Part shown: piece by piece, positions 1 through 64,000 of the stretch
How positions within the stretch are numbered: the stretch's first letter is position 1
Layout of the letters: the number at the start of each line of letters is the position of its first letter
Assembly (NCBI GenBank): GCA_035420085.1
Contig: DAOLUH010000022.1
Coordinates: 7,930-71,929, forward strand
Origin: Anaerolineae bacterium
Lineage (GTDB): Bacteria > Chloroflexota > Anaerolineae > B4-G1 > SLSP01
Length of the DNA stretch: 64,000 nucleotides
Reading direction: 5' to 3'
Translations under genes and position numbers: made by a program
The notes under the pieces: model-generated
The model's database searches: none
Told to the model about the DNA's origin: nothing
What the model saw: only the letters and a program-made list of their open reading frames with translations

Positions 1-1860
1 CTCCAAGCCAGCCTGCGACGCCCCCGCCGCGGCGTGGAAGGTCGTGAGGGGCATCCAACCGTGGTAACTGGCGGCGCTCCCCATCTCGACGCCTTCTCCT
101 GTCATCTGCAGGGCTAACATATAATCGCCGGGCGGCAAACCGGGCAACAGCCACAAGCCGAGCCATTCGTCCCACTGATCCGGCAACGCCTCTTGCGCCG
201 GACGGTGCAGCGGGCCGAGGTTGACCTGCTGTTGCTGCCAGACATTGCCCCCCGCGTCCAACAAACCTAGCGTCAGGCCGATATAACGATCGAGCCGCTG
301 TCCTTCTAAAGCCAATCCCACCCGCACCACGTCGCCGATCTGCCCGGATTGCCGGTCAACCGCCGCGCGGCGCAGCGTCACACGCGGACCAAGCGCCACG
401 TCTGCCTGAACCTCCATCATACGCGCAACCGGCGGCAGGTAAAGCGCAAGTCCCGCGCGTTCGTAGACGAAATGAGTATGTTCCGCCAGCCACCGGCTCA
501 CGCTGTACTGCGGATCAGCCCAATGGATCGCGCCGTAGGAGACCCAGATGCGCGGATGGTCGCGGACGATCTGCTCCAGTTGGGGGATGTCGGTTTCTGC
601 CGCAAAGCCAGGCGGCGCAGCCGGCGGCACGGCGTACACGCGGATGAAGTCCGGCGGTGTATAGTAGTACAGCAGTAGGGCCGGCCACGGACCATTCATC
701 ACCAGCGCGTCCCCAGGCTGCGCCGCGTCACGCAATGTTTGCACGCGGGTAGAGAATGTGGTGTCGGGGTCGGCGTAGAGCAGCGGCGTGCGCCACAAGG
801 CGAAAGCCCACCAGCCACACGTGGCGAGTGCAAGCAGCCAGCGCCCGCGCAGGCGCGCCAACAACGCAGCCAGTCCCAATAGCAACGCGGGGAAAAGCGG
901 CGCGAGATAGCGCGTCTCCATGTTTTCGGGGATCAGCGACGCCAGCAGCAGCGGAACACTGCCCCAGGCGGCGAGCCACGCGCCGGTCAATGGTCGGCGA
1001 CGGATGGATAAGGCCCACCCAATCGCGCTCAACCCCAAACCCACCCAACCTGTCCACACCAGTTCCGGGCGATACCCCCACACGTAAAGGTCGGTGAACA
1101 GCGCGCCCCATTCCCGGAGGCGCACCGGCGAAGCCGGAAACCGCCGCGCAACTTCCAGCGCCATCTCACGGATCCCCGGCGACACGGCGATAAAGCCGCC
1201 CACCACCACGCCGATACCCGCCGCCGTCGCCAGCCACGGCTTGCGGATGGGACGGGTGGCGCGGGGCAAAAACAGCAGCAGGAGCGCCTGCACGGGCCAC
1301 AAAAGCGCCAGGTAGTAGTGCGTCATCGCGGCAACCAATGACAGCGCGACGAAGACAAACCAACGCCGTCCATTTGGACGTTCCAGCCAACGCAGCCAGC
1401 TTTCCATCACCAAAAGCGCGAGCCACAACACCAGGCTGTACATGCGCCCCGTCCGCCCGGCCCACAAGCCAAACGGCATGATCGCGCAGAGGATGGCGCT
1501 CCACGCCTTGCCGCGCGGCCCCAACCACCGCCCCACGCGGAAGCCCCACACGACCGTCAACACGCCGATCAGGACGGAGGGGTAGCGCAGGGCAAACTCA
1601 CTCGTCCCGGCCCAACGCATCCACAGGGACATCGCCAGGTAATAGGCCGGCGGGTGCTCGCGGGCAGCGCCCATCACGTAACGCACCATCGCGCCGATGG
1701 AACGGTGCGCCACGAAGAACGTCGCCACCTCGTCGAAGGTGAGGTCCGCCGTCCCCAACTGCCAAACCCGCAGCGCGAACGCCAACAGCAACAGCAGCGC
1801 CATCCCAAAAACGTACCGGAATGGGCGCGCCCGCGCTGCATCGTGTTTCGATGAGGTCAT
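1..1860 (-). CDS. GT-C fold membrane glycosyltransferase, family 39 / ArnT-PMT_2-like; 5' end complete, 3' end runs off the window start
   Basis: Not in the ORF track because there is no in-window stop. Hand scan: plus-strand frame 1 has no tta/cta/tca triplet from 1 to 1860. ATG at c(1858-1860). N-terminus MTSSKHDAARARPFRYVFGMALLLLLAFALRVWQLGTADLTFDEVATFFVAHRS (TM1 followed by a D-E loop typical of GT39/GT83). Many hydrophobic segments. Confidence 0.75.
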   Translation of the reverse strand, partial: MTSSKHDAARARPFRYVFGMALLLLLAFALRVWQLGTADLTFDEVATFFVAHRSIGAMVRYVMGAAREHPPAYYLAMSLWMRWAGTSEFALRYPSVLIGVLTVVWGFRVGRWLGPRGKAWSAILCAIMPFGLWAGRTGRMYSLVLWLALLVMESWLRWLERPNGRRWFVFVALSLVAAMTHYYLALLWPVQALLLLFLPRATRPIRKPWLATAAGIGVVVGGFIAVSPGIREMALEVARRFPASPVRLREWGALFTDLYVWGYRPELVWTGWVGLGLSAIGWALSIRRRPLTGAWLAAWGSVPLLLASLIPENMETRYLAPLFPALLLGLAALLARLRGRWLLALATCGWWAFALWRTPLLYADPDTTFSTRVQTLRDAAQPGDALVMNGPWPALLLYYYTPPDFIRVYAVPPAAPPGFAAETDIPQLEQIVRDHPRIWVSYGAIHWADPQYSVSRWLAEHTHFVYERAGLALYLPPVARMMEVQADVALGPRVTLRRAAVDRQSGQIGDVVRVGLALEGQRLDRYIGLTLGLLDAGGNVWQQQQVNLGPLHRPAQEALPDQWDEWLGLWLLPGLPPGDYMLALQMTGEGVEMGSAASYHGWMPLTTFHAAAGASQAGLE

Positions 1861-1996
1861 TGTAACCACTCCTTCATCCTCAATCACCTACCGCGCTTGC
1901 GTCGGATTGCGCCGGACCTCGTCAAACGCTTGCGTCGGATCATAATCCGACGCTCCGTAAAAACAAGCCCCGCGATCACCGCCAGGGCCATGCCCA

Positions 1997-4168
1997 TCAG
2001 CCCCAGGCCCCAGCGCAGGGATTGAGGGGAAAACCGCATTGCCACGCGATGCGCCCCAGCCGGGACGAGGACGCCGCGGAACAACCCATCGGTGGCGTAA
2101 AGCGGCGTGTCGCCGCGCCGTCCACCGTCGCGCGCCAGCCAGGATAGAGCAGATCGCTCAACACGAGCAGCGCCGGCGCGCTCGTCTCGACGTAGAAGGC
2201 GGCGCGATTCGGGCTGTACGCCAGGACTTCGATCCGACCGGTTCCCGGCGTTTCGAGCGCCGGCCCGTCGAGCACAGTCGCGGTCACGGCTGGCGCGAAG
2301 TCGGCGGCGAAGACGCGCGCATAAGCCGCTTCGAGCGTGTCCACCGGCAGCGTGTGATAAACCAGCCAGACGCGCTGCAAGGCGTTGGTGTTCAGGTGAA
2401 TGTCAACCAGCGCGTCGTCGAAGAACACGGGCCATATCCCGTCGCCGCCGGGCAGCGCGCCTTTGGGGACGACGATGTACTTCGCGCCGAGCAGGTGATA
2501 GGCCGGCATCCCCTTGTGCGGAATCCCCCAGTAGAACTGATTGTACGTCACGATCTCCATCGGGTTGCCAGTCCCCTGCGGGACGGCGAACCCCGCCGCC
2601 ATCACCGCCGCCGGCGACCACAACCCGCGCGCCGCGCCGTCCACGTCCACGCGGAACCAGCCTTCGTCCGCCTGCAAATAGGCAATCGCCGCGCGGTGCG
2701 GATCGTTTTCCGCGTTCGAGGCCGGTTCCACGTCGGCAAAAGCGCCGGTGACGACTAACTCGGTCAACACGAGCACGATCAGCCCGGCGCGGCAAAAACG
2801 ACGTCGCAAGCCCAAACCGAGCAGCGCGGCGAACGCAAGCGCCGCCGCCGCCAGGTATAATCCCAACAGCGCGCGAGAAACGGCGGCAACATTCGGCGCG
2901 AGCGACGCCCACGCCGGCGCGCGCACGGCGATCCACGCGGCGGCGACTACCATTCCGGCGCTCCACACAGGATACGACTGGCGCAAAAGCCGTTCCGTCC
3001 CTTCCGCCGCCGCCAGCGCCAGGACGAACGAGAGCACGTAAATGGCGCGGCCCGTCTTCCACGTCGCGTCGAACAGCGGCAGCGACGACAGCAGTGGGTA
3101 AAGCGGGCCTTGCGTCCCCAACGCCAGGAGCACAGCCAGCGCACCCACGATCCACAAGAACGCCGTGCGCCCACGCGGACGCGCGATCAGCCCCAACAAC
3201 GCCAATCCCAGGGCGACGGCGCCGACGGAGCCGGTTTCCACGCGGTTCCACGGCCCCCAGAACGTCACGCGGTTGCGCCCGTGGAAGAGCGGCGTGATGA
3301 AGTCCCGCCACATCCCCAGGTGGAACTCGTATTCGCCGAGGTTCGCGGGGACGTTGGCGCGCTCGGTGTAGGGCAGGCGCTCGAATCCCGGCAGCATGGT
3401 TGGCATCACCAGAGCCACGGCGAGTAATCCCACCAACGCTAACCGCCCGACGCGGCGCGGCACGCGCTGCATCCCGCCAGCACAGGCCTGCCACAGGGCA
3501 TATCCGCCGATGGTCAACGCGCCGTAGAGCGTCGCCTGCCCGTGTCCCGAAAGCGCCAGGCACGCCAGCGTCAACGCCGCGAGCGGGATGGCGCGCCGGC
3601 GTCGCATGGCGCCATCCACCGCCCACAGCGTCCACGGAAGCCAGGCCAGCGCGTCGTTGAACTGCGGGTGGCCCAGGTGCGCCACAAACGGATCGGCGAA
3701 CATGTAGGCGAGCGCGCCGATAAGCGCCGCGGTCTCACGCAGTTTCCACACCGGGGAATAGCGGAGATAACAGTACATCCCCACACCGGCCAACCACAGC
3801 GTCGCCATTCCCCGCAACGCGACGGCCCACGCCGGAACAGGACTCAGCAGGAACAGCGGCCAGTTGAGCGGGTTAAAAATCCCATACTGTCCCTCGGCGA
3901 CGATGGGATCGCCCGCCGACATCCCCGTGTGCCACAGCGGGACGACGCCGCGCCGCAGCCATTCCGCCACGTAGGACCAGACAGGATGGAGCTGCCCCCA
4001 CAAGTCGCCGCCGCCGATGGGGAAGCGATACCCGGCTATCCACACCGGCCAGAAGAAGAGCAGCGTCGCGCCCGCCAGAAAAACCAGAATCCTCACCCAG
4101 CGCCGTACTTTCGCCGTAGTTGTCTCCTCAAGAATCAGTTTCGGATTGCAAGTTAAAAAGTCTATCAT
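1997..4168 (-). CDS. YfhO-family polytopic membrane protein (GT-C-like). The 3' end is apparently frameshifted; the expected C-terminus continues in ORF 1884..2084.
   Basis: 723-aa ORF. N-terminus WPVWIAGYRFPIGGGDLWGQLHPVWSY..GQYGIFNPLNW is YfhO-like and there are many TM segments. It ends LLYPGWRATVDGAATRR, then a non-homologous tail. The adjacent frame encodes TPLYATDGLFRGVLVPAGAHRVAMRFSPQS plus a final TM helix. Confidence 0.75.
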   Translation of the reverse strand: MIDFLTCNPKLILEETTTAKVRRWVRILVFLAGATLLFFWPVWIAGYRFPIGGGDLWGQLHPVWSYVAEWLRRGVVPLWHTGMSAGDPIVAEGQYGIFNPLNWPLFLLSPVPAWAVALRGMATLWLAGVGMYCYLRYSPVWKLRETAALIGALAYMFADPFVAHLGHPQFNDALAWLPWTLWAVDGAMRRRRAIPLAALTLACLALSGHGQATLYGALTIGGYALWQACAGGMQRVPRRVGRLALVGLLAVALVMPTMLPGFERLPYTERANVPANLGEYEFHLGMWRDFITPLFHGRNRVTFWGPWNRVETGSVGAVALGLALLGLIARPRGRTAFLWIVGALAVLLALGTQGPLYPLLSSLPLFDATWKTGRAIYVLSFVLALAAAEGTERLLRQSYPVWSAGMVVAAAWIAVRAPAWASLAPNVAAVSRALLGLYLAAAALAFAALLGLGLRRRFCRAGLIVLVLTELVVTGAFADVEPASNAENDPHRAAIAYLQADEGWFRVDVDGAARGLWSPAAVMAAGFAVPQGTGNPMEIVTYNQFYWGIPHKGMPAYHLLGAKYIVVPKGALPGGDGIWPVFFDDALVDIHLNTNALQRVWLVYHTLPVDTLEAAYARVFAADFAPAVTATVLDGPALETPGTGRIEVLAYSPNRAAFYVETSAPALLVLSDLLYPGWRATVDGAATRRFTPPMGCSAASSSRLGRIAWQCGFPLNPCAGAWG

Positions 4169-4201
4169 ACTTCATCTTCAAGTCAACAGATTTTCGACTT
4201 G

Positions 4202-4210
4202 TGGTATAAT
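4202..4210 (+). promoter_or_regulatory. Candidate extended -10 promoter element (TGGTATAAT) upstream of mtlD
   Basis: TGnTATAAT match 26 nt upstream of the ATG at 4236, in the divergent intergenic region. No clear -35. Confidence 0.35.
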
Positions 4211-4235
4211 GACGATCGAGCGACAAGGTTAGCCT

Positions 4236-5408
4236 ATGACAAAATCAGTGATTATGTTTGGCGCGGGATGCGTGGGACGCGGCTTCTTGGGGCAGCTTCT
4301 CACTGAATCCGGTTATGCGCTGACCTTCGTGGAGATTGACGATCCACTGATCGAGGCGCTCAATGCGCGCCGGGCGTACACGCTGCGGTTGGTAGATAAC
4401 GACTGGAGCCAGGATATTGTCATTCCAGTGACGCGAACGCTGTACTCGCAGGCGGATGCGCCGCTACTGACGGCGCTGGTCGAGACATCGCTCGTCACCA
4501 CGGCGGTCGGCGTCCGCTCGCTGCCCGACATTGCGCCGATCATCGCCGCTGGCATCGTCCGCCGCGCCGAGCGCAACATAGCAGCGCCGCTCAACGTGCT
4601 GATCTGCGAAAATATGCAGGACGCCTCCGCCACATTCCGGGCGATGGTGATACAGCACGTCCCCATCACGCACCACGCCTACGCCGATGCGCACGTCGGG
4701 TTTGTGGATGTCGTCATCGGGCGCACCATTCCCAAGCCGACGCCGGCGATGCGCGCCGCGGATTGCAGTTTGATCGTCGCCGATGCGTACAAAAAGCTGC
4801 CGGTGAACCGACCGCGCTTCGTCGGCCCGCTGCCGGAAATCGTAGGGCTGATCCCTACCGACAACTTCACCGCATATATCGAGCGCAAGCTGTATTTGCA
4901 CAACTGCGGGCACGCCGTGCTCGGCTATCTGGGCTACCTGCGTGGGCATCGCCTGAGCGTCGAGGCACTCGCCGATCCAGTCATTAACGGTGTGTTGACG
5001 CGCGCTTTCGGCGAGGTGCGGGCCGGCTTCCTGGGCGTGTATGGGATGGATGCCGCTGAATTGGATGAGTACATCGCAGAGCTGCTCAAGGGTTTTGCCA
5101 ACCGCGCCCTGGCGGATACCGTCGTCCGTCTGGCGCGCGATCCACTGCGTAAACTCGGCCCGCAAGATCGGCTGGTAGGGGCGGCGCGGCTGGCCGAAAA
5201 GGCCGGCGTGACGCCAGAGGCGCTCAGCCTCGTCATCGCCGCCGCGTACCGATTTGACGCCGCCGATGATCCGTTGGCTGTCGAGCTGCAACGGCGTATC
5301 GCGGTCGAAGGGTTAGCGGCGGTGATGGCGGATGTCAGCGGTATCCGGCCCAATGAGCTGCTCGGAGAGCTTGTGCAGCGACAATATACAATCCTAAAAG
5401 CAAACTAG
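4236..5408 (+). CDS. mtlD: Mannitol-1-phosphate 5-dehydrogenase
   Basis: 390 aa. MFGAGCVGRGFLGQLL Rossmann start. ICENM, HVGFVD, ERKLYLHNCGHAVLGYLG and RDPLRKLGPQDRL align along the length of E. coli MtlD as I remember it. Confidence 0.85.
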   Translation: MTKSVIMFGAGCVGRGFLGQLLTESGYALTFVEIDDPLIEALNARRAYTLRLVDNDWSQDIVIPVTRTLYSQADAPLLTALVETSLVTTAVGVRSLPDIAPIIAAGIVRRAERNIAAPLNVLICENMQDASATFRAMVIQHVPITHHAYADAHVGFVDVVIGRTIPKPTPAMRAADCSLIVADAYKKLPVNRPRFVGPLPEIVGLIPTDNFTAYIERKLYLHNCGHAVLGYLGYLRGHRLSVEALADPVINGVLTRAFGEVRAGFLGVYGMDAAELDEYIAELLKGFANRALADTVVRLARDPLRKLGPQDRLVGAARLAEKAGVTPEALSLVIAAAYRFDAADDPLAVELQRRIAVEGLAAVMADVSGIRPNELLGELVQRQYTILKAN

Positions 5409-5428
5409 TTCTAGCAAGGAGAATTTCT

Positions 5429-6532
5429 ATGAAACGGATTGTTCACATCCTTATGGCCGTGGTCCTCATGGTCACATTGGCGGTCAGTGTCGGCGCACGC
5501 ACGCAGAGCAGACCGGCTATAGCCGCTTCCGTCCCGCCAGCCCCCCAGGTCGAGAGCACAGCGACCAACCTGCTCATTAACGGCGACATGGAAATGCTGC
5601 CTTATGAGTGGTTTTACCCCAATCATTATGTTGCCCCGTACTGGAAGCGGATGTGGTATTATTATTCTGTGATCCCTGAATATGACGAGACACGCGGGGT
5701 ACGAGAGAGTTACTACTATGAGGGGGTCAATGCGCAGGTGTACTTCAAATGGGGACCGGCTTATCAGGCTGGCATGTATCAGATCGTGACAGGGCTAACC
5801 CAATGTACACCCTATGAGTTATCTGCCTATGCACGCAATCACTCAGTCATTGGCGCAGTAGCGCACGCGCGCGTCGCCCTTGATCCCGAAGGCACAAAGC
5901 TGACGCCCGATAACGACGGGGGTTTCTTTTACTTTCCACCCTATATAGCCTGGTCTGCCGAGCAGACGCAGCTCTTCGTATGGGAACGGCTGGCCGTGCA
6001 GACCGAACCCCTGGGCGACAAAATGACAGCCATCCTGTATGCAGCGCCGCAACCAGGAAGCAGCCAGGTACACTATTACGACTCGTATTGGGATGCTGCT
6101 GTTCTAACGCCGGTTTCGTTCCCCAACAACCGCCTACCGGCGCCAGGTTCCTGGAATCCATCAGGCTTCATCTACGATGTCCAGACGACGAAAGGCAGTG
6201 GTACGTTGACGGTCAATTGGAAGACCCAGGGGACAGCATCAACGCAAGTGCGATACGAGATCGTGCCCTATCAAGCGCCCATCTCGTCAACAATTTGGAT
6301 CTCACTCACCCATCACGCTTACTTGCCGTTTGTAGCCAAAGGGGTAAATCCGAACAACCTCACAAAGTACACAACGCTGAATACGACCCCGGTGACAGAC
6401 CATAGTGTCGTTATCACGGGTATACAAGCCGGCGATACGGTGTTGCTCGTGCCGTTGTCTCGCCGTCCCATAGATGGCGTCTGCACAACAGAAACTGCCG
6501 CACCAGTGGTTGTGAAGTTCGATATGCCGTGA
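5429..6532 (+). CDS. Secreted hypothetical protein (CBM-like N-domain, Fn3-like C-domain)
   Basis: AAGGAG RBS and a signal peptide (MKRIVHILMAVVLMVTLAVSVGA). NLLINGDMEM is a CBM4/9-style start. TLTVNWKTQGTASTQVRYE is Fn3-like. Stop TGA overlaps the GTG start of the next gene (GTGA, 6529-6532). Confidence 0.6.
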   Translation: MKRIVHILMAVVLMVTLAVSVGARTQSRPAIAASVPPAPQVESTATNLLINGDMEMLPYEWFYPNHYVAPYWKRMWYYYSVIPEYDETRGVRESYYYEGVNAQVYFKWGPAYQAGMYQIVTGLTQCTPYELSAYARNHSVIGAVAHARVALDPEGTKLTPDNDGGFFYFPPYIAWSAEQTQLFVWERLAVQTEPLGDKMTAILYAAPQPGSSQVHYYDSYWDAAVLTPVSFPNNRLPAPGSWNPSGFIYDVQTTKGSGTLTVNWKTQGTASTQVRYEIVPYQAPISSTIWISLTHHAYLPFVAKGVNPNNLTKYTTLNTTPVTDHSVVITGIQAGDTVLLVPLSRRPIDGVCTTETAAPVVVKFDMP

Positions 6533-9090
6533 GCGCCCCAAAAACTCGCCTCGTCACTCTGGGTTTGCTGCTCATTTTTTTCGCGCAGCTCCTTCAGGCG
6601 GCCAGGTCACTCTCAACGACGGTTGACGAGGGATTTCACATCACTAGCGGCTACGAGTATTTGAGGACGGGGAGGGTGCAACTCTTTGACGAGCATCCTC
6701 CCCTGGCAAAGGCACTGTTTGCGTGGCCACTCAAGTTCGTCCCCGACCTGCCCCCACCGGAAGAGACGCCAGGATACACGGAAGGCGACCTCATCACGGT
6801 TGCCCAGGCGACCGTGTTGGCGTACCAACCCATTGATCGGCTGGTGGTTGCGTGCCGAATTCCTGTGGCGCTACTGTGTGTACTCCTCGCCTGTAGTGTC
6901 TATCGGTGGACAGTTTCGATAAGCGGCAAAGCCGGTGCGCTACTGGCTCTGGCGTTTTTCACGTTTGATCCCAACGTCCTTGCCCACGGTAGCCTGGCAA
7001 CCACCGATTTGGGCAGCACAGCTTTCATCTTCTGGACGTTGTTCGCACTCTATATTTATCTGCAAGCGCCAGGCAAAGTACGCTGGTGGCTTGTCGCTGT
7101 GATGCTTGGGCTTGCGCAGCTAACCAAGCTCACCGCAATCATGCTTTTTCCCGTCGGCGGCATTGTCATTGTGCTCTATGCCGTGCTTCACGCGCCCGAT
7201 CATCGAGGGCGCGCTCTGTTGCGCGCGGTGATTTCTTATGCAGGTATGATCGGCATTGCGGCAGTGGTTGTGTGGGCAGGGTATGGCTTTGAGATACGGC
7301 CAATATCCACCATCGCCAACGGAACGCTGCCCTTGCCTGCCGCCAGCCATATCGAACGCTGGGAACGCCTGCGCGCCAATCTTGCGTATGGGCGGGAAAG
7401 CTATCTCCTCGGACAAAACCGAATGTACGGGTGGTGGCAGTATTTTCCCATCGCCTTCCTTATCAAGACCCCACTTCCAACGCTGATTTTGGCAGTTTGG
7501 GCAATTCTGCGTTTCACGTTGAAACGTTGGAACGTTGGAACGTTAAAACGTCTCACGTCTCATGCCTCACGGATCACAAGTCACACTTTATATCAGATTA
7601 TGAATATGGTTTGTCTGCTCCTCTTTCCACTCCTCTACGCCGCTTCCAGCCTGACGAGTACGATCAACATCGGCTATCGCCATCTGCTGCCGATTTTGCC
7701 GTTTCTCTACGTGGGAGTAGGGAGTAGGGAGTATGGAGTACGGAGTAAGAAGTGCAAGTTGCGAGTGACGAGTGACGAGTTAGGAATCAAGAATCAAGAA
7801 TTACCAATCCTCAATCCTCAGTCCCCCCTTACTCCTTACTCCCTACGCCTTACTCCTTACTTCTTACTTCTCGCCTGGCTCGTGGTTGGCACGCTCACAC
7901 TCAGCCCCAACTATCTCACATTTTTCAATGAAATCGCAGGCGGGCCGCAGAACGGTTGGCGTTTTCTGGCGGACTCCAACACGGATTGGGGACAGACGCT
8001 AAAGGCATTAGCCGCGTATCAACAGAAAAATGAGACAGGGCCAGTCCAGTTATCGCTCTTCACCTTTCTTGATCCGGCGACTTACGGGGTGGATTATGTT
8101 CCCATCGCGCCGATGACCGGGGTGGAGGTCATCCTGCCACAGCGTTTCAACCCGAAGCCAGGTCTTTACGCCATCAGTGCGACGACATTAGATGGGGTGC
8201 CGTTAGTCAATCCCGAAATGTACGATTGGTTCCGCTGGAATATACCCGACACACGAATCGCCAACGCACTTCACTACTACCACGTCACCACCGACGAGGT
8301 TGCCATCACCTGGATTGCGCAGTGCCAAACACCGGTCGCTCCGCTGAACGATGCTGCCATTGCCGAGGGGTTTGGCATCACAGCAGTACGGCGCGTGGAT
8401 TTCGACTGTACGAAAAGCTGGATCATCCCCAGCAATAATGCCATAACCGGTAGATACATTCTTCACGGTGCGCTACTGCAGGACACACTCAAATCGCGGT
8501 TGCATTATGCCGCTCCACCTGCTATAGACCCGTTTGTCGCCCGACGCCTCACAGCACTGACCATTGTTTATCGCCAGCGTATGTACCGCACCGAGCCAGC
8601 GTTCGCTATTTACGCACCTGCCGCCGACACTGTCATACCGTCATCCAACGCCTGGATTGCGCGCGCCGATACGCTATCCACAATGCTCACGACACGAGCA
8701 CCCATCGCTCACCCCATCACATTGGATGGCCCGCTGACCTTTTTAGGGGCAGCGGCTTATCAACAGCAAAACGTCCTCGATGTCGAAACATGGTGGATCG
8801 TGACCGATGTGCCGCCAACGCGCCCCCTGTCCATTATGGGGCATTTGCTCAATAAAGCGGGGGAAATCAAAGGCATTGCCGATGGACTGGGTATTCCGGC
8901 ACTTGCCTGGCAAACAGGCGATGTTCTTGTACAACGCCATGTGTTCCCGCTGGCCGCAGGCGAAACACACGCCAGTTACTTACTGCGCACCGGCGTGTAT
9001 TGGGCGGATGATGGAACACGGTGGCGCATCACAACTGACATGGAGGCAGATGCAATCTTTGTCGCAGTGATACCTACAATCACGCCATAA
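6529..9090 (+). CDS. GT39 / ArnT-PMT_2-like membrane glycosyltransferase with C-terminal beta-sandwich module; carries two in-frame repeat-array insertions
   Basis: 853 aa. TTVDEGFHITSGYEYL..FDEHPPLAKALFAWPL (GT-C D-E loop). DSNTDWGQ. Multiple TM helices. Residues encoded by 7516-7586 and 7713-7873 are low complexity. Confidence 0.8.
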   Translation: MSAPKTRLVTLGLLLIFFAQLLQAARSLSTTVDEGFHITSGYEYLRTGRVQLFDEHPPLAKALFAWPLKFVPDLPPPEETPGYTEGDLITVAQATVLAYQPIDRLVVACRIPVALLCVLLACSVYRWTVSISGKAGALLALAFFTFDPNVLAHGSLATTDLGSTAFIFWTLFALYIYLQAPGKVRWWLVAVMLGLAQLTKLTAIMLFPVGGIVIVLYAVLHAPDHRGRALLRAVISYAGMIGIAAVVVWAGYGFEIRPISTIANGTLPLPAASHIERWERLRANLAYGRESYLLGQNRMYGWWQYFPIAFLIKTPLPTLILAVWAILRFTLKRWNVGTLKRLTSHASRITSHTLYQIMNMVCLLLFPLLYAASSLTSTINIGYRHLLPILPFLYVGVGSREYGVRSKKCKLRVTSDELGIKNQELPILNPQSPLTPYSLRLTPYFLLLAWLVVGTLTLSPNYLTFFNEIAGGPQNGWRFLADSNTDWGQTLKALAAYQQKNETGPVQLSLFTFLDPATYGVDYVPIAPMTGVEVILPQRFNPKPGLYAISATTLDGVPLVNPEMYDWFRWNIPDTRIANALHYYHVTTDEVAITWIAQCQTPVAPLNDAAIAEGFGITAVRRVDFDCTKSWIIPSNNAITGRYILHGALLQDTLKSRLHYAAPPAIDPFVARRLTALTIVYRQRMYRTEPAFAIYAPAADTVIPSSNAWIARADTLSTMLTTRAPIAHPITLDGPLTFLGAAAYQQQNVLDVETWWIVTDVPPTRPLSIMGHLLNKAGEIKGIADGLGIPALAWQTGDVLVQRHVFPLAAGETHASYLLRTGVYWADDGTRWRITTDMEADAIFVAVIPTITP
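7516..7586. repeat. Phased tandem array: ACGTTGAA/ACGTTGGA/ACGTTGGA/ACGTTAAA (8-mers), then ACGTCTC x2, ATGCCTC, ACGGATC, ACAAGTC (7-mers); lies inside the GT39 CDS
   Basis: Read directly from the sequence. The same ACGTTGGAACGTT core occurs at 29555 and 47091. Confidence 0.85.
7713..7873. repeat. 23 consecutive phased heptamers in five sub-families (GGGAGTA, CGAGTGA, AGAATCA, TCAATCC, CTCCTTA); the outer blocks are reverse complements; lies inside the GT39 CDS
   Basis: Read directly. GGAGTA units (7713-7747) are the reverse complement of the TACTCC-containing units (7825-7866). Confidence 0.85.
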
Positions 9091-9130
9091 TGCTCGTGAT
9101 CCCAAAAAAAATCGCCCCAAGGAGAGAAGA

Positions 9131-10528
9131 ATGGTCAAGTCCAAATCCACGTTTTTAATCACTCTGGTTATTGTGATAGGAATTGGTTCTATGGTGATAA
9201 GTTTGCAGATAGTGCCTGCATTAACAGCCGCTAATACCATCCCTTTGAGAACATTGAATGTAACACCAAGTGATGAGGTTTACGTTCCCGCTGGAGAATT
9301 CCTTATGGGATGCAGCGGAGATACAGCGGGGCCATTAGGCTGCGATACAGATGCCTGCCCCATTCATGCCGTCTTTTTGGATGCTTTCTACATTGACAAA
9401 ACCGAAGTTACCAACGCACAATACACAGAATGTGTGAATGCAGGACAATGTCTCCCACCGCTGTCATTCAGTTCAGGCCCAAGTCGCCCTAGCTATTACA
9501 ACAACACAACATACGCCAACTACCCTGTGCTGCACGTAGATTGGCAGCGCGCCATCACTTATTGCCATTGGGTTGGCAAACGCTTGCCCACAGAAGCGGA
9601 ATGGGAAAAAGCGGCGCGCGGTACCGACCGGCGAGCTTTCGCCTGGGGAAATGAGCCACTGACCTGTGACAGAAGCAACAGCAATACTTATTATTCTAAC
9701 GAACAAGGCGAGTATAGAGAAAAACCTTGTGTCGGTGACACAACGCCCGTAGGAAGCTACCCTAATTACCCCAGCCCCTATGGCGCTCTGGATATGACCG
9801 GCAATGTCAGAGAATGGGTGAGTGATTTTTATAGCAGATATTACTATCGTACTTCGCCCTATTACAATCCTACAGTTGTCGAATACGGCGACAAGGGTGA
9901 ACATCTCGTGCGAGGAGGTTCGTGGAAAGAGATAGATCGTCAGTCAACCACCTGGGTTCGGCTTGACGAGGCCGACATATACGAAACCCAACTTATCGGC
10001 TTCCGCTGCGCCAGGACAGCAGGAGGAGGAGGAACACCTACACCTGCACCTACCGCGACACTCACGCCAACGCCAACACCGTATGCGGCGCGTAGCATTG
10101 GAGCGGAGGGGGGGGCAGTCTGGTTAACATACCCGCAACACCTCACCCTACTGACCGTCCCCGAAGGTTCTCTAAACAACCAAACAACATTTACTCTGAC
10201 CTATAATCAGCCTCGCGAAACGAAAGAGCTTCATTCCAACAATCACACTTTTTCCATTGAGGCGCAACCCCAAACCGGCAGTACGGAACTAACTCAGCAC
10301 TATCTTGAGAATCCGGTGCGTCTTGTTATGGGGTACCATGAGCTTTCAGGCATCATCTCCGGCACCCTTGATCTCTACCGGCTCACTGCTGGCGGCTGGA
10401 CCACAGCGCAAATCACAAAGGTGACGCAGGCCTCAGATTACATCGTCGCCGACATTCAATGGCTAGACATCTACGGTTTACTTGGGGAAACCAATCGCAT
10501 ATACTTGCCGCTGACGTTGCGCAAGTGA
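9131..10528 (+). CDS. Formylglycine-generating-enzyme family protein (SUMF1/FGE-sulfatase domain) with PT linker and C-terminal extension
   Basis: AAGGAG RBS and an N-terminal TM segment. FYIDKTEVTNAQY, LPTEAEWEKAARG, DMTGNVREWV and RGGSW motifs. AT-richer than its neighbours. Confidence 0.85.
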   Translation: MVKSKSTFLITLVIVIGIGSMVISLQIVPALTAANTIPLRTLNVTPSDEVYVPAGEFLMGCSGDTAGPLGCDTDACPIHAVFLDAFYIDKTEVTNAQYTECVNAGQCLPPLSFSSGPSRPSYYNNTTYANYPVLHVDWQRAITYCHWVGKRLPTEAEWEKAARGTDRRAFAWGNEPLTCDRSNSNTYYSNEQGEYREKPCVGDTTPVGSYPNYPSPYGALDMTGNVREWVSDFYSRYYYRTSPYYNPTVVEYGDKGEHLVRGGSWKEIDRQSTTWVRLDEADIYETQLIGFRCARTAGGGGTPTPAPTATLTPTPTPYAARSIGAEGGAVWLTYPQHLTLLTVPEGSLNNQTTFTLTYNQPRETKELHSNNHTFSIEAQPQTGSTELTQHYLENPVRLVMGYHELSGIISGTLDLYRLTAGGWTTAQITKVTQASDYIVADIQWLDIYGLLGETNRIYLPLTLRK

Positions 10529-10546
10529 TCCTGGCGACGTCTGACA

Positions 10547-13018
10547 TCACCGTAGCGGCAACAGCGGAAAACGCTGCGGCGGGTTGCGCGTCCCCGGTGT
10601 GACGATGTTGGGCGAATCGGCGCGCACTTCGTCGCCGGACTGTGATGCTGGCGGGTCGGCAATCCAATCTGCCAGGGCGTCGTTGCTTCCCATTCCGACA
10701 AACAACGCGCCGTCATCTGCGCCAAGTTTGCGGAACGGCCGGTCAAACGTCACGCCATCCGCGAGGATACCGAACGTGTAGGGGGTGACGGCGTAACCTT
10801 CGGCCACAAAATCAACGCCGATGTCATCGTCGAAGGCGGCGGTAGGACCGGGCGCCAACAACACGAGGTTATCGTCGCCGGTTCCCAGGCCGAAACCCGG
10901 GTCCGTCGTCACGTCGAGCGCGCCATTGCCCACGTAGAACAGCAGCCGTTTGTCGCGTGGGTCCAGATCATCTTTGGGGAAGTCATGGGCGTTGCGGTCG
11001 CTCTCCGTCGCCAGGATGAGGATAATCGTGTTGCGGGGCACAGCCGCCAGCGCATCAAGCGCCGGGAAGATGAGCGAACCTTCCGCCGCGCCGATCTTCG
11101 TGTTGTTGTCGGTGAGACGCCAGCCGCGCAGGTCAACCCCGTCGCGCTGCACGAGCAGTTCGATCCAATCGCCATCAATGGGCCGGTTGCCCACGCTGGC
11201 GTAGGGCGTGCCATTGTCGTTGATCCAGAATTCGTTGATGACAACGTCATCAGGGCGCACGTTGCCTTCGTTCGTCCTCTCTGGGGGGGCAAAATGCGCG
11301 ACAAGGCGACAGGGTCCAGCCACGGTTAGGGTGATGTTGGTGGAGGTGGACGCTGCGCCATCCATCGTGAGCATCCATCCAGTAAAGACAAATTCGCGCG
11401 CGGGGACTGCCGTGAATTGTACAGGGACGCCGGATAGAATGTCGCCTTCCCATACGCCAGGGCCCGGCAGGCGCGCACCTTCGATATACACGTACCCGGC
11501 CTCTGGCGGCTGCACTTCAAGGCTTACCGAGGCCACTTCGCCTATCGCCCATGCATTGGCCAGATGCTTCAAAACCCACGCCGGCCGGTTGACGGTGAAA
11601 TCGGTCAGGAAAGCATCCACGTTATCCGCCCACAAAAACGGCGTAGGCCAGCGCGCCGCCTCATACCGGATGTCATCATGCAGCGTTGCAACAAGCGCCT
11701 GCGCCCGGCTCTGTAGCGCCGGCGCAGCGAGTGTGGTGTTGAGCAGCATCGCCAACCGCCGGGCCAATCGCGCGCGATAACCGGGGTTTTTGAGAAGTGC
11801 GCGCAGCAGAATGGTGAAATCTGCGCGCGGTTCCTGGAACAGCGGCGCGTCGGCCCGCGAGGCAAAAGATTGGCTCCCCCCGGCGTAGAGGAAAAACCAC
11901 GGTCCGCCCGGCGGATGTGCAGCGTACATCTCGGAGGCCGGGAAGCCAAAGTAAAGCTGCAACACTGCCCAATCGGTCAAATTGTCCAGATCAACCTGGT
12001 CGGCGACGTAGGAAAAGTTGTCGGGTTCGGCCAGACTGTGCGCCGCAATCCAATCCACGAGTGCATCCCACCCTGCGTCGTCGCCTTCACGCTGTCGCCC
12101 ATTCTGCACGAGATCAGCGCCGGCGATGCCCAAATTCATATCTAGGAAAAAGCGGTCAATCCGTTCGCTCAGGCGATAAAGGCCCCAGCTTTCTCCGTTG
12201 AGGAAGAGATGCACAAACCGTCCCTGGGCGGCGGGCAATCCCATAGCGGTCGCCACGTCCACCACCAATTGATCGCGGAAGAACGTCCAACGTCCGGCGC
12301 GATCGCCGGTTTGCAGCAACAGTCGCTTGTAAGTCTGTGCGGTGTCAGGCTGTTGAGGATGCGCGGCAAAAAGCTGATATTCCAACCGCGCGGCATTGTA
12401 CTCGCTGCGGAAGTACAAGCGGAGTGATTGTTTGGCCGCGCCGGCAGGATCCGCGCCGTGGATGCGCAGACCAGCGGACAGCGCAAAACCCGGCGTCCCG
12501 TCAGGTGGGATGTAGGTCACGGCAACCGGACGTTCCCAATCAGCGCCGCGCCCCCACGTGTTGGCGAAAATGCCCTTTTCGGCGTCCCATAAAGCTGCGG
12601 GATCAGCGATGAGCGACACGATGGGGAGTTTACTCGGTACGCCCATAATGTACGTCGCGTTCACGACAGGGCCAGGGACGCCGTCCACAATCTCAACGGC
12701 GCGGATGACGACCACACGCGGCGAGACCCCGTCGAGGCGCAGGGGATGTTCGTACAGCAGGCCAATCTCCGGCGTGGGTAACGTCCCATCAATCGTGTAC
12801 ACGATCTGCCCGCGCGGATGCGTCGCCCGCAACGTCACCCGGATGCTGCGCTGGTAGACGCCTGGCGCCGGCGCAAAAGTCGGCGCGTTGATCCCCGACA
12901 CAGCGGAGAGATTGTCCGTCACATGCCCGGCCAACGCTTCACTCAGCGCGAGCAGCATCACCGCCGCTGCCAACAGCGCGGATAAGGGCAACCAGCGACG
13001 AATATGTGCGCTTATCAT
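10547..13018 (-). CDS. Exported CotH kinase-family protein with chitobiase/Fn3-like N-domain and C-terminal lamin-tail domain (CotH-3)
   Basis: Signal peptide MISAHIRRWLPLSALLAAAVMLLALSEALA. IVYTIDGTLPT. CotH core FLNGESWGLYRLSERID. LTD motif VVINEFWINDNG..DGDWIELLV..LRGWRLTD. Confidence 0.8.
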   Translation of the reverse strand: MISAHIRRWLPLSALLAAAVMLLALSEALAGHVTDNLSAVSGINAPTFAPAPGVYQRSIRVTLRATHPRGQIVYTIDGTLPTPEIGLLYEHPLRLDGVSPRVVVIRAVEIVDGVPGPVVNATYIMGVPSKLPIVSLIADPAALWDAEKGIFANTWGRGADWERPVAVTYIPPDGTPGFALSAGLRIHGADPAGAAKQSLRLYFRSEYNAARLEYQLFAAHPQQPDTAQTYKRLLLQTGDRAGRWTFFRDQLVVDVATAMGLPAAQGRFVHLFLNGESWGLYRLSERIDRFFLDMNLGIAGADLVQNGRQREGDDAGWDALVDWIAAHSLAEPDNFSYVADQVDLDNLTDWAVLQLYFGFPASEMYAAHPPGGPWFFLYAGGSQSFASRADAPLFQEPRADFTILLRALLKNPGYRARLARRLAMLLNTTLAAPALQSRAQALVATLHDDIRYEAARWPTPFLWADNVDAFLTDFTVNRPAWVLKHLANAWAIGEVASVSLEVQPPEAGYVYIEGARLPGPGVWEGDILSGVPVQFTAVPAREFVFTGWMLTMDGAASTSTNITLTVAGPCRLVAHFAPPERTNEGNVRPDDVVINEFWINDNGTPYASVGNRPIDGDWIELLVQRDGVDLRGWRLTDNNTKIGAAEGSLIFPALDALAAVPRNTIILILATESDRNAHDFPKDDLDPRDKRLLFYVGNGALDVTTDPGFGLGTGDDNLVLLAPGPTAAFDDDIGVDFVAEGYAVTPYTFGILADGVTFDRPFRKLGADDGALFVGMGSNDALADWIADPPASQSGDEVRADSPNIVTPGTRNPPQRFPLLPLR

Positions 13019-13021
13019 ACC

Positions 13022-14275
13022 CTACCGCACTTTTACTACGCGAAGCTCGATGCGTCCGGCAGGCAGAACGACGCCCCCAGCATCCGTCACGACAAGCCGA
13101 ACACCTGTCTCAGGGTCGTACATCCCCACGCAAAGGGTGTAATCGCCGCGCGGCATGTTACGATCCAGCGCCAGTATGTGCTCATCGCGGATGTATTGGC
13201 CCGGCTGCCACTGCGACGTCGGATAGGTCCATCCCAACGGCACACTGTCATCCTGCGCGGCGACAGCGCCATTGGCATCCAGCACATGGACAAAGACTTT
13301 GTAGTCGCCGGAGACAGCGGCGCGCGCATGCCAGTACAACGTCACCCGCAAGTGCTCGCCCGGCGCAATCCGTTCCGCTGCTTCGTAGCCGATCAGCGCC
13401 ACGGCGTCGCCAAGCGACCACGTACCGGCAGTTTCCGGCAGCGGCGGCGCATCCGTCACTGCGGGCAGATAGTGAAGCGTCGCCAGCGCCAGGTTTGCAG
13501 CGCCGACCGGCGCGCCATTACGCCGGTAGATCGTCAACGTCAGGGTGTAATCCCCGTAGGGAAGAGCGTCAGGAACGGCTAAGGTGTAATGCGAGGTCAC
13601 GGCATCTCCATCGCGGACCAAACCCGGCAGCAGGCCATCGTCCATGCTCTGCTCCGCCTGGGCATACACGCGACTTCCCTCAGCGCCGCGCAAGCGCAGC
13701 ACAAGCTTTTCTGCGTCGGATAGCGCGAAGAGGTCGCCAGACCAGGCCAGCGTCACGTACAGCGGCTCGCCTGGTTCCAGGCGCTGTCGGTTGACGCGCA
13801 CTGCGCGCAGTTCAAAGCCTGTTCCGCCAAGAGACTGTTGCACGGGTTGCCACACACCCTGATCGAATGGTGAAGGGGTATAGCCATAAATGCGGAGCGG
13901 CGTCAAAGTGCTGCCAGGAACCAGCAACGCATCAAGAAAACGATAGTGCGTCTGAAACCACGGCTGCGCCTGCGCACCATCCCATGCCACGCCCGGCCAG
14001 GCGATGACGTAATCAGGTTCAGCGCGTAACGTCGCCACCAGCGCCTCCGCAGCGCCGCCCTCCGGCACAGCAAGCGTAGAACGGTCGCCCAGGCAGCGCG
14101 CCAACGTTGCGGGCGCCGCCACCCGCTCCGCTGGCAACGCATGCGCCTCCAACCACGCCGCAAGCGCAGTGCATGGCGCATCATATTGTGTTTTACAGCC
14201 AGCAAGCAGAGATAGTGCAACGTAAAACGTAAAACGTAAAACGCGACTCGCCACTCGCCACTCGCCGCTCACCAT
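13022..14275 (-). CDS. Lipoprotein with two copies of the beta-sandwich module found at GT39 C-termini (alternative start 14293)
   Basis: Lipobox LLAG|C. Repeated ..LYW..GDY.VFVHVLD..W.PGQ..GDYTL.VGMYD motifs. The N-terminal region is encoded by a heptamer array. Confidence 0.6.
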   Translation of the reverse strand: MVSGEWRVASRVLRFTFYVALSLLAGCKTQYDAPCTALAAWLEAHALPAERVAAPATLARCLGDRSTLAVPEGGAAEALVATLRAEPDYVIAWPGVAWDGAQAQPWFQTHYRFLDALLVPGSTLTPLRIYGYTPSPFDQGVWQPVQQSLGGTGFELRAVRVNRQRLEPGEPLYVTLAWSGDLFALSDAEKLVLRLRGAEGSRVYAQAEQSMDDGLLPGLVRDGDAVTSHYTLAVPDALPYGDYTLTLTIYRRNGAPVGAANLALATLHYLPAVTDAPPLPETAGTWSLGDAVALIGYEAAERIAPGEHLRVTLYWHARAAVSGDYKVFVHVLDANGAVAAQDDSVPLGWTYPTSQWQPGQYIRDEHILALDRNMPRGDYTLCVGMYDPETGVRLVVTDAGGVVLPAGRIELRVVKVR

Positions 14276-14281
14276 TCGCCC
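14219..14281. repeat. Nine phased heptamers (AACGTAA x3, AACGCGA, CTCGCCA x2, CTCGCCG, CTCACCA, TTCGCCC)
   Basis: Read directly. The AACGTAA unit is identical to the array at 24723-24743. Confidence 0.85.
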
Positions 14282-16872
14282 TACTTCTTCCATTTCTCGT
14301 ACAGCGCATCCACATCTACGTCAACGCCCCAGATACGCACCCCATCCAGGTCAATCCAACTGCCGGTTTGCACCAGCGTTTGCTGGTCAGCGGATAGATC
14401 CGCAAATGTGACGCGCTCCGCCGTGATGGAGGCCGGGCCGTAGGAAGGCTTTTTGATGTAGGCGGCCAATCCGGCAATGCGCGCGCCCTGAATCGTGACA
14501 TCGGCGATGGAGACGTGCGACAGATCCTTGCTGACCACGCCAAAATCCGCGTTCTGGATGAAGACACGCTCGGCGGTGAGGCGGCTCATCTCGCCTACAG
14601 ACATGCCCTTATCGCCCAGATTAATCATCCGCGCGTCACGCACCTGAATATCCGCGCCGCTCACGTCAATCGCATCTGCACCGATGTCGTGAAAGGCGCA
14701 ACGCTCGATCACACCCTGCCCAAAGTCCACATCAATGCCGTCGGAACGGGTATTGCCGAACTCCGAATCCACAAAGGCGAAGCGCGCGCGGATGACATTG
14801 AGGCCATCTTCAGCCTGTGTGCGCAGGATGCGGCTGTGTTCGAGGCGGATGGGGCTGCGGTAGAACGTGATCCCGCCGGTCAGCATCCAGCCCTGGCGGT
14901 TAATGGCGTCGGCGGCCTCGACGGTGACGTAGCGCCACAGTGAAGTCTGCCCGGCGTCCAGGACGACGATACCGCGCCACTTCTCGCCTTGTGAACGCAA
15001 TACGACCGGCGCGCTGGCGGCGCCCTCAAAGATCAACGGGCCAGTCGCCAGCAGAAAGTTGTCGTCGCCAAAGTTGAGCGTTGTCCTCGGCGCGAGTCGC
15101 AAGCCATACCCCTCTGGCAGCAGCAAGTCGCCGACCACATCCCATTCGCCGGGCGGGATGGTCAACATTTGTGCGTCGGCGGTCTCGCGCAGATACGAGT
15201 GCTGCGCTACAGCTTCCGCCAGCGTCGGCAGTGTGGGACGCGCCGTGGCCGTCAGCGGCGCAGGATAGGCCAACAGGATCGGCTGCGTGAGGGTTTGCGT
15301 CAATCCCCACACGCGAGTTGTCAGGGTTGCCGCAGCGCTGGTGATGACGCCAGAGATCGAGAAGGTCACATACGGCAGAGTGGATGCATCCTCAGGCAGC
15401 GCCGCCAGAACCGGCGGCGCGACAGACGCCAGGCCGGTGATCGTTTGCGCCGCGCCGAGAGACAGCCGCCGATCACCGACGTTAATCCCCACTAGCTCAA
15501 CCGGCAAATCCATCAAATTGCCGACCACAAGCGCATCTCCCCGCGCTTCAGGGACATAAGCATAGACCATCTGCAGAGGTGTTAACCGCTGGCGGTTCAA
15601 ATCTTGACGACCTCGCAGCCAATCCCACGGCGGCGTCAACACATCCGCGCCGAATTCCGGCGTTAAAGCCGCCGCATAAAGCGCAAACTGCTCGCCCAAC
15701 TCGGCTTCCAACGCTTCCACATATCCCGGCTGGCTCATCCGCCACAGCTCCCGCGCGTAAGCCGACTGCAAGTACGGGTCATCGTAAAATGCCGACGCGG
15801 GCAAACCCACCTGGGCGAAGTCCAGTTCGGGCGAGAACGGATCAGAATCGAAGGAAATTGGCTCCAGTCGCCCGGTCACGGGGCTGTAGTAATAGCGCAG
15901 ATTGTGCCAAATCAAGCCGTGCGGCGCGCTCCATAAATCCGACAGCGCCAGGAATTTCGCCATCGTCTCCATATCGAAGACCTCCGGCGCGGTCAAATTG
16001 CCATCCCATAACCCGCGCAGCAGGCCCACAGCGGCAGTGCGCTGCGCCTGCAACGCTGGAGACGCGCGCACCCGCCCCGCGTTGAATTCGTCCACAATGT
16101 AAAAACGCTCGATGCCCGGCGGAATCACTTGATCGTCGTAGAAAGCGCGCGCCCGCCAGACCAGGTCTTCGGCATAGCGCACAATCACCCCTTCACGACG
16201 TTGCTGCGATTCCAGCAATTCTTTGGCAAACCCTTCTTCCACTGCGTAAATGCCCTTGTCTTCGCCGTTAAGCACCACGCGAATGAACTGATAGCCTACA
16301 CTCAAGACACCCTCGCGGCGCATCGCGCGGTGAAATAGCCACTCATTCAGATATGTGCGCATTGAGGGATCATGAATTGAGAAAACCTGCATCCCTTCAA
16401 GATAGCCCTCGCCGCGCAACTCTATGCGGAACGACCACTTGTCACTGACCAGGTGATCGGCCCAGTCACCCTTGAGGCGCACCCTGGCGGAGAGCGGCGC
16501 GCCGCGCCAATGCAGTGTCGCCGGCACAAAGTCGGCATCATCCGCCAACAAAATCCACAACGCCAACGCCTCCTGGCGTTTAGCTTCAAGCTGCGCGAAA
16601 TCAGCGGGGGCGATATCTATATAAAGCGTCTCCAACGTATCGCCCAGTTCAGGCACAGTTGGCGTGGGTGTTGGAGGTGGTGCGGACGTAGGCGCGAGCG
16701 GCGCCGGCGACTGAAGCGGGATGGCGGCCTGGGGCGTCGAAGAGGGAGAGGTCAACAGCGGCATGGCGACCAGCGCCGTCGCCAACCCGGCGGCAAACGC
16801 GAGCAGCAACAGCGTCAGCAGCACGGGCGGGCGCAAGCGGGGGTAAACTTTGCCGCGCTCATCCACTTTCAT
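14281..16872 (-). CDS. Membrane-anchored CotH kinase-family protein with C-terminal parallel beta-helix (CotH-2)
   Basis: Start chosen at MKVDERGKVY (ATG c16870-16872), which forms an ATGA overlap with the upstream stop. TM anchor LLTLLLLAFAAGLATALVA and a PT linker. CotH core VVLNGEDKGIYAVEEGF. PbH1-like repeats near the C-terminus. Confidence 0.8.
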   Translation of the reverse strand: MKVDERGKVYPRLRPPVLLTLLLLAFAAGLATALVAMPLLTSPSSTPQAAIPLQSPAPLAPTSAPPPTPTPTVPELGDTLETLYIDIAPADFAQLEAKRQEALALWILLADDADFVPATLHWRGAPLSARVRLKGDWADHLVSDKWSFRIELRGEGYLEGMQVFSIHDPSMRTYLNEWLFHRAMRREGVLSVGYQFIRVVLNGEDKGIYAVEEGFAKELLESQQRREGVIVRYAEDLVWRARAFYDDQVIPPGIERFYIVDEFNAGRVRASPALQAQRTAAVGLLRGLWDGNLTAPEVFDMETMAKFLALSDLWSAPHGLIWHNLRYYYSPVTGRLEPISFDSDPFSPELDFAQVGLPASAFYDDPYLQSAYARELWRMSQPGYVEALEAELGEQFALYAAALTPEFGADVLTPPWDWLRGRQDLNRQRLTPLQMVYAYVPEARGDALVVGNLMDLPVELVGINVGDRRLSLGAAQTITGLASVAPPVLAALPEDASTLPYVTFSISGVITSAAATLTTRVWGLTQTLTQPILLAYPAPLTATARPTLPTLAEAVAQHSYLRETADAQMLTIPPGEWDVVGDLLLPEGYGLRLAPRTTLNFGDDNFLLATGPLIFEGAASAPVVLRSQGEKWRGIVVLDAGQTSLWRYVTVEAADAINRQGWMLTGGITFYRSPIRLEHSRILRTQAEDGLNVIRARFAFVDSEFGNTRSDGIDVDFGQGVIERCAFHDIGADAIDVSGADIQVRDARMINLGDKGMSVGEMSRLTAERVFIQNADFGVVSKDLSHVSIADVTIQGARIAGLAAYIKKPSYGPASITAERVTFADLSADQQTLVQTGSWIDLDGVRIWGVDVDVDALYEKWKK

Positions 16873-17597
16873 AGCAGCATCCCCTGCACATACTTCGAGA
16901 AACGATCTACCGGCGCAGGGAAGTGCGCCAGCGCGTCGGACAACCGCCGGTAATCCACGTCCGTGGGAAACGCTTTCAACTCCACCACTAGCGGGGCTTG
17001 TGCATACGCCGGGCGCATTAGATTTGGGCAAGCTGCCGCGCGTTGATCGTAAGTGCACAGCGCAGTGTCAACCGTCAGGCGCAGCGCGTCATCCGGCGTG
17101 GCGTAATAGGCGCGCCAATAATGATTGATGAGCGTTGGGATGGCGAATACATCCAGCCATTGCCGCGCTTCCGGCAGCACGGCAGCCCGCACATCACACA
17201 CCAACGTATGCCACGTCGTCTCCGCGAGATCAAAAACCGCGGCGGCGGGACTCATCGCCTTCCACCCCACCATGCCCTGCTTGTGTTTCCGTTCGAGGTT
17301 AGCCGCCGTGATCCGCGCGGTATCTGTCCCATACCACCGCAGCCGCAGCTTGTCCCGCTCGCCGACGCCGCTGAGATTGGCGTTGAGACCCGCATAGCGC
17401 GCCGTGTCGAAGTAGACGTTGTTCACCTGGCGCGGCGGATAGGTTACGCGCCACTGCGCCGGATGAAGTCGCACCCAACTCTCCACATCCGCCAGCCAGC
17501 GCGCGGGTAGTGGAATTTTGATTTCGTAGCGGGGCGAGGTGTAAGCCAGTTGTGAGCCAGGGGTTGAGGATTGTTGGTAACTGGGCAAGTGACTCAT
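16869..17597 (-). CDS. VTC-domain (triphosphate-tunnel, polyphosphate-polymerase-like) protein; the ORF track start at 17681 lies in an octamer array
   Basis: RYEIKIPL, VNNVYFDT, RDKLRLRWYG and LERKHKQG match the bacterial VTC/CYTH-like pattern. No signal peptide. Start taken at MSHLPSYQQ (c17595-17597). Confidence 0.7.
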   Translation of the reverse strand: MSHLPSYQQSSTPGSQLAYTSPRYEIKIPLPARWLADVESWVRLHPAQWRVTYPPRQVNNVYFDTARYAGLNANLSGVGERDKLRLRWYGTDTARITAANLERKHKQGMVGWKAMSPAAAVFDLAETTWHTLVCDVRAAVLPEARQWLDVFAIPTLINHYWRAYYATPDDALRLTVDTALCTYDQRAAACPNLMRPAYAQAPLVVELKAFPTDVDYRRLSDALAHFPAPVDRFSKYVQGMLL

Positions 17598-17676
17598 TCG
17601 CTGACTCGCAGATTCGCTGATTCGCTCACTCGCTGATTCGCTCATTCGCTGACTCGCTGATTCGCTCATTCGCTCC
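17593..17676. repeat. Ten tandem octamers CTSAYTCG (CTCATTCG / CTGATTCG / CTGACTCG) spanning the CotH-1 stop and the VTC 5' region
   Basis: Read directly. GATTCGCT/CATTCGCT units recur at 45419-45446. Confidence 0.85.
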
Positions 17677-19213
17677 CCCACTCCACCGGAACGACGATGC
17701 GCGTATCGAGGCCCCAGATGCGGGTGACGAGGGTCACCGCTTCCGGCGTCCCCGGCGCGACAGCGCGCAATGCAGTCAACGGCACGCGCACAACGACGGG
17801 CTGCGCCAATTCGGTCGTCTGCGCCGGCAAGGCAATACCCTCAGCAGCGCCGCGTAGATAAGCGCGCTCCGCCTCCGTCACCCACGCGGCGTCGAGCGGC
17901 AATTCGGCGCGATCTCCGATCGCCAGTCCGAGCACTTCTACGGGAAAAGGCATAACGTTGGTGAGCGTAAGCTGCCACCCGTCCTCGACTTCCACAAGGG
18001 CGGCGCTAATCGTCCGCGACGGCGCGACCAACGCCCGCATCCGCGCCTGATGTTCGAGCAGTTCATCCAGACGCGCGCCGGCAATTGCTTCGTCCTCGCG
18101 CCATGCTTCGCTATCGCGCACCGCCGCTAAAAACTCCGGCTGGCTATACGCCGCCAGCGCCTGGACATACGCGCTTTGTAGCGCCGGGTGATTGGTGAAC
18201 GCGGAGGGCAGCGGCAGCGCAGCGCCAGGCAATGGGGCGGTTCCAAGCGGCGTGAAGCGCCGCGTCGTCGGATTGTAGAGCAAATACAGCGACCGCCAAT
18301 CCAGCGCGAAGTCGCCGCGCCAAAGCATCGTCAGCGCCATAAAGTCGGCCAGAGGTTGCGGCTCGAAGGCGACGGATGGCGCATACGTCCCCTGCTCCAC
18401 TCCGCGCAGGATGCGCGTTACGTCCGCGCGCAGCGCCGCGAGCGCCGGATCGCGTGCATTGCCAGTCGCGTTGGCAACGACGATCCGGGCATAAGCAAAG
18501 CTGTCATACGACACGACCGGTTGAGTCTCAAGATACGCGCGCCGGTCGAAATAAACCAGGGCGTGGTCGGGGAACGCCGCCAGCGCGCTGAGGGGCGTTT
18601 CTTCCATCACATACAGGCCCCAGTTCGCGCCATTGACCGTGAGCCGCACAACCTGGGAGGCCGTTGTCGGGAGGCCGCGCGCGCGCAGCGCCGCCCGGTA
18701 AGACTGGCTGAGCAACGTGCGCTGCCACGGCAAGGCGTCGTTCACGGGCCACAACGTCGCCTGGCGCATGTCATACAGCGTCTTCCCATCGCGGAGAGTC
18801 ACGACGAAAGGCCAACGGTCGCCCGTCAGCGCCGCCGCCTCGATCTCCGGCAGCGACAGATCGGTATCCACGGTTTTGTTGTCGAGGGTCAACGTTGCGG
18901 GGACAACCTCGCCATCTTCCGCCAGGTACGCGCCAAATTCCAACGCGCGCGCCCGGAGAGCCGTCAACTGCTGGAAGTTGGCAAGTTTGAGGTCAAGGTA
19001 CAACGCAGGGAAATCGGCGCGCGCTGTCCACGCTGCAAGCGTACCGCGCGGGTCGCGCCAGAAGGCCGCCGCCGATGTTCCAAGTCGCCGAAGCCATCCA
19101 CCGTTTCCCGCCAGCCAGCCCACCCCCAAAACCAGGAGCAACGCCAGCGTCCACAGCCAACGTTCGGCGTGCAAAGCGGCGCGCCCCTGCTGCCGCAACT
19201 TTGTGATGCGCAC
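17666..19213 (-). CDS. Membrane-anchored CotH kinase-family protein (CotH-1)
   Basis: TM anchor WLWTLALLLVLGVGWLAG. CotH core LTVNGANWGLYVMEE. Its start abuts the DUF4956 stop (19214/19213). Confidence 0.75.
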   Translation of the reverse strand: MRITKLRQQGRAALHAERWLWTLALLLVLGVGWLAGNGGWLRRLGTSAAAFWRDPRGTLAAWTARADFPALYLDLKLANFQQLTALRARALEFGAYLAEDGEVVPATLTLDNKTVDTDLSLPEIEAAALTGDRWPFVVTLRDGKTLYDMRQATLWPVNDALPWQRTLLSQSYRAALRARGLPTTASQVVRLTVNGANWGLYVMEETPLSALAAFPDHALVYFDRRAYLETQPVVSYDSFAYARIVVANATGNARDPALAALRADVTRILRGVEQGTYAPSVAFEPQPLADFMALTMLWRGDFALDWRSLYLLYNPTTRRFTPLGTAPLPGAALPLPSAFTNHPALQSAYVQALAAYSQPEFLAAVRDSEAWREDEAIAGARLDELLEHQARMRALVAPSRTISAALVEVEDGWQLTLTNVMPFPVEVLGLAIGDRAELPLDAAWVTEAERAYLRGAAEGIALPAQTTELAQPVVVRVPLTALRAVAPGTPEAVTLVTRIWGLDTRIVVPVEWGSE

Positions 19214-19879
19214 TCAGCCTCCCAATACTTGTTCCGGCTGCAAGAAGCTGATTTCGGTGACAGGGAACCGCGCCTTGAGCGCATCCACGAGACCGTTGAG
19301 CGTGTGGGGATCGCCACAATCAATGAAGTATGTCAACTGCAAAGCGCCATCGCGGCTATCCAGGCGGCGAAAATCCACCGCCTCCACGTGTTCCAGCAAA
19401 CAGGCGTTGACCTGCTCGAACAACGATGGGCCGGTCTCTTCAACAAAGACATTCAGGTAGAGGTTACTGTCACGGCGGCGACGGTTCAGCAACAGCCGAA
19501 TGGACATATACCCCAACAGCAACGCCACGCCGATAAACGTCGGCCAACGCTGCTCGGCGCCCATTCCCAGGCCAATCGCCAGGGCGATGAACAAGAACAG
19601 CAGCTCTTCCTGCTCCTTGACGGCGGTGCGAAAGCGCACGATGGACAGCGCGCCGACCATCCCCAACGACAGCGCCAACGATGACTTGATAATCGTGATC
19701 ACCAGCGTTGTCGTGAGCGTCAACACAGGCAGCAGATAGGCGAATTTGCGCCGGTTGGCAAGCGATTGCCCATAGTGTTCATAGTACCAGGCGACGCACA
19801 GACTCAAAACCAGTCCTAAAACCATGTTGAGCGCCACCGATGCAACCGACAGTACAGGGGGTGCAATCCAATCTCCCAT
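19214..19879 (-). CDS. DUF4956-family small polytopic membrane protein
   Basis: 221 aa, 3-4 TM helices. GALSIVRFRTAVKEQEELLFLFIALAIGLGMG matches my memory of the DUF4956 signature. Confidence 0.7.
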   Translation of the reverse strand: MGDWIAPPVLSVASVALNMVLGLVLSLCVAWYYEHYGQSLANRRKFAYLLPVLTLTTTLVITIIKSSLALSLGMVGALSIVRFRTAVKEQEELLFLFIALAIGLGMGAEQRWPTFIGVALLLGYMSIRLLLNRRRRDSNLYLNVFVEETGPSLFEQVNACLLEHVEAVDFRRLDSRDGALQLTYFIDCGDPHTLNGLVDALKARFPVTEISFLQPEQVLGG

Positions 19880-19923
19880 AAATCTCCTAATCGTCCTGAG
19901 TCAAATAGTCTGACAGTCTCAAC

Positions 19924-20445
19924 TTAGAAGCGCAATTGTAATCCAGCCTGCTCCAATTGCAACAGCGCCGCTTTGCGATCTACGCCCCCCGCGTAACCGG
20001 TGAGCGTACCGTTCCGCCCCACCACCCGGTGACAAGGGACGATAATCGCTACCGGGTTCGCGCCGTTCGCCTGCCCCACTGCCTGGAACGCGCGCGGGTG
20101 TTCGACTTCCATCGCAATCTCGCCGTAGGTCAGGGTGGCGCCATAGGGGATGGTCAGCAGTTCTGCCCACACGGCGCGCTGGAAGGGCGTACCGCGCAGG
20201 TCGAGGGGCACGGCGAATTCGCGTAAGCGGCGGTCAAAGTAATCCGCCAGTTGCGCGACGGCGGCTTCCAACAGCGGGTTGCTCCCTGGCTCCGGCGCGG
20301 CAATGCCGTAACGCGCCATACGGCGCACTTCCGCCGCGCTCGGCTGCTCGCCAAACCCCAAACCGCAGACGCCGGCTGCGGTGGCGCATATCCACAGCGG
20401 GCCGAGTGGACTCGACGTTAGCACATAGTCACAATGTTCCATCAT
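19924..20445 (-). CDS. ogt: Methylated-DNA--protein-cysteine methyltransferase
   Basis: Active-site IVPCHRVV. 173 aa. Confidence 0.9.
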   Translation of the reverse strand: MMEHCDYVLTSSPLGPLWICATAAGVCGLGFGEQPSAAEVRRMARYGIAAPEPGSNPLLEAAVAQLADYFDRRLREFAVPLDLRGTPFQRAVWAELLTIPYGATLTYGEIAMEVEHPRAFQAVGQANGANPVAIIVPCHRVVGRNGTLTGYAGGVDRKAALLQLEQAGLQLRF

Positions 20446-20473
20446 TCACCTCCACGCTGATCGCCACATACAC

Positions 20474-20491
20474 GCGGGCGTGACCGCCCGC
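20474..20491 (-). terminator. GC hairpin GCGGGCG-TGAC-CGCCCGC between the metalloprotease-like gene and ogt
   Basis: Perfect 7-bp stem. No U-tract, so the terminator role is uncertain. Confidence 0.3.
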
Positions 20492-20499
20492 GCTACGGG

Positions 20500-22245
20500 T
20501 CAGTGGCTCAATGACAACACCGTTAGCGTCCACGTGGTCTCCGACTGCGCCGCCGCCAGCACACGCTGCGTGGGCCACGCAGCGTACTCCAGCGCATCAA
20601 CTTGATAGCTGCCGTCGAGACGCGCGGTCAGACGGTACGGTTCGTACCCCTGCGCCAACGCCGCCGCGACAATGGCGCGCACATCAGCGGCTAACCCGGT
20701 TGCGGGGAAACCGCCGCCAAGCACATCGTCAACAGCCGACAGCAGATTGTCGGCCAACGCGGTATCCTCGCGCGCCAAAGCCTCGCGCGCCATCACCAGC
20801 AGCAGCTCCAACGCCACAGGCTCAGCCTCGCGTGGACGGCGCACAAAATCCGCCGTGATATGCATGGATGCGCCCGCCTGCGGGTCAAACAGAATCCCTT
20901 CCAGGAAATGCGCGCTGAAATCGTAGGCGCGTTGGTAAGCGCGCAATGTTTCCATCAGATGCACTTCCGTCTCCAATGCCGCCGTAGCGGCAGATGTGAC
21001 CGGCTGCGCCGCCAACCACGCTTCCCAGTGCGTCTGAAATACCGACAGGCGCGCCTCGCCAATAGCCTGTAATCCGGCATCGAGCAGCGTCGCGTCGTCG
21101 GGAGTGGTTTCATTCCACGCCGCGGCCTGACAGAACGTCGTCAAGCCATCCCACCCATAGTTGTCCACGAGATAGGTCACGAAAGCGCCAGCTTCCATAT
21201 AACTGACCTCGTGCTGCTGCGCATAGAAGTTATCCGCCAGCCGCGCCAGCGGGATGTAATGCTCAGAGGCGTAAATCACCGCCGCCCCCTGGACGATGGA
21301 TTTGAGCGCATAATGCCCGCCGGCGACGTAGACCGCCAACCCCTCGCGTACTAAAGACGGCGCAAGAGCGCAGCCCACTGACGCATCCAGACGGTGCGTC
21401 AGCTCATGCCGCAGCACCATACCCAGGCTGACCGGGGTGTACTGGCGGTCTGTATAGGAGACGGCGACCCATGCTGACGAAGCGTACCCGCCCTGCCCAA
21501 TCACCCGGTCTAAAAGGTAAATATCGAGCAGCGAGTCCGTCGGGCCGAACAGCGCCGTAACATCCGCATAAGCATCCGCTGCTTCTATCGTGATGGCGGG
21601 TAAATCACGCTCCGCCGCTGAATGGGTGAGATAGTGCAACCGAAAACCAGACAGTTCTGTGGACGTCCAGCGCGCTTCTGGCTCCGGTTCACGCATATCC
21701 GCGATGGGCAGTGGGGTGACGGCGACAAACAGGGTGTTGTCCGTCAGATCGGGGTCGTCAAAACCAGGCGGCAGCGCCAACGTGAAGGTGAATGGGACGG
21801 TCTCCATCGTCGAGGGAATTTGCCACGCCCAGTAAAACCGCGCCTGTAACGCGTTATTCAATCCGACATAGTCAACCAGCGTCGTCAATGTCGTGTCGGG
21901 ATTCAAGGTCCACGTGAGCGTCAGCGGGCCGGTAACGTCGTCCGGCAGACGGGGATCAATGTCAACACTGACCCAATCGCCGGCATACAACGGCCACGGG
22001 AAAAAGTGAACGCCATCCAGCTCCAACCCTGGGCCGGAGGGCGTTGCCGTCGGCGCGGGTGTCGGCGTTGGGGATGGAGATGGCGAAGCAGGTATGGATG
22101 TCGCCGTCGGCGTAACAACCACAGACGGAGTAAGGGACGGCGTCACCGCTGCCGTCTCCACCGTCGGGGGTAGCGTGGTGGGAGGGATCACAAGGTTGCA
22201 CGCCAGACTCAACGCTGCGATAAGCACGCACCAGAAACGTTTCAT
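20500..22245 (-). CDS. Secreted/lipoprotein HExxH metallopeptidase-like protein
   Basis: Signal/lipobox MKRFWCVLIAALSLAC, a PT-rich linker and an HELTH motif (RHELTHRLD). Confidence 0.55.
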   Translation of the reverse strand: MKRFWCVLIAALSLACNLVIPPTTLPPTVETAAVTPSLTPSVVVTPTATSIPASPSPSPTPTPAPTATPSGPGLELDGVHFFPWPLYAGDWVSVDIDPRLPDDVTGPLTLTWTLNPDTTLTTLVDYVGLNNALQARFYWAWQIPSTMETVPFTFTLALPPGFDDPDLTDNTLFVAVTPLPIADMREPEPEARWTSTELSGFRLHYLTHSAAERDLPAITIEAADAYADVTALFGPTDSLLDIYLLDRVIGQGGYASSAWVAVSYTDRQYTPVSLGMVLRHELTHRLDASVGCALAPSLVREGLAVYVAGGHYALKSIVQGAAVIYASEHYIPLARLADNFYAQQHEVSYMEAGAFVTYLVDNYGWDGLTTFCQAAAWNETTPDDATLLDAGLQAIGEARLSVFQTHWEAWLAAQPVTSAATAALETEVHLMETLRAYQRAYDFSAHFLEGILFDPQAGASMHITADFVRRPREAEPVALELLLVMAREALAREDTALADNLLSAVDDVLGGGFPATGLAADVRAIVAAALAQGYEPYRLTARLDGSYQVDALEYAAWPTQRVLAAAQSETTWTLTVLSLSH

Positions 22246-22291
22246 GCCCCGATTGTAACAGGATTCACCCGCGACACAATCACCCTATAGT

Positions 22292-23083
22292 TCACCTGCC
22301 TACACCGCGCTGCCGCGCCGCCTCAAAGAGCACAATGGCCGACGCCAGCGCGGCATTGAGCGAATCCACGCCGCGCGCCATTGGGATGACGACGCGCCGA
22401 TCAGCAGCAAGCGCGCGACCTTCTGGGCCAGCGCCTTCCGCCTCCCCGCCGACGATGAGCGCGACGCGACCGCGCCAGTCCACAGCATCGTAGGGCGTCC
22501 CCTGCCCCGCTTCCGCCAGCCAGACAGCGGCCTCGGCGACGAGGGCGCGTATCTCATCCCAAGCGGCGCGACGCAACGGCAGATGAAAGTGCGCCCCCAT
22601 ACCGGCGCGCACTACCTTCGGACTCGTGTAATCCACGGCGCCAGGCGGCAGGAGGACTTGCGAGACGCCCGCTGCCCACGCCGCGCGCAGCATTGTGCCC
22701 AGATTGCCGGGGTCGCGGACGTTGTCGGGGATTAAAATCAACGGGGCGTCTTCACTACAGCGTAGATCGGGGATTGGCATAACCAGGAGAATCCCTTGAG
22801 GCGTCTCAGTATCAGAGAGCGCCTGCATCACCTCAGGGGCCACTTCCCAGGCTGATATGGACCGCGTTGTACAGGCATCAACCAGCGATTGCCCCAATGC
22901 GCCGGCGGCGAACGTTGCGGTGTAAAAGGCTTCGTGGATGGGCAGTCCCGCGCCGAGCGCTTCCTGCGCCAAACGCAAGCCCTCGACCACCAGCAGGCCC
23001 TCATGATAGCGGCGGCGAGTGCTACGCTCAAGCGCCTGCACTCGCCGCACACGTTCGTTGTTCAGACTGACGATCCTACCCAC
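22292..23083 (-). CDS. TrmH/SpoU-family RNA 2'-O-methyltransferase (RlmB-like)
   Basis: 263 aa. N-terminal substrate-binding domain plus SpoU motifs (PGNLGTMLR, LIVGGEAEG, SLNAALA). Confidence 0.85.
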   Translation of the reverse strand: MGRIVSLNNERVRRVQALERSTRRRYHEGLLVVEGLRLAQEALGAGLPIHEAFYTATFAAGALGQSLVDACTTRSISAWEVAPEVMQALSDTETPQGILLVMPIPDLRCSEDAPLILIPDNVRDPGNLGTMLRAAWAAGVSQVLLPPGAVDYTSPKVVRAGMGAHFHLPLRRAAWDEIRALVAEAAVWLAEAGQGTPYDAVDWRGRVALIVGGEAEGAGPEGRALAADRRVVIPMARGVDSLNAALASAIVLFEAARQRGVGR

Positions 23084-23142
23084 CGGCTGCTTCTATGTCG
23101 AGAAACACCGCGCAATCCGGGGCGAATGTTTCTCCAACTCGC

Positions 23143-23850
23143 CTACGGAATGCGGATGACCTGGCCAACGTAGATCAACGAAGGGTTAGCGATGCCGTTG
23201 TATTTGGCAAGATAATACTGGCTGTAGTTGTACTTCAACGCGATGCGGAACAGGTTCTCGCCGGGTTGGACAACGTGAGTTCGCTCGCCGCCGCTCGGCG
23301 GGGCGGGGGTCGTCGGCGGCGTGGGCGGCGTGCCGCCAGATGCGCCAGGGATCGTCAGCACTTGCCCAACGTAGATCAGCGTGGCGTTGGTGATCCCGTT
23401 GGCCTTAGCAATGGCTTCTACCGTCGTGCCGTACCGCAGCGCAATACGGAAGAGGTTCTCGCCGGCCTGCACCACGTGCTTACCCGGCACGCCGGTAATG
23501 GCAGGTTCCGTCGTCGCTGCCACCGTCGCTTCAACGGCAACCGTCGTCGCTTCAACAGCAACCGTCGTCGCTTCCGTTGTAGCCGCCGCCGGCGTCGCCG
23601 CCTCGGTCGCAGCAGGCGCTGCTTCGGTGGCTGCCGGGGCCTCGGCTGTGGGAGCGGTGGTCGCCTCCACAGTGGCGGCTACGGTTGCCATCGCGGTGGT
23701 ATTGGCTTCAGCCTCTTTCATCTGGGCGGCAGCTTCATCTTCAGCCTGGATATCTTCGAGCTTAGGGGTGGCGGATTTCTTACAGCCAGCCAACGTCAAC
23801 GCGAGCACCACAAGAACAGTCAAAATCACGAACATAGCTTTGCGACTCAT
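23143..23850 (-). CDS. LysM-domain lipoprotein (two LysM repeats)
   Basis: Start at MSRKAMFVILTVLVVLALTLAGC with a GGAG RBS. Two HVVQxGENLFRIAL..YVGQV..IP LysM units. Confidence 0.85.
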   Translation of the reverse strand: MSRKAMFVILTVLVVLALTLAGCKKSATPKLEDIQAEDEAAAQMKEAEANTTAMATVAATVEATTAPTAEAPAATEAAPAATEAATPAAATTEATTVAVEATTVAVEATVAATTEPAITGVPGKHVVQAGENLFRIALRYGTTVEAIAKANGITNATLIYVGQVLTIPGASGGTPPTPPTTPAPPSGGERTHVVQPGENLFRIALKYNYSQYYLAKYNGIANPSLIYVGQVIRIP

Positions 23851-23969
23851 ACGAACTCTCCTTTCTTCTGGATTCATAGTTATTATACACACAAACACAA
23901 TTTGCAACAAGGTTTTGCTATCTTTATGAAGAATTATACTATAAAAATCGCAATAAGGGAAAGTTTTCC

Positions 23970-23997
23970 TTGACGATAATCGCAGCAGGGTTATAAT
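23970..23997 (+). promoter_or_regulatory. Sigma70-type promoter for efp: TTGACG, 16 nt, TATAAT
   Basis: -35 at 23970-23975 and -10 at 23992-23997. ATG at 24030 preceded by GGAGG. Confidence 0.5.
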
Positions 23998-24029
23998 GCA
24001 ACGTGGATAGTCTGCATGGAGGAAACAGT

Positions 24030-24587
24030 ATGATTGATGCCAATGAACTTCGCAAAGGAACAACTTTTATTTTAGACGGTGAACTTTACCAGGTTTTGGA
24101 GTACCAACACTATAAACCCGGACGGGGCAACGCCATTATCCGCACCAAGATTCGCAACTTGCGCACCGGCGCCTCAATCCCGCGCAACTTCCTGTCGGGA
24201 GATCGCTTCGAGGAAGCGCCAGTGGAACGCCGTGCGGCGCAATATCTGTACGAAGATGGCGAGGCTTTCTATTTTATGGATGCCCATACCTACGATCAGG
24301 TTCACGTGACCGCCGATATGATCGGCGACAAAGCCGGATTCTTGAAAGAGGGTATGGAAGTCACCCTGACCGTTTTGGAGAACGAGGTGCTTGATGCAGA
24401 CCTCCCGACTTCGGTGGAACTCGAAGTGGTCGAGTCTGAGATGGCCGTGGCCGGGGATACGGCTACCGGCGCGAGCAAAATCGTCGTCTGCGACACTGGC
24501 TTGAAAGTCCAGGTGCCCTTGTTCGTCAATGTCGGCGATACCATCCGCGTTGACACCCGCAGCGGAGAGTACCTGACCCGCGTATAA
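24030..24587 (+). CDS. efp: Elongation factor P
   Basis: MIDANELRKGTTFILDGELYQVLEYQHYKPGRGNAIIRTKIRNL. 185 aa. Confidence 0.95.
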   Translation: MIDANELRKGTTFILDGELYQVLEYQHYKPGRGNAIIRTKIRNLRTGASIPRNFLSGDRFEEAPVERRAAQYLYEDGEAFYFMDAHTYDQVHVTADMIGDKAGFLKEGMEVTLTVLENEVLDADLPTSVELEVVESEMAVAGDTATGASKIVVCDTGLKVQVPLFVNVGDTIRVDTRSGEYLTRV

Positions 24588-24676
24588 CCCGTCGTAGAGG
24601 GTTCATTCAGCAATCCACGGGAAGGTTGTACGGCCCCTGCACAACCCTCGCCAGGTCTACTGAACAAATGATCATC

Positions 24677-24712
24677 GTGCGGTACGCTCCCGGGCGTGCC
24701 GCACTCGTTTTA
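24677..24712 (+). terminator. Candidate intrinsic terminator after efp
   Basis: GTGCGGTACGC-TCCCGG-GCGTGCCGCAC stem with one mismatch, followed by TCGTTTTAT. Confidence 0.45.
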
Positions 24713-24722
24713 TAAAGACTGA

Positions 24723-24799
24723 AACGTAAAACGTAAAACGTAATGCGCGAAGAATCTCTTACGTTTTACGCTTTACATTTTACGCCTTACGCTTTACGT
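24723..24799. repeat. Eleven phased heptamers forming a hairpin: AACGTAA x3, spacer, then CTTACGT/TTTACGC/TTTACAT/TTTACGC/CTTACGC/TTTACGT
   Basis: Read directly. The arms are reverse complements. Confidence 0.85.
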
Positions 24800-24806
24800 T
24801 TAAGAG

Positions 24807-26498
24807 ATGATGATGGTGGATTTCAGTCCTTATGCAGGACGCTGGGTGGCGTTGACGGAAGCCAAAACGGTCGCCGGCGTCGGGATGACGCCCGAAGCGG
24901 CGCGCTACGCTGCCCGCGCGGCGCGTCCGAAAGAGCGATTGCGGCTCGCTTGGATCGCGCCGCATCCACCGTACATTCCCCTGCCGGAGTGGCCATTAGC
25001 GCCACTCAAGGCGATCCTCCCTACAGAAGGGATCTGGTTGGCAGGCGGACCGGTGCGCGATTTGTTGTTAGGGCGCGACCTTCACGATTGGGATTTCGCC
25101 GTCGTAGAGAACGGGTGTGGGCTGGCGCGCAGGGTTGCCAACGCGCTAAAGGCCGCCTATTATCCGCTGGATGAGGAACGAGACACCGGGCGCGTCGTCG
25201 TGACCGATCCGGCTACCCACAACCCGGTCACACTGGATTTCGCCTCGTTGCGCGGCGCGACGCTGGAGGAGGACCTGCGGCGGCGCGACTTCACCATCAA
25301 CGCGATGGCGCTCACCCTTGACGGCGCGCTCATTGACCCGACCCACGGACAGACCGACCTCGACGCCGGCCTCATCCGTATGACCGGGCCAGCCAGCTTC
25401 AAAGATGACCCGGCGCGATTGCTGCGCGCCGTGCGCCAGGCGAATACTTTGCACTTCCGCCTCGATCCACGAACCGAGATGGCGATTCGCGCGCAGGCGC
25501 TCTCCATCACCACCGTCGCCCCTGAGCGCATCCGCGCCGAGTTGCTCCAAATCCTGCACGACGTTTCGGCGGCTTATAGCCTGCAAGCTCTGGCCAACGT
25601 AGGACTGTTGAGCCACATTCTGCCGGAAATTCAGGCGCTGCAAGCGGTCCAGCAATCTCAGCCCCATCACTACGCGGATGCCCGCGTCCACACCCTGGCC
25701 GCCATTGCCGCAGTAGAAGGAATACTGGCCCTCCTCAAGGGCGAGCCGCGTCCCTCGTCAACCGACAACTATGCGCCGGTTCCCTCCTGGGCGTGGCCTA
25801 TGCTCGCCGATGTCTTGCTTCCGTTTCAGTCGCCACTCCTGAAATACCTGGAAACACCCGTCAACGCGGACATGCCGCGCGCGGATCTCCTCAAGTGGGG
25901 CGCGCTGTTCCATGACGTGGGCAAGGCCGCCACTCGCACCGTGGATGACGACGGGCGCAGCCATTTCTACGGCCATGCCGAAGCCGGTGCGGCATCAGCG
26001 GAAGCGCGGTTGGAGGCGCTGCGCTTTCCAGGAAAGGCTATTGCGTTCATCAACATCCTGGTGGCAGAACATATGCGGCTGGCCGGCGCCGACAAATCCG
26101 CGCCGACGCGGCGCGCCGCCTACCGCTTCTACCGCGCCACGGGGGAGGTTGGGGTGAGTGTTGTGCTGTTGGCACTGGCCGATGCGCTGGCGGTATGGGG
26201 ACGCGGACTGCCCCAAAATCGCTGGCGCGCACTGCTACAGCACGCCAACGTGTTGCTGAAATCGTACTTCGAGCAGCCAACCGAGATCATCGCGCCGCCG
26301 CCTCTCCTCAACGGGCACGATCTGATCGCGTTGGGCATCCGGCAAGGGCCGCAGATTGGACATATCCTGGAAGCTCTGCGCGAGGCCCAAGCCGTGGGCG
26401 AGATCAACACCAGAGAAGCCGCCGAGGCTTTCGTCAACACAATTCTGGTGGAAGGAGTCTCCATGCGGGATTCCACGTCAACGAGGACCAAAATTTAG
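24807..26498 (+). CDS. cca: CCA-adding tRNA nucleotidyltransferase / poly(A) polymerase family with HD domain and ~70-aa N-terminal extension
   Basis: GGPVRDLLLGRDLHDWDFAV, RRDFTINAM, HD-domain HDVGK. Confidence 0.8.
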   Translation: MMMVDFSPYAGRWVALTEAKTVAGVGMTPEAARYAARAARPKERLRLAWIAPHPPYIPLPEWPLAPLKAILPTEGIWLAGGPVRDLLLGRDLHDWDFAVVENGCGLARRVANALKAAYYPLDEERDTGRVVVTDPATHNPVTLDFASLRGATLEEDLRRRDFTINAMALTLDGALIDPTHGQTDLDAGLIRMTGPASFKDDPARLLRAVRQANTLHFRLDPRTEMAIRAQALSITTVAPERIRAELLQILHDVSAAYSLQALANVGLLSHILPEIQALQAVQQSQPHHYADARVHTLAAIAAVEGILALLKGEPRPSSTDNYAPVPSWAWPMLADVLLPFQSPLLKYLETPVNADMPRADLLKWGALFHDVGKAATRTVDDDGRSHFYGHAEAGAASAEARLEALRFPGKAIAFINILVAEHMRLAGADKSAPTRRAAYRFYRATGEVGVSVVLLALADALAVWGRGLPQNRWRALLQHANVLLKSYFEQPTEIIAPPPLLNGHDLIALGIRQGPQIGHILEALREAQAVGEINTREAAEAFVNTILVEGVSMRDSTSTRTKI

Positions 26499-26500
26499 GC

Positions 26501-26577
26501 CACAGAGAGCACAGAGTTCGCAGAGTTTTTTTCTCTGCGCTCTCTGTGTACCCGGTGGCTATTTTGAGAGGAGGCGT
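26501..26577 (+). repeat. CACAGAGnn / CTCTGTG 9-mer hairpin (26501-26548) followed by a conserved SD-bearing leader GGTGGCTATTTTGAGAGGAGGCGT
   Basis: Starts 2 nt after the cca stop and ends at the ATG at 26578. A near-identical cassette lies at 31306-31390 and a partial copy at 31224-31262. Confidence 0.8.
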
Positions 26578-28125
26578 ATGAGAGCACAGACGTATCGGCT
26601 TACCTGGTTGATTGCACTCCTCCTGCTCCTGGGATGCCAGACTTCCGGGCCGGCTACCCCTGCGGCAACGCTGCCTTCTGCATCCCCGGCAGCGACGCGC
26701 ACTCCCGTCCCCACCTGGACGCCCACCGCCACCGCTATGCCGGCAACGCCGCTCCCCACACGGACGGCGACCGCGACGCCGCGCCCTACTGCGACCCTCA
26801 CCCCGTTCCCGGTGTGCGCCGCCGTCTGGCAACGCCCGTTCCCCAAAACTGCGCCGCTGCGCGACGTGGTCCTCTTCACCAGCGCCATCCCCGCGCCGTT
26901 TGCGCCGGCATCGGCCACCCAGAGAAGCAGCGACACACACCTGTGGGCCGTCGCCGCCGATGGACGCCGCAGCGAACGGCTTTCTGCCGGCGGAAACATC
27001 CTGTATATCCGCCCCACAACCGGCGCAGTCTCGGTTGATCTTCTGGTCACCCGGCCATTTTCGCTAGAGACAGAGTTTGTCCGCCAGCACGTGCTCAGCC
27101 CCGCATGTACGAAGTCCGAGGTTCCATGCGACAAGTTTACGTTTTCACCCGGCGGCGCGTGGGTGGCCTATTTTTGGGGCGCAGAAATTTGTGGACGCGG
27201 TATTGCTGCTCTGAATTTGCGCACCGACGAGACGCTCATCCTCGTCGAAAAAGGCGGGCACAGTTTCACCTTCCTCTCCGACGAGACCATGCTCATCGGC
27301 GCCGGACATTGCGAAGGCGGGATTTTGATGACCGTGGACCTGCAGAGTGGCGCGGAGACCACCCTCGGCGCAAGCAGCGCGGTGCAGTGGAACGCGACAC
27401 GGACGGCCTTCGCCGTCAACGCCCATCCTTATATGGGCTGGGGAAGCGACGTGTGGGGGTACAACGTCGCCCAAGCCAGGCATTTCATCGCCGCGTCAGA
27501 GGAAGTCGCTGCCGAGGAGCTACAAACGGTTTGGACGCCTGCCGGCGATTATCTGCTGTACCAACAGCGCACGATTTCCTTTACCACACCCACCAAAGCC
27601 GAACTCACCCTCAGCCCGCAGCAGATTATCATCGCCAACGTTGCCACCGGCGAACAGCGGACCTTGCTCACCGATCCAGCCTATGACTATCACTTGTGTA
27701 CAGCTTACGACGTATGTCCGTGGGAAGGCGACTACATCGAAGTCCGGCGGATTCCTTACCAGCAGCGCGTCTTCGATCAGGAACCCGATTTCTACACTGA
27801 TGCAGTCAATTGCGCTGTGTATGGCTTCCGCTGCCCTGATCCGGTGGAGCGCTTCGCCCTCAACTGGCGCACCGGCGAACTCGTACCCTGGGATCAACGG
27901 CCCGCAGCCCTGGAGACGCCGACTGTCACACCGACGCCGACGCCAGCCGCAACGGCAGCGACGCCCAGCGCGCCGGATTTAGCGCGTCCGGCCTTCTTCA
28001 CTGCGCCGGACGGGACTTACGCGCTGCACCTCGGCGCGGACGAACGCAGCTTGTGGTGCATTCCCGCCGCCGGGGAACCGGTATTGTGGGTCAACAACGG
28101 CGCGAATTTCACCTATATCCCATAG
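26578..28125 (+). CDS. Lipoprotein with PT-rich linker and PD40/TolB-like beta-propeller repeats
   Basis: Start at MRAQTYRLTWLIALLLLLGC (lipobox) after GAGGAGG. FSPGGAWVAYF and WTPAGDYLLYQ repeats. The longer track ORF (26356) overlaps cca. Confidence 0.65.
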   Translation: MRAQTYRLTWLIALLLLLGCQTSGPATPAATLPSASPAATRTPVPTWTPTATAMPATPLPTRTATATPRPTATLTPFPVCAAVWQRPFPKTAPLRDVVLFTSAIPAPFAPASATQRSSDTHLWAVAADGRRSERLSAGGNILYIRPTTGAVSVDLLVTRPFSLETEFVRQHVLSPACTKSEVPCDKFTFSPGGAWVAYFWGAEICGRGIAALNLRTDETLILVEKGGHSFTFLSDETMLIGAGHCEGGILMTVDLQSGAETTLGASSAVQWNATRTAFAVNAHPYMGWGSDVWGYNVAQARHFIAASEEVAAEELQTVWTPAGDYLLYQQRTISFTTPTKAELTLSPQQIIIANVATGEQRTLLTDPAYDYHLCTAYDVCPWEGDYIEVRRIPYQQRVFDQEPDFYTDAVNCAVYGFRCPDPVERFALNWRTGELVPWDQRPAALETPTVTPTPTPAATAATPSAPDLARPAFFTAPDGTYALHLGADERSLWCIPAAGEPVLWVNNGANFTYIP

Positions 28126-28135
28126 AGGAAGTTTT

Positions 28136-29545
28136 GTGTTGATGAAAAAGTTATTGTTTGTTGGTCTTGTACTTCTGTTGATCGTCACATCCCTCACCGG
28201 CTGCGAGACGCCCACCATCGCCCCCACCCCCACGCCGACGCGCACGCCGGTTCTCCCCACCCCCACACCGACGCACACCCCCACCCCCACACCGACCGCC
28301 ACCCCCTCTATCACCCCCAGCCCCACGCCAACGCTGCCGCCGGGACTGCTCTTGCCGCCGCAGCCAGCGGAGTTGCCGGGCTGGCCGGCGTTGCCTGTTG
28401 ATCTCTACTTTATGCGCGATGGGAAAATCTGGTCGTGGTTGGCGGAAGGCGGCGCAGTGGAAAGTGTGCCAGTTGCGGTGGAAGGGGAGACCGTGCTCAC
28501 CTACCAGATAACGCAGGACGAACGCTACGTGCTGTATGTGACCGACGCTGGCAAACTGTACGTTTTCGACCGCGCCCAGTGGCAGCACACGCACATCCCC
28601 ACCGCGGGCCGGTTGATTGACGACCGGGGCATTTATTTCGACGTGACGCCGGACACACGTTACCTGGTCTACCTGGCATGGGGCATCCAACCAACAGCCG
28701 AGATGACCACCAATAACACGCTCATCGGGACTATCCTGACAATCGAATTGCCCAAACTGCGGCAGGCACAGCGAACATTGGGGTTTTGCGGCAGCGACGG
28801 CGATGCTGGCTGTATGGGCGTCCACCTCGCGCCAGATGGCAACCTTGTCGCCTACGAAGATGGCGCAGGGTTGTGGCTGACCGCGCTCGACAGCCCCGAA
28901 CCCCGCCTGGCACTGCCTTCCTCCAGCACACCGCCCTGGCGATTCAAGGCCTGGTCGCCCAACAGCCGTTGGTTAATCCTGGAAGTGCAATCGGCGGAAG
29001 GGACGCTCATAGGACTGCTCAATGTAGCAACAGGACAAATCACCCCCATCGGCGACGTGGCCTGTGTGGAAGGCTGCGACATCGGGCTGAGTTGGGGAAC
29101 GCAAAGCCTGTGGCTGTTTACCGATACGCCACAGCAGGGCTGCCTCTTCCAGATACAGCCAGCCTTCGGCGATACGCCAATGAGTATGCCTTACGAGATG
29201 TGTGCGCTAGGTGAGTGGGCACTGCACCCCGCGTCTCCGTTGGCGCTGCCCGACGGGTGGGTCGCGTTCGTGCATCGCGGCTGCGGCGAGGGTTGCCCCG
29301 GCCCGGCGCCTGGCCTCTACTTCCTGGGTCCCGACGAAGCCGCGCATCCCATCGCCTTGCTTGACCGCAACGACGGTTCCGCCCTGTGGGCGCCCGACGG
29401 TTCGGCCTTCCTCTACTTCGACGCGGAGAATCGCCCCTATCGCCTGGGTGTGACCGGCGGCGCAGGTTTCTGGGATGTGAGCCGCGCCCTCGCAGGCGCA
29501 CACACATTCCACTGGGGTACACGCCTTGAGTCGCCGGAACAGTGA
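28136..29545 (+). CDS. Lipoprotein with PT-rich linker and PD40-like beta-propeller repeats
   Basis: MKKLLFVGLVLLLIVTSLTGC lipobox (the ATG at 28142 is likely the true start). LAPDGNLVAYE, WSPNSRWLILE and WAPDGSAFLYF. Confidence 0.65.
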   Translation: MLMKKLLFVGLVLLLIVTSLTGCETPTIAPTPTPTRTPVLPTPTPTHTPTPTPTATPSITPSPTPTLPPGLLLPPQPAELPGWPALPVDLYFMRDGKIWSWLAEGGAVESVPVAVEGETVLTYQITQDERYVLYVTDAGKLYVFDRAQWQHTHIPTAGRLIDDRGIYFDVTPDTRYLVYLAWGIQPTAEMTTNNTLIGTILTIELPKLRQAQRTLGFCGSDGDAGCMGVHLAPDGNLVAYEDGAGLWLTALDSPEPRLALPSSSTPPWRFKAWSPNSRWLILEVQSAEGTLIGLLNVATGQITPIGDVACVEGCDIGLSWGTQSLWLFTDTPQQGCLFQIQPAFGDTPMSMPYEMCALGEWALHPASPLALPDGWVAFVHRGCGEGCPGPAPGLYFLGPDEAAHPIALLDRNDGSALWAPDGSAFLYFDAENRPYRLGVTGGAGFWDVSRALAGAHTFHWGTRLESPEQ

Positions 29546-29546
29546 G

Positions 29547-29622
29547 ACGTTTGAACGTTGGAACGTTCAAACGTGTTAACGTTGAAACATTCCAACACTG
29601 GCGTTTGGCGTTTGACGTTTGA
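29547..29622. repeat. Phased array ACGTTTGA/ACGTTGGA/ACGTTCAA/ACGTGTTA/ACGTTGAA/ACATTCCA (8-mers), then ACACTGG/CGTTTGG/CGTTTGA/CGTTTGA (7-mers)
   Basis: Read directly. Begins 2 nt after the stop at 29543-29545. Confidence 0.85.
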
Positions 29623-29640
29623 CATAAGCCGTTGTATAAA
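29612..29640 (+). promoter_or_regulatory. Candidate promoter TTGACG, 17 nt, TATAAA. The -35 lies inside the heptamer array and the predicted TSS is at or next to the ATG at 29648 (leaderless).
   Basis: -35 at 29612-29617 and -10 at 29635-29640. No SD between the -10 and the ATG. Confidence 0.4.
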
Positions 29641-29647
29641 ACACGGC

Positions 29648-31222
29648 ATGAAGCTATCCATATTCACACAACCCAAATCCTGTCGTTTGCTTGGCGTCAT
29701 ATGCGTCACGCTGGCGGCGCTGAGTGTGCTGCTGGCGGCGTGTGTCGTCCCGCCCTCGCCCACCGAACCTAATCGCGTGACGTTGGTGGTTGACGGCGAG
29801 CAGCGCCTCATCGTCACCGCATTGGGCACCGTGCGCGATCTCTTGACCGCCGAGGGCGTCACATTGGGCGAATTCGACCGGCTGACGCCGCCAGAAACCG
29901 CCGCGCTGCGCAACGGTATGATCATCACCATCGTGCGCGTGACCCGGCTGACGGAAACCATCTCCGAGACGCTGCCGTTTGGACGGCAAGTTGTGCGCGA
30001 CGCCGCCGTCCCTGAAAGCGAGACGCGCTTGCTGCAATCGGGGCGGGCGGGCGTCTTAGAACGCGCTTACCGCATCACATTCGAAGACGGCGTGGAGGTG
30101 GAACGCACGCTGATGCAGGAGGCGGTCACCCAGCCGCCACAGGACGAGATCCGCCTCGTGGGCACGCGCCCCAAAGTCGAAACGGTCATCATCACCGGCA
30201 CACTGGCCTACCTCAACAACCAGGATGCGTGGATTTTGCGCGGCAGCAATCGCGCGCGCCGCCGTCTCACCGCGTTGGGCGATCTGGATGGGCGCGTCTT
30301 CAGCCTCTCGCCAGATGCATCGAAGTTGCTCTTCACCCGCGGCGTCACCGAAGCGGAGCACATCAACGAGCTGTGGCTCATCCGCACCGCCGAGGCCGAT
30401 CCCAACCCGATCCCGCTCAACGTCAGCGACGCGCTATGGGCCGGGTGGCATCCCGATGGCAAGACCATCGCCTGGACCACGGCGGAGGTCATCGCACAAG
30501 CGCCCGGTTGGCGCGGGCAAAATGATCTGTGGACGGCGCAACTGACCGCGCAGTTCACGCTCGTCACGCGGCGCAAAATCCTCGCGGCGGAAGCTGGCGG
30601 CGGATACGGCTGGTGGGGCACGCGCTACGCCTGGTCGCCCGACGGCGAGGCGCTGGCCTACTCGCAGCCCGATAGCGTGGGCGTGGTCAATCTGCGCAAA
30701 GCGGAGCGCGTCCCGCTGCTCACCTTCCCCACGTACCGCACCTACAGCAGTTGGGCGTGGAACCCTTCGGTGGTGTGGTCGCCCGACGGCAACTTCATCG
30801 CCACGGTTATCCACACGCCATCGCCCAACATTGATGATCCAGAGGAAAGTCCTATCTTCGACGTGTGGCAGATCGCGGCGACGGGCGCGTACAGCGCCGA
30901 ACTTGCCTCCGAGACGGGGATGTGGGCCACGCCGGTTTACGCGCCGGATGGGACGACGCTGCTCTTCGGGCGCGCGCTCATCCCCTACAAGAGCGACACC
31001 AGCCCGCACAAGCTTTGCCTGATTGACCGCGACGGCTCCGATCAATTCTGCTTCGACCCGCCCGGCGAAACCGGCATCGAACTACCGGTGTGGCGCTGGA
31101 GTCCCGACGGGCGACAGATCGCCTTCATCTACCTCAACAATATCTACTTGCTCGCGCCGGAGGATAGGAACATCATCCCGCTGGTGGATGATGGGGGGAT
31201 TACGTGGGTGGATTGGCGATAA
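29648..31222 (+). CDS. Lipoprotein with DUF348 + G5 domains followed by a PD40-like beta-propeller
   Basis: MKLSIF..LAACVVPP. VTLVVDGEQRLIVT (DUF348-like). ETRLLQSGRAGVLERAYRITFEDGVEV (G5-like). WHPDGKTIAW, WSPDGEALAY, WSPDGNFIAT, YAPDGTTLLF and WSPDGRQIAF. Confidence 0.7.
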   Translation: MKLSIFTQPKSCRLLGVICVTLAALSVLLAACVVPPSPTEPNRVTLVVDGEQRLIVTALGTVRDLLTAEGVTLGEFDRLTPPETAALRNGMIITIVRVTRLTETISETLPFGRQVVRDAAVPESETRLLQSGRAGVLERAYRITFEDGVEVERTLMQEAVTQPPQDEIRLVGTRPKVETVIITGTLAYLNNQDAWILRGSNRARRRLTALGDLDGRVFSLSPDASKLLFTRGVTEAEHINELWLIRTAEADPNPIPLNVSDALWAGWHPDGKTIAWTTAEVIAQAPGWRGQNDLWTAQLTAQFTLVTRRKILAAEAGGGYGWWGTRYAWSPDGEALAYSQPDSVGVVNLRKAERVPLLTFPTYRTYSSWAWNPSVVWSPDGNFIATVIHTPSPNIDDPEESPIFDVWQIAATGAYSAELASETGMWATPVYAPDGTTLLFGRALIPYKSDTSPHKLCLIDRDGSDQFCFDPPGETGIELPVWRWSPDGRQIAFIYLNNIYLLAPEDRNIIPLVDDGGITWVDWR

Positions 31223-31223
31223 G

Positions 31224-31262
31224 TCTCAGCACTCTGTATCCTCGGTGGCTATTTTCAAGGAG
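31224..31262 (+). repeat. Partial copy of the CTCTGTG hairpin arm plus leader (CTCTGTATCCTCGGTGGCTATTTTCAAGGAG)
   Basis: Aligns to 26540-26572 and 31354-31386. No start codon follows it. Confidence 0.6.
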
Positions 31263-31305
31263 TGCAACCGAACCTACGGTACAGCGCCGATAATGAAAAT
31301 TTTAC

Positions 31306-31390
31306 CGCAGAGCACGCGGAGAGCGCAGAGTATTTTTTATTTTTCTCTGTGAACTCTGTGTTCTCTGTGGCTATTTAGAGAGGAGGCGCT
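31306..31390 (+). repeat. CGCAGAGnn x3, T-rich loop, CTCTGTGnn x3 hairpin plus leader GCTATTTAGAGAGGAGGCGCT, ending at the ATG at 31391
   Basis: Read directly. Second full copy of the cassette seen at 26501-26577. Confidence 0.8.
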
Positions 31391-31753
31391 ATGTTTCTGC
31401 TGCGAATGTTGGTTGAAGCGGTTTTGAGCATCGCCGCCGCGTTGGCGGGTAACTGGTTAGGCGGCGAGCTGCGCTCCCGTCTGACGGGCAAGCCGGTGCA
31501 GTCCTTACGTTTCCACTACACCACCCCCGAGGGCAGGACGATCAGCAACATGCCTGTCGTGACGAAATTTTACCCGGCCCTACTCGTCGGATTGCTGCGC
31601 AAGCCCCATTGGCTCCGCGCATTTCTGGCCGGCGTGGCAACAGGCGCGCTGGTTGATGACCGGCTGGAACACCTGATGTGGGAGCGGTTCGAGAAAGTGC
31701 TGCTCTCAAGTCATGCAGGGGAAAAGAACAGTGCCGAAGCGCTGAATGTGTAA
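31391..31753 (+). CDS. Small hypothetical membrane protein
   Basis: 120-aa ORF with a strong SD from the repeat cassette and two hydrophobic segments. No recognisable family. Confidence 0.4.
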   Translation: MFLLRMLVEAVLSIAAALAGNWLGGELRSRLTGKPVQSLRFHYTTPEGRTISNMPVVTKFYPALLVGLLRKPHWLRAFLAGVATGALVDDRLEHLMWERFEKVLLSSHAGEKNSAEALNV

Positions 31754-31962
31754 AATTGGCGTTCAATTAAGCTAATCGCTGACTACCCACAGGGTTGACA
31801 GGTTATGTGGAGGATGATCAACGTCTCACACAAGAACGCGAGTACAACAAAGTCGCGCAGTGGCAAACATGGCTTGCACAAACAAACGCACTGGCGGACA
31901 CAATACTGGCGCGCAGAGGCGGCATATTTATTCCTGTTTCCAATCTCTCATTTGGAGCTTTC

Positions 31963-32730
31963 ATGAACATCCTCGATCAATTCAAGCTAGACGGGAAAAC
32001 CGCGCTCGTCACCGGCTGCCGGCGCGGGATTGGGCGCGGGTACGCGCAGGCGCTCGCCGAAGCTGGAGCGGACATCGTTGGCGTGAGCCTCACGTTGCAA
32101 CCGGGCAGCGAGGTAGAACAAGACGTCGTTGCCCTGGGACGTACATTCACGGGATATGCCTGCGACTTCGCCGACCGTGAGGCGCTCTACGCCTTCATCG
32201 CGCGGGTGAAGGAAGAATGCCCGCCCATTGACATCCTCGTGAACAATGCCGGTACGATCTTCCGCCAACCCGCGGCAGAGTATCCCGACGACAAATGGGA
32301 CGAGGTCATCGAGACGAATCTCAGCGCGCAGTTCATCGTCGCGCGCGAATTCGGGAAGGATATGCTGGCGCGCGGGCGCGGCAAGATCATCTTCACCGCC
32401 TCGCTACTCACCTTTCAAGGCGGGATTACCGTGCCGAGTTACGCCGCGAGCAAGGGCGGCATCGGCCAACTGGTGATGGCGCTATCCAACGAGTGGGCGG
32501 GCAAGGGCGTCAACGTCAACGCCATTGTGCCCGGCTACATCGCCACCGATCTCACCGAGGCGCTGCGCCACGATCCCGTCCGCAGCGAGCAAATCCTGGC
32601 GCGCATCCCCGCCGGACGCTGGGGGACCCCCGCTGACTTCAAAGGCGCGGTCGTCTATCTGGCCTCCGAGGCCTCAAATTACGTCAACGGCATTACGTTA
32701 ATTGTTGATGGCGGTTGGATGGGGAGGTAG
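31963..32730 (+). CDS. kduD: 2-dehydro-3-deoxy-D-gluconate 5-dehydrogenase-like SDR
   Basis: Start MNILDQFKLDGKTALVTGC with a GGAG RBS. LSFQGG-type SLLTFQGGITVPSYAASK and IPAGRWG..YVNG..VDGGWM align closely with E. coli KduD as I remember it. Confidence 0.8.
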   Translation: MNILDQFKLDGKTALVTGCRRGIGRGYAQALAEAGADIVGVSLTLQPGSEVEQDVVALGRTFTGYACDFADREALYAFIARVKEECPPIDILVNNAGTIFRQPAAEYPDDKWDEVIETNLSAQFIVAREFGKDMLARGRGKIIFTASLLTFQGGITVPSYAASKGGIGQLVMALSNEWAGKGVNVNAIVPGYIATDLTEALRHDPVRSEQILARIPAGRWGTPADFKGAVVYLASEASNYVNGITLIVDGGWMGR

Positions 32731-32825
32731 TTTTCATAACCGCTGATGTGATTGCCGATTTTCGGCCTTGCGTTATACTGTGGCGTATTCGCAAGGTTTT
32801 CAAAGCATGTTCAGAGGGGGAGATT

Positions 32826-34106
32826 ATGGTCAAGACAAGAAACAAAAAACTCGCAATCCTGGTCGGCGGTGGGCCAGCGCCAGGGATCAATGGCGTCATC
32901 CACTCCGCCACCATCGAAGCCATCGTCAATGGGATCGAAGTCACGGGACTGTATGAAGGATTCAAGTACCTCATGCAGGGCCGCATCGTCGGCAAACAAC
33001 TGACTATCGCCGACGTAAGCCGCATCCACCGCGACGGCGGCTCCATCCTGCGCACGTCGCGCGCCAACCCGACCAAGTCGGAGAAGGACCTCGAAATGTG
33101 CAGCCGCACGTTGATTGACGCGGGCATCAACTGCCTGCTGGCTATTGGCGGCGACGACACTGCCTACTCTGCCTACCGCGTCGCGCGCTACGCCGATGAG
33201 CACATGAACGTTCGCATCCAGACGGTTCACGCGCCCAAGACTATTGACAACGACCTGCCGCTGCCAGAAGGCATTGTCACCTTTGGGTTCGAGACGGCGC
33301 GAGAGCTAGGAACGCGGCTGGTGATGAACCTGATGGAAGACGCGCTCACCAGTCAACGCTGGTACCTCGTTGTGGCAATGGGACGCAAGGCCGGCCATCT
33401 GGCGCTGGGTATCGGCAAAAGCTCCGGCGCGACCGTCACCCTCATCCCCGAGGAGTGGGGAAACCGGGAGATTCGTCTGCAAGAAGTCATTGACATTCTC
33501 ACGACGACCGTCATCAAGCGCTACGCTGAGGACAAACCGCATGGCGTGGCGGTCGTCGCTGAAGGCGTGGTGGAGCAGATGTTCCCCGGAGACCTGGACG
33601 GCCTGGAAAACGTCGAGCGCGACGCGCACGGCCACATCCGTCTGTCGGAGGTCAACTTCTCGGACATCCTCAAGGATGAACTGCGCAAGCAGCTCAAGGG
33701 TCTGGGGATCAACACCAGCATCATCAACATTGATCAGGGCTACGAACTGCGCTGCGCCGATCCCATCGCCTACGACATTGACTATACGCGCAGTCTGGGC
33801 GAAGCCGCCGTGGATTTCCTGCTCAACGAAGGCAGCCACGCGACAGTCACTATCCAGCAAGGGCAGATGGTCCCCATCCCCTTCGCGCAAATGATGGACC
33901 CCACCACCGGGCGCACTGAAGTCCGCAAGGTCAACACCGATTCCTTCGTCTTCCGTTCGGCGCGCAAATTCATGATCCGCCTCATGCCCGAAGATGCTGA
34001 GGACGAGATTCTGCTCGGCAAGATGGCCGCGCAGACGAATCTGTCGCTGGACGAATTCAAGGCCAAGTTTGGCTATCTGATCGGCATCGCGCCGCGGCCA
34101 TTTTAA
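32826..34106 (+). CDS. pfp: 6-phosphofructokinase, predicted pyrophosphate-dependent
   Basis: MVKTRNKKLAILVGGGPAPGINGVI. GGDDT and PKTIDND (Asp/Lys at the positions that are Gly/Gly in ATP-PFKs). Confidence 0.85.
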   Translation: MVKTRNKKLAILVGGGPAPGINGVIHSATIEAIVNGIEVTGLYEGFKYLMQGRIVGKQLTIADVSRIHRDGGSILRTSRANPTKSEKDLEMCSRTLIDAGINCLLAIGGDDTAYSAYRVARYADEHMNVRIQTVHAPKTIDNDLPLPEGIVTFGFETARELGTRLVMNLMEDALTSQRWYLVVAMGRKAGHLALGIGKSSGATVTLIPEEWGNREIRLQEVIDILTTTVIKRYAEDKPHGVAVVAEGVVEQMFPGDLDGLENVERDAHGHIRLSEVNFSDILKDELRKQLKGLGINTSIINIDQGYELRCADPIAYDIDYTRSLGEAAVDFLLNEGSHATVTIQQGQMVPIPFAQMMDPTTGRTEVRKVNTDSFVFRSARKFMIRLMPEDAEDEILLGKMAAQTNLSLDEFKAKFGYLIGIAPRPF

Positions 34107-34181
34107 GTAGACGGTAGACAGTAAACGGTAGACAGGGGATTCTTCCTGTCTACCGTTTTTGTTTGCTGTCTACGGTTCTAC
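34107..34181. repeat. GTAGACG/GTAGACA/GTAAACG/GTAGACA heptamers, loop, then TGTCTAC-type heptamers; starts at the first nt after the pfp stop
   Basis: Read directly. Confidence 0.85.
34123..34165 (+). terminator. Intrinsic terminator built from the heptamer array: AAACGGTAGACA / TGTCTACCGTTT 12-bp stem followed by TTGTTTG
   Basis: Perfect 12-bp stem, 12-nt loop and a T-rich tail, 17 nt after the pfp stop. Confidence 0.6.
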
Positions 34182-34225
34182 GACCGATGGTTTGAATACT
34201 TCAATAGCCCGGGCTTTTCTGCTCC

Positions 34226-34253
34226 CGTCTACTGTCTACCGTCTACTGTCTAC
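34226..34253. repeat. CGTCTAC/TGTCTAC x4 heptamers, the inverted copy of 34107-34134; overlaps the xylB stop codon
   Basis: Read directly. The TAG stop (c34250-34252) lies in the last unit. Confidence 0.85.
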
Positions 34254-35746
34254 CATAAAGCGTGATACGTGGGCGCGAGGGCGGGATAGAGCGCGGCAAA
34301 TGTATCGGCGAGCGCCGCATAACGCGCAACATTCTCCGGGTTGGGCGTGACCACCTCATCGGCGTATCGCACGGCCTGGGCGGCCGCGTCTGCCACATCT
34401 GTGTAGACGCCGCTCCCCACCCCGGCCAGCAACGCCGCCCCCACCGCCGCCGCCTCGACCGTCCGCGTCTGGTACAGCGGGTGATTGAACATATCCGCCT
34501 GCAATTGCAGCCACAATGGATGCTGCGTCGCGCCGCCCGACGCGATGATGCGCTCCGGCGCTACGCCGAGATCGAGCATCAGCTCAAGCCCCTGGCGCAT
34601 CCCGAAGACAACGCCCTCCATCACCGCCCGCGCCATGTGCGCGCGCCCGTGGCGCAGCGTCAGCCCGACAAAGCTGCCGCGTGCGCGCGAATCCATGTGC
34701 GGCGTGCGCTCGCCCGCGAGATACGGCTGGAAGAACAATCCTTCCGCGCCGGGCGGGATAGTTGCCGCGGCGTCGGCTATCGCCTGGTATGAAAGACCGG
34801 ACATCACACTGTCGCGCAGCCACTTGAGCGCAAGCCCCGCCGCGAGCATCGCCGATTCGAGGTGCCACATATCTGGCATAGCGTGGCAGAAGCAATGCAG
34901 GCGCGCCTGTGGATCATAAGCCGGCTGCGCGCTGGGGGCGAAAAGCTGCCCGCCGGTGCCGATGGTGGATGAGAGCACGCCCGGGGCGACGACGCCGTGT
35001 CCCACAGCCTGCATCGCCTGATCGCTGCCGCCGTAGATGACGGGCGTGCCAGGACGCAGACCCGTCGCCGCCGCGATCTCCGGCAACAACCCGCCTGCCA
35101 CTGCCGCCGACCCGAACACGGGCGGGAGCACTCGCGCATCGAGCGCCAATGCAGCGAGCAGCGGCGCGCTCCAGCAACGATTCGCCGTGTCGAAGAGCAA
35201 CGTTGAGGAGGCGTCGCTTGGCTCCGCGCCGATCTCGCCGGTGAAACGGTAACGGACGTAATCTTTCGGCAACAACAAATACGTGGTTGCCGCAGCGACG
35301 TCGGCTGCATGCTCGCGCAGCCAGAGCCACGTCGCCAACATAAAGCCGGTTGCCAGCGGATTCGCCGTCCACGCGGCCAACTGTGCGCGCCCGATGCGCG
35401 CATACACCTCCGCCACCTGCGCCGCCGACCGCTGATCCGCCCAGATGATTGCCGGACGCAGCGCGCGCCCGTGTGCATCGAGGCATACCGTTCCGTGCAT
35501 CTGCCCGGAGAAACCGATAGCCTGCACCTGATCTGCCGGGATGTCTGCCGCGACCACGGCGCGACGCAGCGTGTCCAACGCCGCCTCCAGCCACGTCTCT
35601 GGGTTCTGCTCGGCCCACCCGGGGCGCGGCGTTTCCACGGCGTATTCGCGCGCTGCCATGCCTAACAGCGCACCATCCGGGCTGATCATCACTGTTTTGG
35701 CACTGGATGTTCCGATGTCAATGCCTATCAAAGTCGGGGTTGCCAT
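34250..35746 (-). CDS. xylB: Xylulokinase (FGGY carbohydrate kinase)
   Basis: LIGIDIGTSSAKTV, GWAEQNPETW and FGGY C-terminal motifs. 498 aa. Confidence 0.85.
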   Translation of the reverse strand: MATPTLIGIDIGTSSAKTVMISPDGALLGMAAREYAVETPRPGWAEQNPETWLEAALDTLRRAVVAADIPADQVQAIGFSGQMHGTVCLDAHGRALRPAIIWADQRSAAQVAEVYARIGRAQLAAWTANPLATGFMLATWLWLREHAADVAAATTYLLLPKDYVRYRFTGEIGAEPSDASSTLLFDTANRCWSAPLLAALALDARVLPPVFGSAAVAGGLLPEIAAATGLRPGTPVIYGGSDQAMQAVGHGVVAPGVLSSTIGTGGQLFAPSAQPAYDPQARLHCFCHAMPDMWHLESAMLAAGLALKWLRDSVMSGLSYQAIADAAATIPPGAEGLFFQPYLAGERTPHMDSRARGSFVGLTLRHGRAHMARAVMEGVVFGMRQGLELMLDLGVAPERIIASGGATQHPLWLQLQADMFNHPLYQTRTVEAAAVGAALLAGVGSGVYTDVADAAAQAVRYADEVVTPNPENVARYAALADTFAALYPALAPTYHALW

Positions 35747-35824
35747 TGTTCTGCACCTCCTTGAAGACCACCATCTGGACTATACTCCCTTTCCCGGCGC
35801 AGCGCAATCCCTACTCCCAACTCA

Positions 35825-35833
35825 TGCTATAAT
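35825..35833 (+). promoter_or_regulatory. Candidate extended -10 (TGCTATAAT) for the gene at 35875
   Basis: TGnTATAAT 42 nt upstream of the ATG. No clear -35. Confidence 0.3.
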
Positions 35834-35874
35834 ACACAGCACGTCAGCAGAAAAGAGAAACTGAGGAACGGAGT

Positions 35875-37254
35875 ATGACGTTCATAGACATTCGCGGTCA
35901 GCTTGTACGCGGTATCGCTGCCGCTAAGGCCGGGGATAAAGCAGAGGCCAAACGTTATCTGGAGCGCGTGCTGCTGGATAGCGCCGCAACGCACGACGAA
36001 AAAGCGCAGGCGCACATCTGGCTGACCGGCCTCACCGACGCCCCAGCGGAAAAGCGCGAACATCTGGAACACGCGCTGGCTCTTGATCCGACCAACGCCG
36101 GAGCGCGACGCGGCCTGGCGATCCTCGACGGGCGACTGAAAACCGAAGACATCATCAACCCGGACCGCCAGGCTGCCCCCCAACAACCCGAAACGCCGAA
36201 ACCGGTCGCTGCCCGGCGCTTCGTTTGCCCGCAGTGCGGCGGCGTGATGCAGTTCGAACCCGGCGGAAAGATGATCCGCTGCGCGCATTGCGGACATCGC
36301 CAGACGATCTTCACCGCGCTCAAGGATGGTCTGGCCGTGGAAGAACACGACTTCGCCGTCGCCCTCGCCACGACGAAAGGTCACGCGCTGCCGGCCGGGC
36401 TGCACAGCTTCCAATGCCAGGGCTGCCAGGCAAAGTTACTGCTCTCCGGGGGAATCTCGACGCAGTGTCCGTACTGTGGGTCCCCTCACGTCGTGCAAAT
36501 TGAAACGCAGGAGATGGTGCAGCCAGAGGGCATCATCCCCTTCGCCGTCACCGCAGAAGAAGCGGAGAAGACTTTCCACCGCTGGCTTGATAAAAACGTG
36601 CACAGCGATCAAATCCGCACGACCCGCGTGCGCGGCCTGTACCTGCCCGCGTGGACGTTCGATATCAGCGGGGAGATGCGCTGGCGCGGCACTGAACCGA
36701 GCAATAACCGATCTTCCAGGTCAGGCTTCGGTCTGACCATCAGCGAAGGCGGCATCGGTTTTGGCGCGACAGGGGGCGGCTATGGCGGATCGCAGAAGCG
36801 CATCCACGAAGGCAGTCACTATGTCCTCGAAGACGATATTCTTATCCCGGCGACGCACACCCTGCCCGAGGATTTGAGTGAGGTCTTCCACAAATTCCTG
36901 CTCAAAGAGGCCGTGCCTTACGATAGCGCCTACCTTGCCGACTGGCCCGCCGAAATCTACACCATTTCGACGTCGGATGCTTCCCTCACAGCCCGGCAGA
37001 TCGCGCTCAAAAAGGGGGAAAAGGCCGCGCGTATGCAGGCGACGGCCAGGGTTCCCAACATCCAGAACTTGCAGACATTTCCGACCAATATGTCGGCGCT
37101 CTCGTACAAACTGCTGCTGCTTCCCTTCTGGATTGCTAACTATCGCTACGAAGGGAAAATCTATACCGTTGCCATCAATGGGCAAACGAACAAAGTGTTT
37201 GGACAAAAACCGGCCGGCCTGCTCAAAAAGCTTTTCGGCAGCATCTTCGACTAG
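35875..37254 (+). CDS. Hypothetical protein: N-terminal TPR-like helix pair, two zinc-ribbon pairs, conserved C-terminal domain
   Basis: CPQCGG..CAHCGH and CQGCQA..CPYCGS. No catalytic motif recognised. Confidence 0.5.
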   Translation: MTFIDIRGQLVRGIAAAKAGDKAEAKRYLERVLLDSAATHDEKAQAHIWLTGLTDAPAEKREHLEHALALDPTNAGARRGLAILDGRLKTEDIINPDRQAAPQQPETPKPVAARRFVCPQCGGVMQFEPGGKMIRCAHCGHRQTIFTALKDGLAVEEHDFAVALATTKGHALPAGLHSFQCQGCQAKLLLSGGISTQCPYCGSPHVVQIETQEMVQPEGIIPFAVTAEEAEKTFHRWLDKNVHSDQIRTTRVRGLYLPAWTFDISGEMRWRGTEPSNNRSSRSGFGLTISEGGIGFGATGGGYGGSQKRIHEGSHYVLEDDILIPATHTLPEDLSEVFHKFLLKEAVPYDSAYLADWPAEIYTISTSDASLTARQIALKKGEKAARMQATARVPNIQNLQTFPTNMSALSYKLLLLPFWIANYRYEGKIYTVAINGQTNKVFGQKPAGLLKKLFGSIFD

Positions 37255-37318
37255 CATGACAACACAATTTACATTTCACGTTTCACGCTCTGCCCATCTT
37301 TTTCATTTGGAGGATTAA

Positions 37319-39106
37319 ATGACAACATCAAATAACGTTTCACGGCCTGAATATCCGCGCCCGCAGTTCCGGCGCGATCCGTGGATCAACCTCAATGGCC
37401 CGTGGACCTACGCCTTCGACTTCGGCAAATCGGGTATGCAGCACGGTTTTGCCAACAGCAACGGCTTCGACGGTGTGATCATGGTTCCGTTTTGTCCGGA
37501 GAGTCCACTGTCTGGCGTCAATTACAAAGATTTCATCGAGATGATGTGGTACCAACGCACCATCACCATTCCCGCCGCGTGGGCCGGCAAGCACGTGATT
37601 TTGCACTTTGGCGCGGTGGACTACGAGAGCGAGGTCTTCATTGACGGCGAATCCGTGGGACGGCACTGGGGCGGCACCGCCAGCTTCAGTTACGACATCA
37701 CGGCGCACGTCAAACCGGGCCATACGCACAACCTCGTCGTCTACGTGCGCGACGAAGTGCGCTCTGGCGTCCAGCCCAGCGGCAAGCAGTGTCCGGCCCT
37801 CAAGTCGTTCGGTTGTCTTTACACACGCACGACCGGCATCTGGCAGACGGTGTGGCTGGAGGCCGTGGCTGAGTGCGGTCTGCGCGACTGCCAGATTACG
37901 CCCGACGTGGACAACGCGCGATTTATCGTCACGCCGCGCTTTTACGCGCTCAAAGCCGGCTTGCGTCTCCGCGCGACGCTCAAGGCTGGCGACGCCGTCG
38001 TCAGCCAGGCCGAAAGCATCGCCGCCAATGGAACGCCGTTGATCCTGCCGGTCACGTCGCCAAAACTGTGGTCGCCCGTGTCGCCTTTCTTGTACGACCT
38101 GACGTTCGAGGTGCTTGACGGCGACGCCGTGGTGGATACGGTACAGAGCTACGCCGGTCTGCGCAAGGTTCACATCGAGGGTCATCGCATTTTCCTCAAC
38201 AACGAACCGTTCTACCTGCGGCTGGTGCTCGATCAGGGTTTCTACCCCGACGGCATCTGGACCGCGCCGACGGACGACGCGCTCAAGCGCGACATCGAAC
38301 TCTCGCTGGCGGCGGGCTTCAACGGCGCGCGCCTGCACCAGAAAGTGTTTGAGGAGCGCTTCCACTACTGGGCGGACAAACTCGGCTATCTCACCTGGGG
38401 CGAGTCGTCGAGTTGGGGCATTGACGTGAAGGATGTGGTCAGCGCGCGCAACTTCCTGGCGGAATGGCGCGAGATTGTGACGCGCGACCGCAACCACCCC
38501 TCCATCATCGCGTGGACGCCCTTCAACGAGACGCACGACACCGGCGACACACGCCAGCACTATCGCCTGCACCGCGACGCCGCACAGCTCACCCGCGACC
38601 TTGACCCGACGCGCCCGGTCAACGACGCCAGCGGTTACGTCCACGTGGATACCGACCTGTGGACGGTGCACACCTACCAGCAAGACCCGGCGCTCCTGCG
38701 CGACCAGCTCAAGCCGCATCCACAACACGGACCTTTCCGCAACTTCCCTGACCGGGAAGTCACCTATACCGGGCAACCCTATCTGGTAGATGAATACGGC
38801 GGCATCAAGTGGATTCCGCGCGATGACCTGGTCTACGCCGACGATTCGTGGGGTTACGGCAACGCGCCGCAAACCCTGGAGGAATTCTACACACGCCTGG
38901 AAGGACTGACTGACGTGCTCTTGAGCTACGAGCACATCGTCGGCTTCTGCTACACGCAGCTCACCGACGTCGAACAGGAACAGAACGGCATCTACAATTA
39001 CGACCGGACGGAAAAGTTTGATATGGCGCGCATCAAGCGCATTTTTGAGAAGGGTAAGCAAATAACGAGTAATCAGTCATCGGTGTATGGATACCAGCTA
39101 ACCTAG
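37319..39106 (+). CDS. Glycoside hydrolase family 2
   Basis: GGAGGA RBS. EYPRPQFRRDPWINLNGPW, GIWQTVWLE and NHPSIIAWTPFNE. Confidence 0.85.
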   Translation: MTTSNNVSRPEYPRPQFRRDPWINLNGPWTYAFDFGKSGMQHGFANSNGFDGVIMVPFCPESPLSGVNYKDFIEMMWYQRTITIPAAWAGKHVILHFGAVDYESEVFIDGESVGRHWGGTASFSYDITAHVKPGHTHNLVVYVRDEVRSGVQPSGKQCPALKSFGCLYTRTTGIWQTVWLEAVAECGLRDCQITPDVDNARFIVTPRFYALKAGLRLRATLKAGDAVVSQAESIAANGTPLILPVTSPKLWSPVSPFLYDLTFEVLDGDAVVDTVQSYAGLRKVHIEGHRIFLNNEPFYLRLVLDQGFYPDGIWTAPTDDALKRDIELSLAAGFNGARLHQKVFEERFHYWADKLGYLTWGESSSWGIDVKDVVSARNFLAEWREIVTRDRNHPSIIAWTPFNETHDTGDTRQHYRLHRDAAQLTRDLDPTRPVNDASGYVHVDTDLWTVHTYQQDPALLRDQLKPHPQHGPFRNFPDREVTYTGQPYLVDEYGGIKWIPRDDLVYADDSWGYGNAPQTLEEFYTRLEGLTDVLLSYEHIVGFCYTQLTDVEQEQNGIYNYDRTEKFDMARIKRIFEKGKQITSNQSSVYGYQLT

Positions 39107-39152
39107 CCATCACCGATTACCAATCACCACTCACCCATAAAGGAGGAAAACG

Positions 39153-39635
39153 ATGAACAGCGATCTGACCCTGATTATTGACATAACTGAGCGGGAATAC
39201 CATGGTATGTCGTTCAATGCGCCGCCGTTGCGGACAATGCTCAACAAGTTGACGTTGGAGGAGGTCACGTCAACCGACACTTACGAAGGGTACTCGGTAT
39301 GGGGTATCGTGCTGCACGTGCTCTTTTGGAAATACCAGTTGACGGCGTCGCTGGGTTTGTCGGATTTGCCGGACTATCCTTATCAAAAAGCGAACTGGCC
39401 TGCGCTCCCTGAAATCCTCTCCCAAGAAGCCTGGGAGGAAACGCTCACTGTGCTCGACGCATGCCACAACGCTTACGTGGCTGCATTGCGCACCCTTCCT
39501 GCCGGCAAACTGGATGAGAAATCGGAATTCAACTGCTCCTGGGCCGAGGCCATCGCCTGGATGAGCACACACGACACGTACCACATTGCCCAAATTCGCA
39601 ACATGGGCCTCAAACACTTCGCTGAGGGGGAATAA
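39153..39635 (+). CDS. DinB-family protein
   Basis: 160 aa, AGGAGG RBS. Four-helix DinB pattern with H..H (GIVLHVLFW, THDTYHIAQI). Confidence 0.7.
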   Translation: MNSDLTLIIDITEREYHGMSFNAPPLRTMLNKLTLEEVTSTDTYEGYSVWGIVLHVLFWKYQLTASLGLSDLPDYPYQKANWPALPEILSQEAWEETLTVLDACHNAYVAALRTLPAGKLDEKSEFNCSWAEAIAWMSTHDTYHIAQIRNMGLKHFAEGE

Positions 39636-39639
39636 GGTT

Positions 39640-40200
39640 GTGGAAAGCAAAATCCTCTACTTTGAAAAATCAGGGATAGCCAATACGGACGTCACACTGC
39701 GCCTTGCGCGCGAGCGCGCCGAAACGCTAGGTATCCGGCAGATTGTCGTCGCCTCATCCCACGGGTACACGGCCAAACGCGCCCACGCGATTTTCGCGGG
39801 ATTGGATGTACAGATCATCGCCGTCACCATCTGCGGCGGTTTCCAGAAGGAAGGCTGGGTGATGACACCCGACGAGCGCGCCGCACTGGAGGCCCTCGGC
39901 GTCACCGTGCTCACCTCGCTCCACGCGCTCGGCGACGACGTCAGCGACGCCTTCGCCGGTAATCCGCCCAACAAGATCGTCCGCGAGACACTGTATCGCT
40001 TCTGCCAGGGGATGAAGGTCGCCGTCGAGGTCGCGCTGATGGCGGCGGATGCTGATTTGCTGGACATGTCCCGCGAGATCATCGCCGTCGCGGGAACCGG
40101 CGAGGGCGCAGATACGGCGCTTGTCCTCAAACCCGCCTACGCGCGCAAGTTCAAGCAACTGGAAATCCGCGAGATTCTGGCAAAGCCCAGAGAAGCGTGA
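39640..40200 (+). CDS. Pyruvate kinase C-terminal (alpha/beta) domain-like protein of unknown function
   Basis: KILYFEKSGIANTDVTLRLARERAETLGIRQIVVASSHGYTA. GTG at 39640 avoids the 50-nt overlap implied by the TTG at 39586. Confidence 0.5.
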   Translation: MESKILYFEKSGIANTDVTLRLARERAETLGIRQIVVASSHGYTAKRAHAIFAGLDVQIIAVTICGGFQKEGWVMTPDERAALEALGVTVLTSLHALGDDVSDAFAGNPPNKIVRETLYRFCQGMKVAVEVALMAADADLLDMSREIIAVAGTGEGADTALVLKPAYARKFKQLEIREILAKPREA

Positions 40201-40205
40201 GAATT

Positions 40206-40264
40206 GGACAGGATGAACAGGATTTTTCATTGTCTCCATCCTGAAAATCCTGTTAATCCTGTCA
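40206..40264. repeat. 9-mer hairpin array GGACAGGAT/GAACAGGAT, loop, ATCCTGAAA/ATCCTGTTA/ATCCTGTCA
   Basis: Read directly. Lies between the stop at 40198-40200 and the ATG at 40274. Confidence 0.8.
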
Positions 40265-40273
40265 AAAAAAACG

Positions 40274-41491
40274 ATGAACATACAACAAGAAAGGGATTAC
40301 GTCCGCGAGTTAGCCCGGCATGTGGCGGAGATCGCCGCCAGCGACGAAAACGCCGCCATCCAACAACGCTGGCGCGACGTCAACGCGCTGCGTACACCCG
40401 ACCGCGCGCCAGTGTGGTGTCGCCCCGTCGGTGCATGGGACGAAATCCTGCCTGACGCTGCGCTGGAATGTACCGATCCCTGGCTACGAGACCTGGAACG
40501 CCACTTTCGCCAGATCCTCATCAAACACGACATCGCCGATGATAGCCCGATTTCGCCGAGCTTCGGCATCCACGCTCATTTCGACATCACACCAGCCAAT
40601 ATCTGGGGCGTAGACATCGCACACGAAGAGAGCGGCGTCGAAGGCGGCGCGTGGGGCTACGATCCCCCGCTCAAGACGGCGGCGGACTTCGACAAATTGA
40701 CGCTGCCCGTCTTCACCTACAACGCAGCGAAAACGCAAGCCGCCCTCGACCGCGCCCATGATCTGCTTGGCGACATCCTCGACGTGCGCCTCACCTGCGG
40801 CGCGCCCCTCGGCGCGACGTTGGGCACGCCCGCCGCCGACCTGCGCGGCCTCACGCAAATGATGCTCGACATGGTGGATGCGCCAGAGTTGATGCACCGG
40901 CTCATGGCCTACCTACGCGACGCCACCCTCGCCGCGATGGCCCAGGTCCGCGCGACGGGCCTGCTCACGCCCAATCCCTGCGATCCCATGACGTGCAGCG
41001 ACCCAATCGGCAAACCGGCGGCGGACGGCAGAATCGGCTACGAAAACCTGTGGATGATGGCGAATAGCCAGGAATTCGAGGGCGTCTCGCCACGGATGTG
41101 GCGCACGTTCTGCCTCGAATACCAGCGCCCAATCATCGAGCAATTCGGACTGAGCGCCTACGGCTGCTGCGAGAATCTCACGCATAAAATTGCGGGCGTA
41201 CTTGCACTGAAAAATTTGCGCATCTTCGTATGCAGCGCGTGGACGGATCTGGCGAAGGTGCAAGAGGCCGTGGGACAGAATTACGTCATTATGTGGCGGC
41301 AGAAGGCCAGCGACGTGGTCTTCCCAGACGACACTGCTGTCATCCGGCGCGACCTTGAGAACGGCGCGCGGCAGTTGCAAGGCTTCCATTACCAGATTGT
41401 GCTGCGCGAATTGCAGACCCTTGCCGGACACCCGCGCCGTCTGCACGACTGGACCCGCATCGCCAAAGAGATGGCCGCGAAGTATGCCTGA
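40274..41491 (+). CDS. Hypothetical protein, possibly a URO-D/MtaA-like TIM barrel
   Basis: 405-aa ORF with consistent codon bias. The C-terminal region pattern resembles URO-D-like proteins. Family call is weak. Confidence 0.45.
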   Translation: MNIQQERDYVRELARHVAEIAASDENAAIQQRWRDVNALRTPDRAPVWCRPVGAWDEILPDAALECTDPWLRDLERHFRQILIKHDIADDSPISPSFGIHAHFDITPANIWGVDIAHEESGVEGGAWGYDPPLKTAADFDKLTLPVFTYNAAKTQAALDRAHDLLGDILDVRLTCGAPLGATLGTPAADLRGLTQMMLDMVDAPELMHRLMAYLRDATLAAMAQVRATGLLTPNPCDPMTCSDPIGKPAADGRIGYENLWMMANSQEFEGVSPRMWRTFCLEYQRPIIEQFGLSAYGCCENLTHKIAGVLALKNLRIFVCSAWTDLAKVQEAVGQNYVIMWRQKASDVVFPDDTAVIRRDLENGARQLQGFHYQIVLRELQTLAGHPRRLHDWTRIAKEMAAKYA

Positions 41492-41559
41492 GTAGCGCAA
41501 CCGGGAATGACTATATGACTAACGACAACTAGACTTATTGGAAGGAATCTGAATATAGT

Positions 41560-42507
41560 ATGACGACGGGCTATGTATGTAACATCCAGCGGTTCTCCGT
41601 CCACGATGGGCCGGGGATCCGCACAACGGTCTTCCTCAAGGGCTGCACGCTGCGTTGCTTCTGGTGTCACAACCCCGAAAGCATCCGCCCCAAGCTGGAA
41701 ATCCAGTTCTTCCCCAACCGCTGTATCGGCTGCGGCGCGTGTGTGGAAGTGTGTCCCGAAGGCGCGCAGGCGTTTGACGAGAATGGCGCGCGCGTCTTCT
41801 ACCGCGAGAAGTGCATCGTGTGCGGGAAGTGCGTGGACGTCTGCTACGCCGAAGCCCTCGTCTTCAGCGGTAAAGCGATGACCGCCGAGGCCGTCGTGAA
41901 CGAAATCCTGCTCGACCGCGCGTTCTACGAGAACTCCGGCGGCGGCGTGACGCTCTCCGGCGGTGAACCGGCGCTGCAGGTCGAGTTCTCGCGGGAGATT
42001 CTGGAACGCTGCCGGGCGGCGGGTCTACACACCGCCATCGAGACCGCCGCCAACGTGCCGTGGGATAGCCTGGCGGCGCTCCTGCCGCTCACCGACCTGG
42101 TCATGATGGACATCAAACACATGGACTCCGACAAACATCACGGCGCTGTCGGCGCGCCCAACGCGCTGCTGCTGGCGAACGCGCGGCGCATCGTCGAAAG
42201 CGGCAAGCCCATCATCTTCCGCATCCCCGTCATTCCTACCGTCAACGATACGCCGGAAGAGGTCGCGGCCATCGCCGCCTACGTGCGCGAGTTGCGCGAC
42301 TTGCGCGCTGCACAGCACGACGGCGCGTCCGGCGACCCCGCGCCCATCACGCTTGAGCTGTTGCCGTTCCACCGTATGGCCGGGGACAAGTACAACAGCC
42401 TGGGACTGGTCTACCGCGCCGCCGACTTGACTCCGCCCACCAAAGAGCATATCGCGATGCTGGTAGAGGCGGCGCAGTCCCAGGGCATCCCCGTCCACGG
42501 CAGGTAA
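41560..42507 (+). CDS. Glycyl-radical-enzyme activating protein family radical SAM enzyme (two extra ferredoxin-type clusters)
   Basis: NIQRFSVHDGPGIRTTVFLKGCTLRCFWCHNPES (CX3CX2C). CIGCGACVEVCP and CIVCGKCVDVC. Confidence 0.85.
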   Translation: MTTGYVCNIQRFSVHDGPGIRTTVFLKGCTLRCFWCHNPESIRPKLEIQFFPNRCIGCGACVEVCPEGAQAFDENGARVFYREKCIVCGKCVDVCYAEALVFSGKAMTAEAVVNEILLDRAFYENSGGGVTLSGGEPALQVEFSREILERCRAAGLHTAIETAANVPWDSLAALLPLTDLVMMDIKHMDSDKHHGAVGAPNALLLANARRIVESGKPIIFRIPVIPTVNDTPEEVAAIAAYVRELRDLRAAQHDGASGDPAPITLELLPFHRMAGDKYNSLGLVYRAADLTPPTKEHIAMLVEAAQSQGIPVHGR

Positions 42508-42510
42508 TCC

Positions 42511-43722
42511 ATGCTCGACTTGCTCAAATTTGCCGTCATCCTCAGCGTGACGATCTTTCTGCTGACGCGCAAATGGGATCTCGGCCTCATCCTGCTGCTG
42601 GATACAGGATTGGCCGCGATCCTGTTCAGCTATCCCTTCCTGAGCCTGGTCCGGTCCATCTTTCGTGGATTGACCGCCAAAGACACCTGGAATCTCGCTG
42701 GGGCCGTCTTCCTGGTGTTGCTGCTGGCCGAATTGATGCGGCGCACGCACGCGATGGAACGCATGGTCGCCTCGCTGCAAGTTGTTGTGCCCGACAGTCG
42801 CGTCGTGCTGGCGCTCATGCCCACGATGATTGGGCTAATGCCGATGCTCGGCGGCGCAATGTTCTCCGCGCCGATGGTCAACGAGATCGGCACGCGGCTC
42901 GATCTGACGCCCAGCCGCAAAACGTACATCAATTACTGGTTCCGCCACTCGATGGAGTACGTCTTCCCGCTCTACTCCTCGCTGCTGATGGTGTCGGCGT
43001 TGCTCGGCGTTTCCGTGTACGCCTTCGTGCGCGCATCGTGGCCGCTCACCATCGCCGCAATGCTCGGCGGCGTAGTCTGGGGACTAGCAGGCATCCGCCA
43101 GGAGAAACACGAGGCCAACGGGCAGAACAAGCGCGCAGCGTGGCGCGCCTTACTCGGCAGTACGTGGCCGATGCTGTTGGTGATTACGGTTGTCGTCGTT
43201 TTACAGTTCAATATGCTCATCAGTCTGGCCGTCATCAGCGCGCTGTTTGCCATCGTCAAGCGCATCGGGCCAGACCAGTGGCGCGACGTGCTCGCGCGCA
43301 GTCTGCCGGTGCAGACGTTCTCATCCATCTTCGGCGTGATGATCTTCAAACAAGTGCTGCAAGACGTTGGCGCGGTCGAACAAATCCCGCAGGCGTTAGG
43401 GACACTTGGCCTGCCACCGCTGATCGTCGCCTTCGTCGTGCCGATGCTGGTGGGCCTGGTGACGGGAACCGCGCCCGCGGCGATGGCGTTGAGCCTGCCA
43501 TTGGTCGCGCCGCTGCTGACGGGGCTGCCCATTGAGGCCATGGCCTCCGGCGTGTGGATGTTCGTCGGCTGTTTCAGCGGCATTATGCTCTCACCGATGC
43601 ACCTGTGTCTGGCGCTCACCCACAACTACTTCGGCGCGAGTTGGGGCGCACTCTACAAGGCGCTGTTGCCCTCGGTCAGCGTCATCATCGCCACCGCCGT
43701 AGCTATCGTATTGCTGCGATGA
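42511..43722 (+). CDS. DUF401-family polytopic membrane protein (putative transporter)
   Basis: 403 aa, about 10 TM segments. Starts 3 nt after the activase stop. Confidence 0.55.
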   Translation: MLDLLKFAVILSVTIFLLTRKWDLGLILLLDTGLAAILFSYPFLSLVRSIFRGLTAKDTWNLAGAVFLVLLLAELMRRTHAMERMVASLQVVVPDSRVVLALMPTMIGLMPMLGGAMFSAPMVNEIGTRLDLTPSRKTYINYWFRHSMEYVFPLYSSLLMVSALLGVSVYAFVRASWPLTIAAMLGGVVWGLAGIRQEKHEANGQNKRAAWRALLGSTWPMLLVITVVVVLQFNMLISLAVISALFAIVKRIGPDQWRDVLARSLPVQTFSSIFGVMIFKQVLQDVGAVEQIPQALGTLGLPPLIVAFVVPMLVGLVTGTAPAAMALSLPLVAPLLTGLPIEAMASGVWMFVGCFSGIMLSPMHLCLALTHNYFGASWGALYKALLPSVSVIIATAVAIVLLR

Positions 43723-43771
43723 GTGAGTTTTTTGTCAACGGATTGAGCAGACTTGAACGGATTAGGAATTT

Positions 43772-43806
43772 GACTTTCGACGTTGGACTTTAGACTTTCG
43801 ACTTTC
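43772..43806. repeat. Heptamer array GACTTTC/GACGTTG/GACTTTA/GACTTTC/GACTTTC immediately upstream of the degV SD
   Basis: Read directly. Confidence 0.8.
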
Positions 43807-43820
43807 AAAAGGAGGGGACG

Positions 43821-44681
43821 ATGCCAGACTACAAGATAGCGTTGATTACAGACAGCACATGCGATATTCCACAGGCTTTGCGGGAACAGTACGCGATCAA
43901 CGTCGCGCCACTGTCGATCATCTGGGGGCACGAGCAGTTACGCGAGGGTGTGGACATCCAGCCGGATGAATTCTACGCGCGGCTGGTCGCCGATCCGACC
44001 TACCCGACGACTTCCCAGCCCACGCCGCAGGATTTCCTGCACCTCTACCAGCAAGCGCAGCATGATGGCGCACAGGAAATCGTCGCCATCACCATCAGCA
44101 GCGCGATGAGCGGGACTTACGAATCGGCGCGGCTGGCCTCGACGATGATCGACACGCCCGTCCATCTCGTCGATTCCAAGTCAAACTCGATGAGCCTGGG
44201 CTGGCAAGTGCTGGCAGCGGCGCGGGCGCGCGAAGCTGGCGGGGACGTCGGGGCGATGGTCGCCGCTGCCGATGCAGCCCGCAAGAGCATGGTCTACATC
44301 ATCACGCTGGATACGCTGGAATACTTGCGCAAGGGCGGTCGCATCGGCGGCGCGAGCGCGTTTATCGGCACGTTGCTCAACTTCAAGCCGCAAATTTTGG
44401 TCAACCACCAGACCGGCATGGTGGAAGCCGGACGGCGCACGCGGACCCGTCAGAAAGCGATCCAGGCGCTATACGATGACTTCTTCGCGCAACTCGACAC
44501 CCGCAAGAAGATGCACATTGCTGTGCTGCACAACGCCGCGCTGCCGGAGGCCGAAGCGATGGCCGCGCGCGTGCAGGTCGAGTTCGCCCCGGCAGAGTTG
44601 ATCATCAGCATCGTCTCGCCCGTGCTCGGCGTCCACACCGGGCCGCGCGCCATCGCGTTGTGCGGTTACACGGACAACTAA
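43821..44681 (+). CDS. degV: DegV-family fatty-acid-binding protein
   Basis: IALITDSTCDIP, TSQPTPQDF and LDTLEYLRKGGRIG. Confidence 0.85.
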   Translation: MPDYKIALITDSTCDIPQALREQYAINVAPLSIIWGHEQLREGVDIQPDEFYARLVADPTYPTTSQPTPQDFLHLYQQAQHDGAQEIVAITISSAMSGTYESARLASTMIDTPVHLVDSKSNSMSLGWQVLAAARAREAGGDVGAMVAAADAARKSMVYIITLDTLEYLRKGGRIGGASAFIGTLLNFKPQILVNHQTGMVEAGRRTRTRQKAIQALYDDFFAQLDTRKKMHIAVLHNAALPEAEAMAARVQVEFAPAELIISIVSPVLGVHTGPRAIALCGYTDN

Positions 44682-45382
44682 TGGCCTCTCTGGAAACGAC
44701 ATCTGCGCTGCGGTGGGCATGGCTGCGCGGTGTGACCCGGGCCACGCCGATTGTAATGGGTTACGTTCCCATCGGCTTCGCGTATGGCGTACTCGCGCAG
44801 CAGGCGGGCCTTTCAATCCTGAACACCGTGCTGATGTCGCTGCTGGTGTACGCGGGGTCGGCGCAGTTGATCGCGGTGGGGCTGTTTGCGACCGGCGCGC
44901 CGGCCCTGTCGCTCATCCTGACGACGTTTGTGGTGAATCTGCGCCACCTGCTGATGTCGGCGGCGCTGTCGCCATATATGCAGCACTGGCGCAAAGGCGA
45001 GCTGGCCGCTTTCGCCTACGAGCTGACCGACGAGAGTTTCGCCGTCCACATCGCGCAGTTTGCCGAAAGCGCGTCGCCCAAAGCCGAAGTCTTCGCCGTC
45101 AACGTCACCGCGCAGCTCTCGTGGATCCTGGGATCGTGGCTCGGCGCAGTCGCCGGACAGTTGATCGCCGACGTGAAGCCGTTGGCGCTGGACTACGCCC
45201 TGCCGGCGATGTTCATCGCGCTGCTGGTGATGCAGATCAAGGACAAGCGGCACATCATCGTCGCCGCCGCCACCGGCCTGCTTGCCGTTGTGTTGGCTCT
45301 GGGCGGATTGGGACACTGGGCCGTCATCATCGCCGCACTTATCGGCGCAACGCTCGGCGTGGTGCTGGAGATTGGGGATTAG
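44681..45382 (+). CDS. azlC: AzlC-family branched-chain amino acid exporter subunit
   Basis: Start MASLETT (TAATG overlap with the degV stop). GYVPIGFAYGVLAQQAGLS. 233 aa. Confidence 0.8.
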   Translation: MASLETTSALRWAWLRGVTRATPIVMGYVPIGFAYGVLAQQAGLSILNTVLMSLLVYAGSAQLIAVGLFATGAPALSLILTTFVVNLRHLLMSAALSPYMQHWRKGELAAFAYELTDESFAVHIAQFAESASPKAEVFAVNVTAQLSWILGSWLGAVAGQLIADVKPLALDYALPAMFIALLVMQIKDKRHIIVAAATGLLAVVLALGGLGHWAVIIAALIGATLGVVLEIGD

Positions 45383-45446
45383 GGATTAGGGATTAGGGAT
45401 TGGGGATTGGGGAATGGGAATTCGCTGATTCGCTCATTCGCTGATT
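45370..45446. repeat. GATTGGG/GATTAGG x3/GATTGGG x2/GAATGGG heptamers, then AATTCGCT/GATTCGCT/CATTCGCT octamers; fills the whole azlC-azlD spacer
   Basis: Read directly. Covers the azlC stop (45380-45382) and ends at the azlD ATG (45447). Confidence 0.85.
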
Positions 45447-45773
45447 ATGTTAGACCAAAACGCAATTCTGCTCACAATGCTTGGGATGCTCGTCGTGACG
45501 TACATCCCGCGCCTGCTGCCGGTGTGGGTGTTGACGTCGAAGCCGCTACCGCCGCTGGCAGTCGCGTGGCTGCGCTACGTGCCCGTCGCGGTGCTGGCGG
45601 CGCTGCTCTTGCCGGCGCTCGTCGTCACAGAGAACCGGCTCGACGTGAGCCTCGGCAACCTCTTCCTGTGGGCCGCCATCCCCACATTCGTCGTCGCGTG
45701 GAAGACGCGCAGCCTGTTTGGCCCGGTCATCGTGGGGATGGGGATCGTCGCAGCGGTCCGTTTCATAATGTAA
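45447..45773 (+). CDS. azlD: AzlD-family membrane protein
   Basis: 108 aa. LLTMLGMLVVTYIPRLLPVWVL. Confidence 0.8.
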   Translation: MLDQNAILLTMLGMLVVTYIPRLLPVWVLTSKPLPPLAVAWLRYVPVAVLAALLLPALVVTENRLDVSLGNLFLWAAIPTFVVAWKTRSLFGPVIVGMGIVAAVRFIM

Positions 45774-45788
45774 CCAGGAGACTGAAAA

Positions 45789-47090
45789 ATGAAGAACAAG
45801 TTAAGCGCCATTGTCATCATTACAGTCGCCATGATCGGCCTTGCGCTGAACGCGCCAGCGCCGCATACCATTGACGCGCGCGCAGGCGTTCCGGCGCATA
45901 GCGATGTCATCACGTCCACGGTCGCGCCGCGCAACGTCATCCTCTTCATCGGGGATGGGATGGGACCGGAACATGTGCGCGCCGCCGGGATGTATCTGAA
46001 TGGCAGCGCGGGGACGCTGGTGATGGAATCGTTCCCCTACTCCAGCACGATGACCACTTATTCAGCCGACAACGCCATCACCGATTCGGCGGCAGGAGCG
46101 ACAGCGATGGCGACAGGGCACAAGGTCGCCAACGGCGTGCTTTCCGTCGCCTGGCCCGGCGACGAGAGCGAACTCGAAACGCTGGTCGAACGGTTTCATA
46201 CCTATTGCAAGCGCGCCGGACTGGTCACCACGACGCCAGCCACCCACGCCACACCCGCGGCCTTCGGCGCGCACGAATTTTCCCGCACCTATTACAACAA
46301 CATCGCCAATGATTACCTGACGCAGACCCGCCCCGACGTGATCTTCGGCGGTGGGGGCTATGGCCTGAATCCGTCCAACGCCACCCTCGCCGGCTACACG
46401 GTGATCCTGGATCGTGCCGGTATGCAGGCGCTCACGCCGCCGTTTACGGAGCGGGTGTCCGGACAATTCGGCCTCACCAATCTGCCCTACGAGTATGATT
46501 ATGTCATGGGGCTGGATCCAGGCTACACCACTCTACCCCACCTCTCAGAAATGGTCAGCACGGCGCTCAAGCTTCTCGAAAACACGCCTAACGGCTTCTT
46601 CCTGATGGTGGAAGGCGGGCGCATTGACCACGCCGGGCACGCCAACGACATCGCGCGCGACGTCTTCGAGGTGCTCGAATTCGATCATGCTGTCGAAATC
46701 GCCTACACGTGGGCTATGTCGCGCACGGATACGCTCATCATCGTCACGGCGGATCACGAAACCGGCGGGCTGCAGGTCATCGCCAATAACGGCGTGGGGC
46801 AATTCCCCACCGTCACGTGGACCTCGACCGCACACACTGCCGCTGCCGTCCCCGTTTACGCCTGGGGTGTGAACGCCGACCTGGCGACGCAAGTAGCCGA
46901 TAACACGGACATTCACCAGTTGGCGTTGGCGGGCCTGACCGGGACGCCACAATGCACCCCCAGTGCAACGCGCCTCGTGACCTTCCGCAGCCGTACCCGG
47001 CAGATCGGGCGACTCATCCTCGTTGGCATTACCGTCAGCGTCGGCCTGTATTCCCTTTTAGAAGCGCATCCACAACCCATAGCGCGTTAA
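45789..47090 (+). CDS. Alkaline phosphatase (PhoA family) with C-terminal TM anchor
   Basis: ILFIGDGMGPEH, TDSAAGATAMATGHK and VEGGRIDHAGHAND. Confidence 0.85.
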   Translation: MKNKLSAIVIITVAMIGLALNAPAPHTIDARAGVPAHSDVITSTVAPRNVILFIGDGMGPEHVRAAGMYLNGSAGTLVMESFPYSSTMTTYSADNAITDSAAGATAMATGHKVANGVLSVAWPGDESELETLVERFHTYCKRAGLVTTTPATHATPAAFGAHEFSRTYYNNIANDYLTQTRPDVIFGGGGYGLNPSNATLAGYTVILDRAGMQALTPPFTERVSGQFGLTNLPYEYDYVMGLDPGYTTLPHLSEMVSTALKLLENTPNGFFLMVEGGRIDHAGHANDIARDVFEVLEFDHAVEIAYTWAMSRTDTLIIVTADHETGGLQVIANNGVGQFPTVTWTSTAHTAAAVPVYAWGVNADLATQVADNTDIHQLALAGLTGTPQCTPSATRLVTFRSRTRQIGRLILVGITVSVGLYSLLEAHPQPIAR

Positions 47091-47117
47091 AACGTTGGAA
47101 CGTTCAAACGTTCAAAC
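47091..47117. repeat. Octamer array AACGTTGG/AACGTTCA/AACGTTCA starting right after the phosphatase stop
   Basis: Shares the 19-mer ACGTTGGAACGTTCAAACG with 29555-29573. Confidence 0.8.
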
Positions 47118-47120
47118 AAT

Positions 47121-48026
47121 TTGTTCCCAAGGAAACCCAATTTGTCTATTCACTACGGCACCCATTGTTACCTGTTTACCGACAGTTGGTCAAACGACCG
47201 GCTGCCCATTTTGGACACGGCCAAAGCGGTCGGGCTGGACGTGTTCGAGGTCGTCGTCGGCGACGACGTGACGTACACACCGCGCCTCACTCGGCAACGC
47301 GCGGAAAGCCTGGGACTGACGCTCACCGTCAGTCCTGGCGGCGCATGGCCGGTGGCGTGCGACCTTTCCGCCGACGATCCAGCGGACCGCGCGCGGGGAC
47401 TGGCGTGGCACCAGCGCCAGGTCGATATCGCCGCCGAACTCGGTGCGGTGGCTTACACCGGCGCGCTCTACGGCCATCCGGGGACGGTACTCCGCCGTCT
47501 CCCGCCCGCCGACGAATTCCCGCGCACTGCTGAGGGTCTGCGCGCGCTGGCCGAATACGGCGCGCAGCGCAATGTCGCCATCGTCATCGAACCGATGAGC
47601 CACTTCCGCACGCATCTGGTCAACACGCCGGAGCAAGCAATGCGCCTCATCGCGCTGGCTGACCATCCCAACCTGCGCGTGCTGCTCGATACCTACCACC
47701 TCATCACCGAAATCCGTGACTATGCGAAAGCGATCCATACTGTCGCGCCGAGACTGTGGGGCCTGCACGCTTGCGAGAGCGACCGGGGCGTGCCCGGCGG
47801 CGGTCTCGTGCCGTGGGATGCGGTCTTTGCCGCGCTCAAGGCCATCGCTTTCGAGGGCTACGTACTGCTGGAGACTTACAACTCGTCCATCGGTGATCCG
47901 CCCGGCGCGTTCGCTGTCCAACGAGGGATGTTTCACGATCCGTGCCCGGATGGGGAGGCGTTCGTGCGGCAAGGAATCGCATTTTTGAAGGCGGGGATGA
48001 GCAATAAAAACCCTTGCGAAGGTTAG
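47121..48026 (+). CDS. Sugar phosphate isomerase/epimerase (xylose-isomerase-like TIM barrel; ketose 3-epimerase-like)
   Basis: IEPMSHFRTHLVNTPEQAM..LLDTYHL, CESDRGVPGGG. The start is uncertain (TTG at 47121 or TTG at 47142 after AAGGA). Confidence 0.75.
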   Translation: MFPRKPNLSIHYGTHCYLFTDSWSNDRLPILDTAKAVGLDVFEVVVGDDVTYTPRLTRQRAESLGLTLTVSPGGAWPVACDLSADDPADRARGLAWHQRQVDIAAELGAVAYTGALYGHPGTVLRRLPPADEFPRTAEGLRALAEYGAQRNVAIVIEPMSHFRTHLVNTPEQAMRLIALADHPNLRVLLDTYHLITEIRDYAKAIHTVAPRLWGLHACESDRGVPGGGLVPWDAVFAALKAIAFEGYVLLETYNSSIGDPPGAFAVQRGMFHDPCPDGEAFVRQGIAFLKAGMSNKNPCEG

Positions 48027-48042
48027 GAAACCTTCGCAAGGG
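48011..48042 (+). terminator. Perfect 14-bp hairpin CCCTTGCGAAGGTT-AGGA-AACCTTCGCAAGGG. The left arm encodes the last five codons and the stop spans the arm/loop junction.
   Basis: Read directly. Related copies at 57458-57482 and 61188-61235. Confidence 0.6.
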
Positions 48043-48055
48043 TGGCGATATTCGT

Positions 48056-48083
48056 TTGACGTTTGCCGGATTCTGCCTATCAT
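48056..48083 (+). promoter_or_regulatory. Candidate promoter TTGACG, 16 nt, TATCAT upstream of the defence islet; the -35 lies in a CGTTTGA heptamer pair
   Basis: -35 at 48056-48061 and -10 at 48078-48083. The ATG at 48127 is preceded by GAGGAAAGAGG. Confidence 0.3.
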
Positions 48084-48126
48084 AACTCTGTTTCATTCGT
48101 TCAATCCGTTGAGGAAAGAGGTCGCT

Positions 48127-48495
48127 ATGGCTGAAACCCGCGCACTCCAGAATGTTCAACAAATAGAGACATTAGTCAGCATCATTGCCCAAACGGCTGA
48201 TCCAGAACAAGTGATCCTGTTTGGTTCACAGGCCAGCGGTGCTGCACACGCAGATAGCGATTATGACTTTATGGTCGTCATGCGCGACGTAGAAAACGAG
48301 CGGCTGATTTCACGCCGCATCTACCACGCTTTGCTAGAACGGCACATTGGCGTTGCGGTAGATATTATCGTGGTCGATGCCGAAAAACTCACCAAGCGCC
48401 GGTATACTCCGGGCCTGATCTACCGGCGCGCACTGCAAGAAGGCAAGGTATGCTATGACCGAACAACCTGGCGATTATTTCCCGGTCAGCGATGA
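48127..48495 (+). CDS. MNT-type nucleotidyltransferase (antitoxin-like component of HEPN/MNT modules)
   Basis: ILFGSQASGAAHADSDYDFMVV (GSxxxG..DxD). About 122 aa from MAETRAL. Confidence 0.75.
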   Translation: MAETRALQNVQQIETLVSIIAQTADPEQVILFGSQASGAAHADSDYDFMVVMRDVENERLISRRIYHALLERHIGVAVDIIVVDAEKLTKRRYTPGLIYRRALQEGKVCYDRTTWRLFPGQR

Positions 48496-48568
48496 AGAGT
48501 ATGAACGAGCGGTTGAGTTGGCTGCGCGCGCGGTCGAGTGGGTGGCAGCACAGCTCACAATGAAATAA
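48455..48568 (+). pseudogene. 37-codon ORF overlapping the NTase 3' end; possible remnant of the cognate HEPN gene (C-terminal helix only)
   Basis: MTEQPGDYFPVSDEEYERAVELAARAVEWVAAQLTMK. It sits where a HEPN gene would be, but is far too short and has no Rx4-6H motif. Confidence 0.2.
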
Positions 48569-48608
48569 AGCCAGTTCTCTAAAGGCACAAACCTTAAAGA
48601 TCTGTCTC

Positions 48609-50168
48609 ATGAACGTAGTTTACACAAGTCTGCTCGAACAGTTCAGCAAGGCCAAAACCTATCCCATTCCAGTTGATATGCAGCAAGTTTTTGCACCGGC
48701 CAGTCGCTGTCTTCTGGAATGGGAAGATTACTGGGTTGAGATACCTGAGGCAGATACACTCCGTGTTGGTACAATGTGGTATACCCCGAAATTGGGACAT
48801 TACTTCAATGTGTGCTTTGAGAACCAGCTAGGGTTGACCGAAATCCAACCTTATGCAAGAGGTTATGCGCTTTGTCCCCCGCTGCACGTTGAAGTCATAT
48901 CCCCAAAATTCGCCACCACTGCGTTACACTTGAATTTTTACCAGGGTTTGCTAGAAGACCTCTTTATTCGCGCGACTCGGCTGCCCTTCACGATTCAAGC
49001 GGAAACCCAGCGCGGCGTGACCGAATCCTTACGCCCGCCCACGCCGCTCTTTATGCTGCACTTTCTCTGTCAGTACGCGATGCAACTGCGAGATGCCCTC
49101 GCGTTGATACAGTTTGCCCCTCACCGTAACCTGATCGAATTTGCCGAGCGAGTCCCGTTAGCGATGGCGGTGGAAGCGGACGCCGACGTGCTGTTAAGCA
49201 TTGTCGCCGCGACGGAAGAATGGCAACCCACAGAACAACGTCTACCGCTAGTATCCAGGTTACAAGGACACGCCCCCGCGCACGTCTGGCAACGACGTTC
49301 CGAAGAGACCTGCAATACACCGGAAAACCGTTTCGTGCTGCATTTCCTGCGCCAGTTACTTGTCGCGGCAGAGAGTCTACCACGCCAACTCTGGTGGAAA
49401 AACGTTCCACCCAAGCGCCAGCGGCTCGTACTCGAAAGCATCAGTCTGGTGCGCCAAACTATCGAACATCCTATGTTCGACGAAGTCGAAGCCATGCACA
49501 TCCTGCCCTTAACGTCACAGGTATTGCTGCGGCGCGATGGCTACCGCGAGATGCTGGAACTATGGCAGCAATTCCAGCGCGCGCGTCGCCCGCTCTTCGG
49601 CGCATTGGCCCATGCTATCGAAGTGCGCGATGTGGCAACGCTTTACGAGATATGGGCCTTCTTCGCCCTGATCGAAGAGATTGCCGTGATTGTCAAAGAA
49701 TCACCCACAGTAGCTATAACGATTTCAACCGAGCAAGGCGTAGAATACGGCGCAAAGGCGCACTTTGGCCGCGCCGGCGCGTTGGTGTACAATCGCGGAT
49801 TCAGTTACCCCACTTCCTATTCCGTACCCTTGCGCCCTGATTTCACCTGGATGCGCGATGGCAAACCCGAGGTGGTGCTGGACGCCAAGTTCCGTCTGGA
49901 ACACTTACCGGGGGCCGATGAAGAGGACATAGAAGTGACAACAACGCCAGGAGCTACCGCCAAGCGCGCTGATTTATACAAGATGCATACCTACCGGGAT
50001 GCGTTGGGCGTGCGGAGCGCAATAGCGGTTTATCCTGGTGATCAGACCGTGTTTTACGGCTATCAACGCAGGCATATAACCAATATGATGCTACCTGAGA
50101 TTTTTCTAGAGAATCTTCCCGGTATCGGTGCCTTGCCGATGAGACCCAGTGATAGTGGAGGTAGATAA
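48609..50168 (+). CDS. McrC-like PD-(D/E)xK nuclease with DUF2357-type N-terminal region
   Basis: NTPENRFVLHFLRQL. RPDFTW..VVLDAKFR..ADLYKMHTYRDAL at the C-terminus. Lies 4 nt upstream of the McrB-like gene. Confidence 0.75.
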   Translation: MNVVYTSLLEQFSKAKTYPIPVDMQQVFAPASRCLLEWEDYWVEIPEADTLRVGTMWYTPKLGHYFNVCFENQLGLTEIQPYARGYALCPPLHVEVISPKFATTALHLNFYQGLLEDLFIRATRLPFTIQAETQRGVTESLRPPTPLFMLHFLCQYAMQLRDALALIQFAPHRNLIEFAERVPLAMAVEADADVLLSIVAATEEWQPTEQRLPLVSRLQGHAPAHVWQRRSEETCNTPENRFVLHFLRQLLVAAESLPRQLWWKNVPPKRQRLVLESISLVRQTIEHPMFDEVEAMHILPLTSQVLLRRDGYREMLELWQQFQRARRPLFGALAHAIEVRDVATLYEIWAFFALIEEIAVIVKESPTVAITISTEQGVEYGAKAHFGRAGALVYNRGFSYPTSYSVPLRPDFTWMRDGKPEVVLDAKFRLEHLPGADEEDIEVTTTPGATAKRADLYKMHTYRDALGVRSAIAVYPGDQTVFYGYQRRHITNMMLPEIFLENLPGIGALPMRPSDSGGR

Positions 50169-50172
50169 GATT

Positions 50173-52962
50173 ATGGATCAGCAACGTTTACAGGAATTGG
50201 TGACACTCTTTTATCAAGAGATGCAGAATTCAACCCTACTGCAAGACCATATCGAAGATCATCGCAGGCGCAGTGAGCGCGTACACAGACTGCTGACCAC
50301 ACAGTATATCCCACAACTAACTGAAGATGAGTTGCGTGAGTTATTCTTCGATTCCGATGCCTTCGGCTTTTGGGGAAACAAAGAATGGGAGTTCAATGAC
50401 CGACTTCAGAAAACAGGTCTGGAAGAGATGCACAATATCCTCCTGGAACTTATTACGCGAGCGGAACAAGGATTAAAACCTGAGGATTTGCGCGCTATAT
50501 GGGAGATGAAAGGCCTGGGCACTTTGCTCTCCACTGAATTTTTGGCCTATCGCTATCCTGACCGCTATTGGACATATTCTGCCAATGTAACACTGAGCGC
50601 CCTGCAAAAACTCGGTGACAATGTACGTGATCAAATGCCGCGCGGACAAAAGTCCGATGCCTACCTGTATTTCGCCCTAGAATCGCGGCTTGCAGAAATA
50701 CGATCAGCTCTGCAAAATGTGGGGTTGCCGAATGTAGACAATTTGGTAGCAGATATCTTTTTATGGTGGGTTAACAAAAAAGAAAAGATGCCACCACTCC
50801 CAACAAATGAAACCTCTGAAAACATAGGAAACCAATCAGCAACTAACTTACCCACATCCCCACATCAGATATGGCTTTTCCAAGCAAACCCGAAGTATTT
50901 TGACTTAGTTGCTGCTCTATCCAAAGCAAAACCTGGGGAGATAGTAGATTGGACGGTAACAACCCACCGAGACGAAATGCAAGCTGGTGATATCGTGGTA
51001 CTTTGGCAAAGTGGTAGTCAAGGTGGCATTTGTGGTATCGCCGAATTGATCGATGAGCCTTACCAAAGAAAATCAACACCGAATGAGACAGAACTAAAAG
51101 AAAAACCATATCGTAAAGCAGATTGGTGGGTAGACCTTCGCATACTAACGACTCTTGCTACGCCGATTTCTAGATCTGAAGCTAAAGCAAATCCAGTATT
51201 ACAAAACCTGGGGGTTTTAAAATTCTCTCAGGGAACCAATTACCCGGTTCTACCCGAGGAATGGCAAGAAATTCGTCGGCTAATACAACAGAAATCCGCG
51301 CCTGTAGATACCGACAATGAAAAACAACTCATTGAGGCATTATTGCCTGATCCCCAAACGCGGTTTTCACACTTGCAATTGTCACTAAACTTCGAATTAG
51401 CAGACGTGTTAACCAATCACATAGCTTGCGAGAACTTATATTTCACCCCCTGGCAAATCGCCACCTTCTACACCGCCCTGCAAACCAAAGGCTTCGTCAT
51501 CCTCAGCGGCATCAGCGGAACGGGCAAAACCAAACTGGCGCAAGCGTTTGCGGATGCGCTGCCGCAACCGACGCAACGTGAGATAGCACTCGCAGATGAC
51601 GTTATCGCCGTGACGGTACAGCCGTATATGCGCAAGTATGGACGCCTCATTATCCCCAAACAAGCCACCCGTCTTTTCGACCCTCCGCCGCCCGGCGAGT
51701 CACAAGATGTAACGCTCAGATTTGAAAATACCAGCCAGGTATGCCGGTTTGTCCATGCCAGCTACGCTAATACGGACTATCTTTCTTTGATGTTTCGGGG
51801 CAAAGCACGCCAATGGTTCGTCAACACATTTGCCGAGGGCGATACGGTTGTCTTACAGCCAGAACTCAACAAAGAAGATACACTGGCCGGTTTCCAAATA
51901 AGCACGCAGGAGATGTTGGCGGCGCAAACGCCGACCAAACCGACCGGCGACGGGCAACGCAACGTGTTATTCGTCCCCGTCCGCACCGATTGGCGCGACA
52001 GCAAGAGTTTGCTCGGCTACTACAACCCGCTCACCGGCACGTATGAATGGACGCCGTTCCTGCGCTTCCTACTGCGGGCTGTCCAGAGCTATCGTGTCAG
52101 GGATGGCCTTGCCTGGTTCGTGATCCTCGATGAGATGAACCTGGCGCGGGTGGAGTACTACTTCGCCGACCTGCTCAGTGTCCTCGAATCGGGGCGCACC
52201 GCTGAAGGATGGACACGCGAGCCGTTGCGCCTGAGTTATCCCGATACGGCGGTAGGCGACTTGCCGCCGAAAGAACTCCCACTCCCGCCCAACATTTATG
52301 TCATCGGCACGGTCAATGTGGACGAGACGACGCACGCCTTTAGCCCTAAAGTGCTCGACCGGGCTTTTACGTTGGAATTGACCGACGCGGATTTTTCACG
52401 TTATCCGGCGACTACACCGACGCCCTTAGCCGATCTCGACGACGCACAGCGCCAGGCATTACTGCAAGCCTTCACCAACAACGGATCTTTTGCGCGCATT
52501 GACAAAGCCGCGATTGCCGCGTACGTCGCAGGCCATCCCAACACGCGGGAGCACTTGCGCATGTTGAATGCGCTCCTGCACCCCTACGACATGCATTTTG
52601 GTTATCGCGTGTTCGACGAGATTATCGCCTTCTTGCTGAACGCGGAGCGCAATAGCCTGTACGACAACACATTGCCTGGCGACGATCCCGCCTTTGACGC
52701 GGCGGTGCTGATGAAAATCCTGCCCAAATTCCACGGTTCACGCGGCAAGCTGGAACAACCGCTCAAGCAAGTATTGGCCTGGTGTTTGGATCCAGATGCG
52801 CCTTCCGAGGAGACCATCACGGATACGTTCAAAGATTTGGAAACTGGCGGTGATGTCACCCAAACACTCGCCAACTTGAACTATCGCTATCCCCGCACGG
52901 CAACGCGTGTGCAGCGGATGTTATGGGCGCTCTACACATCCGGTTTTGCGGCATTTGGATAA
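50173..52962 (+). CDS. McrB-like AAA+ GTPase fused to an unknown N-terminal domain and an EVE (PUA-like) module, with a ~135-aa insertion after Walker A
   Basis: ATG at 50173 after GGAGG. EVE-like IWLFQANPKYFDL..GDIVVLWQSG..GICGIAEL. Walker A GISGTGKT (51508-51531). VLFVPVRTDW..LLGYYNP. Walker B FVILDEMNLA. NVDETTHAFSPKVLDRAF. Confidence 0.85.
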   Translation: MDQQRLQELVTLFYQEMQNSTLLQDHIEDHRRRSERVHRLLTTQYIPQLTEDELRELFFDSDAFGFWGNKEWEFNDRLQKTGLEEMHNILLELITRAEQGLKPEDLRAIWEMKGLGTLLSTEFLAYRYPDRYWTYSANVTLSALQKLGDNVRDQMPRGQKSDAYLYFALESRLAEIRSALQNVGLPNVDNLVADIFLWWVNKKEKMPPLPTNETSENIGNQSATNLPTSPHQIWLFQANPKYFDLVAALSKAKPGEIVDWTVTTHRDEMQAGDIVVLWQSGSQGGICGIAELIDEPYQRKSTPNETELKEKPYRKADWWVDLRILTTLATPISRSEAKANPVLQNLGVLKFSQGTNYPVLPEEWQEIRRLIQQKSAPVDTDNEKQLIEALLPDPQTRFSHLQLSLNFELADVLTNHIACENLYFTPWQIATFYTALQTKGFVILSGISGTGKTKLAQAFADALPQPTQREIALADDVIAVTVQPYMRKYGRLIIPKQATRLFDPPPPGESQDVTLRFENTSQVCRFVHASYANTDYLSLMFRGKARQWFVNTFAEGDTVVLQPELNKEDTLAGFQISTQEMLAAQTPTKPTGDGQRNVLFVPVRTDWRDSKSLLGYYNPLTGTYEWTPFLRFLLRAVQSYRVRDGLAWFVILDEMNLARVEYYFADLLSVLESGRTAEGWTREPLRLSYPDTAVGDLPPKELPLPPNIYVIGTVNVDETTHAFSPKVLDRAFTLELTDADFSRYPATTPTPLADLDDAQRQALLQAFTNNGSFARIDKAAIAAYVAGHPNTREHLRMLNALLHPYDMHFGYRVFDEIIAFLLNAERNSLYDNTLPGDDPAFDAAVLMKILPKFHGSRGKLEQPLKQVLAWCLDPDAPSEETITDTFKDLETGGDVTQTLANLNYRYPRTATRVQRMLWALYTSGFAAFG

Positions 52963-52987
52963 ATCATTCAACTCAAGGAGCGGAACA

Positions 52988-54079
52988 ATGGACTCTCCGT
53001 CTTTACGCGACAAATTCTTCGGCTGCATCGCCGGCGTGCACATCGGCTCGGCGATGGCGGCGCCGGTGGAGGGCTGGCCTTATGAGCGCATCGAGGCCGA
53101 GTACGGCACGCTGGACCGCTTCTTGCCCTACCATCACTACCGCGCCACCACCGATTGGGTGCGCGAGCCGGGCACGACGGAGGACGGCGTGGAACGGCAG
53201 AAGCTCATCATCACGGCCATCATACGCAAGCAGGACCGCATCACGGCGGAAGACTTGCGCGCCGTGTGGGTGACGGATATGAACCCCAACGGCGCCGGCG
53301 TCGTCTCCGAGCCGTTCGAGGGGCCGCTGTTGGCGATGGCGAAGACGCCCATCCCCGCGCGCGACCTGGGCCGCTATTGCGACTACGCCGGGCTGGTCTC
53401 GTTCGCCCGCTCGTGCCATCCCGTGGGACTGATCAATGCAGGCGACGTGGAAGGCGCGCTGGAGGACATTCTGGAGGTCGGGCAGGTCTACCAGACCGCC
53501 AACAGCCGGGGCTTGCAGTGGGCCGCCGTCACCGGCGTCGCCATCGCCGCCGCGACCAAACCAGAGGCGACGGTGGATAGCGTGCTCGGCACGGTCTTCG
53601 ATGTTTGCGGGACGTTCCAGGCGCGCGTGGGTCAGGATGCCGGCGTCGTCCGCGAGCTTGACCGCGCGCTCAAGCTCACCGCCACCTGCCAGGACTTCCG
53701 TGAGCTGCGCGCGGCCTTCGACCCCCTCTACAGCGGGACGGGTATCCCCTACGCGCAGAGCTACGCCAATGAGGTTGTCACGAAAGCGGTGTGCATCTTC
53801 CGCATGGTCAAGGGCAATCTGCGCGAGGCGATTGTGGCGGGCGTCAATATGGGGCGCGATACCGACTGTATGAGCGCCGTCGCCGCCGGGATTTCCGGCG
53901 CGCTCACTGGCAACGCGGGCCTGCCGGAGGCGTGGGTACAGCAGGTGGATTACGCCACAAGCGTCAACCCGTACACTAACTCGCAGCGCACCCTGCGCGA
54001 GCACGCGGATGGCCTCTACGAAGCATTCCAGGCGCGCGTGAAGAAGCTCCGTGCCTTTACCCAAACAATGGATTACTGA
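52988..54079 (+). CDS. ADP-ribosylglycohydrolase family protein
   Basis: AAGGAG RBS. FFGCIAGVHIGSAMAAPVEGW and GVNMGRDTDCMSAVAAGISGALTG. 363 aa. Confidence 0.8.
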   Translation: MDSPSLRDKFFGCIAGVHIGSAMAAPVEGWPYERIEAEYGTLDRFLPYHHYRATTDWVREPGTTEDGVERQKLIITAIIRKQDRITAEDLRAVWVTDMNPNGAGVVSEPFEGPLLAMAKTPIPARDLGRYCDYAGLVSFARSCHPVGLINAGDVEGALEDILEVGQVYQTANSRGLQWAAVTGVAIAAATKPEATVDSVLGTVFDVCGTFQARVGQDAGVVRELDRALKLTATCQDFRELRAAFDPLYSGTGIPYAQSYANEVVTKAVCIFRMVKGNLREAIVAGVNMGRDTDCMSAVAAGISGALTGNAGLPEAWVQQVDYATSVNPYTNSQRTLREHADGLYEAFQARVKKLRAFTQTMDY

Positions 54080-54086
54080 AGCGCTT

Positions 54087-54122
54087 CAGACCTGACAGGT
54101 TTTCTGAAACCTGTCAGGTCTG
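54087..54122. terminator. Perfect 16-bp hairpin CAGACCTGACAGGTTT-TCTG-AAACCTGTCAGGTCTG between convergent genes
   Basis: Read directly. Lies 8 nt after the ARH stop and abuts the GT39 stop (54123-54125). Confidence 0.6.
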
Positions 54123-55757
54123 TTATTCACCGCCCCACGCTTGCGCTCGCGCGCTCAACAAAAACACGTACACCCGCGCCCCGTTCTCGCGGAATTCGAG
54201 CGGGTCGTAGGCGTTCTCGAAAGCCAGATAGGGAACGCTAGCAAACAGCGCATCGTAGAAAGCTTTCTCCTGCGCGTACACGTCCGGGGTCGCGTAGAAG
54301 CGGTTGAACATCCCCGATCCGGCGATGACCACGTCGTAGCCACGCCGCTGAAAGTAGGCCAGGTCGGTGGAGAGCGTGGTGAGGGTGGCGATGTATTCCA
54401 CGTCGGCGCAGGCCGGGTCAACGTAGACGGTGTACGACTCGGCCACACTCTTGAGTGTGTCCAAAGCACGACAGCCCTCCGCGGTCGCCAACCGCTGGTC
54501 GAACCAACGTTGCGCCTGCGCGCGGCCGCTCGGTTTGGGGCTTTGCAGGAGCGGTGGCAGCTTCACCAGCGAGGGGAGCAGCAGAATCAGCGAGAAGAGA
54601 ATCAGTGAAGAGAGAATCGGCGATGGCGGGAAGGAGGGCTTGCGGCTGGATGCCCGCAGGTCTGCCAGCACATCCACCGCCGCCCCCACCCCGGCGATCA
54701 GCAGCACGAGCGCCGGCAGCACGTTGCGGTCGAAGTGGACGGCTTGCCCGCCGATCAACACGAAGTAGAGGATAACGAAAGCCGTCGGCGGCGCGGCAAT
54801 GCGTTTTATCCGCCACAACGCCAGCGCGATGCCGGGAACGCCCACCAGCAGGTAAAAGGGATTGCTCCGCCACAGGTAGCCCAGATACCAGAGGAAACTG
54901 CTGCCGGTCACGCCCAGATGCCCCGTGGCGTAGTGGCGTATCTCGCTGCGGATGGCGGGGAACGCCGCGCCCGCGTCCAGCAGCACAAACGGCGAGGTGA
55001 GGGCGAAGGCGGCGCAAAACAGAACGCCGCTTAACAGCACGCGCTTTGCTTTCTCGCGCCAGGCTCCGGTCAGTAACAGGCCAGTGAATCCCACTGAAAC
55101 GGCTAACACGGCGTAGTTGTACTTGCACGATGTCGCCAGCCCGCCGCAGATTGCCGCCGCCCACAGCCAGCGGCGTGCGCGGACGCCGTCGTCGCACGCC
55201 AACGCCTCAGCGCACGCCGCCAATGTCGCCACGACGAAGGCCGTAGCGATTACGTCCACGGTCATATAGTGCGAGAGCTGCACGTGCGGCAGCGAGACCG
55301 CCAGCAATAGCGCGGCCAGCAACGCGCCCCATATCCGCCGCGTCAAGCGCCGCGCCAACGCGAAGAGCAGCGCCACCGTCGCCGTTCCAATCACCGCGGT
55401 AACGGCGCGCCCCAGGAGCAACAACGCCGGCGTCCCCACCCGTCCCACCGACATCTGCAACGTGTGAATCGGCTGCACGTCGGCGAGCGAGGTGAACGCG
55501 CCGGTCAAGCGCCCCACCCCATAACCCACGTAGAAGACCGCCGCGTTCAGGTAAATGGTCAGGCTCGGATAGTTAAAGAAATGCGGGTTCAGGTCGCCGG
55601 TCGTGACAATGTTGATTGCGGGGTTGTACTGCGTCGGTTCGTCCGTGTGCGCCAGATAGGGCAGTTCCATACCAAAATCCAGCCGCCACAGGCGCAGAAG
55701 GAGCGCCAGGACGAAAATGAAAATAAGCCATACGCGCGTTCGGTGTTCTTTAGTCAT
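54123..55757 (-). CDS. GT39 / ArnT-PMT_2-like membrane glycosyltransferase
   Basis: LRLWRLDFGMELPYLAHTDEPTQY (D-E loop after TM1). About 12 TM segments. 544 aa. Confidence 0.75.
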   Translation of the reverse strand: MTKEHRTRVWLIFIFVLALLLRLWRLDFGMELPYLAHTDEPTQYNPAINIVTTGDLNPHFFNYPSLTIYLNAAVFYVGYGVGRLTGAFTSLADVQPIHTLQMSVGRVGTPALLLLGRAVTAVIGTATVALLFALARRLTRRIWGALLAALLLAVSLPHVQLSHYMTVDVIATAFVVATLAACAEALACDDGVRARRWLWAAAICGGLATSCKYNYAVLAVSVGFTGLLLTGAWREKAKRVLLSGVLFCAAFALTSPFVLLDAGAAFPAIRSEIRHYATGHLGVTGSSFLWYLGYLWRSNPFYLLVGVPGIALALWRIKRIAAPPTAFVILYFVLIGGQAVHFDRNVLPALVLLIAGVGAAVDVLADLRASSRKPSFPPSPILSSLILFSLILLLPSLVKLPPLLQSPKPSGRAQAQRWFDQRLATAEGCRALDTLKSVAESYTVYVDPACADVEYIATLTTLSTDLAYFQRRGYDVVIAGSGMFNRFYATPDVYAQEKAFYDALFASVPYLAFENAYDPLEFRENGARVYVFLLSARAQAWGGE

Positions 55758-55869
55758 TCTTCAGGACAAAGTCCCTTTGAGAGATTGGAATCCAGCCCGC
55801 AGGGCTTCGCGCTTTCAGCGCAGCGGCTTCAGCCCGGCGCATCATCCCGGCAGCCCAGCGCGCGCGACC

Positions 55870-57429
55870 TCAGGCATTACGCTTGCGCAGCACCATCCCC
55901 ACTACCTGTTTCAATTCTTCGATGCGCAACGCCAGCGCGAGCACAGCGTAGACGAGGACGCCCACAACCACCCCACCCACGCTCTGCACGAGCGCGCTTT
56001 CCGGCGCGATACGCATCCAGCCCCACAGCGCGATGCCCATGCCCACGGAGGCGAGCAGGACGCGCAGCGCCTGCCCTGCCAGACCGCGCGCGTCGAAGCC
56101 GCCGATGCGCCGGTAGATCAACGCCAGCAGCAACGACATCTGCACCGTCAACGCCAGCGCCATAGCCAGGGCGAGACCGCCATGCGCCGCCCGGCCACAT
56201 GCAGCGAAGAGCGACGGCAGCGTCAGCCCCAAAGCCAGGTTCAACGCCACGGAGAGCAGCGCCGCCAGCGCGGGGGTCCACGTGTCGTGCAGCGCGTAGA
56301 AAGCCCGCGCCAGCACCTCGATGGCTGACATCCCCACCAGGCCAACGGCGTAGAAGATCAACGCCCAGGCCACGGCCTGCGTCGAGGCTGCATCGAATTC
56401 GCCGCGCTGGAACATCACCGCGATGATGGGTTGGCCCAGCGTCATCAGCCCCACCGCCGCGGGCAGCGTCACGGCGACAATGACGCGCAACATCAGGGTG
56501 AGCGTCTGGCGGAGCGCTCCGGTCTCGCCGCGCGCAGCCTGCGCCGCGAACGTCGGAAAGACCGCCGTCCCCACGGCCTGCGCGAACACGCCCTGCGGTA
56601 GCAGCATAATTAGCCAGGCATATTCCAGCGCCGCAATCGCGCCCGCCCCTAAGCGCGAGGCCAGGTTATTGGTGACGAGCATGTTCACCTGCACCGCCGC
56701 CACGCCCAAAACGCGCGGGGCCATCAACGCGCCCACTTCGACCACGCCGGGATCGCCGCGCCCCACAATCGGCCAATAACGCGCGCCATAGCGGATAAGG
56801 CCCGGAACCTGGATCAGCAGGTGCGCCACTGCGCCAACGACCGTCCCAATCGCCGGCCCCATTGGCCCCAGGCCGGTCTCGCCGCCCCAGATCCCGCCGC
56901 CGATGAGCGCCAGGTTGTACAGAATCGGCGCAATCGCCGGGAGCAGAAAATGTTGGTGCGCGTTGAGGATGCCCATCACTACGCCGCTGACACCAAAAAT
57001 CGCCGTCGAGAGCAGCATCACCCGCATCAACGCCGCGATCTGCGCTTGCACGTCGGGCGCAAGCGCGGGCGCGATCAACGTCCGCACCAGCCACGGCGCA
57101 AAGGCGATGCACAGCAGGCTCAACGGGACGAGGACAATCAGGAGGATGTTGATCACCGCTGAGGCCAGCTTCCACGCGGATTCGGTCTCGCCGCGCGCCA
57201 ACCGCCCGGTGAACAGCGGGATGAAGGCCGAGCCGAGCGCGCCGCCAGCCACGACGAAGAAGATCGCTTCGGGGATGCGTTGCGCCGCGACGTAGGCATC
57301 CATCGCCGCGCCCGTACCGAAGTAGCGCCCAAAGACGATCTGCCGCACCAGCCCCAAAACCCGGCTGACAGCAAATGCCGCCATCACCAGGACGGCGGCC
57401 CGCGCAACATGGCGTTGTGTGTTTTCCAT
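55870..57429 (-). CDS. murJ: Lipid II flippase MurJ
   Basis: Start MENTQRHVARAA. SRVLGLVRQIVFGRYFGTGAAMDAYVAAQRIPE. 14-TM pattern. Confidence 0.9.
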   Translation of the reverse strand: MENTQRHVARAAVLVMAAFAVSRVLGLVRQIVFGRYFGTGAAMDAYVAAQRIPEAIFFVVAGGALGSAFIPLFTGRLARGETESAWKLASAVINILLIVLVPLSLLCIAFAPWLVRTLIAPALAPDVQAQIAALMRVMLLSTAIFGVSGVVMGILNAHQHFLLPAIAPILYNLALIGGGIWGGETGLGPMGPAIGTVVGAVAHLLIQVPGLIRYGARYWPIVGRGDPGVVEVGALMAPRVLGVAAVQVNMLVTNNLASRLGAGAIAALEYAWLIMLLPQGVFAQAVGTAVFPTFAAQAARGETGALRQTLTLMLRVIVAVTLPAAVGLMTLGQPIIAVMFQRGEFDAASTQAVAWALIFYAVGLVGMSAIEVLARAFYALHDTWTPALAALLSVALNLALGLTLPSLFAACGRAAHGGLALAMALALTVQMSLLLALIYRRIGGFDARGLAGQALRVLLASVGMGIALWGWMRIAPESALVQSVGGVVVGVLVYAVLALALRIEELKQVVGMVLRKRNA

Positions 57430-57457
57430 AAGAGGGATTATAACCGATTTTTCACGC

Positions 57458-57482
57458 CCTGGCGAAGGAAACCTTCGCCAGG
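57458..57482 (-). terminator. 11-bp hairpin CCTGGCGAAGG-AAA-CCTTCGCCAGG between the MBL gene and murJ (variant of the CTTCGCAAGG family)
   Basis: Read directly. Confidence 0.45.
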
Positions 57483-57497
57483 ATCGCGTCAAGGGTC

Positions 57498-58280
57498 TCA
57501 CCAGGGGTAGAGCTTGAATTCCTCGGCCAGTTCCACCGGACCGCTGAAGGTTTTCGCAGCTTCAGAGAGCGCGTAAGCCATTGCAGCAGGGGTTGTATGG
57601 TAGTGGATCAATACCAAACGCTCCACACCCGCCCGCGTCGCCAATGCGCCGGCTGCGCCAGGCCGGGTGTGATTTCTGTCCGAATCCGTCGCTTCGTGGA
57701 AGAGCAACGCGGCCCCGTTCGCCAGGCACTCCACTTCGGGGCACGGGAACGTATCGCTCGAATAGACAAACGCGCGCCCATTATCGCGCCGGGTAAAGCG
57801 CAGCGCAATGGAAGGGACAGAGTGGAACGTCGGCGCTGCCGTCACCGTGAAATCTGCGTCTTCTGCCACCAGCGCGCCGACTTCCAGCGGGATGTCGTGG
57901 TACGCAAGCGCCAAAGGCGCGATCCAGCTCTGGCCGGTGTACAGCCCGATCATATCGCGCACCAACGGCGACACCTCAGGACGCGCGTAAATCGTCAGCG
58001 GCTCGGAGCGGGGCTGCCCATCCGCCAACATAAATAAGCCCAGCAAAAAGGCAGGCAAACCATACACATGATCCGGGTGGAAATGTGTGAGGATGACGCC
58101 GCGCACGGTCAGGGGATCAATGCCCGCACGTTGCAAGCGTCCGATGGGGCTATCGGCGCAATCAACCAGCCAGTAACCGTTGCGTCCGGCCACAGCCAGA
58201 TAAGAATTGGCATATCCGGCATCGGCCAACGCCGCTGCAACACCCAGGGGGACGATGTAGGGGCAGTACGTCTCAGTCAT
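57498..58280 (-). CDS. MBL-fold metallo-hydrolase
   Basis: Start MTETYCPYIV after GGAGGG. HFHPDHVYGL. Confidence 0.8.
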   Translation of the reverse strand: MTETYCPYIVPLGVAAALADAGYANSYLAVAGRNGYWLVDCADSPIGRLQRAGIDPLTVRGVILTHFHPDHVYGLPAFLLGLFMLADGQPRSEPLTIYARPEVSPLVRDMIGLYTGQSWIAPLALAYHDIPLEVGALVAEDADFTVTAAPTFHSVPSIALRFTRRDNGRAFVYSSDTFPCPEVECLANGAALLFHEATDSDRNHTRPGAAGALATRAGVERLVLIHYHTTPAAMAYALSEAAKTFSGPVELAEEFKLYPW

Positions 58281-58327
58281 CCTCGCCCTCCATATTCGAC
58301 GGATAAAACAGAAAAATGATCGCCAAT

Positions 58328-59503
58328 CTACCGGGTGTTGAAAGTGAGTCCGGCGCGCACGGCAGCCGCCTTCATCACCAGCGTCGCATAACACCCGGAT
58401 TGTAGCGTGAAGTTCACCGTAATAGCCTGACGACCGGGCGCATATTCGTCGGCGAAAGGTTCAGAGATGGCGACATCTGCGGGCGCAAACCAGACCGCAC
58501 GCTCGCCTTTGGCGAGATAGACACGCCGCAGGATACGCGCCTTGAAATCGTGCAACGTCAATCCTTCCACTGCAAAAACAGCCTCCGCCGCCTCGCCAAC
58601 CTCGCCTTCATAACGCGCCGTCAACCTCGGCAGATCAATTTCCAACGCTCGCACGCTGCCGGGTACTTCATGCGATGCGGGCAAGGGGAAAGGTGTATTG
58701 ACAATGTCAAGCGTGGGCGATACGGGGACGGCGCGCTCCAGGCAACGCGCGGCGATGTGATTCCACACCCAGGATTGGTAAGCCGCCAGGTAAATCGAGA
58801 GCAGGCGATCCTGGATCAAGTTGACGGTCTTGCCGTAGTCGTGAGGATGATCCTTGAGGTAAGTGATCACGCTGCGCAGATTCGAGGGACGCGGAGCCTG
58901 ATGCAACAAAAACCCCCACTGTCCCCAATGGCTCTTCACCAACGCCTTGAATTCGCGGATGTCGGCGGGGTCGCCGAGCATGGGTTCTTCCAGGTACAGG
59001 CGCACGACTTGCTCGGCATCGCGCAGCAGAATTGCCTTGCCGATGAAGCCGTTTGCAGTCCACGAGCCAAACCGCTGCTCGTCGAAATAATTGGGGAGAC
59101 CCTCGGCCTCCAGCTTGCGCAGCGCGTCCGTCAGCGTGAGCGCCTCTTCTGCCGACAGGTCGCGCGCGACGACGGTAAAGCGGTTATCCAAAACATCCTT
59201 GGGTTGCAGGGCGCGCGGTCCCCATTGCACCCGCTGCGCGACAAAACCCTTGTCCTTGATCTGCTCCGGCCCGCGTTTGCGCACGCTGGCATACTGAATC
59301 GCCACGGCGCTGGCATCCTTGAGCGCCGGAAATACGACCATGCTCGGTGTGAGTTTTAGCCGCGCCGCAAGCCGATCGCGCACAGCCAACGTGGACATAT
59401 CGCGCTTCTCGACGCGGTAATAAGCATACGCGCCGCGGTCTCCGGGCAAATGAATGTGTTCCTCGACCTGGAAATCTTCGGGAATATGCTTGATACGCAT
59501 CAA
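58328..59503 (-). CDS. truD: tRNA pseudouridine(13) synthase
   Basis: IKHIPEDFQVEE and PNYFDEQRFG. 391 aa. Confidence 0.9.
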   Translation of the reverse strand: MMRIKHIPEDFQVEEHIHLPGDRGAYAYYRVEKRDMSTLAVRDRLAARLKLTPSMVVFPALKDASAVAIQYASVRKRGPEQIKDKGFVAQRVQWGPRALQPKDVLDNRFTVVARDLSAEEALTLTDALRKLEAEGLPNYFDEQRFGSWTANGFIGKAILLRDAEQVVRLYLEEPMLGDPADIREFKALVKSHWGQWGFLLHQAPRPSNLRSVITYLKDHPHDYGKTVNLIQDRLLSIYLAAYQSWVWNHIAARCLERAVPVSPTLDIVNTPFPLPASHEVPGSVRALEIDLPRLTARYEGEVGEAAEAVFAVEGLTLHDFKARILRRVYLAKGERAVWFAPADVAISEPFADEYAPGRQAITVNFTLQSGCYATLVMKAAAVRAGLTFNTR

Positions 59504-59516
59504 CAGTATCCTCAGA

Positions 59517-60194
59517 CTAAGGTGTTGTTGTAGCCGCCGAAGTGGGCAGCGGGGCCGGAGTCGGCGTAGGCATCTCTTTAACGAAGATGACGTGCCGGAA
59601 TCCCAGGCTCAAGATGAGCGAACGCAGCACATTGCGCGCATTATCCTCCGCCGTTTCCAGCAAACCGTTCTCAATCGCCGCCTGGAGCATCAACCGCTCA
59701 GCTTCCTGACGCGCGGACGTCTCCAATTGCGCGTTCATCCCTGCCACCCCAGTACGCCGGTCATACACATACGTGCGGCTATTATCCAGAGTGGCAACGA
59801 AGACCTCTGCCGGCGGCAGACGCACATAAACCGTTCCGTCATCGGTCGTTTGCAAGTCACTGGGACCGATTTGGGATAGATCAACACCGGCGATCATCTT
59901 GCCGTAGGCAATGAGAAGCAATTTGTCGCCGAACAGAAACCCCAATGGCCCCTGACCGGATTCGGCGGTGATGACCTTCTCGATCTGGTACGAAGCGGTC
60001 TCCAGGCGGCTCAACGCCTGCACGCCTTCGATCACCGTCGCCGCGCTCGGATAGATGGTGGGGGTCGGTTGTGGCAAGAGCTTTTGCGGATCAAGAGTGA
60101 CCCGTGGAGTCCGTGAGAGCATAAATAGCCATATCCCGACAATGACGATTGTTACCGCCCCCACCCACATCAAAACACGTCCGAGTTTCGACAT
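59517..60194 (-). CDS. DUF4230-like membrane-anchored protein
   Basis: Start MSKLGRVLMWVGAVTIVIVGIWLF. SRLETASYQIEKVI pattern. Confidence 0.55.
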   Translation of the reverse strand: MSKLGRVLMWVGAVTIVIVGIWLFMLSRTPRVTLDPQKLLPQPTPTIYPSAATVIEGVQALSRLETASYQIEKVITAESGQGPLGFLFGDKLLLIAYGKMIAGVDLSQIGPSDLQTTDDGTVYVRLPPAEVFVATLDNSRTYVYDRRTGVAGMNAQLETSARQEAERLMLQAAIENGLLETAEDNARNVLRSLILSLGFRHVIFVKEMPTPTPAPLPTSAATTTP

Positions 60195-60372
60195 AAAATC
60201 TGCCCCTTCTTGCAAAGCGAATCGGCAACTCGCTCTACAAATACCGGATAAACTACTGCAAGCATACTACGATTTAGCCACTCCGTCAACAGGCCCAAGC
60301 CATGATCGCCACGCCCCCCGCAACTTTTGTCTATCCCATCCGTATTACTCCATATATAGTTGAAGGGAGGTT

Positions 60373-61182
60373 ATGATGAAGAAGATAGAACTGACGCGAC
60401 TGGCAACCCTGGTGGTCATCCTGCTCCTCACTCTGGGGTGTGCGACCACCAGTATCAGCGTCAATACTGTTACTGTGGAGGAACTGAAAAACGAATCGCA
60501 GACCGTGGAATTGGGCGACGCCGAACAGGTCAAGGTGATCGTCAAGATGGGCGCCGGCGACCTTAACATAGACCAGGGTGCGGACGCGCTCATGCAAGCA
60601 GATTTCACATATAATGTGGCGGGATGGAAGCCAGAAGTCAGCTACGACGTTGCCGATGGAACGGGACGGCTCACCGTCCGCCAGCCCAACGCCGAGCAGA
60701 TCTCGATGCGCAGCGACGCCCGCTACAAATGGAAGCTCGCGTTCAACGCGGAAGTCCCCTTGGATATGCGCATTGAGCAAGGCGCAGGAACCGGCGATGT
60801 TGACCTGGGTGCTCTCAACGTCACGCGGCTAGACGTACAACTGGCAGCCGGCGACTTTACGCTCGATCTGAGTGGCAATCGCAGCCTGAGAAATCTGGAA
60901 TTCGATATGGGCGCCGGGAACATCACCCTCGATCTGAACGGCGACTGGACAGAGAATGTCAATGCTGACCTGCAGGGCGGCATCGGACAGACAACCCTAC
61001 GTCTGCCCAAAGACATCGGCGTCCGCGTGACGGCCAACAAGGCGCTCGGACGTATCCACGTGACCGGTTTGAGCCAACAGGGCGACGCCTACGTCAACGA
61101 AGCCTACGGCAAATCTGATGTGACGCTGGAAATCAACATCCAGGCTGGCGTCGGTCGGATCAATCTGGAAGTTGTAGATTGA
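60373..61182 (+). CDS. Toast-rack / DUF2154-like lipoprotein
   Basis: GGGAGG RBS. LLLTLGC lipobox. Repeated G.GD..LDL beta-strand units. Confidence 0.55.
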   Translation: MMKKIELTRLATLVVILLLTLGCATTSISVNTVTVEELKNESQTVELGDAEQVKVIVKMGAGDLNIDQGADALMQADFTYNVAGWKPEVSYDVADGTGRLTVRQPNAEQISMRSDARYKWKLAFNAEVPLDMRIEQGAGTGDVDLGALNVTRLDVQLAAGDFTLDLSGNRSLRNLEFDMGAGNITLDLNGDWTENVNADLQGGIGQTTLRLPKDIGVRVTANKALGRIHVTGLSQQGDAYVNEAYGKSDVTLEINIQAGVGRINLEVVD

Positions 61183-61187
61183 TTTCT

Positions 61188-61235
61188 AACCTTGCGAAGG
61201 TGTGCGAACAAGTTCGTCTAAACCTTCGCAAGGTT
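61188..61235. repeat. Hairpin AACCTTGCGAAGGT - 19-nt loop - AACCTTCGCAAGGTT between convergent genes. The right arm encodes the last five codons of the minus-strand gene and is directly followed on that strand by its stop.
   Basis: Read directly. Same core as 48011-48042. Confidence 0.7.
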
Positions 61236-64000
61236 TGAGGAATTTTCGTCGAGCCACACCGTCAGCGCCAGCGACAAGAAGAAGACGAACGCCAGATCAA
61301 TCACGAAGTACGCCGCGTCCACCATCCCGTGCGCGAGGAAATCCACCATCGAGGCCATCACGCCCAGCGCCAGCGCCCGCGATTCGGGGCTGGCGCTGGC
61401 GCGCAGCGGCCACACTTTGCGCCAGAACGACGCCTGCAATCCCACAAACACCAGTAGCCCCAAAATGCCAAGCCGCGACGCAAAATCCATAACGACGTTG
61501 TGCGGATGCGCGAGGTTGAACTCTTCCCAGGCCGTGGGCAACACGTAGCGGGTGCGATAGGCGTAGAGGAAGTTATCCGGCCCAACGCCTAGAAGCGGAT
61601 AGTCGCGGATCATTCCCCACGCGCTGTGCCACAGCGAGAGCCGGAAGCCGGTTGTGCCGCCGCTCAGATCGAACATCCCGGCAAAACGTGGCGTGCGCAG
61701 CAGCGGGATCAGCGCCACGCCGCCAATGAGCAACACAACCGCCGTCGCCCGCCGCCACTTTGGCCCGCCGAGGACGCCCAACAGCAGCAGCGCCGCCGGG
61801 ATGCCCAAGACAATCGCGCCGCGCGAGAGGCTCAGCAGCAACGCCGCCCCCACCGGCGCGCACGCCAGCGCGTATAACCAACGCCGTCCCTGCGTAGTCA
61901 CCACTTCAGTGGTTCCAGAACGGCTGAAACCGTTACTACACGCACCGCCGCTGAAGAACACTATCGCCAGCATCAACGGCAACGCCCGTCCCAAATACAG
62001 CCCCACGTTGTTGGGCGAACCATAGATGCTGCGCAACCGCTGCACCCCGCCCTCCGCCGTGATCACGTCGCCCAGGACAAAATACTGCACCAATCCCACC
62101 ACCGCCACCAGCACCGCGCTGCACACGAAGGCGTCAATGATGCGCCAACGCTCGCGCTTCTCCAACGGCAGAGTGATCAGCGCCAGGTAAAACAGCGCCG
62201 GTTCGAGAATCACCAGGCGCAGTTCGCGCAGCGCCTCGCGGGGATGCTGCGCGAAAAGCGTCGAGAGCGCCGCCACAACGACGAACGCCGCCACCCACAT
62301 CACCTGGCGACGCGGGAGACGCGGGCGTTTGCCCTCCCGCCACAGCCCCACAACCTGCACGAAGCTCCCCGCCAGCGTGGGCAGCAGCACCAGTTCCGCC
62401 AGCGAGAACGACTTGCCGAGCAGCGACAGCGGGTGCATATACAGCGGCGCGGCGAACATCGTGAGCATCAGGCCCAGGCCAGGCCGCAGGAAGACGATGA
62501 GCGAGACCAACGCGCCCGCGCCAAGCGTCAGCAACAGCCACGGCGAGAAGTAGTACATCCCCGCCGCCAGCAGCAGCACGACCGACTCGCCGCCATCCCC
62601 CAGACGACGGAAGACGCCCTGCCCCATCATCACTTGCCACGCGGCGAAGAGGTAGACCGCGCTCAACGCGCCGGTGAACACGATCTGCCCGCCGGCGCGC
62701 AGCCAACGCCAGACTTTGAGCGCACCGTGACCCAGACGGCCCCAATCCACACGCCGCCCGGCGAACACAGACACAGCCAATCCTGCCAGACCGAGCACTG
62801 TCAGCGCCGCATACCCACGCGCGAAGACGGCGGTTTCAGGCTGATTGGCCACGCGCCAATCGGCAAGCGCCCACTGCCCCCACCCCCGTTCAGCGATCAC
62901 TTCGACGGTATGACGCCCGTAGGGGAGATATTCCGCCAGCGGGACGGTCGCCACGGCAGCCAGCGGATCGTAGAGGACGACGTAGGCGCGGCCATCGCGG
63001 TCGCGGGGGAGCGAAGGGGCCGACGCGCCATCCACGGCGACGAAGAGGAATGCGCGGTACGGCCCGCGCCGCACCGTCAGCGCGACGCCCGTGCCCTCGA
63101 AGGTCAGCGTCACGCGGTCGCCGCTTTGGCCGATGTCCGCGCCTTGCGGGCCGAGCGTCCACGTGCCCGCGAAATCCGCCAGTGCTGTGCCGGCGTTGTA
63201 ACCGCCGGGCGTCGCCACACGCGGGCGCGCGTTCCACGCGCGCAACGCCGCGTAGACCGGGCGCAACGCGCCGTCTGGCTCCGCCAACGCGAAGCCCCAG
63301 TGTTCCTCGGCGTTGGGGACGCCGCCAGCGACGCCACTCTCCGGGCGCGGCTGGAAACCGTTGACGCACATCACGCCCAACCAGGGCCACTCGCGCTCGG
63401 CCCGCGCCAGCGCCGCGACGGTGTAATCCGCCTGGGTCGTCTCGTCCACACTGCCCCAGATCGAAGCGGGACCGGGCCAGTCGGCGGGTTTGCTGTTCCA
63501 CCCGAAATGGCTGATCCACACCGCCTTGCTCCCATCGCCGTGCGCTTGCAACGCCTCGCGGATCAGGATCGCCCGCGAGAAGTTGAACGTGTCACGACCT
63601 GCTGTGCGATCTTCCGGGCTGGCGGAAAAGCCATAGGGCTGCGCGGCGACCACATCGAAATACGGTTGCGCGCCAGCGACGTAGAGCATTTCCAGGAAGA
63701 TGTCTTCGGCGTAGTTGCGGTCGCCCGTTTCGACGGTGGGCGCGAGGCTGCCGAGGACGATGCGCGCGTCGGCGTCGGCGGCGCGGATGGCCTCTGCTGC
63801 ACCCGCGAGCAGTGTGGTGTAGGCGTAAGCGTCGGCGTGACCGCCCCAGGCGTCGCCGAGGTTGGGGTTGTGCCAGATTTGATAGTAGGTGAGGGTATCG
63901 CCGTAGCGGCCAGCGAACGCGCCGGCAAAGTGGGCAAAAGCCGCAGGGTCGGGCGGCATCCCGGCCCACGCAGGCGCGGTATCGAGGACGGCGATCAAGC
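61218..64000 (-). CDS. Fusion protein: N-terminal glycoside-hydrolase-like TIM-barrel region plus beta-sandwich plus C-terminal O-antigen-ligase (Wzy_C) polytopic domain; 5' end probably outside the window
   Basis: The ORF is open to the window edge. YYQIWHNPNLGDAWGG..ISHFGWN (GH-like). LSLSRGAIVLG..LSLWHSAWGMIRDYPLLGVGPDNF..AHPHNVVMDF (O-antigen ligase). Confidence 0.7.
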   Translation of the reverse strand, partial: LIAVLDTAPAWAGMPPDPAAFAHFAGAFAGRYGDTLTYYQIWHNPNLGDAWGGHADAYAYTTLLAGAAEAIRAADADARIVLGSLAPTVETGDRNYAEDIFLEMLYVAGAQPYFDVVAAQPYGFSASPEDRTAGRDTFNFSRAILIREALQAHGDGSKAVWISHFGWNSKPADWPGPASIWGSVDETTQADYTVAALARAEREWPWLGVMCVNGFQPRPESGVAGGVPNAEEHWGFALAEPDGALRPVYAALRAWNARPRVATPGGYNAGTALADFAGTWTLGPQGADIGQSGDRVTLTFEGTGVALTVRRGPYRAFLFVAVDGASAPSLPRDRDGRAYVVLYDPLAAVATVPLAEYLPYGRHTVEVIAERGWGQWALADWRVANQPETAVFARGYAALTVLGLAGLAVSVFAGRRVDWGRLGHGALKVWRWLRAGGQIVFTGALSAVYLFAAWQVMMGQGVFRRLGDGGESVVLLLAAGMYYFSPWLLLTLGAGALVSLIVFLRPGLGLMLTMFAAPLYMHPLSLLGKSFSLAELVLLPTLAGSFVQVVGLWREGKRPRLPRRQVMWVAAFVVVAALSTLFAQHPREALRELRLVILEPALFYLALITLPLEKRERWRIIDAFVCSAVLVAVVGLVQYFVLGDVITAEGGVQRLRSIYGSPNNVGLYLGRALPLMLAIVFFSGGACSNGFSRSGTTEVVTTQGRRWLYALACAPVGAALLLSLSRGAIVLGIPAALLLLGVLGGPKWRRATAVVLLIGGVALIPLLRTPRFAGMFDLSGGTTGFRLSLWHSAWGMIRDYPLLGVGPDNFLYAYRTRYVLPTAWEEFNLAHPHNVVMDFASRLGILGLLVFVGLQASFWRKVWPLRASASPESRALALGVMASMVDFLAHGMVDAAYFVIDLAFVFFLSLALTVWLDENSSNLAKV

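Follow-up and report, generated by a model that had tools for sequence, protein, structure and literature searches.

How can a gene for a membrane enzyme contain two arrays of 7- and 8-nt tandem repeats and still be read through in one frame? The gene in question occupies positions 6529..9090 (+ strand; 853 aa in the ORF list) of the window, the 64,000-nt stretch of a contig from a sludge Anaerolineae analysed here. The initial annotation had placed two array blocks in frame inside this coding sequence, and the ORF is indeed uninterrupted through both, its translation including the peptides ...RFTLKRWNVGTLKRLTSHASRITSHTLYQ... and ...VGVGSREYGVRSKKCKLRVTSDELGIKNQELPILNPQSPLTPYSLRLTPYFLLL.... 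Two explanations had been offered, namely that a repeat of the intergenic type invaded the gene and is tolerated in loops, or that changes in the number of non-triplet units switch the gene on and off.

The host protein is a predicted PMT_2-type, lipid-carrier-dependent glycosyltransferase of the GT-C fold. It passes the gathering score of Pfam PMT_2 (PF13231; 39.1 bits over residues 107-247, cut-off 26.1), and its 1275 homologues, from Anaerolineae and often arranged as 2-3 tandem paralogues, carry PF13231 and often PF02366 too. The AF2 model (pLDDT 82.6, pTM 0.80) combines a multi-pass membrane domain with an extracytoplasmic soluble domain, as in GT-C enzymes, and its top Foldseek matches are ALG9, Pmt4, AglB, Pmt1-Pmt2 and ArnT (E = 2e-6 to 6e-5). 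Residues D33 and E34, directly behind TM1, are invariant across 37 sequences and probably constitute, by analogy with PMT and ArnT, the acidic catalytic motif (D-E / DxD) in the first extracytoplasmic loop. The sequence flanking the arrays had been called typical of GT39; the flanking motifs are family-invariant and the family is PMT_2 GT-C, but the name GT39 comes solely from NCBI annotations of homologues, which read 'glycosyltransferase family 39' or ArnT-like. The fold is as near to ALG9 and OST as to ArnT by Foldseek, and strict CAZy GT39 denotes protein O-mannosyltransferase. NCBIfam returned no match for the glycosyltransferase, and the family profile found no sequence in the PDB.

Both inserts fall between transmembrane helices in the AF2 model (316-342, 346-376, 383-398 and 437-458 around the inserts), in agreement with their proposed position between hydrophobic helices. 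The model, the position of D33-E34 after TM1, the large C-terminal domain past the last helix and the K/R content together suggest that the loops carrying them lie on the cytoplasmic side. Residues 401-435 have pLDDT <50, and block 2 is disordered. Predicted tryptic peptides spanning the inserts would reach into ...LGIKNQELPILNPQSPLTPYSLR.

Block 1, in loop 1, spans 7516-7589 (+ strand) and, as a correction to the earlier description, consists of four octamers and then about six heptamers. The octamers of block 1a (7516..7547, +), ACGTTGAA / ACGTTGGA / ACGTTGGA / ACGTTAAA, follow the pattern ACGTTGRA, encode part of residues 330-340 and form direct-repeat family D1 (TRF period 8, 4.5 copies, sub-array 7516-7551). 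The degenerate heptamers of block 1b (7548..7589, +) read ACGTCTC, ACGTCTC, ATGCCTC, ACGGATC, ACAAGTC and ACACTTT, encode ..RLTSHASRITSHT.. and belong to a TCACGNN / 'HASRIT' unit type that is frequent in the gene family; TRF reports a period-7 sub-array at 7548-7571. The RNA fold of block 1 is not significant (z = -0.9). The loop-1 region, at 195 nt, is ~60 nt longer than the shortest one among array-free orthologues (132 nt).

Block 2, in loop 2, extends over 7713-7873 (+ strand), and its 161 nt comprise 23 heptamers, as originally counted. The claim that these keep one register holds: identity at lag 7 is 0.76, compared with 0.20-0.37 at lags that are not multiples of 7, and no indel is needed, with adjacent-unit identities of 7, 7, 6, 6, 4, 3, 4, 7, 6, 4, 6, 6, 3, 6, 6, 2, 6, 6, 5, 6, 6 and 5 out of 7, including three weak transitions. 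TRF divides the block into period-7 sub-arrays at 7713-7747, 7762-7780, 7784-7801, 7805-7824 and 7827-7868. The left arm (7713..7754, +) consists of GGGAGTA x3, TGGAGTA, CGGAGTA and AGAAGTG and encodes GVGSREYGVRSKK; its third unit has TAT where TAG is expected. The three GGGAGTA units are also the longest perfect run in the host arrays, whose sub-blocks are degenerate. The centre (7755..7824, +) has ten heptamers in three sub-blocks of CGAGTGA, GAATCAA and CAATCCT types, and the right arm (7825..7873, +) has seven heptamers of the CTCCTTA/CTTCTTA type, which reverse-complement the left arm; it encodes PLTPYSLRLTPYFLL, and its final codons form the start of the last transmembrane helix (437-458). 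The loop-2 region is 270 nt long versus 168-198 nt in array-free orthologues, an excess of 72 to 102 nt.

That the outer sub-blocks are reverse complements able to form a long hairpin is borne out by an inverted repeat, I1, whose 38-nt arms (7716-7753 / 7831-7868) are 82% complementary. The RNA fold of block 2 reaches -66.7 kcal/mol (z = -3.6), equalled by 0/200 shuffles. The centre is the hairpin loop, and it is the part that varies most among close orthologues, being (CGAATYA)n in L008 and L001. A promoter and terminator scan found nothing at either block, and the stem of block 2 has no U-tract after it. Rfam gave no family for 7300-8100, only sub-threshold look-alikes of plant miRNA precursors, which appear because a long hairpin is present.

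Misassembly, in which repeats were mis-joined into the gene, is extremely improbable. De Bruijn unitigs do break inside block 2, as the Logan unitigs used as run data generally do inside arrays; four runs compared with the long arrays of the orthologue L071 yielded no indels to score. However, unitigs of three independent runs (X1, X2 and X4) agree with both blocks and with the junction at 7692-7711 at 0 differences, the identical protein is found in JGI, NCBI and ENA records, and the same architecture recurs in dozens of independently assembled orthologues. The assembly through both blocks is corroborated. The arrays are transcribed with the gene, as seen for block 1 and the beginning of block 2: the RNA unitig X3, from a metatranscriptome of another sample, passes from block 1 into block 2 with no splice. 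X3 differs by 14 additional nucleotides, GGAGTAGGGAGTAT, equal to two units in the left arm and linked to the SNP T7696C; this allele, whose downstream part lies outside the unitig, matches the in-frame arrangement of the orthologue L001.

Translation of the inserts is indicated by frame and stop statistics. Among related Anaerolineae genes, 108/109 loop-1 regions and 69/69 loop-2 regions are in frame and stop-free, and in the sole exception (L075) the break is due to the insertion of a separate G-run element and not to unit number. Sixty-two in-gene periodic segments (2367 nt) contain 0 stops in the coding frame, 16 in each of the other two forward frames and 58-60 in each reverse frame. In units of the form RAGTAx, x is G or A in 0/8 cases where TAx is a codon and in 22/32 in other phases (hypergeometric P ~6e-4). 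The intergenic arrays of the window have stops in most frames. An intron, an intein and bypass were each considered and rejected, as the RNA unitig is continuous through block 1 and it is specifically the coding frame that is free of stops.

Repeat-derived sequence occupies the same two loops in orthologues with 40-77% identity and in tandem paralogues. At a score of >=10, a threshold at which shuffles give ~0 and other lags 0-1, we counted a periodic run of 7 or 8 nt in 37/69 loop-2 regions and 21/109 loop-1 regions of the related genes. The inserts had been expected to be lineage-specific, and shared residues at these positions in orthologues had been named as the observation against it; by that standard, the occurrence of repeats at the same loops refutes a recent private invasion. 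The units in relatives are many and unrelated (CGCATCA, CGAATTA, GCGAATG, CGTCAGC, TTGCCCC, TCTCAAA, GTAGGGA/TTACTCC), and H-x-S-R-x-T remnants recur in loop 2 across much of the family. Long near-perfect arrays are present in some orthologues (~18 units in L071, ~14 in L004), and array-free orthologues exist in which the loop has just 10-12 residues. A close clade (L008, L001, P0003, P0005) has the GGAGTA/TACTCC arms and block 1 in common with the host, and block 1 has the same length in the 77%-identical orthologue L008, point changes alone separating the two. Loop-2 hairpins with z < -2 occur in 15/69 regions, which is above chance, including those of a distant clade (L034, L042) whose sequence is different; the median is z = -0.6.

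Constraint on the blocks is relaxed at greater distance: compared with L005 and L001, pN/pS is 0.6-1.1 in the blocks and 0.25-0.37 elsewhere in the gene. Against the closest orthologue, L008, and with small counts, block 1 is under constraint similar to that on the rest of the gene (pN/pS 0.33 versus 0.26), and pS is lower in the blocks (0.27 and 0.40) than in the rest (0.49). Array density is 0.23 per kb in PMT_2-type genes and no higher than 0.044 per kb in the ORFs around them, and 3/10 array-bearing ORFs checked in an array-seeded metagenome scan were PMT_2. Such an enrichment is not predicted by pure neutral tolerance, unless it stems from an array-bearing ancestor or from paralogue abundance.

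Within the window, the host is the single gene with in-gene arrays, and at least 8 more array clusters are spread across the 64 kb, all between ORFs. The proposed kinship with intergenic repeats stands, as the block 1 octamer recurs between genes at 29547..29570 (+; ACGTTGRA) and 47084..47115 (+; ACGTTGRA/ACGTTCAA); in-frame tolerance also stands, and only the recent, private character of the invasion does not. The sequences GGAGTANGGAGTA and ACGTTGRAACGTTGRA have 8 matches each, with 0.03 and 0.13, respectively, expected by chance. The sequence ACG is contained in 51% of units versus 19% expected. An inverted-array form follows genes in the window, e.g. at 34107-34170 with a T-run behind it, and in other contigs too. 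In run X1 the left-arm word has a depth of ~1280 versus 31 in the flank, a sign that the community contains multiple copies of the left-arm unit. Multiple copies of the GGAGTA/TACTCC arms are present in the source metagenome, paired there with other short loops. Genes for unrelated proteins (MalT-like, Glu racemase, Sua5, PolA, PBP and NurA) and for three PMT_2 glycosyltransferases contain exact GGAGTAG arrays in frame, and the stop-free TACTCC strand is used every time. The entire inverted module GGAGTA...TACTCC is in frame in a MalT-like regulator (L144) and forms intergenic hairpins in other contigs (L079, L149, L176).

Since the same two loops bear repeats in many relatives, the arrays look like long-tolerated passenger DNA and not like a switch. 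We consider it probable that they are STRR-like repeat DNA, old in the gene family and turning over in place, which is tolerated and translated in cytoplasmic loops as a passenger without a dedicated switching role. Arrays of 7-8-nt units, of the same kind as those filling intergenic spacers, would occupy two short cytoplasmic loops, be transcribed with the gene and be translated within the protein. The product would be a low-complexity, K/R-rich linker, disordered in block 2 and a helical extension in block 1. The arrays may be old in the family or may have been re-seeded repeatedly at the same permissive loops, and unit slippage and point mutation would drive their turnover in place. Selection would act only on the needs of the protein, namely a total length that is a multiple of three and a coding strand without stops; where a unit gives a stop in every third copy, that copy would be substituted. 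The block 2 hairpin may be a by-product of the inverted-array architecture that is common elsewhere, and would not be required.

Phase-variable glycosyltransferases are found in Haemophilus, Neisseria and Campylobacter, and switching was the second explanation offered for this gene. In a fuller form, a contingency locus, slippage by 7 nt would shift the frame so that production of a surface-glycosylation enzyme, and of its tandem paralogues, alternates between ON and OFF. We regard this as improbable. Units that are not multiples of three, the two extra units in X3, the enrichment of arrays in a glycosyltransferase family often present as 2-3 tandem paralogues and the long near-perfect arrays of L071 and L004 would all suit a switch. 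However, the related genes are in frame at both loops apart from the G-run case, the host arrays are degenerate with no more than three consecutive identical units, block 1 has kept its length since the split from L008, and the X3 allele has the in-frame arrangement of L001. No OFF alleles appeared among 69-109 related genes or the protein clusters, as represented by unitigs and consensus assemblies: the protein collection yielded no split or length-variant alleles, members of three 90% clusters (P0001, P0002, P0005) differ in length just by alternative start calls, and no fragment matches the host protein at >77% identity among the matches listed. This frame and cluster evidence is not decisive, because consensus assemblies would hide minority OFF alleles; on available data, an on/off switch is not supported.

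Alternatively, the inserts might have a selected function, either through the hairpin, which could be cut by RNase III, pause translation or act as an internal attenuator, or through a K/R-rich cytoplasmic peptide with 7-aa periodicity; a pause may help the last helix to enter the membrane and the C-terminal domain to be exported. The strength of the block 2 stem (~43 pairs), the loop-2 hairpins of even distant relatives, the conservation of the arms in L008, L001 and P0003, the lowered pS against L008 and the H-x-S-R-x-T remnants all point in this direction. Yet most orthologues lack the hairpin and many have no array, the units and hence the peptides differ widely, block 1 is unstructured, pN/pS is relaxed at greater distance, and neither a U-tract, a terminator nor an Rfam family was found at the blocks, so that we judge such a function unlikely. 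Recent independent invasions by a site-targeting mobile palindromic element (MITE/RPE-like) seem more doubtful still. The module in L144, L079, L149 and L176 and the many metagenome loci that combine the same arms with different loops speak for such an element, but there is no conserved full-length consensus, and we noticed neither terminal inverted repeats distinct from the array nor a target-site duplication at the block borders. Moreover, block 1 and the block 2 arms are orthologous in the host, L008 and L001, in the same position and with point changes only, and units grade into each other in one 7-nt register, as expected of growth in place. We also entertain, as an unlikely but broader speculation, that PMT_2-type envelope glycosyltransferases of filamentous Chloroflexota are preferred and maintained array hosts, in which slippage of the arrays would switch tandem paralogues or vary their loop lengths and so diversify the surface as a defence against phages, or in which mRNA hairpins would set the pace of translation from one transmembrane segment to the next.

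The passenger reading invites comparison with known repeats. Heterocystous cyanobacteria (Calothrix, Nostoc/Anabaena) carry heptanucleotide arrays known as short tandemly repeated repetitive (STRR) sequences, and the questions of how such arrays arise and what they do date back to their discovery there. The arrays studied here resemble these, and the G-rich heptamer arrays of Xanthomonas and Nostoc (PMC4692102), in having 7-nt units in tandem, numerous arrays scattered over each genome and unknown function, and in being chiefly intergenic, near ORF ends and sometimes intragenic. Like STRRs, they comprise several tandem 7-nt units (here also 8-nt) beyond chance in many dispersed, mainly intergenic arrays. 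They differ in their host phylum, Chloroflexota (Anaerolineae) instead of cyanobacteria or gammaproteobacteria, homologues and loci being from Anaerolineae/Chloroflexota MAGs, and they lack the named STRR unit sequences; the units of the host genome are many, intergrading and often contain ACG. Two arrays are moreover fixed in frame in a conserved enzyme, with the same loops occupied family-wide. Given the different host and units, we describe the arrays as working like STRRs and not as members of that group. Literature searches on heptamer arrays in Chloroflexi/Anaerolineae returned nothing relevant. Anaerolineae genomes stand out as another large reservoir of STRR-like heptamer arrays, second to the cyanobacterial one and as yet undescribed.

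Rickettsia palindromic elements (RPE) are presented, in a review (PMC10969869) that cites Ogata et al. 2000, as selfish palindromic DNA found in frame in protein-coding genes. They share with the present arrays an in-frame insertion that leaves the host protein intact, a surface or loop peptide and retention in orthologues, as well as a palindromic nature in the case of block 2, though not of block 1. Whereas RPE form consensus families of ~100-150 bp in many unrelated genes per genome, the inserts here are made of non-triplet tandem units with no consensus beyond the heptamer, and unrelated array-bearing genes were found only in other metagenome contigs. Simple-sequence contingency loci likewise have non-triplet units within a surface-glycosylation ORF, and one two-unit difference at strain level is seen here; in contrast to their long perfect non-triplet tracts, the tracts here are degenerate, lie mid-gene in loops at positions conserved over deep divergence, and are nearly always in frame in orthologues and paralogues. 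REP/MITE-type intergenic hairpins, including terminator-like ones, are similar in having a stem of repeats, a variable loop and a place after genes in the window, but the stems here are tandem heptamers and not a fixed palindrome, no transposase-related ends were noticed, and the in-gene copy has no U-tract.

These observations suggest that repeat DNA with non-triplet units of 7-8 nt can persist for long periods inside an essential-looking membrane enzyme, its cost being met by simple filters: a total length that is a multiple of three, a strand free of stops and, in every third unit where a stop would arise, a point change. The arrays also serve as natural markers of insertion-permissive loops in GT-C glycosyltransferases. 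For annotation, low-complexity peptides such as HASRITH, ANGEWRI, GVGSREYGV and PYSLLLT in Chloroflexota proteins are best regarded as translated repeat DNA and not as domains. A (RITHHAS)n query of the protein collection returned only 'hypothetical proteins' of 41-73 aa, spread over many phyla; such entries are arrays mistaken for genes, and are uninformative on in-gene arrays.

The gene for the host glycosyltransferase (6529-9090, forward strand, 853 aa) contains two repeat arrays, both in frame as the initial annotation had claimed. Block 1 comprises an octamer part of four ACGTTGRA units (7516-7547) and a heptamer part of about six degenerate units (7548-7589). Block 2 (7713-7873, 161 nt) had been read as 23 heptamers in one register, which is borne out by an identity of 0.76 at lag 7 versus 0.20-0.37 at lags not divisible by 7, without any indel; three unit-to-unit transitions are weak. 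Repeat-pattern counts were far over chance (8 versus an expected 0.03 and 8 versus 0.13). The outer arms of block 2 (7716-7753 and 7831-7868) are 38-nt inverted repeats with 82% complementarity, and the region has a predicted fold of -66.7 kcal/mol (z = -3.6), in agreement with the proposed hairpin; no significant fold was found for block 1. Misassembly of the array region is unlikely, as both blocks are reproduced without a difference by unitigs from three independent DNA sequencing runs, and JGI, NCBI and ENA records contain the identical protein. The assembly across both blocks is sound, and the arrays are a real feature of the gene.

The host is a PMT_2-type glycosyltransferase, its place in GT39 being putative. 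The protein matches Pfam PMT_2 (39.1 bits, cut-off 26.1), and its AlphaFold2 model (37 homologues as input; mean pLDDT 82.6, pTM 0.80) has a GT-C fold, the closest solved structures all being GT-C enzymes (ALG9, Pmt4, AglB, Pmt1-Pmt2 and ArnT). The GT39 label itself is only the NCBI name of the homologues, and searches of NCBIfam and of PDB sequences with the glycosyltransferase gave no match. All close homologues and related loci originate from Anaerolineae MAGs, and the runs holding the sequence are sludge metagenomes, giving activated sludge as the source type.

The model places helices at residues 316-342, 346-376, 383-398 and 437-458, consistent with the earlier claim that the inserts fall between helices. 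Block 1 encodes residues 330-354, modelled as extending two helices at moderate confidence (~60). Block 2 encodes residues 395-449, within which residues 401-435 have a pLDDT below 50; the final transmembrane helix is modelled as beginning with residues encoded at the very end of the right arm. Both insert-bearing loops are probably cytoplasmic, because the invariant D33-E34 lies directly after TM1, the conserved motif NIGYRHLLP separates the inserts, a soluble domain of 400 aa follows the last helix, and K and R are abundant in both inserts.

Three invariant motifs (YFP..F..KTP, IGYRHLLP..P and DSNTDWGQ) served as anchors and thus allowed 109 loop-1 and 69 loop-2 regions to be extracted from 77 related loci and the window. 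Loop 1 measures 195 nt in the window (minimum 132, median 156) and loop 2 measures 270 nt (minimum 168, median 204). Periodic runs of 7 or 8 nt occur in 37 of the 69 loop-2 regions and in 21/109 loop-1 regions (shuffles, ~0; other lags, 0-1). Their units are diverse, including CGCATCA (HASRIT), CGAATTA (NYELRIT), GCGAATG (ANGEWRM), CGTCAGC, TTGCCCC, TCTCAAA and GTAGGGA/TTACTCC; orthologues without an array have a loop of 10-12 residues. The GT39-like genes usually form two or three tandem paralogues (for example L002:2543; L013:164, 2439 and 4837; L069:4885, 7275 and 9885), and these are also occupied at the equivalent loops, sometimes in earlier ones. The 166 such ORFs in the 77 loci and the window contain 0.23 arrays per kb, whereas the density in other ORFs does not exceed 0.044 per kb. 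ACG or CGT is present in 51% of all 7/8-nt TRF units from the window and these loci, with composition-matched shuffles giving 19%; CACGTTT, ACGTAAA, ACGCATT and GGGAGTA are the most frequent units. A common origin of the GT39 arrays could account for this excess, as could a process of array formation that favours particular sequences.

The inserts had been expected to be lineage-specific. The comparison of related loci contradicts this, since the same two loops are occupied family-wide, tandem paralogues included. Block 1 of the closest locus, L008 (77% amino acid identity), matches that of the window in length, with point changes as the only differences, and the GGAGTA and TACTCC arms are common to L008, the related locus L001 and the homologous protein P0003, with a variable centre. 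The arrays are orthologous within this closest clade; recent invasion by a mobile element is an unlikely origin.

All loop-2 regions (69/69) and 108/109 loop-1 regions are in frame and free of stops. The sole exception (L075:2253-2675) is broken by an unrelated G-run palindromic element of ~230 nt inserted within a loop-1 heptamer array, with GCAAGTT units on both sides; the element has inverted ends and long tracts of G or C (..GGCCCCCCCTTAATCCCCCC..GGGGGGGAATTAAAGGGGGGGGGG..) and resembles the small dispersed repeats that nest within heptamer arrays of cyanobacteria. Within genes, 62 periodic segments totalling 2367 nt have no stop in the coding frame, whereas each further forward frame has 16 and each reverse frame 58-60; surviving arrays therefore have their stop-poor strand as the coding strand. 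Copies in which the unit would still yield a stop, every third one, are altered: in RAGTAx units, x is G or A in 0/8 cases where TAx is a codon, versus 22/32 in other phases (P ~6e-4), and the third GGGAGTA of the window is followed by T, giving TAT rather than TAG. The intergenic arrays of the window have stops in most frames. Relative to L008, pN/pS is 0.33 in block 1 and 0.26 elsewhere in the gene; in more distant comparisons constraint on the blocks is relaxed (0.6-1.1, versus 0.25-0.37 in the remaining sequence). A unitig from a metatranscriptome run (X3) spans 6900-7747, through block 1 and into block 2, and this continuity shows that nothing is spliced out within the span covered. Together these data are evidence that the arrays are translated with the protein and kept in check by selection.

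At least eight other clusters of 7/8-nt arrays lie between ORFs of the window, often filling the spacer (14219-14280, 17593-17675, 24722-24802, 29536-29621, 34107-34254, 43772-43806, 45366-45446 and 47085-47117). Such arrays occur about once per 6 kb, in nearly all longer spacers and often directly next to a start or stop codon. Several consist of inverted pairs and form hairpins (for example 24722-24802 and 34107-34170, the latter followed by a T-run). The block 1 octamer recurs at 29547-29570 and 47084-47115, which supports the earlier view that the gene carries repeats of intergenic type. The source metagenome contains many copies of the block 2 arms (word depth ~1300-1500 versus 31), which are also linked there by other short loops as hairpins at other loci. 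Exact (GGAGTAG)3 arrays occur on more than 120 metagenome contigs with GC of 0.33 to 0.71; 27/120 lie within long ORFs, every one on the TACTCC strand. Ten ORFs of other metagenomic organisms that carry such an array in frame, checked against Pfam, comprise three PMT_2 glycosyltransferases (L161:2200-4791 and L114:3828-5579, both reverse strand; L177:1787-3799) and a MalT-like regulator, glutamate racemase, Sua5/YrdC, DNA polymerase I, class A PBP, NurA and a TSCPD protein (L144:11267-14260 and L142:155-1219, both reverse strand; L150:12978-13679; L130:766-3759; L136:2385-5258; L086:3066-4532; L162:1-1059). The MalT-like regulator (L144) has both arms, as in block 2, directly after its Walker A motif (..GVGSKEYGV..SYSLLPTP..). 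In four metagenomes from sludge, wastewater or biofilm, a TTTCACG-type array (L071:5267-5320) reaches a word depth of ~2,400-30,000 where its flanks have 12-55, so the copy number of this unit in those communities is enormous. An (RITHHAS)n query matched only 'hypothetical proteins' of 41-73 aa (P0121-P0143; Vibrio, Xylella, Desulfococcaceae, Anaerolineales and others), which are probably heptamer arrays of CGCATCA type wrongly predicted to be genes.

The arrays behave like the STRR of cyanobacteria and like other SSRs with heptameric units, for which the location is mostly intergenic and the function unknown (PMC4692102), and the palindromic in-frame insert recalls Rickettsia palindromic elements (PMC10969869). 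They belong to neither, because host phylum and units differ from those of STRR and a defined element consensus, as in the Rickettsia elements, is lacking. We found no description of such 7-8 nt arrays in the literature on Chloroflexota.

We consider it likely that the blocks are STRR-like repeat DNA, either old within the glycosyltransferase gene family or seeded repeatedly at the same permissive loops, that slippage and point mutation would drive their turnover in situ, and that they are tolerated and translated into a cytoplasmic linker. The stop-cleared, in-frame arrays at the same loops across the family agree with the initial suggestion of tolerated intergenic-type repeats. A selected function of the hairpin or peptide would accord with the enrichment of arrays in the GT39-like family, and for the hairpin with an excess of loop-2 hairpins (z < -2 in 15/69); we regard it as unlikely, with most orthologues having no hairpin and many no array. 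The other initial suggestion, on/off switching by changes in the number of non-triplet units, draws its main support from the X3 unitig, which stems from another sample and has its left arm lengthened by two heptamers (GGAGTAGGGAGTAT, +14 nt) at 7720. It also carries the SNP T7696C, whose C allele is found in unitigs of the DNA runs X1 and X2, and the insertion is strain-level variation in unit number. However, this arrangement is the in-frame one of L001, the part of the X3 transcript downstream being unseen, and all other evidence, with unitigs as the form of sequencing data examined, is against frequent switching; with nearly all family regions in frame, we judge phase variation quite improbable.

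The upstream neighbour (5429-6532) is probably a secreted protein, and its stop overlaps the glycosyltransferase start (6529-6532). The downstream neighbour (9131-10528) has FGE-sulfatase/GldK/EgtB-like matches. An ORF at 13025-14320 (reverse strand) shares only the C-terminal sub-domain with the glycosyltransferase family (profile positions 679-796, E = 1e-15), and its upstream end enters the array at 14219-14280. GC is 0.52-0.545 around the glycosyltransferase gene (6001-10000) and falls to 0.48-0.53 at 48001-52000, versus ~0.60-0.63 elsewhere in the window; both segments may be acquired or compositionally distinct.

Follow-up and report, generated by a model that had tools for sequence, protein, structure and literature searches.

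Organization of the gene cluster

The DNA analyzed here, referred to as the window, is a 64-kb stretch from an Anaerolineae bacterium (Chloroflexota). It contains a cassette of six tightly packed minus-strand genes, whose ORFs were confirmed by direct reading at the coordinates given in a preliminary description of the same DNA. Listed from the upstream end of the cassette, the features are:

19935..19962, minus strand: promoter-like sequence TTGCAA-16-TACAAT, ~56 nt 5′ of the start codon of DUF4956 (consensus scan, weak)
19214..19879, minus strand: DUF4956 membrane protein, 221 aa (Pfam PF16316, E 2.8e-14)
17666..19213, minus strand: CotH-1, 515 aa, short CotH-like protein ("h1" class) with predicted membrane anchor, catalytically degenerate (paralogy to CotH-2)
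17593..17675, no strand: intergenic tandem repeat between CotH-1 and VTC, 8-nt unit GCGAATSA (coding strand), ~10 copies (TRF score 138)
16869..17597, minus strand: VTC-domain protein, 242 aa, predicted cytoplasmic, candidate Vtc4-like triphosphate-tunnel polyphosphate (polyP) polymerase (Pfam PF09359, E 2.4e-21)
14281..16872, minus strand: CotH-2, 863 aa, His-type CotH-like domain and beta-helix (AF2 model and Foldseek; Pfam matches of orthologs)
13022..14275, minus strand: lipoprotein, 417 aa, beta-sandwich CBM-like domains (LLAGC lipobox; sub-threshold Pfam matches)
10547..13018, minus strand: CotH-3, 823 aa, predicted secreted, multi-domain (Pfam CotH, E 1.7e-23)
9131..10528, plus strand: FGE-sulfatase-domain protein, membrane-anchored, recurrent cassette neighbor (Pfam PF03781, E 2.3e-53)
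6529..9090, plus strand: PMT_2 (GT-C) glycosyltransferase, recurrent cassette neighbor (Pfam PF13231, E 1.1e-9)

The junctions between the genes are short. The DUF4956 stop codon TGA directly abuts the GTG start codon of CotH-1, VTC and CotH-2 are joined by an ATGA overlap, and gaps of 5 and 3 nt lie 5′ of the lipoprotein gene and of CotH-3, respectively. The sole sizeable gap in the operon, 68 nt between CotH-1 and VTC, is occupied by the 8-nt tandem repeat. On four public contigs encoding an identical VTC protein, gene callers picked the same starts for VTC (242 aa), CotH-2 (863 aa) and the lipoprotein (417 aa). The ATG of DUF4956 is preceded by an AGGAG Shine-Dalgarno sequence, and the promoter consensus scan yielded 6 sites vs 2.5 expected. 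A hydrophobicity scan detected one N-terminal hydrophobic segment in each CotH-like protein (residues 20-41 in CotH-1), several segments in DUF4956 and none in VTC (maximum KD19 0.91), in agreement with the preliminary description, which had placed an N-terminal membrane anchor or signal on all three CotH proteins and none on VTC. Elsewhere in the window, a gene for an alkaline phosphatase is present.

The VTC-domain protein

The VTC protein matched PF09359 with 76.8 bits (cutoff 23, E 2.4e-21), and a PDB search with the profile of its family retrieved Vtc2 and Vtc4 of yeast with E-values of 1.4e-4 to 2.9e-4. In the HMMER alignment, R85/R87, K104, Y160/R162 and S234/K235 correspond to R264/R266, K281, Y359/R361 and S457/K458 of Vtc4, whereas K27 and E206 were equated with Vtc4 K200 and E426 by motif spacing (R-x3-K and E-x-K). 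The equivalents of these nine Vtc4 residues (K200, R264, R266, K281, Y359, R361, E426, S457, K458) are invariant in 79-81 of 81 sequences. In Vtc4 they are needed for polyP synthesis or for triphosphate and Mn binding, and the replacement of Lys458 by Ile or Leu is the sole key-residue difference of the inactive proteins Vtc2 and Vtc3 from Vtc4. By residue correspondence, the VTC protein keeps all tested Vtc4 catalytic residues, including the equivalent of Lys458. In the 242-aa protein, Pfam detected no further domain, i.e., neither SPX nor a fused DUF202 transmembrane domain, which distinguishes it from the yeast VTC complex. Common to both systems is a soluble catalytic domain genetically coupled to a membrane protein. 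A literature search found no reports of polyP synthesis by a bacterial VTC-domain protein.

The DUF4956 membrane protein

The product of the first gene passes the PF16316 threshold (53.6 bits, cutoff 30.6, E 2.8e-14), and its close homologs are all annotated with this family. The AF2 model of the protein, which is of low confidence (pLDDT 58.6), contains five transmembrane helices and a cytoplasmic ACT-like beta-alpha-beta-beta-alpha-beta domain. A Foldseek search with the C-terminal domain of this low-confidence model retrieved ACT domains as well as 2LQJ, the C-domain of MgtC. Seven basic residues (R43, K65, R82, R84, K88, R171, R172) are invariant in 65 sequences.

DUF4956 showed neither sequence nor fold similarity to the Vtc1 membrane domain: hhalign against an approximate Vtc1 sequence gave a probability of 0.25%, and no VTC chain was among the best 50 Foldseek matches of the model. 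In contrast to the yeast complex, the partner of the Anaerolineae VTC protein is thus a protein with five predicted transmembrane helices, an ACT-like domain and no detectable Vtc1 similarity, and a role of DUF4956 as synthase/translocase would rest on analogy, not on homology. The modeled ACT-like domain would suit a sensor or regulator no less than a translocase.

Among the triphosphate-tunnel enzymes there are also triphosphatases (hydrolases) and cyclases with similar basic tunnel residues. The VTC protein might therefore be a triphosphate or polyphosphate hydrolase which, together with an MgtC/YhiD-like DUF4956 protein, serves phosphate or cation homeostasis, with the CotH-like proteins as co-regulated adhesins or carbohydrate binders. 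The name "YhiD" given to some DUF4956 homologs by JGI, the MgtC C-domain among the fold matches and the alkaline phosphatase gene in the window would agree with this. We nevertheless consider it very unlikely, because the equivalent of Lys458 is invariant, a position taken by Ile or Leu in the inactive Vtc2 and Vtc3, and because shared regulation alone can hardly account for an operon that is so tightly coupled to exported enzymes in several phyla. Moreover, DUF4956 had no Pfam MgtC match, and its hhalign comparison with an approximate MgtC sequence was without signal.

The CotH-like proteins and the lipoprotein

CotH-3 is clearly a CotH protein (PF08757, 84.1 bits, E 1.7e-23, threshold 23.8), and the profile of its family matches the CotH structure 5JD9 with an E-value of 1.5e-12. 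Its other Pfam domains are CHB_HEX_C_1, Fn3_assoc and Flg_new_2 (InlB-B-repeat). The lamin-tail domain named in the preliminary description was not detected by Pfam in CotH-3 of the window, whose C-terminal domain is LTD-like, and in an ortholog it reached only a sub-threshold score (E 6.4e-6, 26.9 bits vs 34.3).

CotH-2 stayed below the Pfam thresholds for CotH (20.6 bits) and Beta_helix (23.1 bits), but its orthologs (h2) pass PF08757 with 29.9-35.6 bits and also carry PF13229. Its AF2 model (pLDDT 84.3) matched B. cereus CotH (5JD9) in Foldseek with an E-value of 1.3e-12 and a target TM-score of 0.64; further matches, to the beta-helix, were a GH87 glucanase, the epimerase AlgE4, alginate and pectate lyases, and tailspikes. 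From the N- to the C-terminus, CotH-2 is composed of a transmembrane anchor, a Pro/Thr linker, the His-type CotH-like domain, a beta-sandwich and a right-handed beta-helix. CotH-1 had no significant match to Pfam CotH (12.5 bits) and was recognized as a paralog of CotH-2 (30% identity over ~470 aa, E 3e-35); distant orthologs of this h1 protein in loci L053 and L079 just pass the CotH threshold (~25 bits). The family assignments made beforehand hold, those of VTC, DUF4956 and CotH-3 by the profiles directly, that of CotH-2 by its orthologs and the fold match, and that of CotH-1 by its paralogy to CotH-2 and its distant orthologs.

The active site of CotH comprises a catalytic Asp, an Asn and a metal-binding Asp (in B. 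subtilis D228, the Asn at +5, and D251). Against this D/N/D signature, CotH-1 reads F/S/A, CotH-3 gap/E/G and CotH-2 H/N/D. In CotH-3, the catalytic Asp is lost to a 3-residue deletion and YAGG stands in place of the WDxD motif; its canonical relatives elsewhere score 160-165 bits and retain D/N/D. In CotH-2, H318/N324/D342 align to D224/N229/D247 of B. cereus CotH, i.e., the Asn and the metal-binding Asp are retained and the catalytic Asp is replaced by His. In a set of 151 diverse sequences, 149 share the His, 144 the Asn and 145 the Asp, and K134, K145, E212, E213, H318, N324 and D342 taken together are conserved in 135-150 of 151 diverse representatives. The earlier designation of all three proteins as CotH kinases is thus incorrect in detail: CotH-1 and CotH-3 are without equivalents of D228 and D251, and CotH-2 has His at the catalytic position. 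Judged from these residues, CotH-1 and CotH-3 are catalytically degenerate, and CotH-2 is the only catalytically plausible CotH of this operon. With His instead of the catalytic Asp, the chemistry of CotH-2 could be entirely different.

The one characterized CotH, from Bacillus spores, is an ATP-dependent protein Ser/Thr kinase. Its atypical kinase fold (5JD9, 5JDA) is likewise predicted for CotH-2 by the model and for the CotH-3 family by the profile, and relatives of CotH-3 at other loci share the Bacillus signature. Unlike Bacillus CotH, the proteins of the window are predicted to be exported, are multi-domain and have no link to spores.

The lipoprotein carries an LLAGC lipobox, and its Pfam matches (DUF4832, RbmA-like FnIII, NPCBM_assoc) are all sub-threshold. 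Its C-terminal part is weakly DUF4832-like (E 0.002, 18.5 bits, cutoff 29.2; "faint" in precomputed annotation), and Pfam detected no glycoside-hydrolase domain in it.

Conservation in related genomes

Our survey covered 80 related loci, 56 of which were informative for the order of DUF4956 and VTC. In 50 of these 56 loci, VTC has DUF4956, its tightest partner, no more than 4.5 kb upstream, and 75 of the 80 loci contain a CotH-like gene. The co-occurrence of the three families, which the preliminary description had proposed as a check, is far above chance and by contig label extends over several phyla, some loci being from Planctomycetota and Armatimonadota. The gene order of the operon is repeated in ~35 related genomes, and on an Armatimonadia contig the DUF4956-VTC-CotH triad stands alone among unrelated genes. 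In a few loci (L075, L078), DUF4956 and VTC occur without a CotH gene within 10 kb.

Each locus usually holds exactly one catalytically plausible CotH, of the canonical or the His type; this was the case in 58 loci, and in two (L038, L039) there was apparently none. The His type (His-Asn-Asp) was found in 44 loci and the canonical Asp type (Asp-Asn-Asp) in 17, but never both together. The His-type subfamily, fused to a polysaccharide-type beta-helix, is large and comprises no fewer than 1,844 cluster representatives (50% identity, E ≤ 1e-30).

The lipoprotein keeps its place between h2 and H3 in ~30 loci. Homologs of the FGE-sulfatase-domain protein adjoin the cassette in 15 loci in varied positions and orientations, in L074 directly upstream of DUF4956, and PMT_2 homologs are present in 22/80 loci.

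Relation to the accessory genes of pel operons

The combination of these families was already known. Whitfield et al. (2020; PMC7112168) described conserved accessory genes in the pel operons of Gram-positives (Streptococci, Clostridia and Bifidobacteria), namely cotH and genes for a polyphosphate polymerase, DUF4956 and DUF4832, and proposed protein phosphorylation as a regulator of Pel synthesis. In 2025, deletion of the DUF4956 or the CotH gene in S. intermedius (SIR_1591-1594) was reported to cause less Pel and less aggregation, and the authors did not find the three-gene synteny outside Pel loci (PMC12345266). The genes had also been listed in NELoc-2 of C. perfringens (Lepp et al., 2010; PMC2879425). 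A scan of ~45 ORFs across the 64-kb window detected no Pel-type families, and none were present in the L065 and L074 flanks either. New here is the occurrence of the CotH-VTC-DUF4956 cassette outside a pel context.

Like the cassette of the window, the Pel accessory set encodes, in contiguous genes, a CotH that is secreted, a "polyP polymerase" with a VTC domain, and a DUF4956 protein that has transmembrane helices and an ACT domain. A further exported protein, the fourth, has a beta-sandwich of the DUF4832 type, to which the match in the window is weak. In the Pel loci, genetic data tie these genes to an extracellular polysaccharide. The window differs by its host, which belongs to the Chloroflexota, and by having no contiguous pelDEA(DA)FG, three CotH-like genes (two of them degenerate) instead of one, a His-type CotH fused to a beta-helix as active candidate, and a DUF4832-like protein without glycoside-hydrolase barrel. 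NELoc-2 resembles it in that each of its VTC-domain genes has the gene of a small membrane protein beside it, after which come genes for CotH and a glycosyltransferase; in contrast to the window, it is a pathogenicity locus of a Firmicute in which a resolvase is flanked by two copies of the VTC/membrane-protein pair. In that study, which contains no function or active-site analysis, the membrane protein bears the annotation "tubulin/FtsZ" (PMC2879425).

In line with the regulatory proposal of Whitfield et al. (PMC7112168), the CotH-like proteins could be ATP-dependent protein kinases acting on surface or sheath proteins, with VTC and DUF4956 as a phosphate- or energy-sensing regulatory pair. 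The only biochemically characterized CotH is indeed a protein Ser/Thr kinase, and ACT-like domains such as that of DUF4956 are typical of small-molecule sensing. However, all CotH-like proteins described here are predicted to be exported to where ATP is scarce, genes for Ser/Lys-rich repeat substrates of the CotB/CotG kind are absent from the operon as judged by ORFs and Pfam, and the catalytic candidate CotH-2 is fused to a polysaccharide-type beta-helix. Furthermore, a purely regulatory VTC protein would not need invariance of every catalytic tunnel residue. We therefore regard this explanation as unlikely.

Pel is a cationic polymer in need of an anionic partner. This fits with the idea that polyP itself is the exported product, VTC and DUF4956 setting up an anionic surface matrix or sheath of polyP which cross-links a cationic polysaccharide or binds metals, and the CotH-like proteins mainly binding, anchoring or trimming it instead of drawing on it as a phosphoryl donor. 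In favor of this idea, the DUF4956-VTC pair is tighter than its link to CotH and exists without CotH in L075 and L078, and most CotH copies are degenerate yet conserved. On the other hand, nearly every complete locus has one plausible CotH in which Lys, Glu, His/Asp, Asn and Asp are strongly conserved. This argues for an extracellular enzymatic step and makes polyP as the end product improbable in our view.

Proposed function of the cassette

The reading that we prefer, and consider quite possible though still short of probable, is that the operon is an envelope-modification module with VTC, DUF4956 and an outward-facing, membrane-anchored CotH-like protein as its core. The VTC protein would draw on ATP to polymerize phosphate on the cytoplasmic side of the membrane, and DUF4956 would dock VTC and pass or present the product to the outer face. 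There, the sole competent CotH-like enzyme, here CotH-2, would transfer phosphate or polyphosphate to an extracellular glycan or glycoconjugate, while CotH-1, CotH-3 and the CBM-like lipoprotein might be non-catalytic scaffolds or substrate binders. The families, topology signals, active-site conservation and synteny are observations of this study; polyP synthesis, its export and the nature of the acceptor are inferred. That polyP might be supplied to exported CotH proteins, as proposed in the preliminary description, remains a plausible model.

The envelope-modification reading is favored by the synteny, the VTC residues, the topology, the fold of CotH-2 with its beta-helix and the single active copy per locus, as well as by the glycan context, i.e., the GT-C and FGE-sulfatase neighbors and the decrease in Pel and aggregation upon deletion of the DUF4956 or CotH gene in S. 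intermedius. It is weakened by the fact that the characterized CotH is an ATP-dependent protein kinase and not a glycan- or polyP-dependent enzyme, and by the missing similarity of DUF4956 to Vtc1, its ACT-like domain and its poor model. Hydrolases and cyclases sharing the tunnel residues, the lack of a report on polyP formation by a bacterial VTC protein, the CotH-less loci L075 and L078, the loci L038 and L039, apparently without plausible CotH, and a possibly different chemistry of the His type also count against it.

A more far-reaching version, which we consider rather doubtful, is that VTC and the non-homologous DUF4956 deliver polyP to the outside, that the His-type CotH uses it to (poly)phosphorylate an envelope polysaccharide and that the degenerate paralogs are obligatory pseudoenzyme partners. 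If true, bacteria would possess a way to energize chemistry beyond the cytoplasmic membrane, via a previously unrecognized His-type branch of the CotH fold.

Two minor observations concern the surroundings of the core genes. The C-terminal domain of the lipoprotein weakly resembles the C-terminus of the neighboring PMT_2 protein, and in L006, L007, L009 and L010 the 8-mer GCGAATSA likewise forms arrays, but between other genes of the operon.

Organization of the gene cluster

The window comes from an uncultured member of the Anaerolineae (Chloroflexota). The six minus-strand ORFs of the cassette were read in it at the positions assigned to them in the preliminary description:

19214-19879, minus strand, DUF4956 membrane protein
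17666-19213, minus strand, CotH-1 (class h1)
16869-17597, minus strand, VTC-domain protein
14281-16872, minus strand, CotH-2 (family h2)
13022-14275, minus strand, lipoprotein
10547-13018, minus strand, CotH-3 (family H3)

The starts are also those chosen by gene callers on four public metagenome contigs with an identical VTC protein (242 aa for VTC, 863 aa for CotH-2 and 417 aa for the lipoprotein). Longer ORFs for VTC (from GTG 17681) and CotH-2 (from GTG 17058) were ruled out, since public calls and homolog alignments begin at the ATGs. In the junction sequences, the TGA stop codon of the DUF4956 gene directly abuts the GTG start codon of CotH-1, which is preceded by GGGAGG. The ATGA overlap of VTC and CotH-2 and the 3-nt gap before CotH-3 were seen as described, and the lipoprotein gene is preceded by a 5-nt gap. 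Hydropathy analysis likewise showed a single hydrophobic segment at the N terminus of each CotH-like protein, none in VTC, and several in DUF4956.

Only one gap of the operon is sizeable, at 68 nt; it separates CotH-1 from VTC and is taken up by tandem copies of an 8-nt unit (coding strand GCGAATSA; window 17593-17675, about ten copies). The array includes the CotH-1 stop codon. In related operons (L numbers) the repeat is found at another junction, that of the h2 and lipoprotein genes. A role in regulation or processing at the RNA level is possible.

Positions of the GCGAATSA repeat in related loci
L006, 7148-7179
L007, 9870-9893 and 13316-13379
L009, 13340-13371
L010, 13347-13378

Family assignment and predicted folds

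The family calls of the preliminary description were supported by Pfam for VTC (76.8 bits), DUF4956 (53.6 bits) and CotH-3 (CotH at 84.1 bits, plus CHB_HEX_C_1, Fn3_assoc and InlB B-repeat), for CotH-2 by fold and orthologs, and for CotH-1, which has no Pfam match of its own, by paralogy. NCBIfam gave no meaningful match for any of the six proteins. A lamin-tail domain proposed for CotH-3 was not detected in the window protein, and one ortholog scored below threshold (26.9 bits versus a cutoff of 34.3). CotH-2 lies slightly below the Pfam thresholds for CotH and Beta_helix; many of its orthologs contain both domains and are named "CotH kinase family protein" by NCBI. The best PDB match of its AlphaFold model (pLDDT 84.3) was B. 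cereus CotH (E 1.3e-12, target TM-score 0.64), followed, for the C-terminal part, by polysaccharide-active beta-helix enzymes (GH87 glucanase, AlgE4 epimerase, alginate and pectate lyases, tailspikes). CotH-1 and CotH-2 are paralogs (30% identity, E 3e-35), and distant orthologs of CotH-1 narrowly exceed the CotH threshold. Single-sequence PDB searches with CotH-3 and CotH-2 gave no match; matches were obtained with family profiles.

The AF2 model of DUF4956, of low confidence (pLDDT 58.6), has five helices and a beta-alpha-beta-beta-alpha-beta domain. This C-terminal domain, the only interpretable part of the model, matched ACT-domain folds and, lower down, the C-terminal domain of MgtC, in line with what has been described for S. 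intermedius SIR_1592. Profile comparison with an approximate MgtC sequence gave no signal, a weak negative. The positive-inside rule would place the invariant basic residues R43, K65, R82, R84, K88, R171 and R172 on the cytoplasmic side.

The lipoprotein showed weak beta-sandwich matches, among them DUF4832 at E 0.002. Its iterated profile drifted to many unrelated beta-sandwich ORFs (98 ORFs, including the C termini of GT-C proteins) and was therefore kept out of the co-occurrence counts. Two 7-nt tandem repeats lie side by side at the 5′ end of its gene (14219-14280; TRF units on the plus strand, AACGTAA x3.6 and CGCCACT x5.6) and encode the residues immediately before the lipobox.

Conservation of residues required for polyphosphate synthesis

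A cryo-EM study reported K200, R264, R266, K281, Y359, R361, S457, K458 and the Mn-binding E426 of Vtc4 as required for polyP synthesis; K458 is the sole key-residue difference from inactive Vtc2 and Vtc3, which have Ile or Leu there. In the HMMER alignment to Vtc4, R85/R87 of the VTC protein correspond to R264/R266, K104 to K281, Y160/R162 to Y359/R361 and S234/K235 to S457/K458, and the spacing of motifs matches K27 to K200 and E206 to E426. Each of the nine residues is kept in 79-81 of the 81 sequences. This conservation suggests that VTC would use ATP to form polyP on the inner side of the membrane, and K235, R85 and R87 are candidates for mutation. Alternatively, the protein might be a tunnel enzyme that is not a polymerase and has a part in phosphate homeostasis; a literature search found no biochemically characterised bacterial VTC-domain protein. 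The closest genome match was a MAG with an 89% identical VTC protein, and a tblastn search of a plasmid collection gave no match.

Conservation of the cassette

Among genomes sampled at one per species, 385 VTC relatives were found, from which 80 loci were retained, mostly from Anaerolineae, with a few contigs labelled Planctomycetota, Armatimonadota or Proteobacteria. The window proteins were the starting point for profiles that were iterated over the ORFs of the 80 loci; with these profiles, DUF4956 was found in 66/80 and a CotH-like gene in 75/80, a co-occurrence beyond chance; where at least 3.5 kb upstream of VTC was available, the numbers were 50/56 and 42/56. Chance adjacency is ruled out by these synteny counts. 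The complete order DUF4956, h1, VTC, h2, lipoprotein, H3 is present in about 35 loci, and the minimal unit comprises DUF4956 upstream and VTC downstream, with one membrane-anchored CotH-like gene between them; on an Armatimonadia contig this triad is surrounded by unrelated genes. Recurrent neighbours are PMT_2 GT-C glycosyltransferase genes (22 loci) and FGE-sulfatase-domain genes (15 loci, variable in position and orientation).

Locus L074 (Anaerolineales, 5565-11669), with a single CotH, has the order FGE-sulfatase, DUF4956, CotH-like gene with His-Asn-Asp (His-type), VTC and calcineurin-like phosphoesterase. The last match is weak (E 1.9e-4); this protein could be a polyP- or phosphoester-processing partner.

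Active sites of the CotH-like proteins

Either D228Q or D251A abolishes the activity of B. subtilis CotH (as cited in PMC7821199). By spacing, these residues correspond to D224/D247 of the B. cereus chain (structure 5JD9), with Asn229 in between. An hhalign comparison of h2 and H3 aligned the N-lobe alone (probability 86%), and the active sites were therefore mapped from profile-to-5JD9 alignments. The proposal of three CotH kinases held for the fold of CotH-2 and the family of CotH-3; the canonical Asp/Asn/Asp set is present in none of the three.

Residues at the Asp/Asn/Asp positions
CotH-1: F / S / A
CotH-2 family: His318 / Asn324 / Asp342
CotH-3: 3-residue deletion at the catalytic Asp; YAGG in place of WDxD
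CotH-3 relatives, other loci: canonical DWPHHN...WDxD

Searching 1.84 billion cluster representatives with the kinase-like domain of CotH-2 returned 4,058 relatives, 1,844 of them with E <= 1e-30. Conservation was scored in the best 150 of the 4,058 together with the window protein.

Conserved CotH-2 residues among 151 sequences
His318: 149
Asn324: 144
Asp342: 145
Lys134: 150
Lys145: 135
Glu212 and Glu213: 148-150

This conservation of the His/Asn/Asp, Lys and Glu residues defines a large His-type branch of the CotH fold. A possible parallel for His at the catalytic-base position is offered by phosphoinositide 3-kinases, enzymes that carry a DRH motif and have a sugar-like hydroxyl as their target. 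H318, N324 and D342 are candidates for mutation.

A His-type copy occurs in 44 loci and a canonical Asp-type copy (Asp-Asn-Asp) in 17, both together in none. Exactly one catalytically plausible copy was counted in 58 loci, two in 3 and none in 13, most of the latter on truncated contigs. As judged from these residues, the counts suggest that a locus has, as a rule, one active copy, and the active-site states point to which copy to assay. The membrane-anchored h-type gene adjoining DUF4956 and VTC is retained with or without intact catalytic residues. Apparent exceptions are L038 and L039 (Anaerolineales), which contain DUF4956, h1, VTC, lipoprotein and H3 and lack h2; both CotH copies are degenerate, and an active copy may be located elsewhere in the genome.

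Relation to Pel loci and possible mechanism

In Streptococci and Clostridia, pelDEA(DA)FG adjoins a conserved set of accessory genes for CotH, a polyphosphate polymerase, DUF4956 and DUF4832, of which Bifidobacteria have a variant (Whitfield et al., PMC7112168), and VTC, membrane protein and CotH genes were catalogued in C. perfringens NELoc-2 (Lepp et al. 2010). In S. intermedius, deletion of SIR_1592 (DUF4956) or SIR_1594 (CotH) reduced Pel and aggregation; a possible role in phosphate metabolism was raised, and the three-gene synteny was reported as not found outside Pel loci (mBio 2025, PMC12345266). A biofilm phenotype is already on record in one pathogen. Given these reports, the combination, for which the preliminary description named no assigned function, is not novel. 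Whereas the accessory group of Streptococci and Clostridia is contiguous with pel, no Pel-type families were found among about 45 ORFs scanned in the 64-kb window. The cassette is a known one, present here as a new variant, and the module is not tied to Pel. It is widespread, in Firmicutes and Actinobacteria (literature) and, by contig label, in Chloroflexota, Planctomycetota and Armatimonadota (here). Its independence from Pel, the large His-type branch and the one-active-copy rule go beyond the papers cited here.

The earlier interpretation, in which VTC and DUF4956 supply polyP to extracytoplasmic CotH kinases, gains partial support from the family calls, the linkage and the VTC residues. 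A likeness of DUF4956 to the Vtc1 channel was found neither by fold matches of the low-confidence model (pLDDT 58.6) nor by profile comparison with an approximate Vtc1 sequence, likewise a weak negative. A possible scheme, to which we give somewhat less than even weight, is that polyP made by VTC would reach, by way of DUF4956, a single competent CotH-like enzyme acting on an extracellular glycan, with the degenerate copies as scaffolds. Synteny suggests that DUF4956 may dock VTC and pass or present its product outside. A glycan substrate is suggested by the beta-helix fused to the enzyme, by the CBM-like partner proteins, by the neighbouring GT-C and FGE genes and by the link to Pel in Gram-positives. 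Exported polyP might instead be a matrix component in its own right, or the CotH-like proteins might be ATP-dependent protein kinases, with VTC and DUF4956 as a regulatory pair. The cassette bears on the phosphoryl-donor source of exported bacterial kinase-fold proteins.

Other features of the window

Envelope-glycan genes are unusually dense at 1997-4168, 6529-9090, 54123-55757, 55870-57501 and 61218-63998 and include YfhO, two PMT/PMT_2 GT-C glycosyltransferases, a MurJ-like flippase and a 926-aa Wzy_C protein, consistent with a glycoconjugate-rich envelope around the cassette. At 26356-31222, three plus-strand genes in a row code for exported proteins whose linkers are rich in Pro/Thr; Pfam matches were confined to the third protein (DUF348, G5 and PD40/DPPIV beta-propeller repeats). 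A McrBC-like restriction pair, made up of a protein with DUF2357 and PD-(D/E)XK domains and a protein with EVE and AAA_5 domains, lies in a low-GC island (48609-52962; GC 0.48-0.53 versus about 0.61), which is probably a horizontally acquired defence module.

Follow-up and report, generated by a model that had tools for sequence, protein, structure and literature searches.

Short tandem arrays that adjoin genes, such as the pair of inverted heptamer arrays at 24723-24799, raise the question of whether they form a dedicated system or accumulate wherever extra DNA is tolerated. The locus belongs to a window (the whole stretch of 64,000 nt that was analysed, from an Anaerolineae bacterium) in which a first-pass annotation had described a family of phased 7-, 8- and 9-mer arrays, often paired as hairpins and placed exactly at gene boundaries. 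The roles considered were a protein-binding array, a terminator or insulator, a slippage-prone contingency element and a MITE-like element.

Census of the arrays

A period scan of the window at one score threshold finds 11 period-7, 4 period-8 and 1 period-9 arrays and none of periods 4-6 or 10-13, while about zero arrays are expected by chance from locally shuffled sequence. The window-wide family seen by inspection is thereby borne out. More than 10 distinct units occur in the 64 kb, and several recur at more than one locus. Tandem Repeats Finder (TRF) calls an array at every locus listed earlier except 37267-37287 and 48052-48065, the two shortest, which are visible by eye; the earlier list had missed one locus, 39109-39135. 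By type, the arrays are long simple-sequence repeats in which 7-nt units predominate and the remainder are of 8 or 9 nt. Scans of the window against Rfam 15 at gathering scores and for tRNA and tmRNA genes returned no matches. The features are as follows, with strand and basis.

7516-7586, + strand: about 4.5 copies of the 8-mer ACGTTGRA, which grade into 7-mers of the ACGTCTC type; probable variable loop 1 of a GT39 glycosyltransferase (TRF)
7713-7873, + strand: 23 heptamers in one register; probable variable loop 2 of GT39 (autocorrelation, folding, alignment)
14219-14281, no strand assigned: AACGTAA x3.6, then CTCGCCA-type x5, in one register (TRF; lag-7 autocorrelation 0.80)
17593-17676, no strand assigned: 8-mers of the CTSAYTCG/GATTCGCT type, about ten, with a superperiod of 24 nt (3 units) (TRF)
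24677-24714, + strand: canonical intrinsic terminator of efp, a 12-bp GC-rich stem and T-run (terminator scan)
24723-24806, + strand: the exemplar, an imperfect hairpin of AACGTAA x3, a 14-nt loop and six NTTACGN units (TRF, folding)
26501-26548, + strand: 9-mer hairpin of CRCAGAGnn x3, a T7 loop and CTCTGYGnn x2-3 (folding)
29547-29598, + strand: ACGTTKGA/AACGTTSA 8-mers with self-complementary AACGTT cores (TRF; palindrome)
29599-29623, + strand: TGGCGTT/CGTTTGA heptamers x3.3 (TRF)
31306-31369, + strand: 9-mer hairpin of CGCAGAGnn x3, a T-rich 14-nt loop and CTCTGTGnn x3 (folding)
34107-34254, no strand assigned: GTAGACR x4, an inner hairpin with T-run, and inverted YGTCTAC x4 at 34226-34253 (TRF)
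37267-37287, + strand: ATTTACA/TTTCACG x3, weak (by eye, below the TRF threshold)
39109-39135, + strand: ATCACCA-type heptamers x3.9 (TRF, spacer listing)
40206-40264, + strand: 9-mer hairpin of ACAGGATnn x2, a loop and ATCCTGnnn x3 (folding)
43772-43806, + strand: GACTTTC x5, a direct array (TRF)
45370-45446, + strand: GATTRGG (GGGGATT type) x7, then GATTCGCT 8-mers x3 (TRF, spacer listing)
47091-47117, + strand: AACGTTSA x3 (TRF)
48052-48065, + strand: CGTTTGA x2 (promoter scan, sequence)

An assembly artefact, raised at first as a possible refutation, is ruled out. Five independent assemblies reproduce the window arrays, two JGI sample assemblies match the window across two arrays without any difference, and five contigs from three Logan runs (a strain 95-97% identical) also carry arrays. 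For one array, contig ends account for about a fifth of the metagenome matches, which indicates that short-read assemblies break at arrays and that MAGs under-represent them.

Placement at gene boundaries

All loci but two lie in spacers of tandem or convergent genes. These spacers hold 14 arrays and the 4-5 divergent spacers of the window none; counted over the 11 period-7/8 loci of our own scan, 9 fall in the approximately 11% of the window outside long ORFs and the other 2 keep frame. A stop codon lies within 5 nt of the array start, or inside the array, in 9 of the 14 intergenic cases (stops at 14281, 17666, 26498, 29545, 34106, 34250, 40200, 45380 and 47090). The proposed placement at gene boundaries holds for these, but the arrays at 7516-7586 and 7713-7873 are inside an ORF.

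The abutment of arrays and stop codons has a simple reason. Most units contain a stop triplet (GTAGAC, AACGTAA, CGTTTGA, GATTAGG, GCTGATT), and with a 7-nt period each of the three frames encounters it within 21 nt, so that an ORF running into an array ends at once. For this reason arrays seem to begin "exactly" at stops. The array at 45370 itself supplies the TAG stop of azlC (45380-45382), and the TAA at 47088-47090 is part of a unit variant (CGTTAAAA) preceding the 47091 array. The 14219-14281 array fills the spacer from the stop of the minus-strand gene 14281-17058 towards the next minus-strand gene. The 17593-17676 array (TRF period 24 with 89% matches, lag-24 autocorrelation 0.88) includes the stop of the minus-strand gene 17666-19213 and may include the start of the next minus-strand gene, in whose frame it is open and reads MSESASQR x3. 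That arrays end at start codons was also claimed, and this holds in part: the array at 45370-45446 ends on ATG 45447, and 3 nt separate the end of that at 47091-47117 from a possible TTG start at 47121.

Hairpin and direct arrays

Inverted array pairs fold as long hairpins at 7 loci, with z scores of -2.8 to -9.5 (RNA folding). The hairpin at 26501 starts 2 nt past a stop codon (MFE -25.8 kcal/mol, z = -4.8) and is the core of a cassette of about 95 nt (about 26488-26577), whose 3' end holds the next gene's ribosome-binding site and its start. The hairpin at 31306 (MFE -37.1 kcal/mol, z = -9.0) is likewise followed by a ribosome-binding site and ATG 31391, and the two cassettes are paralogous, with 77-80% identity that extends to the ribosome-binding site. 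At 40206-40264 the hairpin lies 5 nt past a stop and 9 nt before the next ATG and is followed by A8 (MFE -27.2 kcal/mol, z = -8.0; arms 91% complementary; lag-9 autocorrelation 0.58). The structure at 34107-34254 fills a convergent-gene spacer, each outer array touching or containing a stop codon, and its arms are 92-96% complementary (MFE -68.6 kcal/mol, z = -9.2). Its inner part, 34123-34158 with the T-run, is the sole array match of the terminator scan; the terminator-like matches of the terminator and promoter scans show no enrichment of array hairpins, and the total of matches is below the shuffle mean.

Direct arrays lie close to start signals as well as stops. The GACTTTC array at 43772-43806, for which folding gives no hairpin (z = 0.0), ends at the ribosome-binding site of a DegV-family gene (43821), and that at 39109-39135 occupies the spacer that precedes the gene at 39153, upstream of its ribosome-binding site. 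The 8-mers at 29547-29598 start 1 nt past a stop codon, and the weak array at 37267-37287 starts 12 nt past one. The last units of the adjoining 29599 array form a -35-like TTGACG (29612-29617), followed after 17 nt by TATAAA (29635-29640) and then by ATG 29648; this block is conserved in 10/10 syntenic relatives that cover the site. Similarly, the units at 48052-48065 supply a -35-like TTGACG (48056), followed after 16 nt by TATCAT. At 45370-45418, seven GATTRGG units with at least four G3-4 tracts make up a predicted G-quadruplex motif, the only one among these loci.

The exemplar and the efp terminator

The exemplar lies between the efp terminator and the start (24807) of a CCA-adding-enzyme-like gene. 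Its left units, AACGTAA x3, occupy 24723-24743 and its right units start at 24758; the arms are 81-89% complementary and the + strand folds with an MFE of -24.0 kcal/mol (z = -3.7, RNA folding). The content first described (three AACGTAA units, a spacer, six TTTACGC-type units and complementary arms) is recovered. The single 7-nt register attributed to both arms is not, since the arms have different units and the phase between them depends on where a unit is cut; "one register" is meaningful only within a single arm or a graded array. The efp terminator, directly upstream, is not a member of the array family and is conserved in relatives L001-L011.

In strain L207 the exemplar is longer by 7 nt, one extra unit (CGTTTTA) at 24797. 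The left arm is one unit shorter in L210 (81% identity), L002 has three right units and nothing else, and most other relatives have none. Between the window and the strain, the flanks are identical at 165/165 bases and the array at 80/91 columns. Identity to L210 is 66% in the array, 62% in neutral spacer and 82% in the terminator. The exemplar shows no sign of purifying selection.

Arrays within a glycosyltransferase gene

The two coding arrays share one uninterrupted ORF of 853 codons (6529-9090), which encodes a GT39/PMT_2 glycosyltransferase and is open also in L003, L203 and L206. The insertion at 7516-7586 is missing in distant homologs (alignment A1, columns about 348-393), and the L003 ortholog has ACGTTGRA x3 at this site. 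In the 7713-7873 array, all 23 units keep one register (lag-7 autocorrelation 0.76) and grade from GGGAGTA through CGAGTGA, GAATCAA and CAATCCT to CTCCTTA. The outer sub-arrays are complementary, and the whole forms one long hairpin (MFE -66.7 kcal/mol, z = -3.6 to -4.7). The TAG that the unit would place in frame reads TAT here. Close homologs have 7-aa repeats in the corresponding loop (RIANGER, HASRITH, LLLTPYS), and distant homologs have no insert (alignment A1). Against a strain 92-97% identical, the array differs by 8 indels with a net change of -57 nt and the frame kept; the whole strain block that holds the gene has 12 indels, 8 of them in this array. The alignments and the preserved frame suggest that the two arrays are probably translated as variable loops.

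Variation between strains and species

The comparison covers strains with 95-97% identity to the window and about a dozen species in synteny with it. In L207 (95.6% identical over 8 kb), the sole net indels are +7 at 24797, +24 at 29547 and -7 at 29599, all inside arrays: the second amounts to three units and the third to one unit, upstream of the -35 box. In L203 (97.3% identical over 9.5 kb), the sole indel is -24 nt in the 17593 array, and the 14219-14281 array differs by substitutions, with no indel. Copy number thus differs between close strains at 4 of 7 comparable loci, and every clean indel in the compared intergenic spacers consists of whole units inside an array. The strain-level variation that had been suggested as a check is therefore observed, and "slippage-prone" describes the arrays well. 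Three of the observed steps are of 24 nt (3 units) rather than 8 nt.

Across syntenic Anaerolineae species, arrays occur at the same sites with different copy numbers (1-5 copies in either arm at one site) and sometimes different units. At the 14219 site, L005 and L008 combine ACGTRAT heptamers with GATTCGCY 8-mers; at the 17593 site, L011 has GGGGATT x10 and GATTCGCY x6; at the 31306 site, GACTTTS heptamers follow a left arm that is retained in L005. The 29547 site holds GTAGACR/YGTCTAC hairpins in L001, L002, L004, L006 and L007, and non-repeat GC hairpins in L005 and L008. The two arms of a hairpin homogenise separately, as in L004 and L006, where the left arm is GTAGACA and the right arm CGTCTAC. 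The window and its sister species have different array types at one site, each of them shared with more distant relatives.

Recurrence of units

The same units recur at distant loci of the window, as first reported. (AACGTAA)3 is identical at 14219 and 24723 and is followed at both by a similar fourth unit; ACGTTGGAACGTTCAAACG is identical at 29555 and 47092 (an exact 19-mer), with a one-mismatch copy at 7532; and GATTCGCT-type 8-mers occur at both 17.6 and 45.4 kb. The composite of GGGGATT and GATTCGCT units is found in L011 at a non-orthologous site, and the GACTTTC unit in L005 at another site. The GTAGACR hairpin occurs in five species at one site and also after a second gene; GTAGAC arrays lie downstream of the counterpart of the gene adjoining 34107 in L005 and L006 too. 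A metagenome scan with (GTAGACR)3 gives at least 120 contigs with GC contents from 31% to 72%, which rules out that this unit is confined to the lineage. The multi-unit vocabulary is common to only a subset of these contigs (e.g., L110, L112, L155, L160).

A small set of units is shared by loci that are not orthologous and by species whose coding identity is only about 72%, an observation that speaks against purely neutral slippage. The 24-nt steps and the array types that the window and its sister species each share with more distant relatives also count against slippage as the whole account. It is conceivable, though doubtful, that GTAGACR, AACGTAA/TTTACGY, GATTCGCY, GGGGATT, AACGTTSA, CRCAGAGnn and ACAGGATnn are kept across Anaerolineae genera by putative reader proteins or lineage-specific copying rather than arising as accidents of slippage. 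If so, the arrays would punctuate the intergenic DNA of the whole genome and would also be a source of new protein loops.

Origin and possible functions

The likely explanation overall is that the arrays are heptamer-dominated slippage repeats that survive where extra DNA is tolerated, mostly as a by-product. Whole units are gained and lost within arrays, as between the strains above, and variant units arise by point mutation and are then amplified locally, giving graded arrays in a single register such as that at 7713-7873. Replication slippage is the presumed source of the unit changes, to which template switching between arms may add in inverted pairs. Survival is limited to places that tolerate extra DNA, namely tandem and convergent spacers and two probable membrane glycosyltransferase loops, in which the arrays are held in frame and free of stops.

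A regulatory or nucleoid-organising network, in which one or more lineage-specific DNA- or RNA-binding proteins read the 7-9-nt units of putative multivalent platforms, would account for the small vocabulary common to non-orthologous loci and to species, for the exact 19-21-mers at distant loci and for the direct arrays at 43772, 45370 and 47091, which end at or near starts as TAACTGA repeats do (PMC4679880). Such platforms are nevertheless unlikely: the rate of change of the exemplar matches that of neutral spacer and exceeds that of its flanks, orthologous sites differ in whether they have an array or in its unit type with no visible consequence, the GGGGATT-GATTCGCT composite is found in both orientations relative to transcription, and more than 10 units would require many readers. 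Copying between spacers of non-autonomous mobile elements or cassettes (MITE-, REPIN- or RPE-like), at least for the hairpin types, is suggested by the 26501 cassette (about 95-116 nt). It is present in the window and the strain and missing in L002 and L210, the closest two species, in which the flanking genes abut or overlap; it resembles the 31306 cassette, ribosome-binding site included, and both are flanked by GGTGG...AGGAG direct repeats. The composite at two unrelated loci and the shared (AACGTAA)3 with its fourth unit fit the same idea, and the in-frame gene insertions recall the palindromic elements of Rickettsia. For the family as a whole, however, mobility is decidedly unlikely, given that neither length nor termini are fixed and target duplication is not consistent, that most arrays occupy orthologous positions and differ by unit steps rather than by whole-element presence or absence, and that arms homogenise independently (L004, L006). 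What survives of the MITE-like proposal is the 26501 9-mer cassette, which looks copied.

That the hairpin arrays are the Rho-independent terminators of this organism is very unlikely. All seven hairpins lie 0-5 nt past stops or between genes and one of them, 34123-34158 with TTTTTGTTTG, is a textbook terminator, but the other six have no 3' U-tract and direct arrays cannot form hairpins; ordinary terminators are also present (efp at 24677, another at 48010), and the exemplar is downstream of the separate, conserved one of efp. The terminator reading thus fits one hairpin of seven. An extremely improbable role is that of contingency loci, whose copy number would switch or tune the expression of neighbours. 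Variation at four of seven loci between close strains would suit it, yet the neighbours are housekeeping genes (efp, CCA-adding enzyme, PFK, sugar kinase, DegV, AzlCD), the 29599 indel leaves the -35/-10 spacing unchanged and the coding indels (57 nt, 24 nt) keep frame, and the same argument against phase variation was made for GGGNATC repeats (PMC4692102). With no shift of frame or promoter spacing and no adaptive-gene neighbour, a phase-variable contingency locus is rejected. Two known classes are rejected as well, as the first-pass annotation had proposed. CRISPR needs 24-48-nt repeats with unique spacers of similar length, whereas the units here are 7-9 nt and contiguous, with no spacers. 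REP and REPIN are excluded because there is no fixed palindrome of about 20-40 nt in near-identical copies; arm length, loop and copy number vary by locus and species.

Within the favoured account, slippage repeats tolerated in spacers, most array sequence is probably a tolerated by-product and not a dedicated system, and some arrays may have acquired local uses. The hairpins of inverted pairs, 15-35 bp long, stand where relatives have ordinary hairpins, and this position tentatively suggests that the pairs probably act as intercistronic or 3'-end stem-loops, which could serve in transcript-end protection, processing or insulation. Comparison of sense and antisense folding (G-U versus A-C asymmetry) gives no consistent sign of RNA-level selection: sense is favoured at 31306 and in the inner 34107 hairpin, antisense at 24723 and 26501, and the others are equal. 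Some direct arrays may also have been co-opted as -35 boxes (29612, 48056), judging from their sequence and spacing.

Three clean results emerge, namely whole-unit change at strain level, the simple reason for stop-codon abutment and the in-frame variable loops predicted for GT39. They concern very dense, multi-unit heptamer arrays in an uncultured Anaerolineae lineage seen in metagenome assemblies only.

Comparison with known repeat systems

Heptamer repeat arrays in bacteria were reportedly first described in cyanobacteria in 1990, and the original description of the STRR is said to be that of Mazel et al. in the same year. The class is not a new kind of system: heptamer-dominated long simple-sequence repeats have already been described, and the window shows the features by which LSSR and STRR are recognised (tandem units of 5-11 nt with 7 preferred, change by unit steps, a non-coding bias and several dispersed unit families). 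The lineage-specific repeat system first proposed is accordingly upheld as an enrichment (period-7 arrays per 100 kb: window, 17.2; syntenic relatives, 10.7; other Anaerolineae, 1.9) and not as a novelty. According to the review of Mrazek (2007) in PMC4679880, heptanucleotides are the commonest long SSR and polymerase slippage is proposed. Literature searches on heptamer or heptanucleotide repeats in Chloroflexi or Anaerolinea found none, and a broader one found only the (GATAGRA)n of Chloroflexus.

Like the cyanobacterial STRR, the window arrays consist of 7-bp tandem units in several families per genome, mostly intergenic and occasionally in genes. In filamentous cyanobacteria, hairpin-forming 7-bp STRR lie between genes, as between the co-transcribed hupS and hupL, a possibility shared with the window, and the roles suggested for them are in transcript stability or translational coupling (PMC2670836). 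The window differs in belonging to Chloroflexota, Anaerolineae, with a high-GC genome (61%), in its units (all but GGGGATT), in its admixture of 8-mers and 9-mers and in the inverted array pairs at about half of its loci.

The repeats of Rehm et al. (2015, PMC4692102; Xanthomonas GGGAATC, Nostoc GGGGA(C/T)T) share a unit with 45370-45418, which is GGGGATT/GGGATTA. GGGGATT/GGGAATC repeats are no more than 50 bp away from a stop or start codon, some of them, as in Xanthomonas and the window, are inverted pairs, and those of Nostoc form G4 in vitro (PMC4692102). Both sets are found between aligned ORFs, less than 50 bp from a stop or start or over a stop, and rarely between divergent ORFs; both vary in length at conserved sites of related genomes and have no link to surface or phase-variable genes (PMC4692102). 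However, the G-rich unit is one of more than 10 in the window, most others cannot form G-quadruplexes, and there is no preference for four units.

The TAACTGA repeats of marine Beggiatoaceae, hosts that are also uncultured, and filamentous, are heptamer direct repeats in spacers and some ORFs, many directly upstream of start codons, a trait shared with the window (MacGregor, 2015, PMC4679880). A role of the binding-platform type has been proposed for them (PMC4679880). Their single unit in one orientation suggests a reader protein, whereas the window has many units in both orientations and many hairpin pairs. Closer by phylum, Chloroflexus aurantiacus has scattered heptamer-derived (GATAGRA)n arrays (Subirana and Messeguer, 2019, PMC6749651). 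These belong to the class Chloroflexia and to a single unit family, are described as transposed satellites, and were reported without hairpin or gene-boundary analysis (PMC6749651).

REP/BIME and REPIN of Enterobacteria and Pseudomonas are also dispersed intergenic hairpins between co-directional or convergent genes, with known roles that include mRNA 3'-end protection. Unlike the variable tandem 7-9-mers of the window, REPs are fixed palindromes of 20-40 nt spread by a RAYT transposase. The Rickettsia palindromic elements (RPE), reportedly described by Ogata et al. in 2000 in frame inside protein genes, resemble the GT39 inserts, with their probable loops, as palindromic repeat DNA that adds surface loops to conserved proteins. 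An RPE is a dispersed element 100-150 nt long whose sequence is fixed, whereas slippage alters the window inserts, which are local heptamer arrays. Among these systems, the window arrays are the Anaerolineae counterpart of the cyanobacterial STRR and the GGGNATC-type heptamer repeats.

Reality and organization of the arrays

Tandem Repeats Finder reports arrays of 7-, 8- and 9-mers at the loci listed in the first-pass annotation with only two exceptions, the shortest ones (37267 and 48052; loci are named by start coordinate), both of which are visible by eye. A period scan of the whole window returns 11 arrays of period 7, 4 of period 8 and 1 of period 9, and none of periods 4-6 or 10-13; locally shuffled sequence yields about 0. 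The arrays are real and well beyond chance. An assembly artefact was considered and rejected: contigs from two JGI samples are identical to the window over 23807-27498, and a strain of 95-97% identity shows the same arrays in five contigs drawn from three Logan runs. The exemplar reads as originally described and is shown here with its neighbours:

24677-24714, canonical efp terminator
24723-24743, AACGTAA x3
14-nt spacer
from 24758, six NTTACGN units
24807, CCA-adding-enzyme-like gene

Its arms are 81-89% complementary (RNA fold z = -3.7). The recurrence of units at distant loci also proved exact, with (AACGTAA)3 at both 14219 and 24723, a 19-mer shared by 29555 and 47092 (near copy at 7532), and GATTCGCT 8-mers at both 17.6 and 45.4 kb.

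Array change between strains and species

The exemplar changes faster than the rest of its spacer. Compared with the strain, 80/91 columns are identical in the array and 165/165 bases in the flanks; compared with an 81% identical relative (L210), identity is 66% in the array, 62% in neutral spacer and 82% in the efp terminator. One strain contig, L207 (95.6% identity, 8 kb), has net indels only at the exemplar (+1 heptamer), 29547 (+3 8-mers) and 29599 (-1 heptamer); in another, L203 (97.3%, 9.5 kb), the sole indel removes three units (24 nt) from the 17593 array. Across species, the hairpin at the 29547 site carries 1-5 copies per arm. Long arrays are graded, as at 7713-7873, where five unit types succeed one another in one register over 23 heptamers (lag-7 autocorrelation 0.76). 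Arms also homogenize independently (left GTAGACA, right CGTCTAC in the syntenic relatives L004 and L006). The pattern of change is the signature of a slippage-type simple-sequence repeat, not of conserved functional sequence.

At 17480-17681 (- strand), relatives begin the VTC-domain gene with GTG AAG ATT CCA, and the window has ATC at that codon. Its ORF continues into the 8-mer array, reading MSESASQR x3 with in-frame ATGs, and the gene may start inside the array. Such a start could account for both the superperiod and the strain indel, each of 24 nt.

Placement at gene ends

Arrays occupy spacers between tandem or convergent genes at 14 loci and none of the 4-5 divergent spacers in the window. 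The claim that they lie at gene boundaries holds for nine arrays that contain a stop codon or begin at most 5 nt from one, and fails for two inside the 853-codon GT39 ORF (6529-9090). Most units carry TAA, TAG or TGA, and array units supply the stops at 17666, 34250, 45380 and 47088. Because 21 nt of a heptamer array suffice to bring a stop triplet into every reading frame, no ORF can enter such an array; the "exact" placement is thus largely due to stop-bearing arrays ending any ORF that meets them. The GT39 exception supports this account. There, the sole TAG that would be in frame reads TAT, the ORF is open in L003 (a syntenic relative) and in the strain contigs L203 and L206, and eight indels between strain and window (net -57 nt) keep the frame. 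In protein alignments these sites are two hypervariable insertions, both absent from distant homologs and built in close homologs of 7-residue repeats (RIANGER, HASRITH, LLLTPYS), matching the coding of a 7-residue repeat by three heptamers.

Two other tandem repeats, 23524-23574 (21-nt unit x2.4) and 28255-28326 (CCCCAC hexamers x12), have periods divisible by 3, sit in coding-looking stretches (a LysM-protein gene, a later ORF) and bear no relation to the 7-9-mer family.

Hairpins, terminators and promoter boxes

Seven arrays are inverted pairs (7713, 24723, 26501, 29547, 31306, 34107 and 40206; fold z -2.8 to -9.5); the remainder are direct and do not fold. Folding asymmetry between sense and antisense strands is inconsistent. 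The proposed terminator role fits one of the seven: a U-tract and terminator score accompany only the inner 34107 hairpin. The exemplar is not the terminator of efp, since a separate canonical one, conserved in all relatives, precedes it. On the function of the arrays we infer rather than observe. At the 29547 site, relatives variously carry GTAGACR hairpins, AACGTT 8-mers or ordinary GC hairpins, which suggests that what is kept is a stem-loop of some kind. CGTTTGA doublets supply the -35-like TTGACG at 29612 and 48056.

A promoter-like block at 29612-29650 (TTGACG, 17 nt, TATAAA) is conserved in 10/10 syntenic relatives covering the site. Its ATG lies only 7 nt past the -10, suggesting that the mRNA of the G5-domain gene is leaderless. 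A second dispersed, non-tandem hairpin family (48010-48043 and 61185-61238) is built on CTTGCGAAGGT / ACCTTCGCAAG, a motif with 4 exact matches in the window vs 0.06 expected; it also occurs just downstream of the efp terminator in L001, L005 and L009. The 48010 copy looks terminator-like (15-bp stem and T-run). A convergent-gene spacer is filled at 54087-54122 by a perfect hairpin (16 bp, 4-nt loop) that lacks tandem units.

Recurrent units and possibly copied cassettes

A small vocabulary of units repeats at non-orthologous loci and in species of ~72% coding identity. At one site the array type differs between the window and the sister species, L002, and each of the two types recurs in relatives further removed. 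The two closest species lack the 26501 hairpin cassette, which is 77-80% identical to that at 31306, ribosome-binding site included. These three observations do not fit a purely neutral picture. Ectopic copying could produce them, as could a mutational bias towards particular units, or selection exerted by a putative reader protein.

A near-identical GGTGGCTATTT(T)GAGAGGAGG leader with ribosome-binding site precedes two unrelated genes (26554-26574 and 31366-31386), and part of it occurs a third time upstream of the hairpin at 31306 (31243-31262); together the copies resemble direct repeats on either side of a copied cassette. Further recurrent units are AACGGATT-type 9-10-mers (TCAACGGATTGAGCAGACTTGAACGGATTAGG), too degenerate for the period scan, at 43736-43768 and in L005, L008, L011 and L110.

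Distribution among relatives

The window carries ordinary chromosomal genes (efp, CCA-adding-enzyme-like, PFK, sugar kinase, DegV, AzlC, alkaline phosphatase, GT39 glycosyltransferases). Its nearest EF-P sequences (82-92% identity) derive from MAGs that carry the label Anaerolineae, Chloroflexota or Thermoflexus, and eleven EF-P loci (L001-L011) are syntenic with 12.7-35.7 kb. Per 100 kb, the window has 17.2 period-7 arrays, its syntenic relatives have 10.7, and 69 loci from further afield have 1.9. Some of the 69 use unit sets of their own: L036 and L044 carry TAATGCG, and L063 carries ~50 8-mers.

In L063, a more distant Anaerolineae contig, ~19 GACACGGW 8-mers are followed by ~29 CCGCGTCM 8-mers (254-656, ~400 nt), mutually complementary except at one position per unit, a would-be G-U pair on one strand. 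Among the listed metagenome matches to GTAGACRGTAGACRGTAGAC (L083-L162), ~16/80 sit no more than 100 nt from the end of a contig; arrays of this kind thus break up short-read assemblies, and MAG counts underestimate them. GC of these matches spans 31-72%, so the unit extends beyond a single lineage. Within the window, GC is 0.48-0.55 at 48000-52000 and 6000-10000, vs ~0.61 elsewhere. The DNA at 48-52 kb may have been acquired; no arrays were found across 48.1-64 kb.

Comparison with known heptamer repeats

A literature search found no report of heptamer repeats for Anaerolineae. Filamentous cyanobacteria harbor intergenic hairpin-forming 7-bp STRR of unknown function, for which transcript stability or translational coupling is proposed (PMC2670836). 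Beggiatoaceae have TAACTGA repeats upstream of start codons, and heptanucleotides are the commonest long SSR according to Mrazek 2007, as summarized in the same source along with the polymerase slippage idea (PMC4679880). In Chloroflexus, (GATAGRA)n satellites are reported (PMC6749651). For Xanthomonas GGGAATC and Nostoc GGGGA(C/T)T repeats, the GGGNATC type of Rehm et al., lengths vary among relatives, inverted pairs occur, and the location rules match those of the window arrays, including the one on gene orientation; the 45370 array has the Nostoc unit (PMC4692102). The window arrays add a new example to this already described class, of interest for their density and variety of units, their clean unit-step polymorphism, the stop-codon account of their placement and their in-frame coding insertions.
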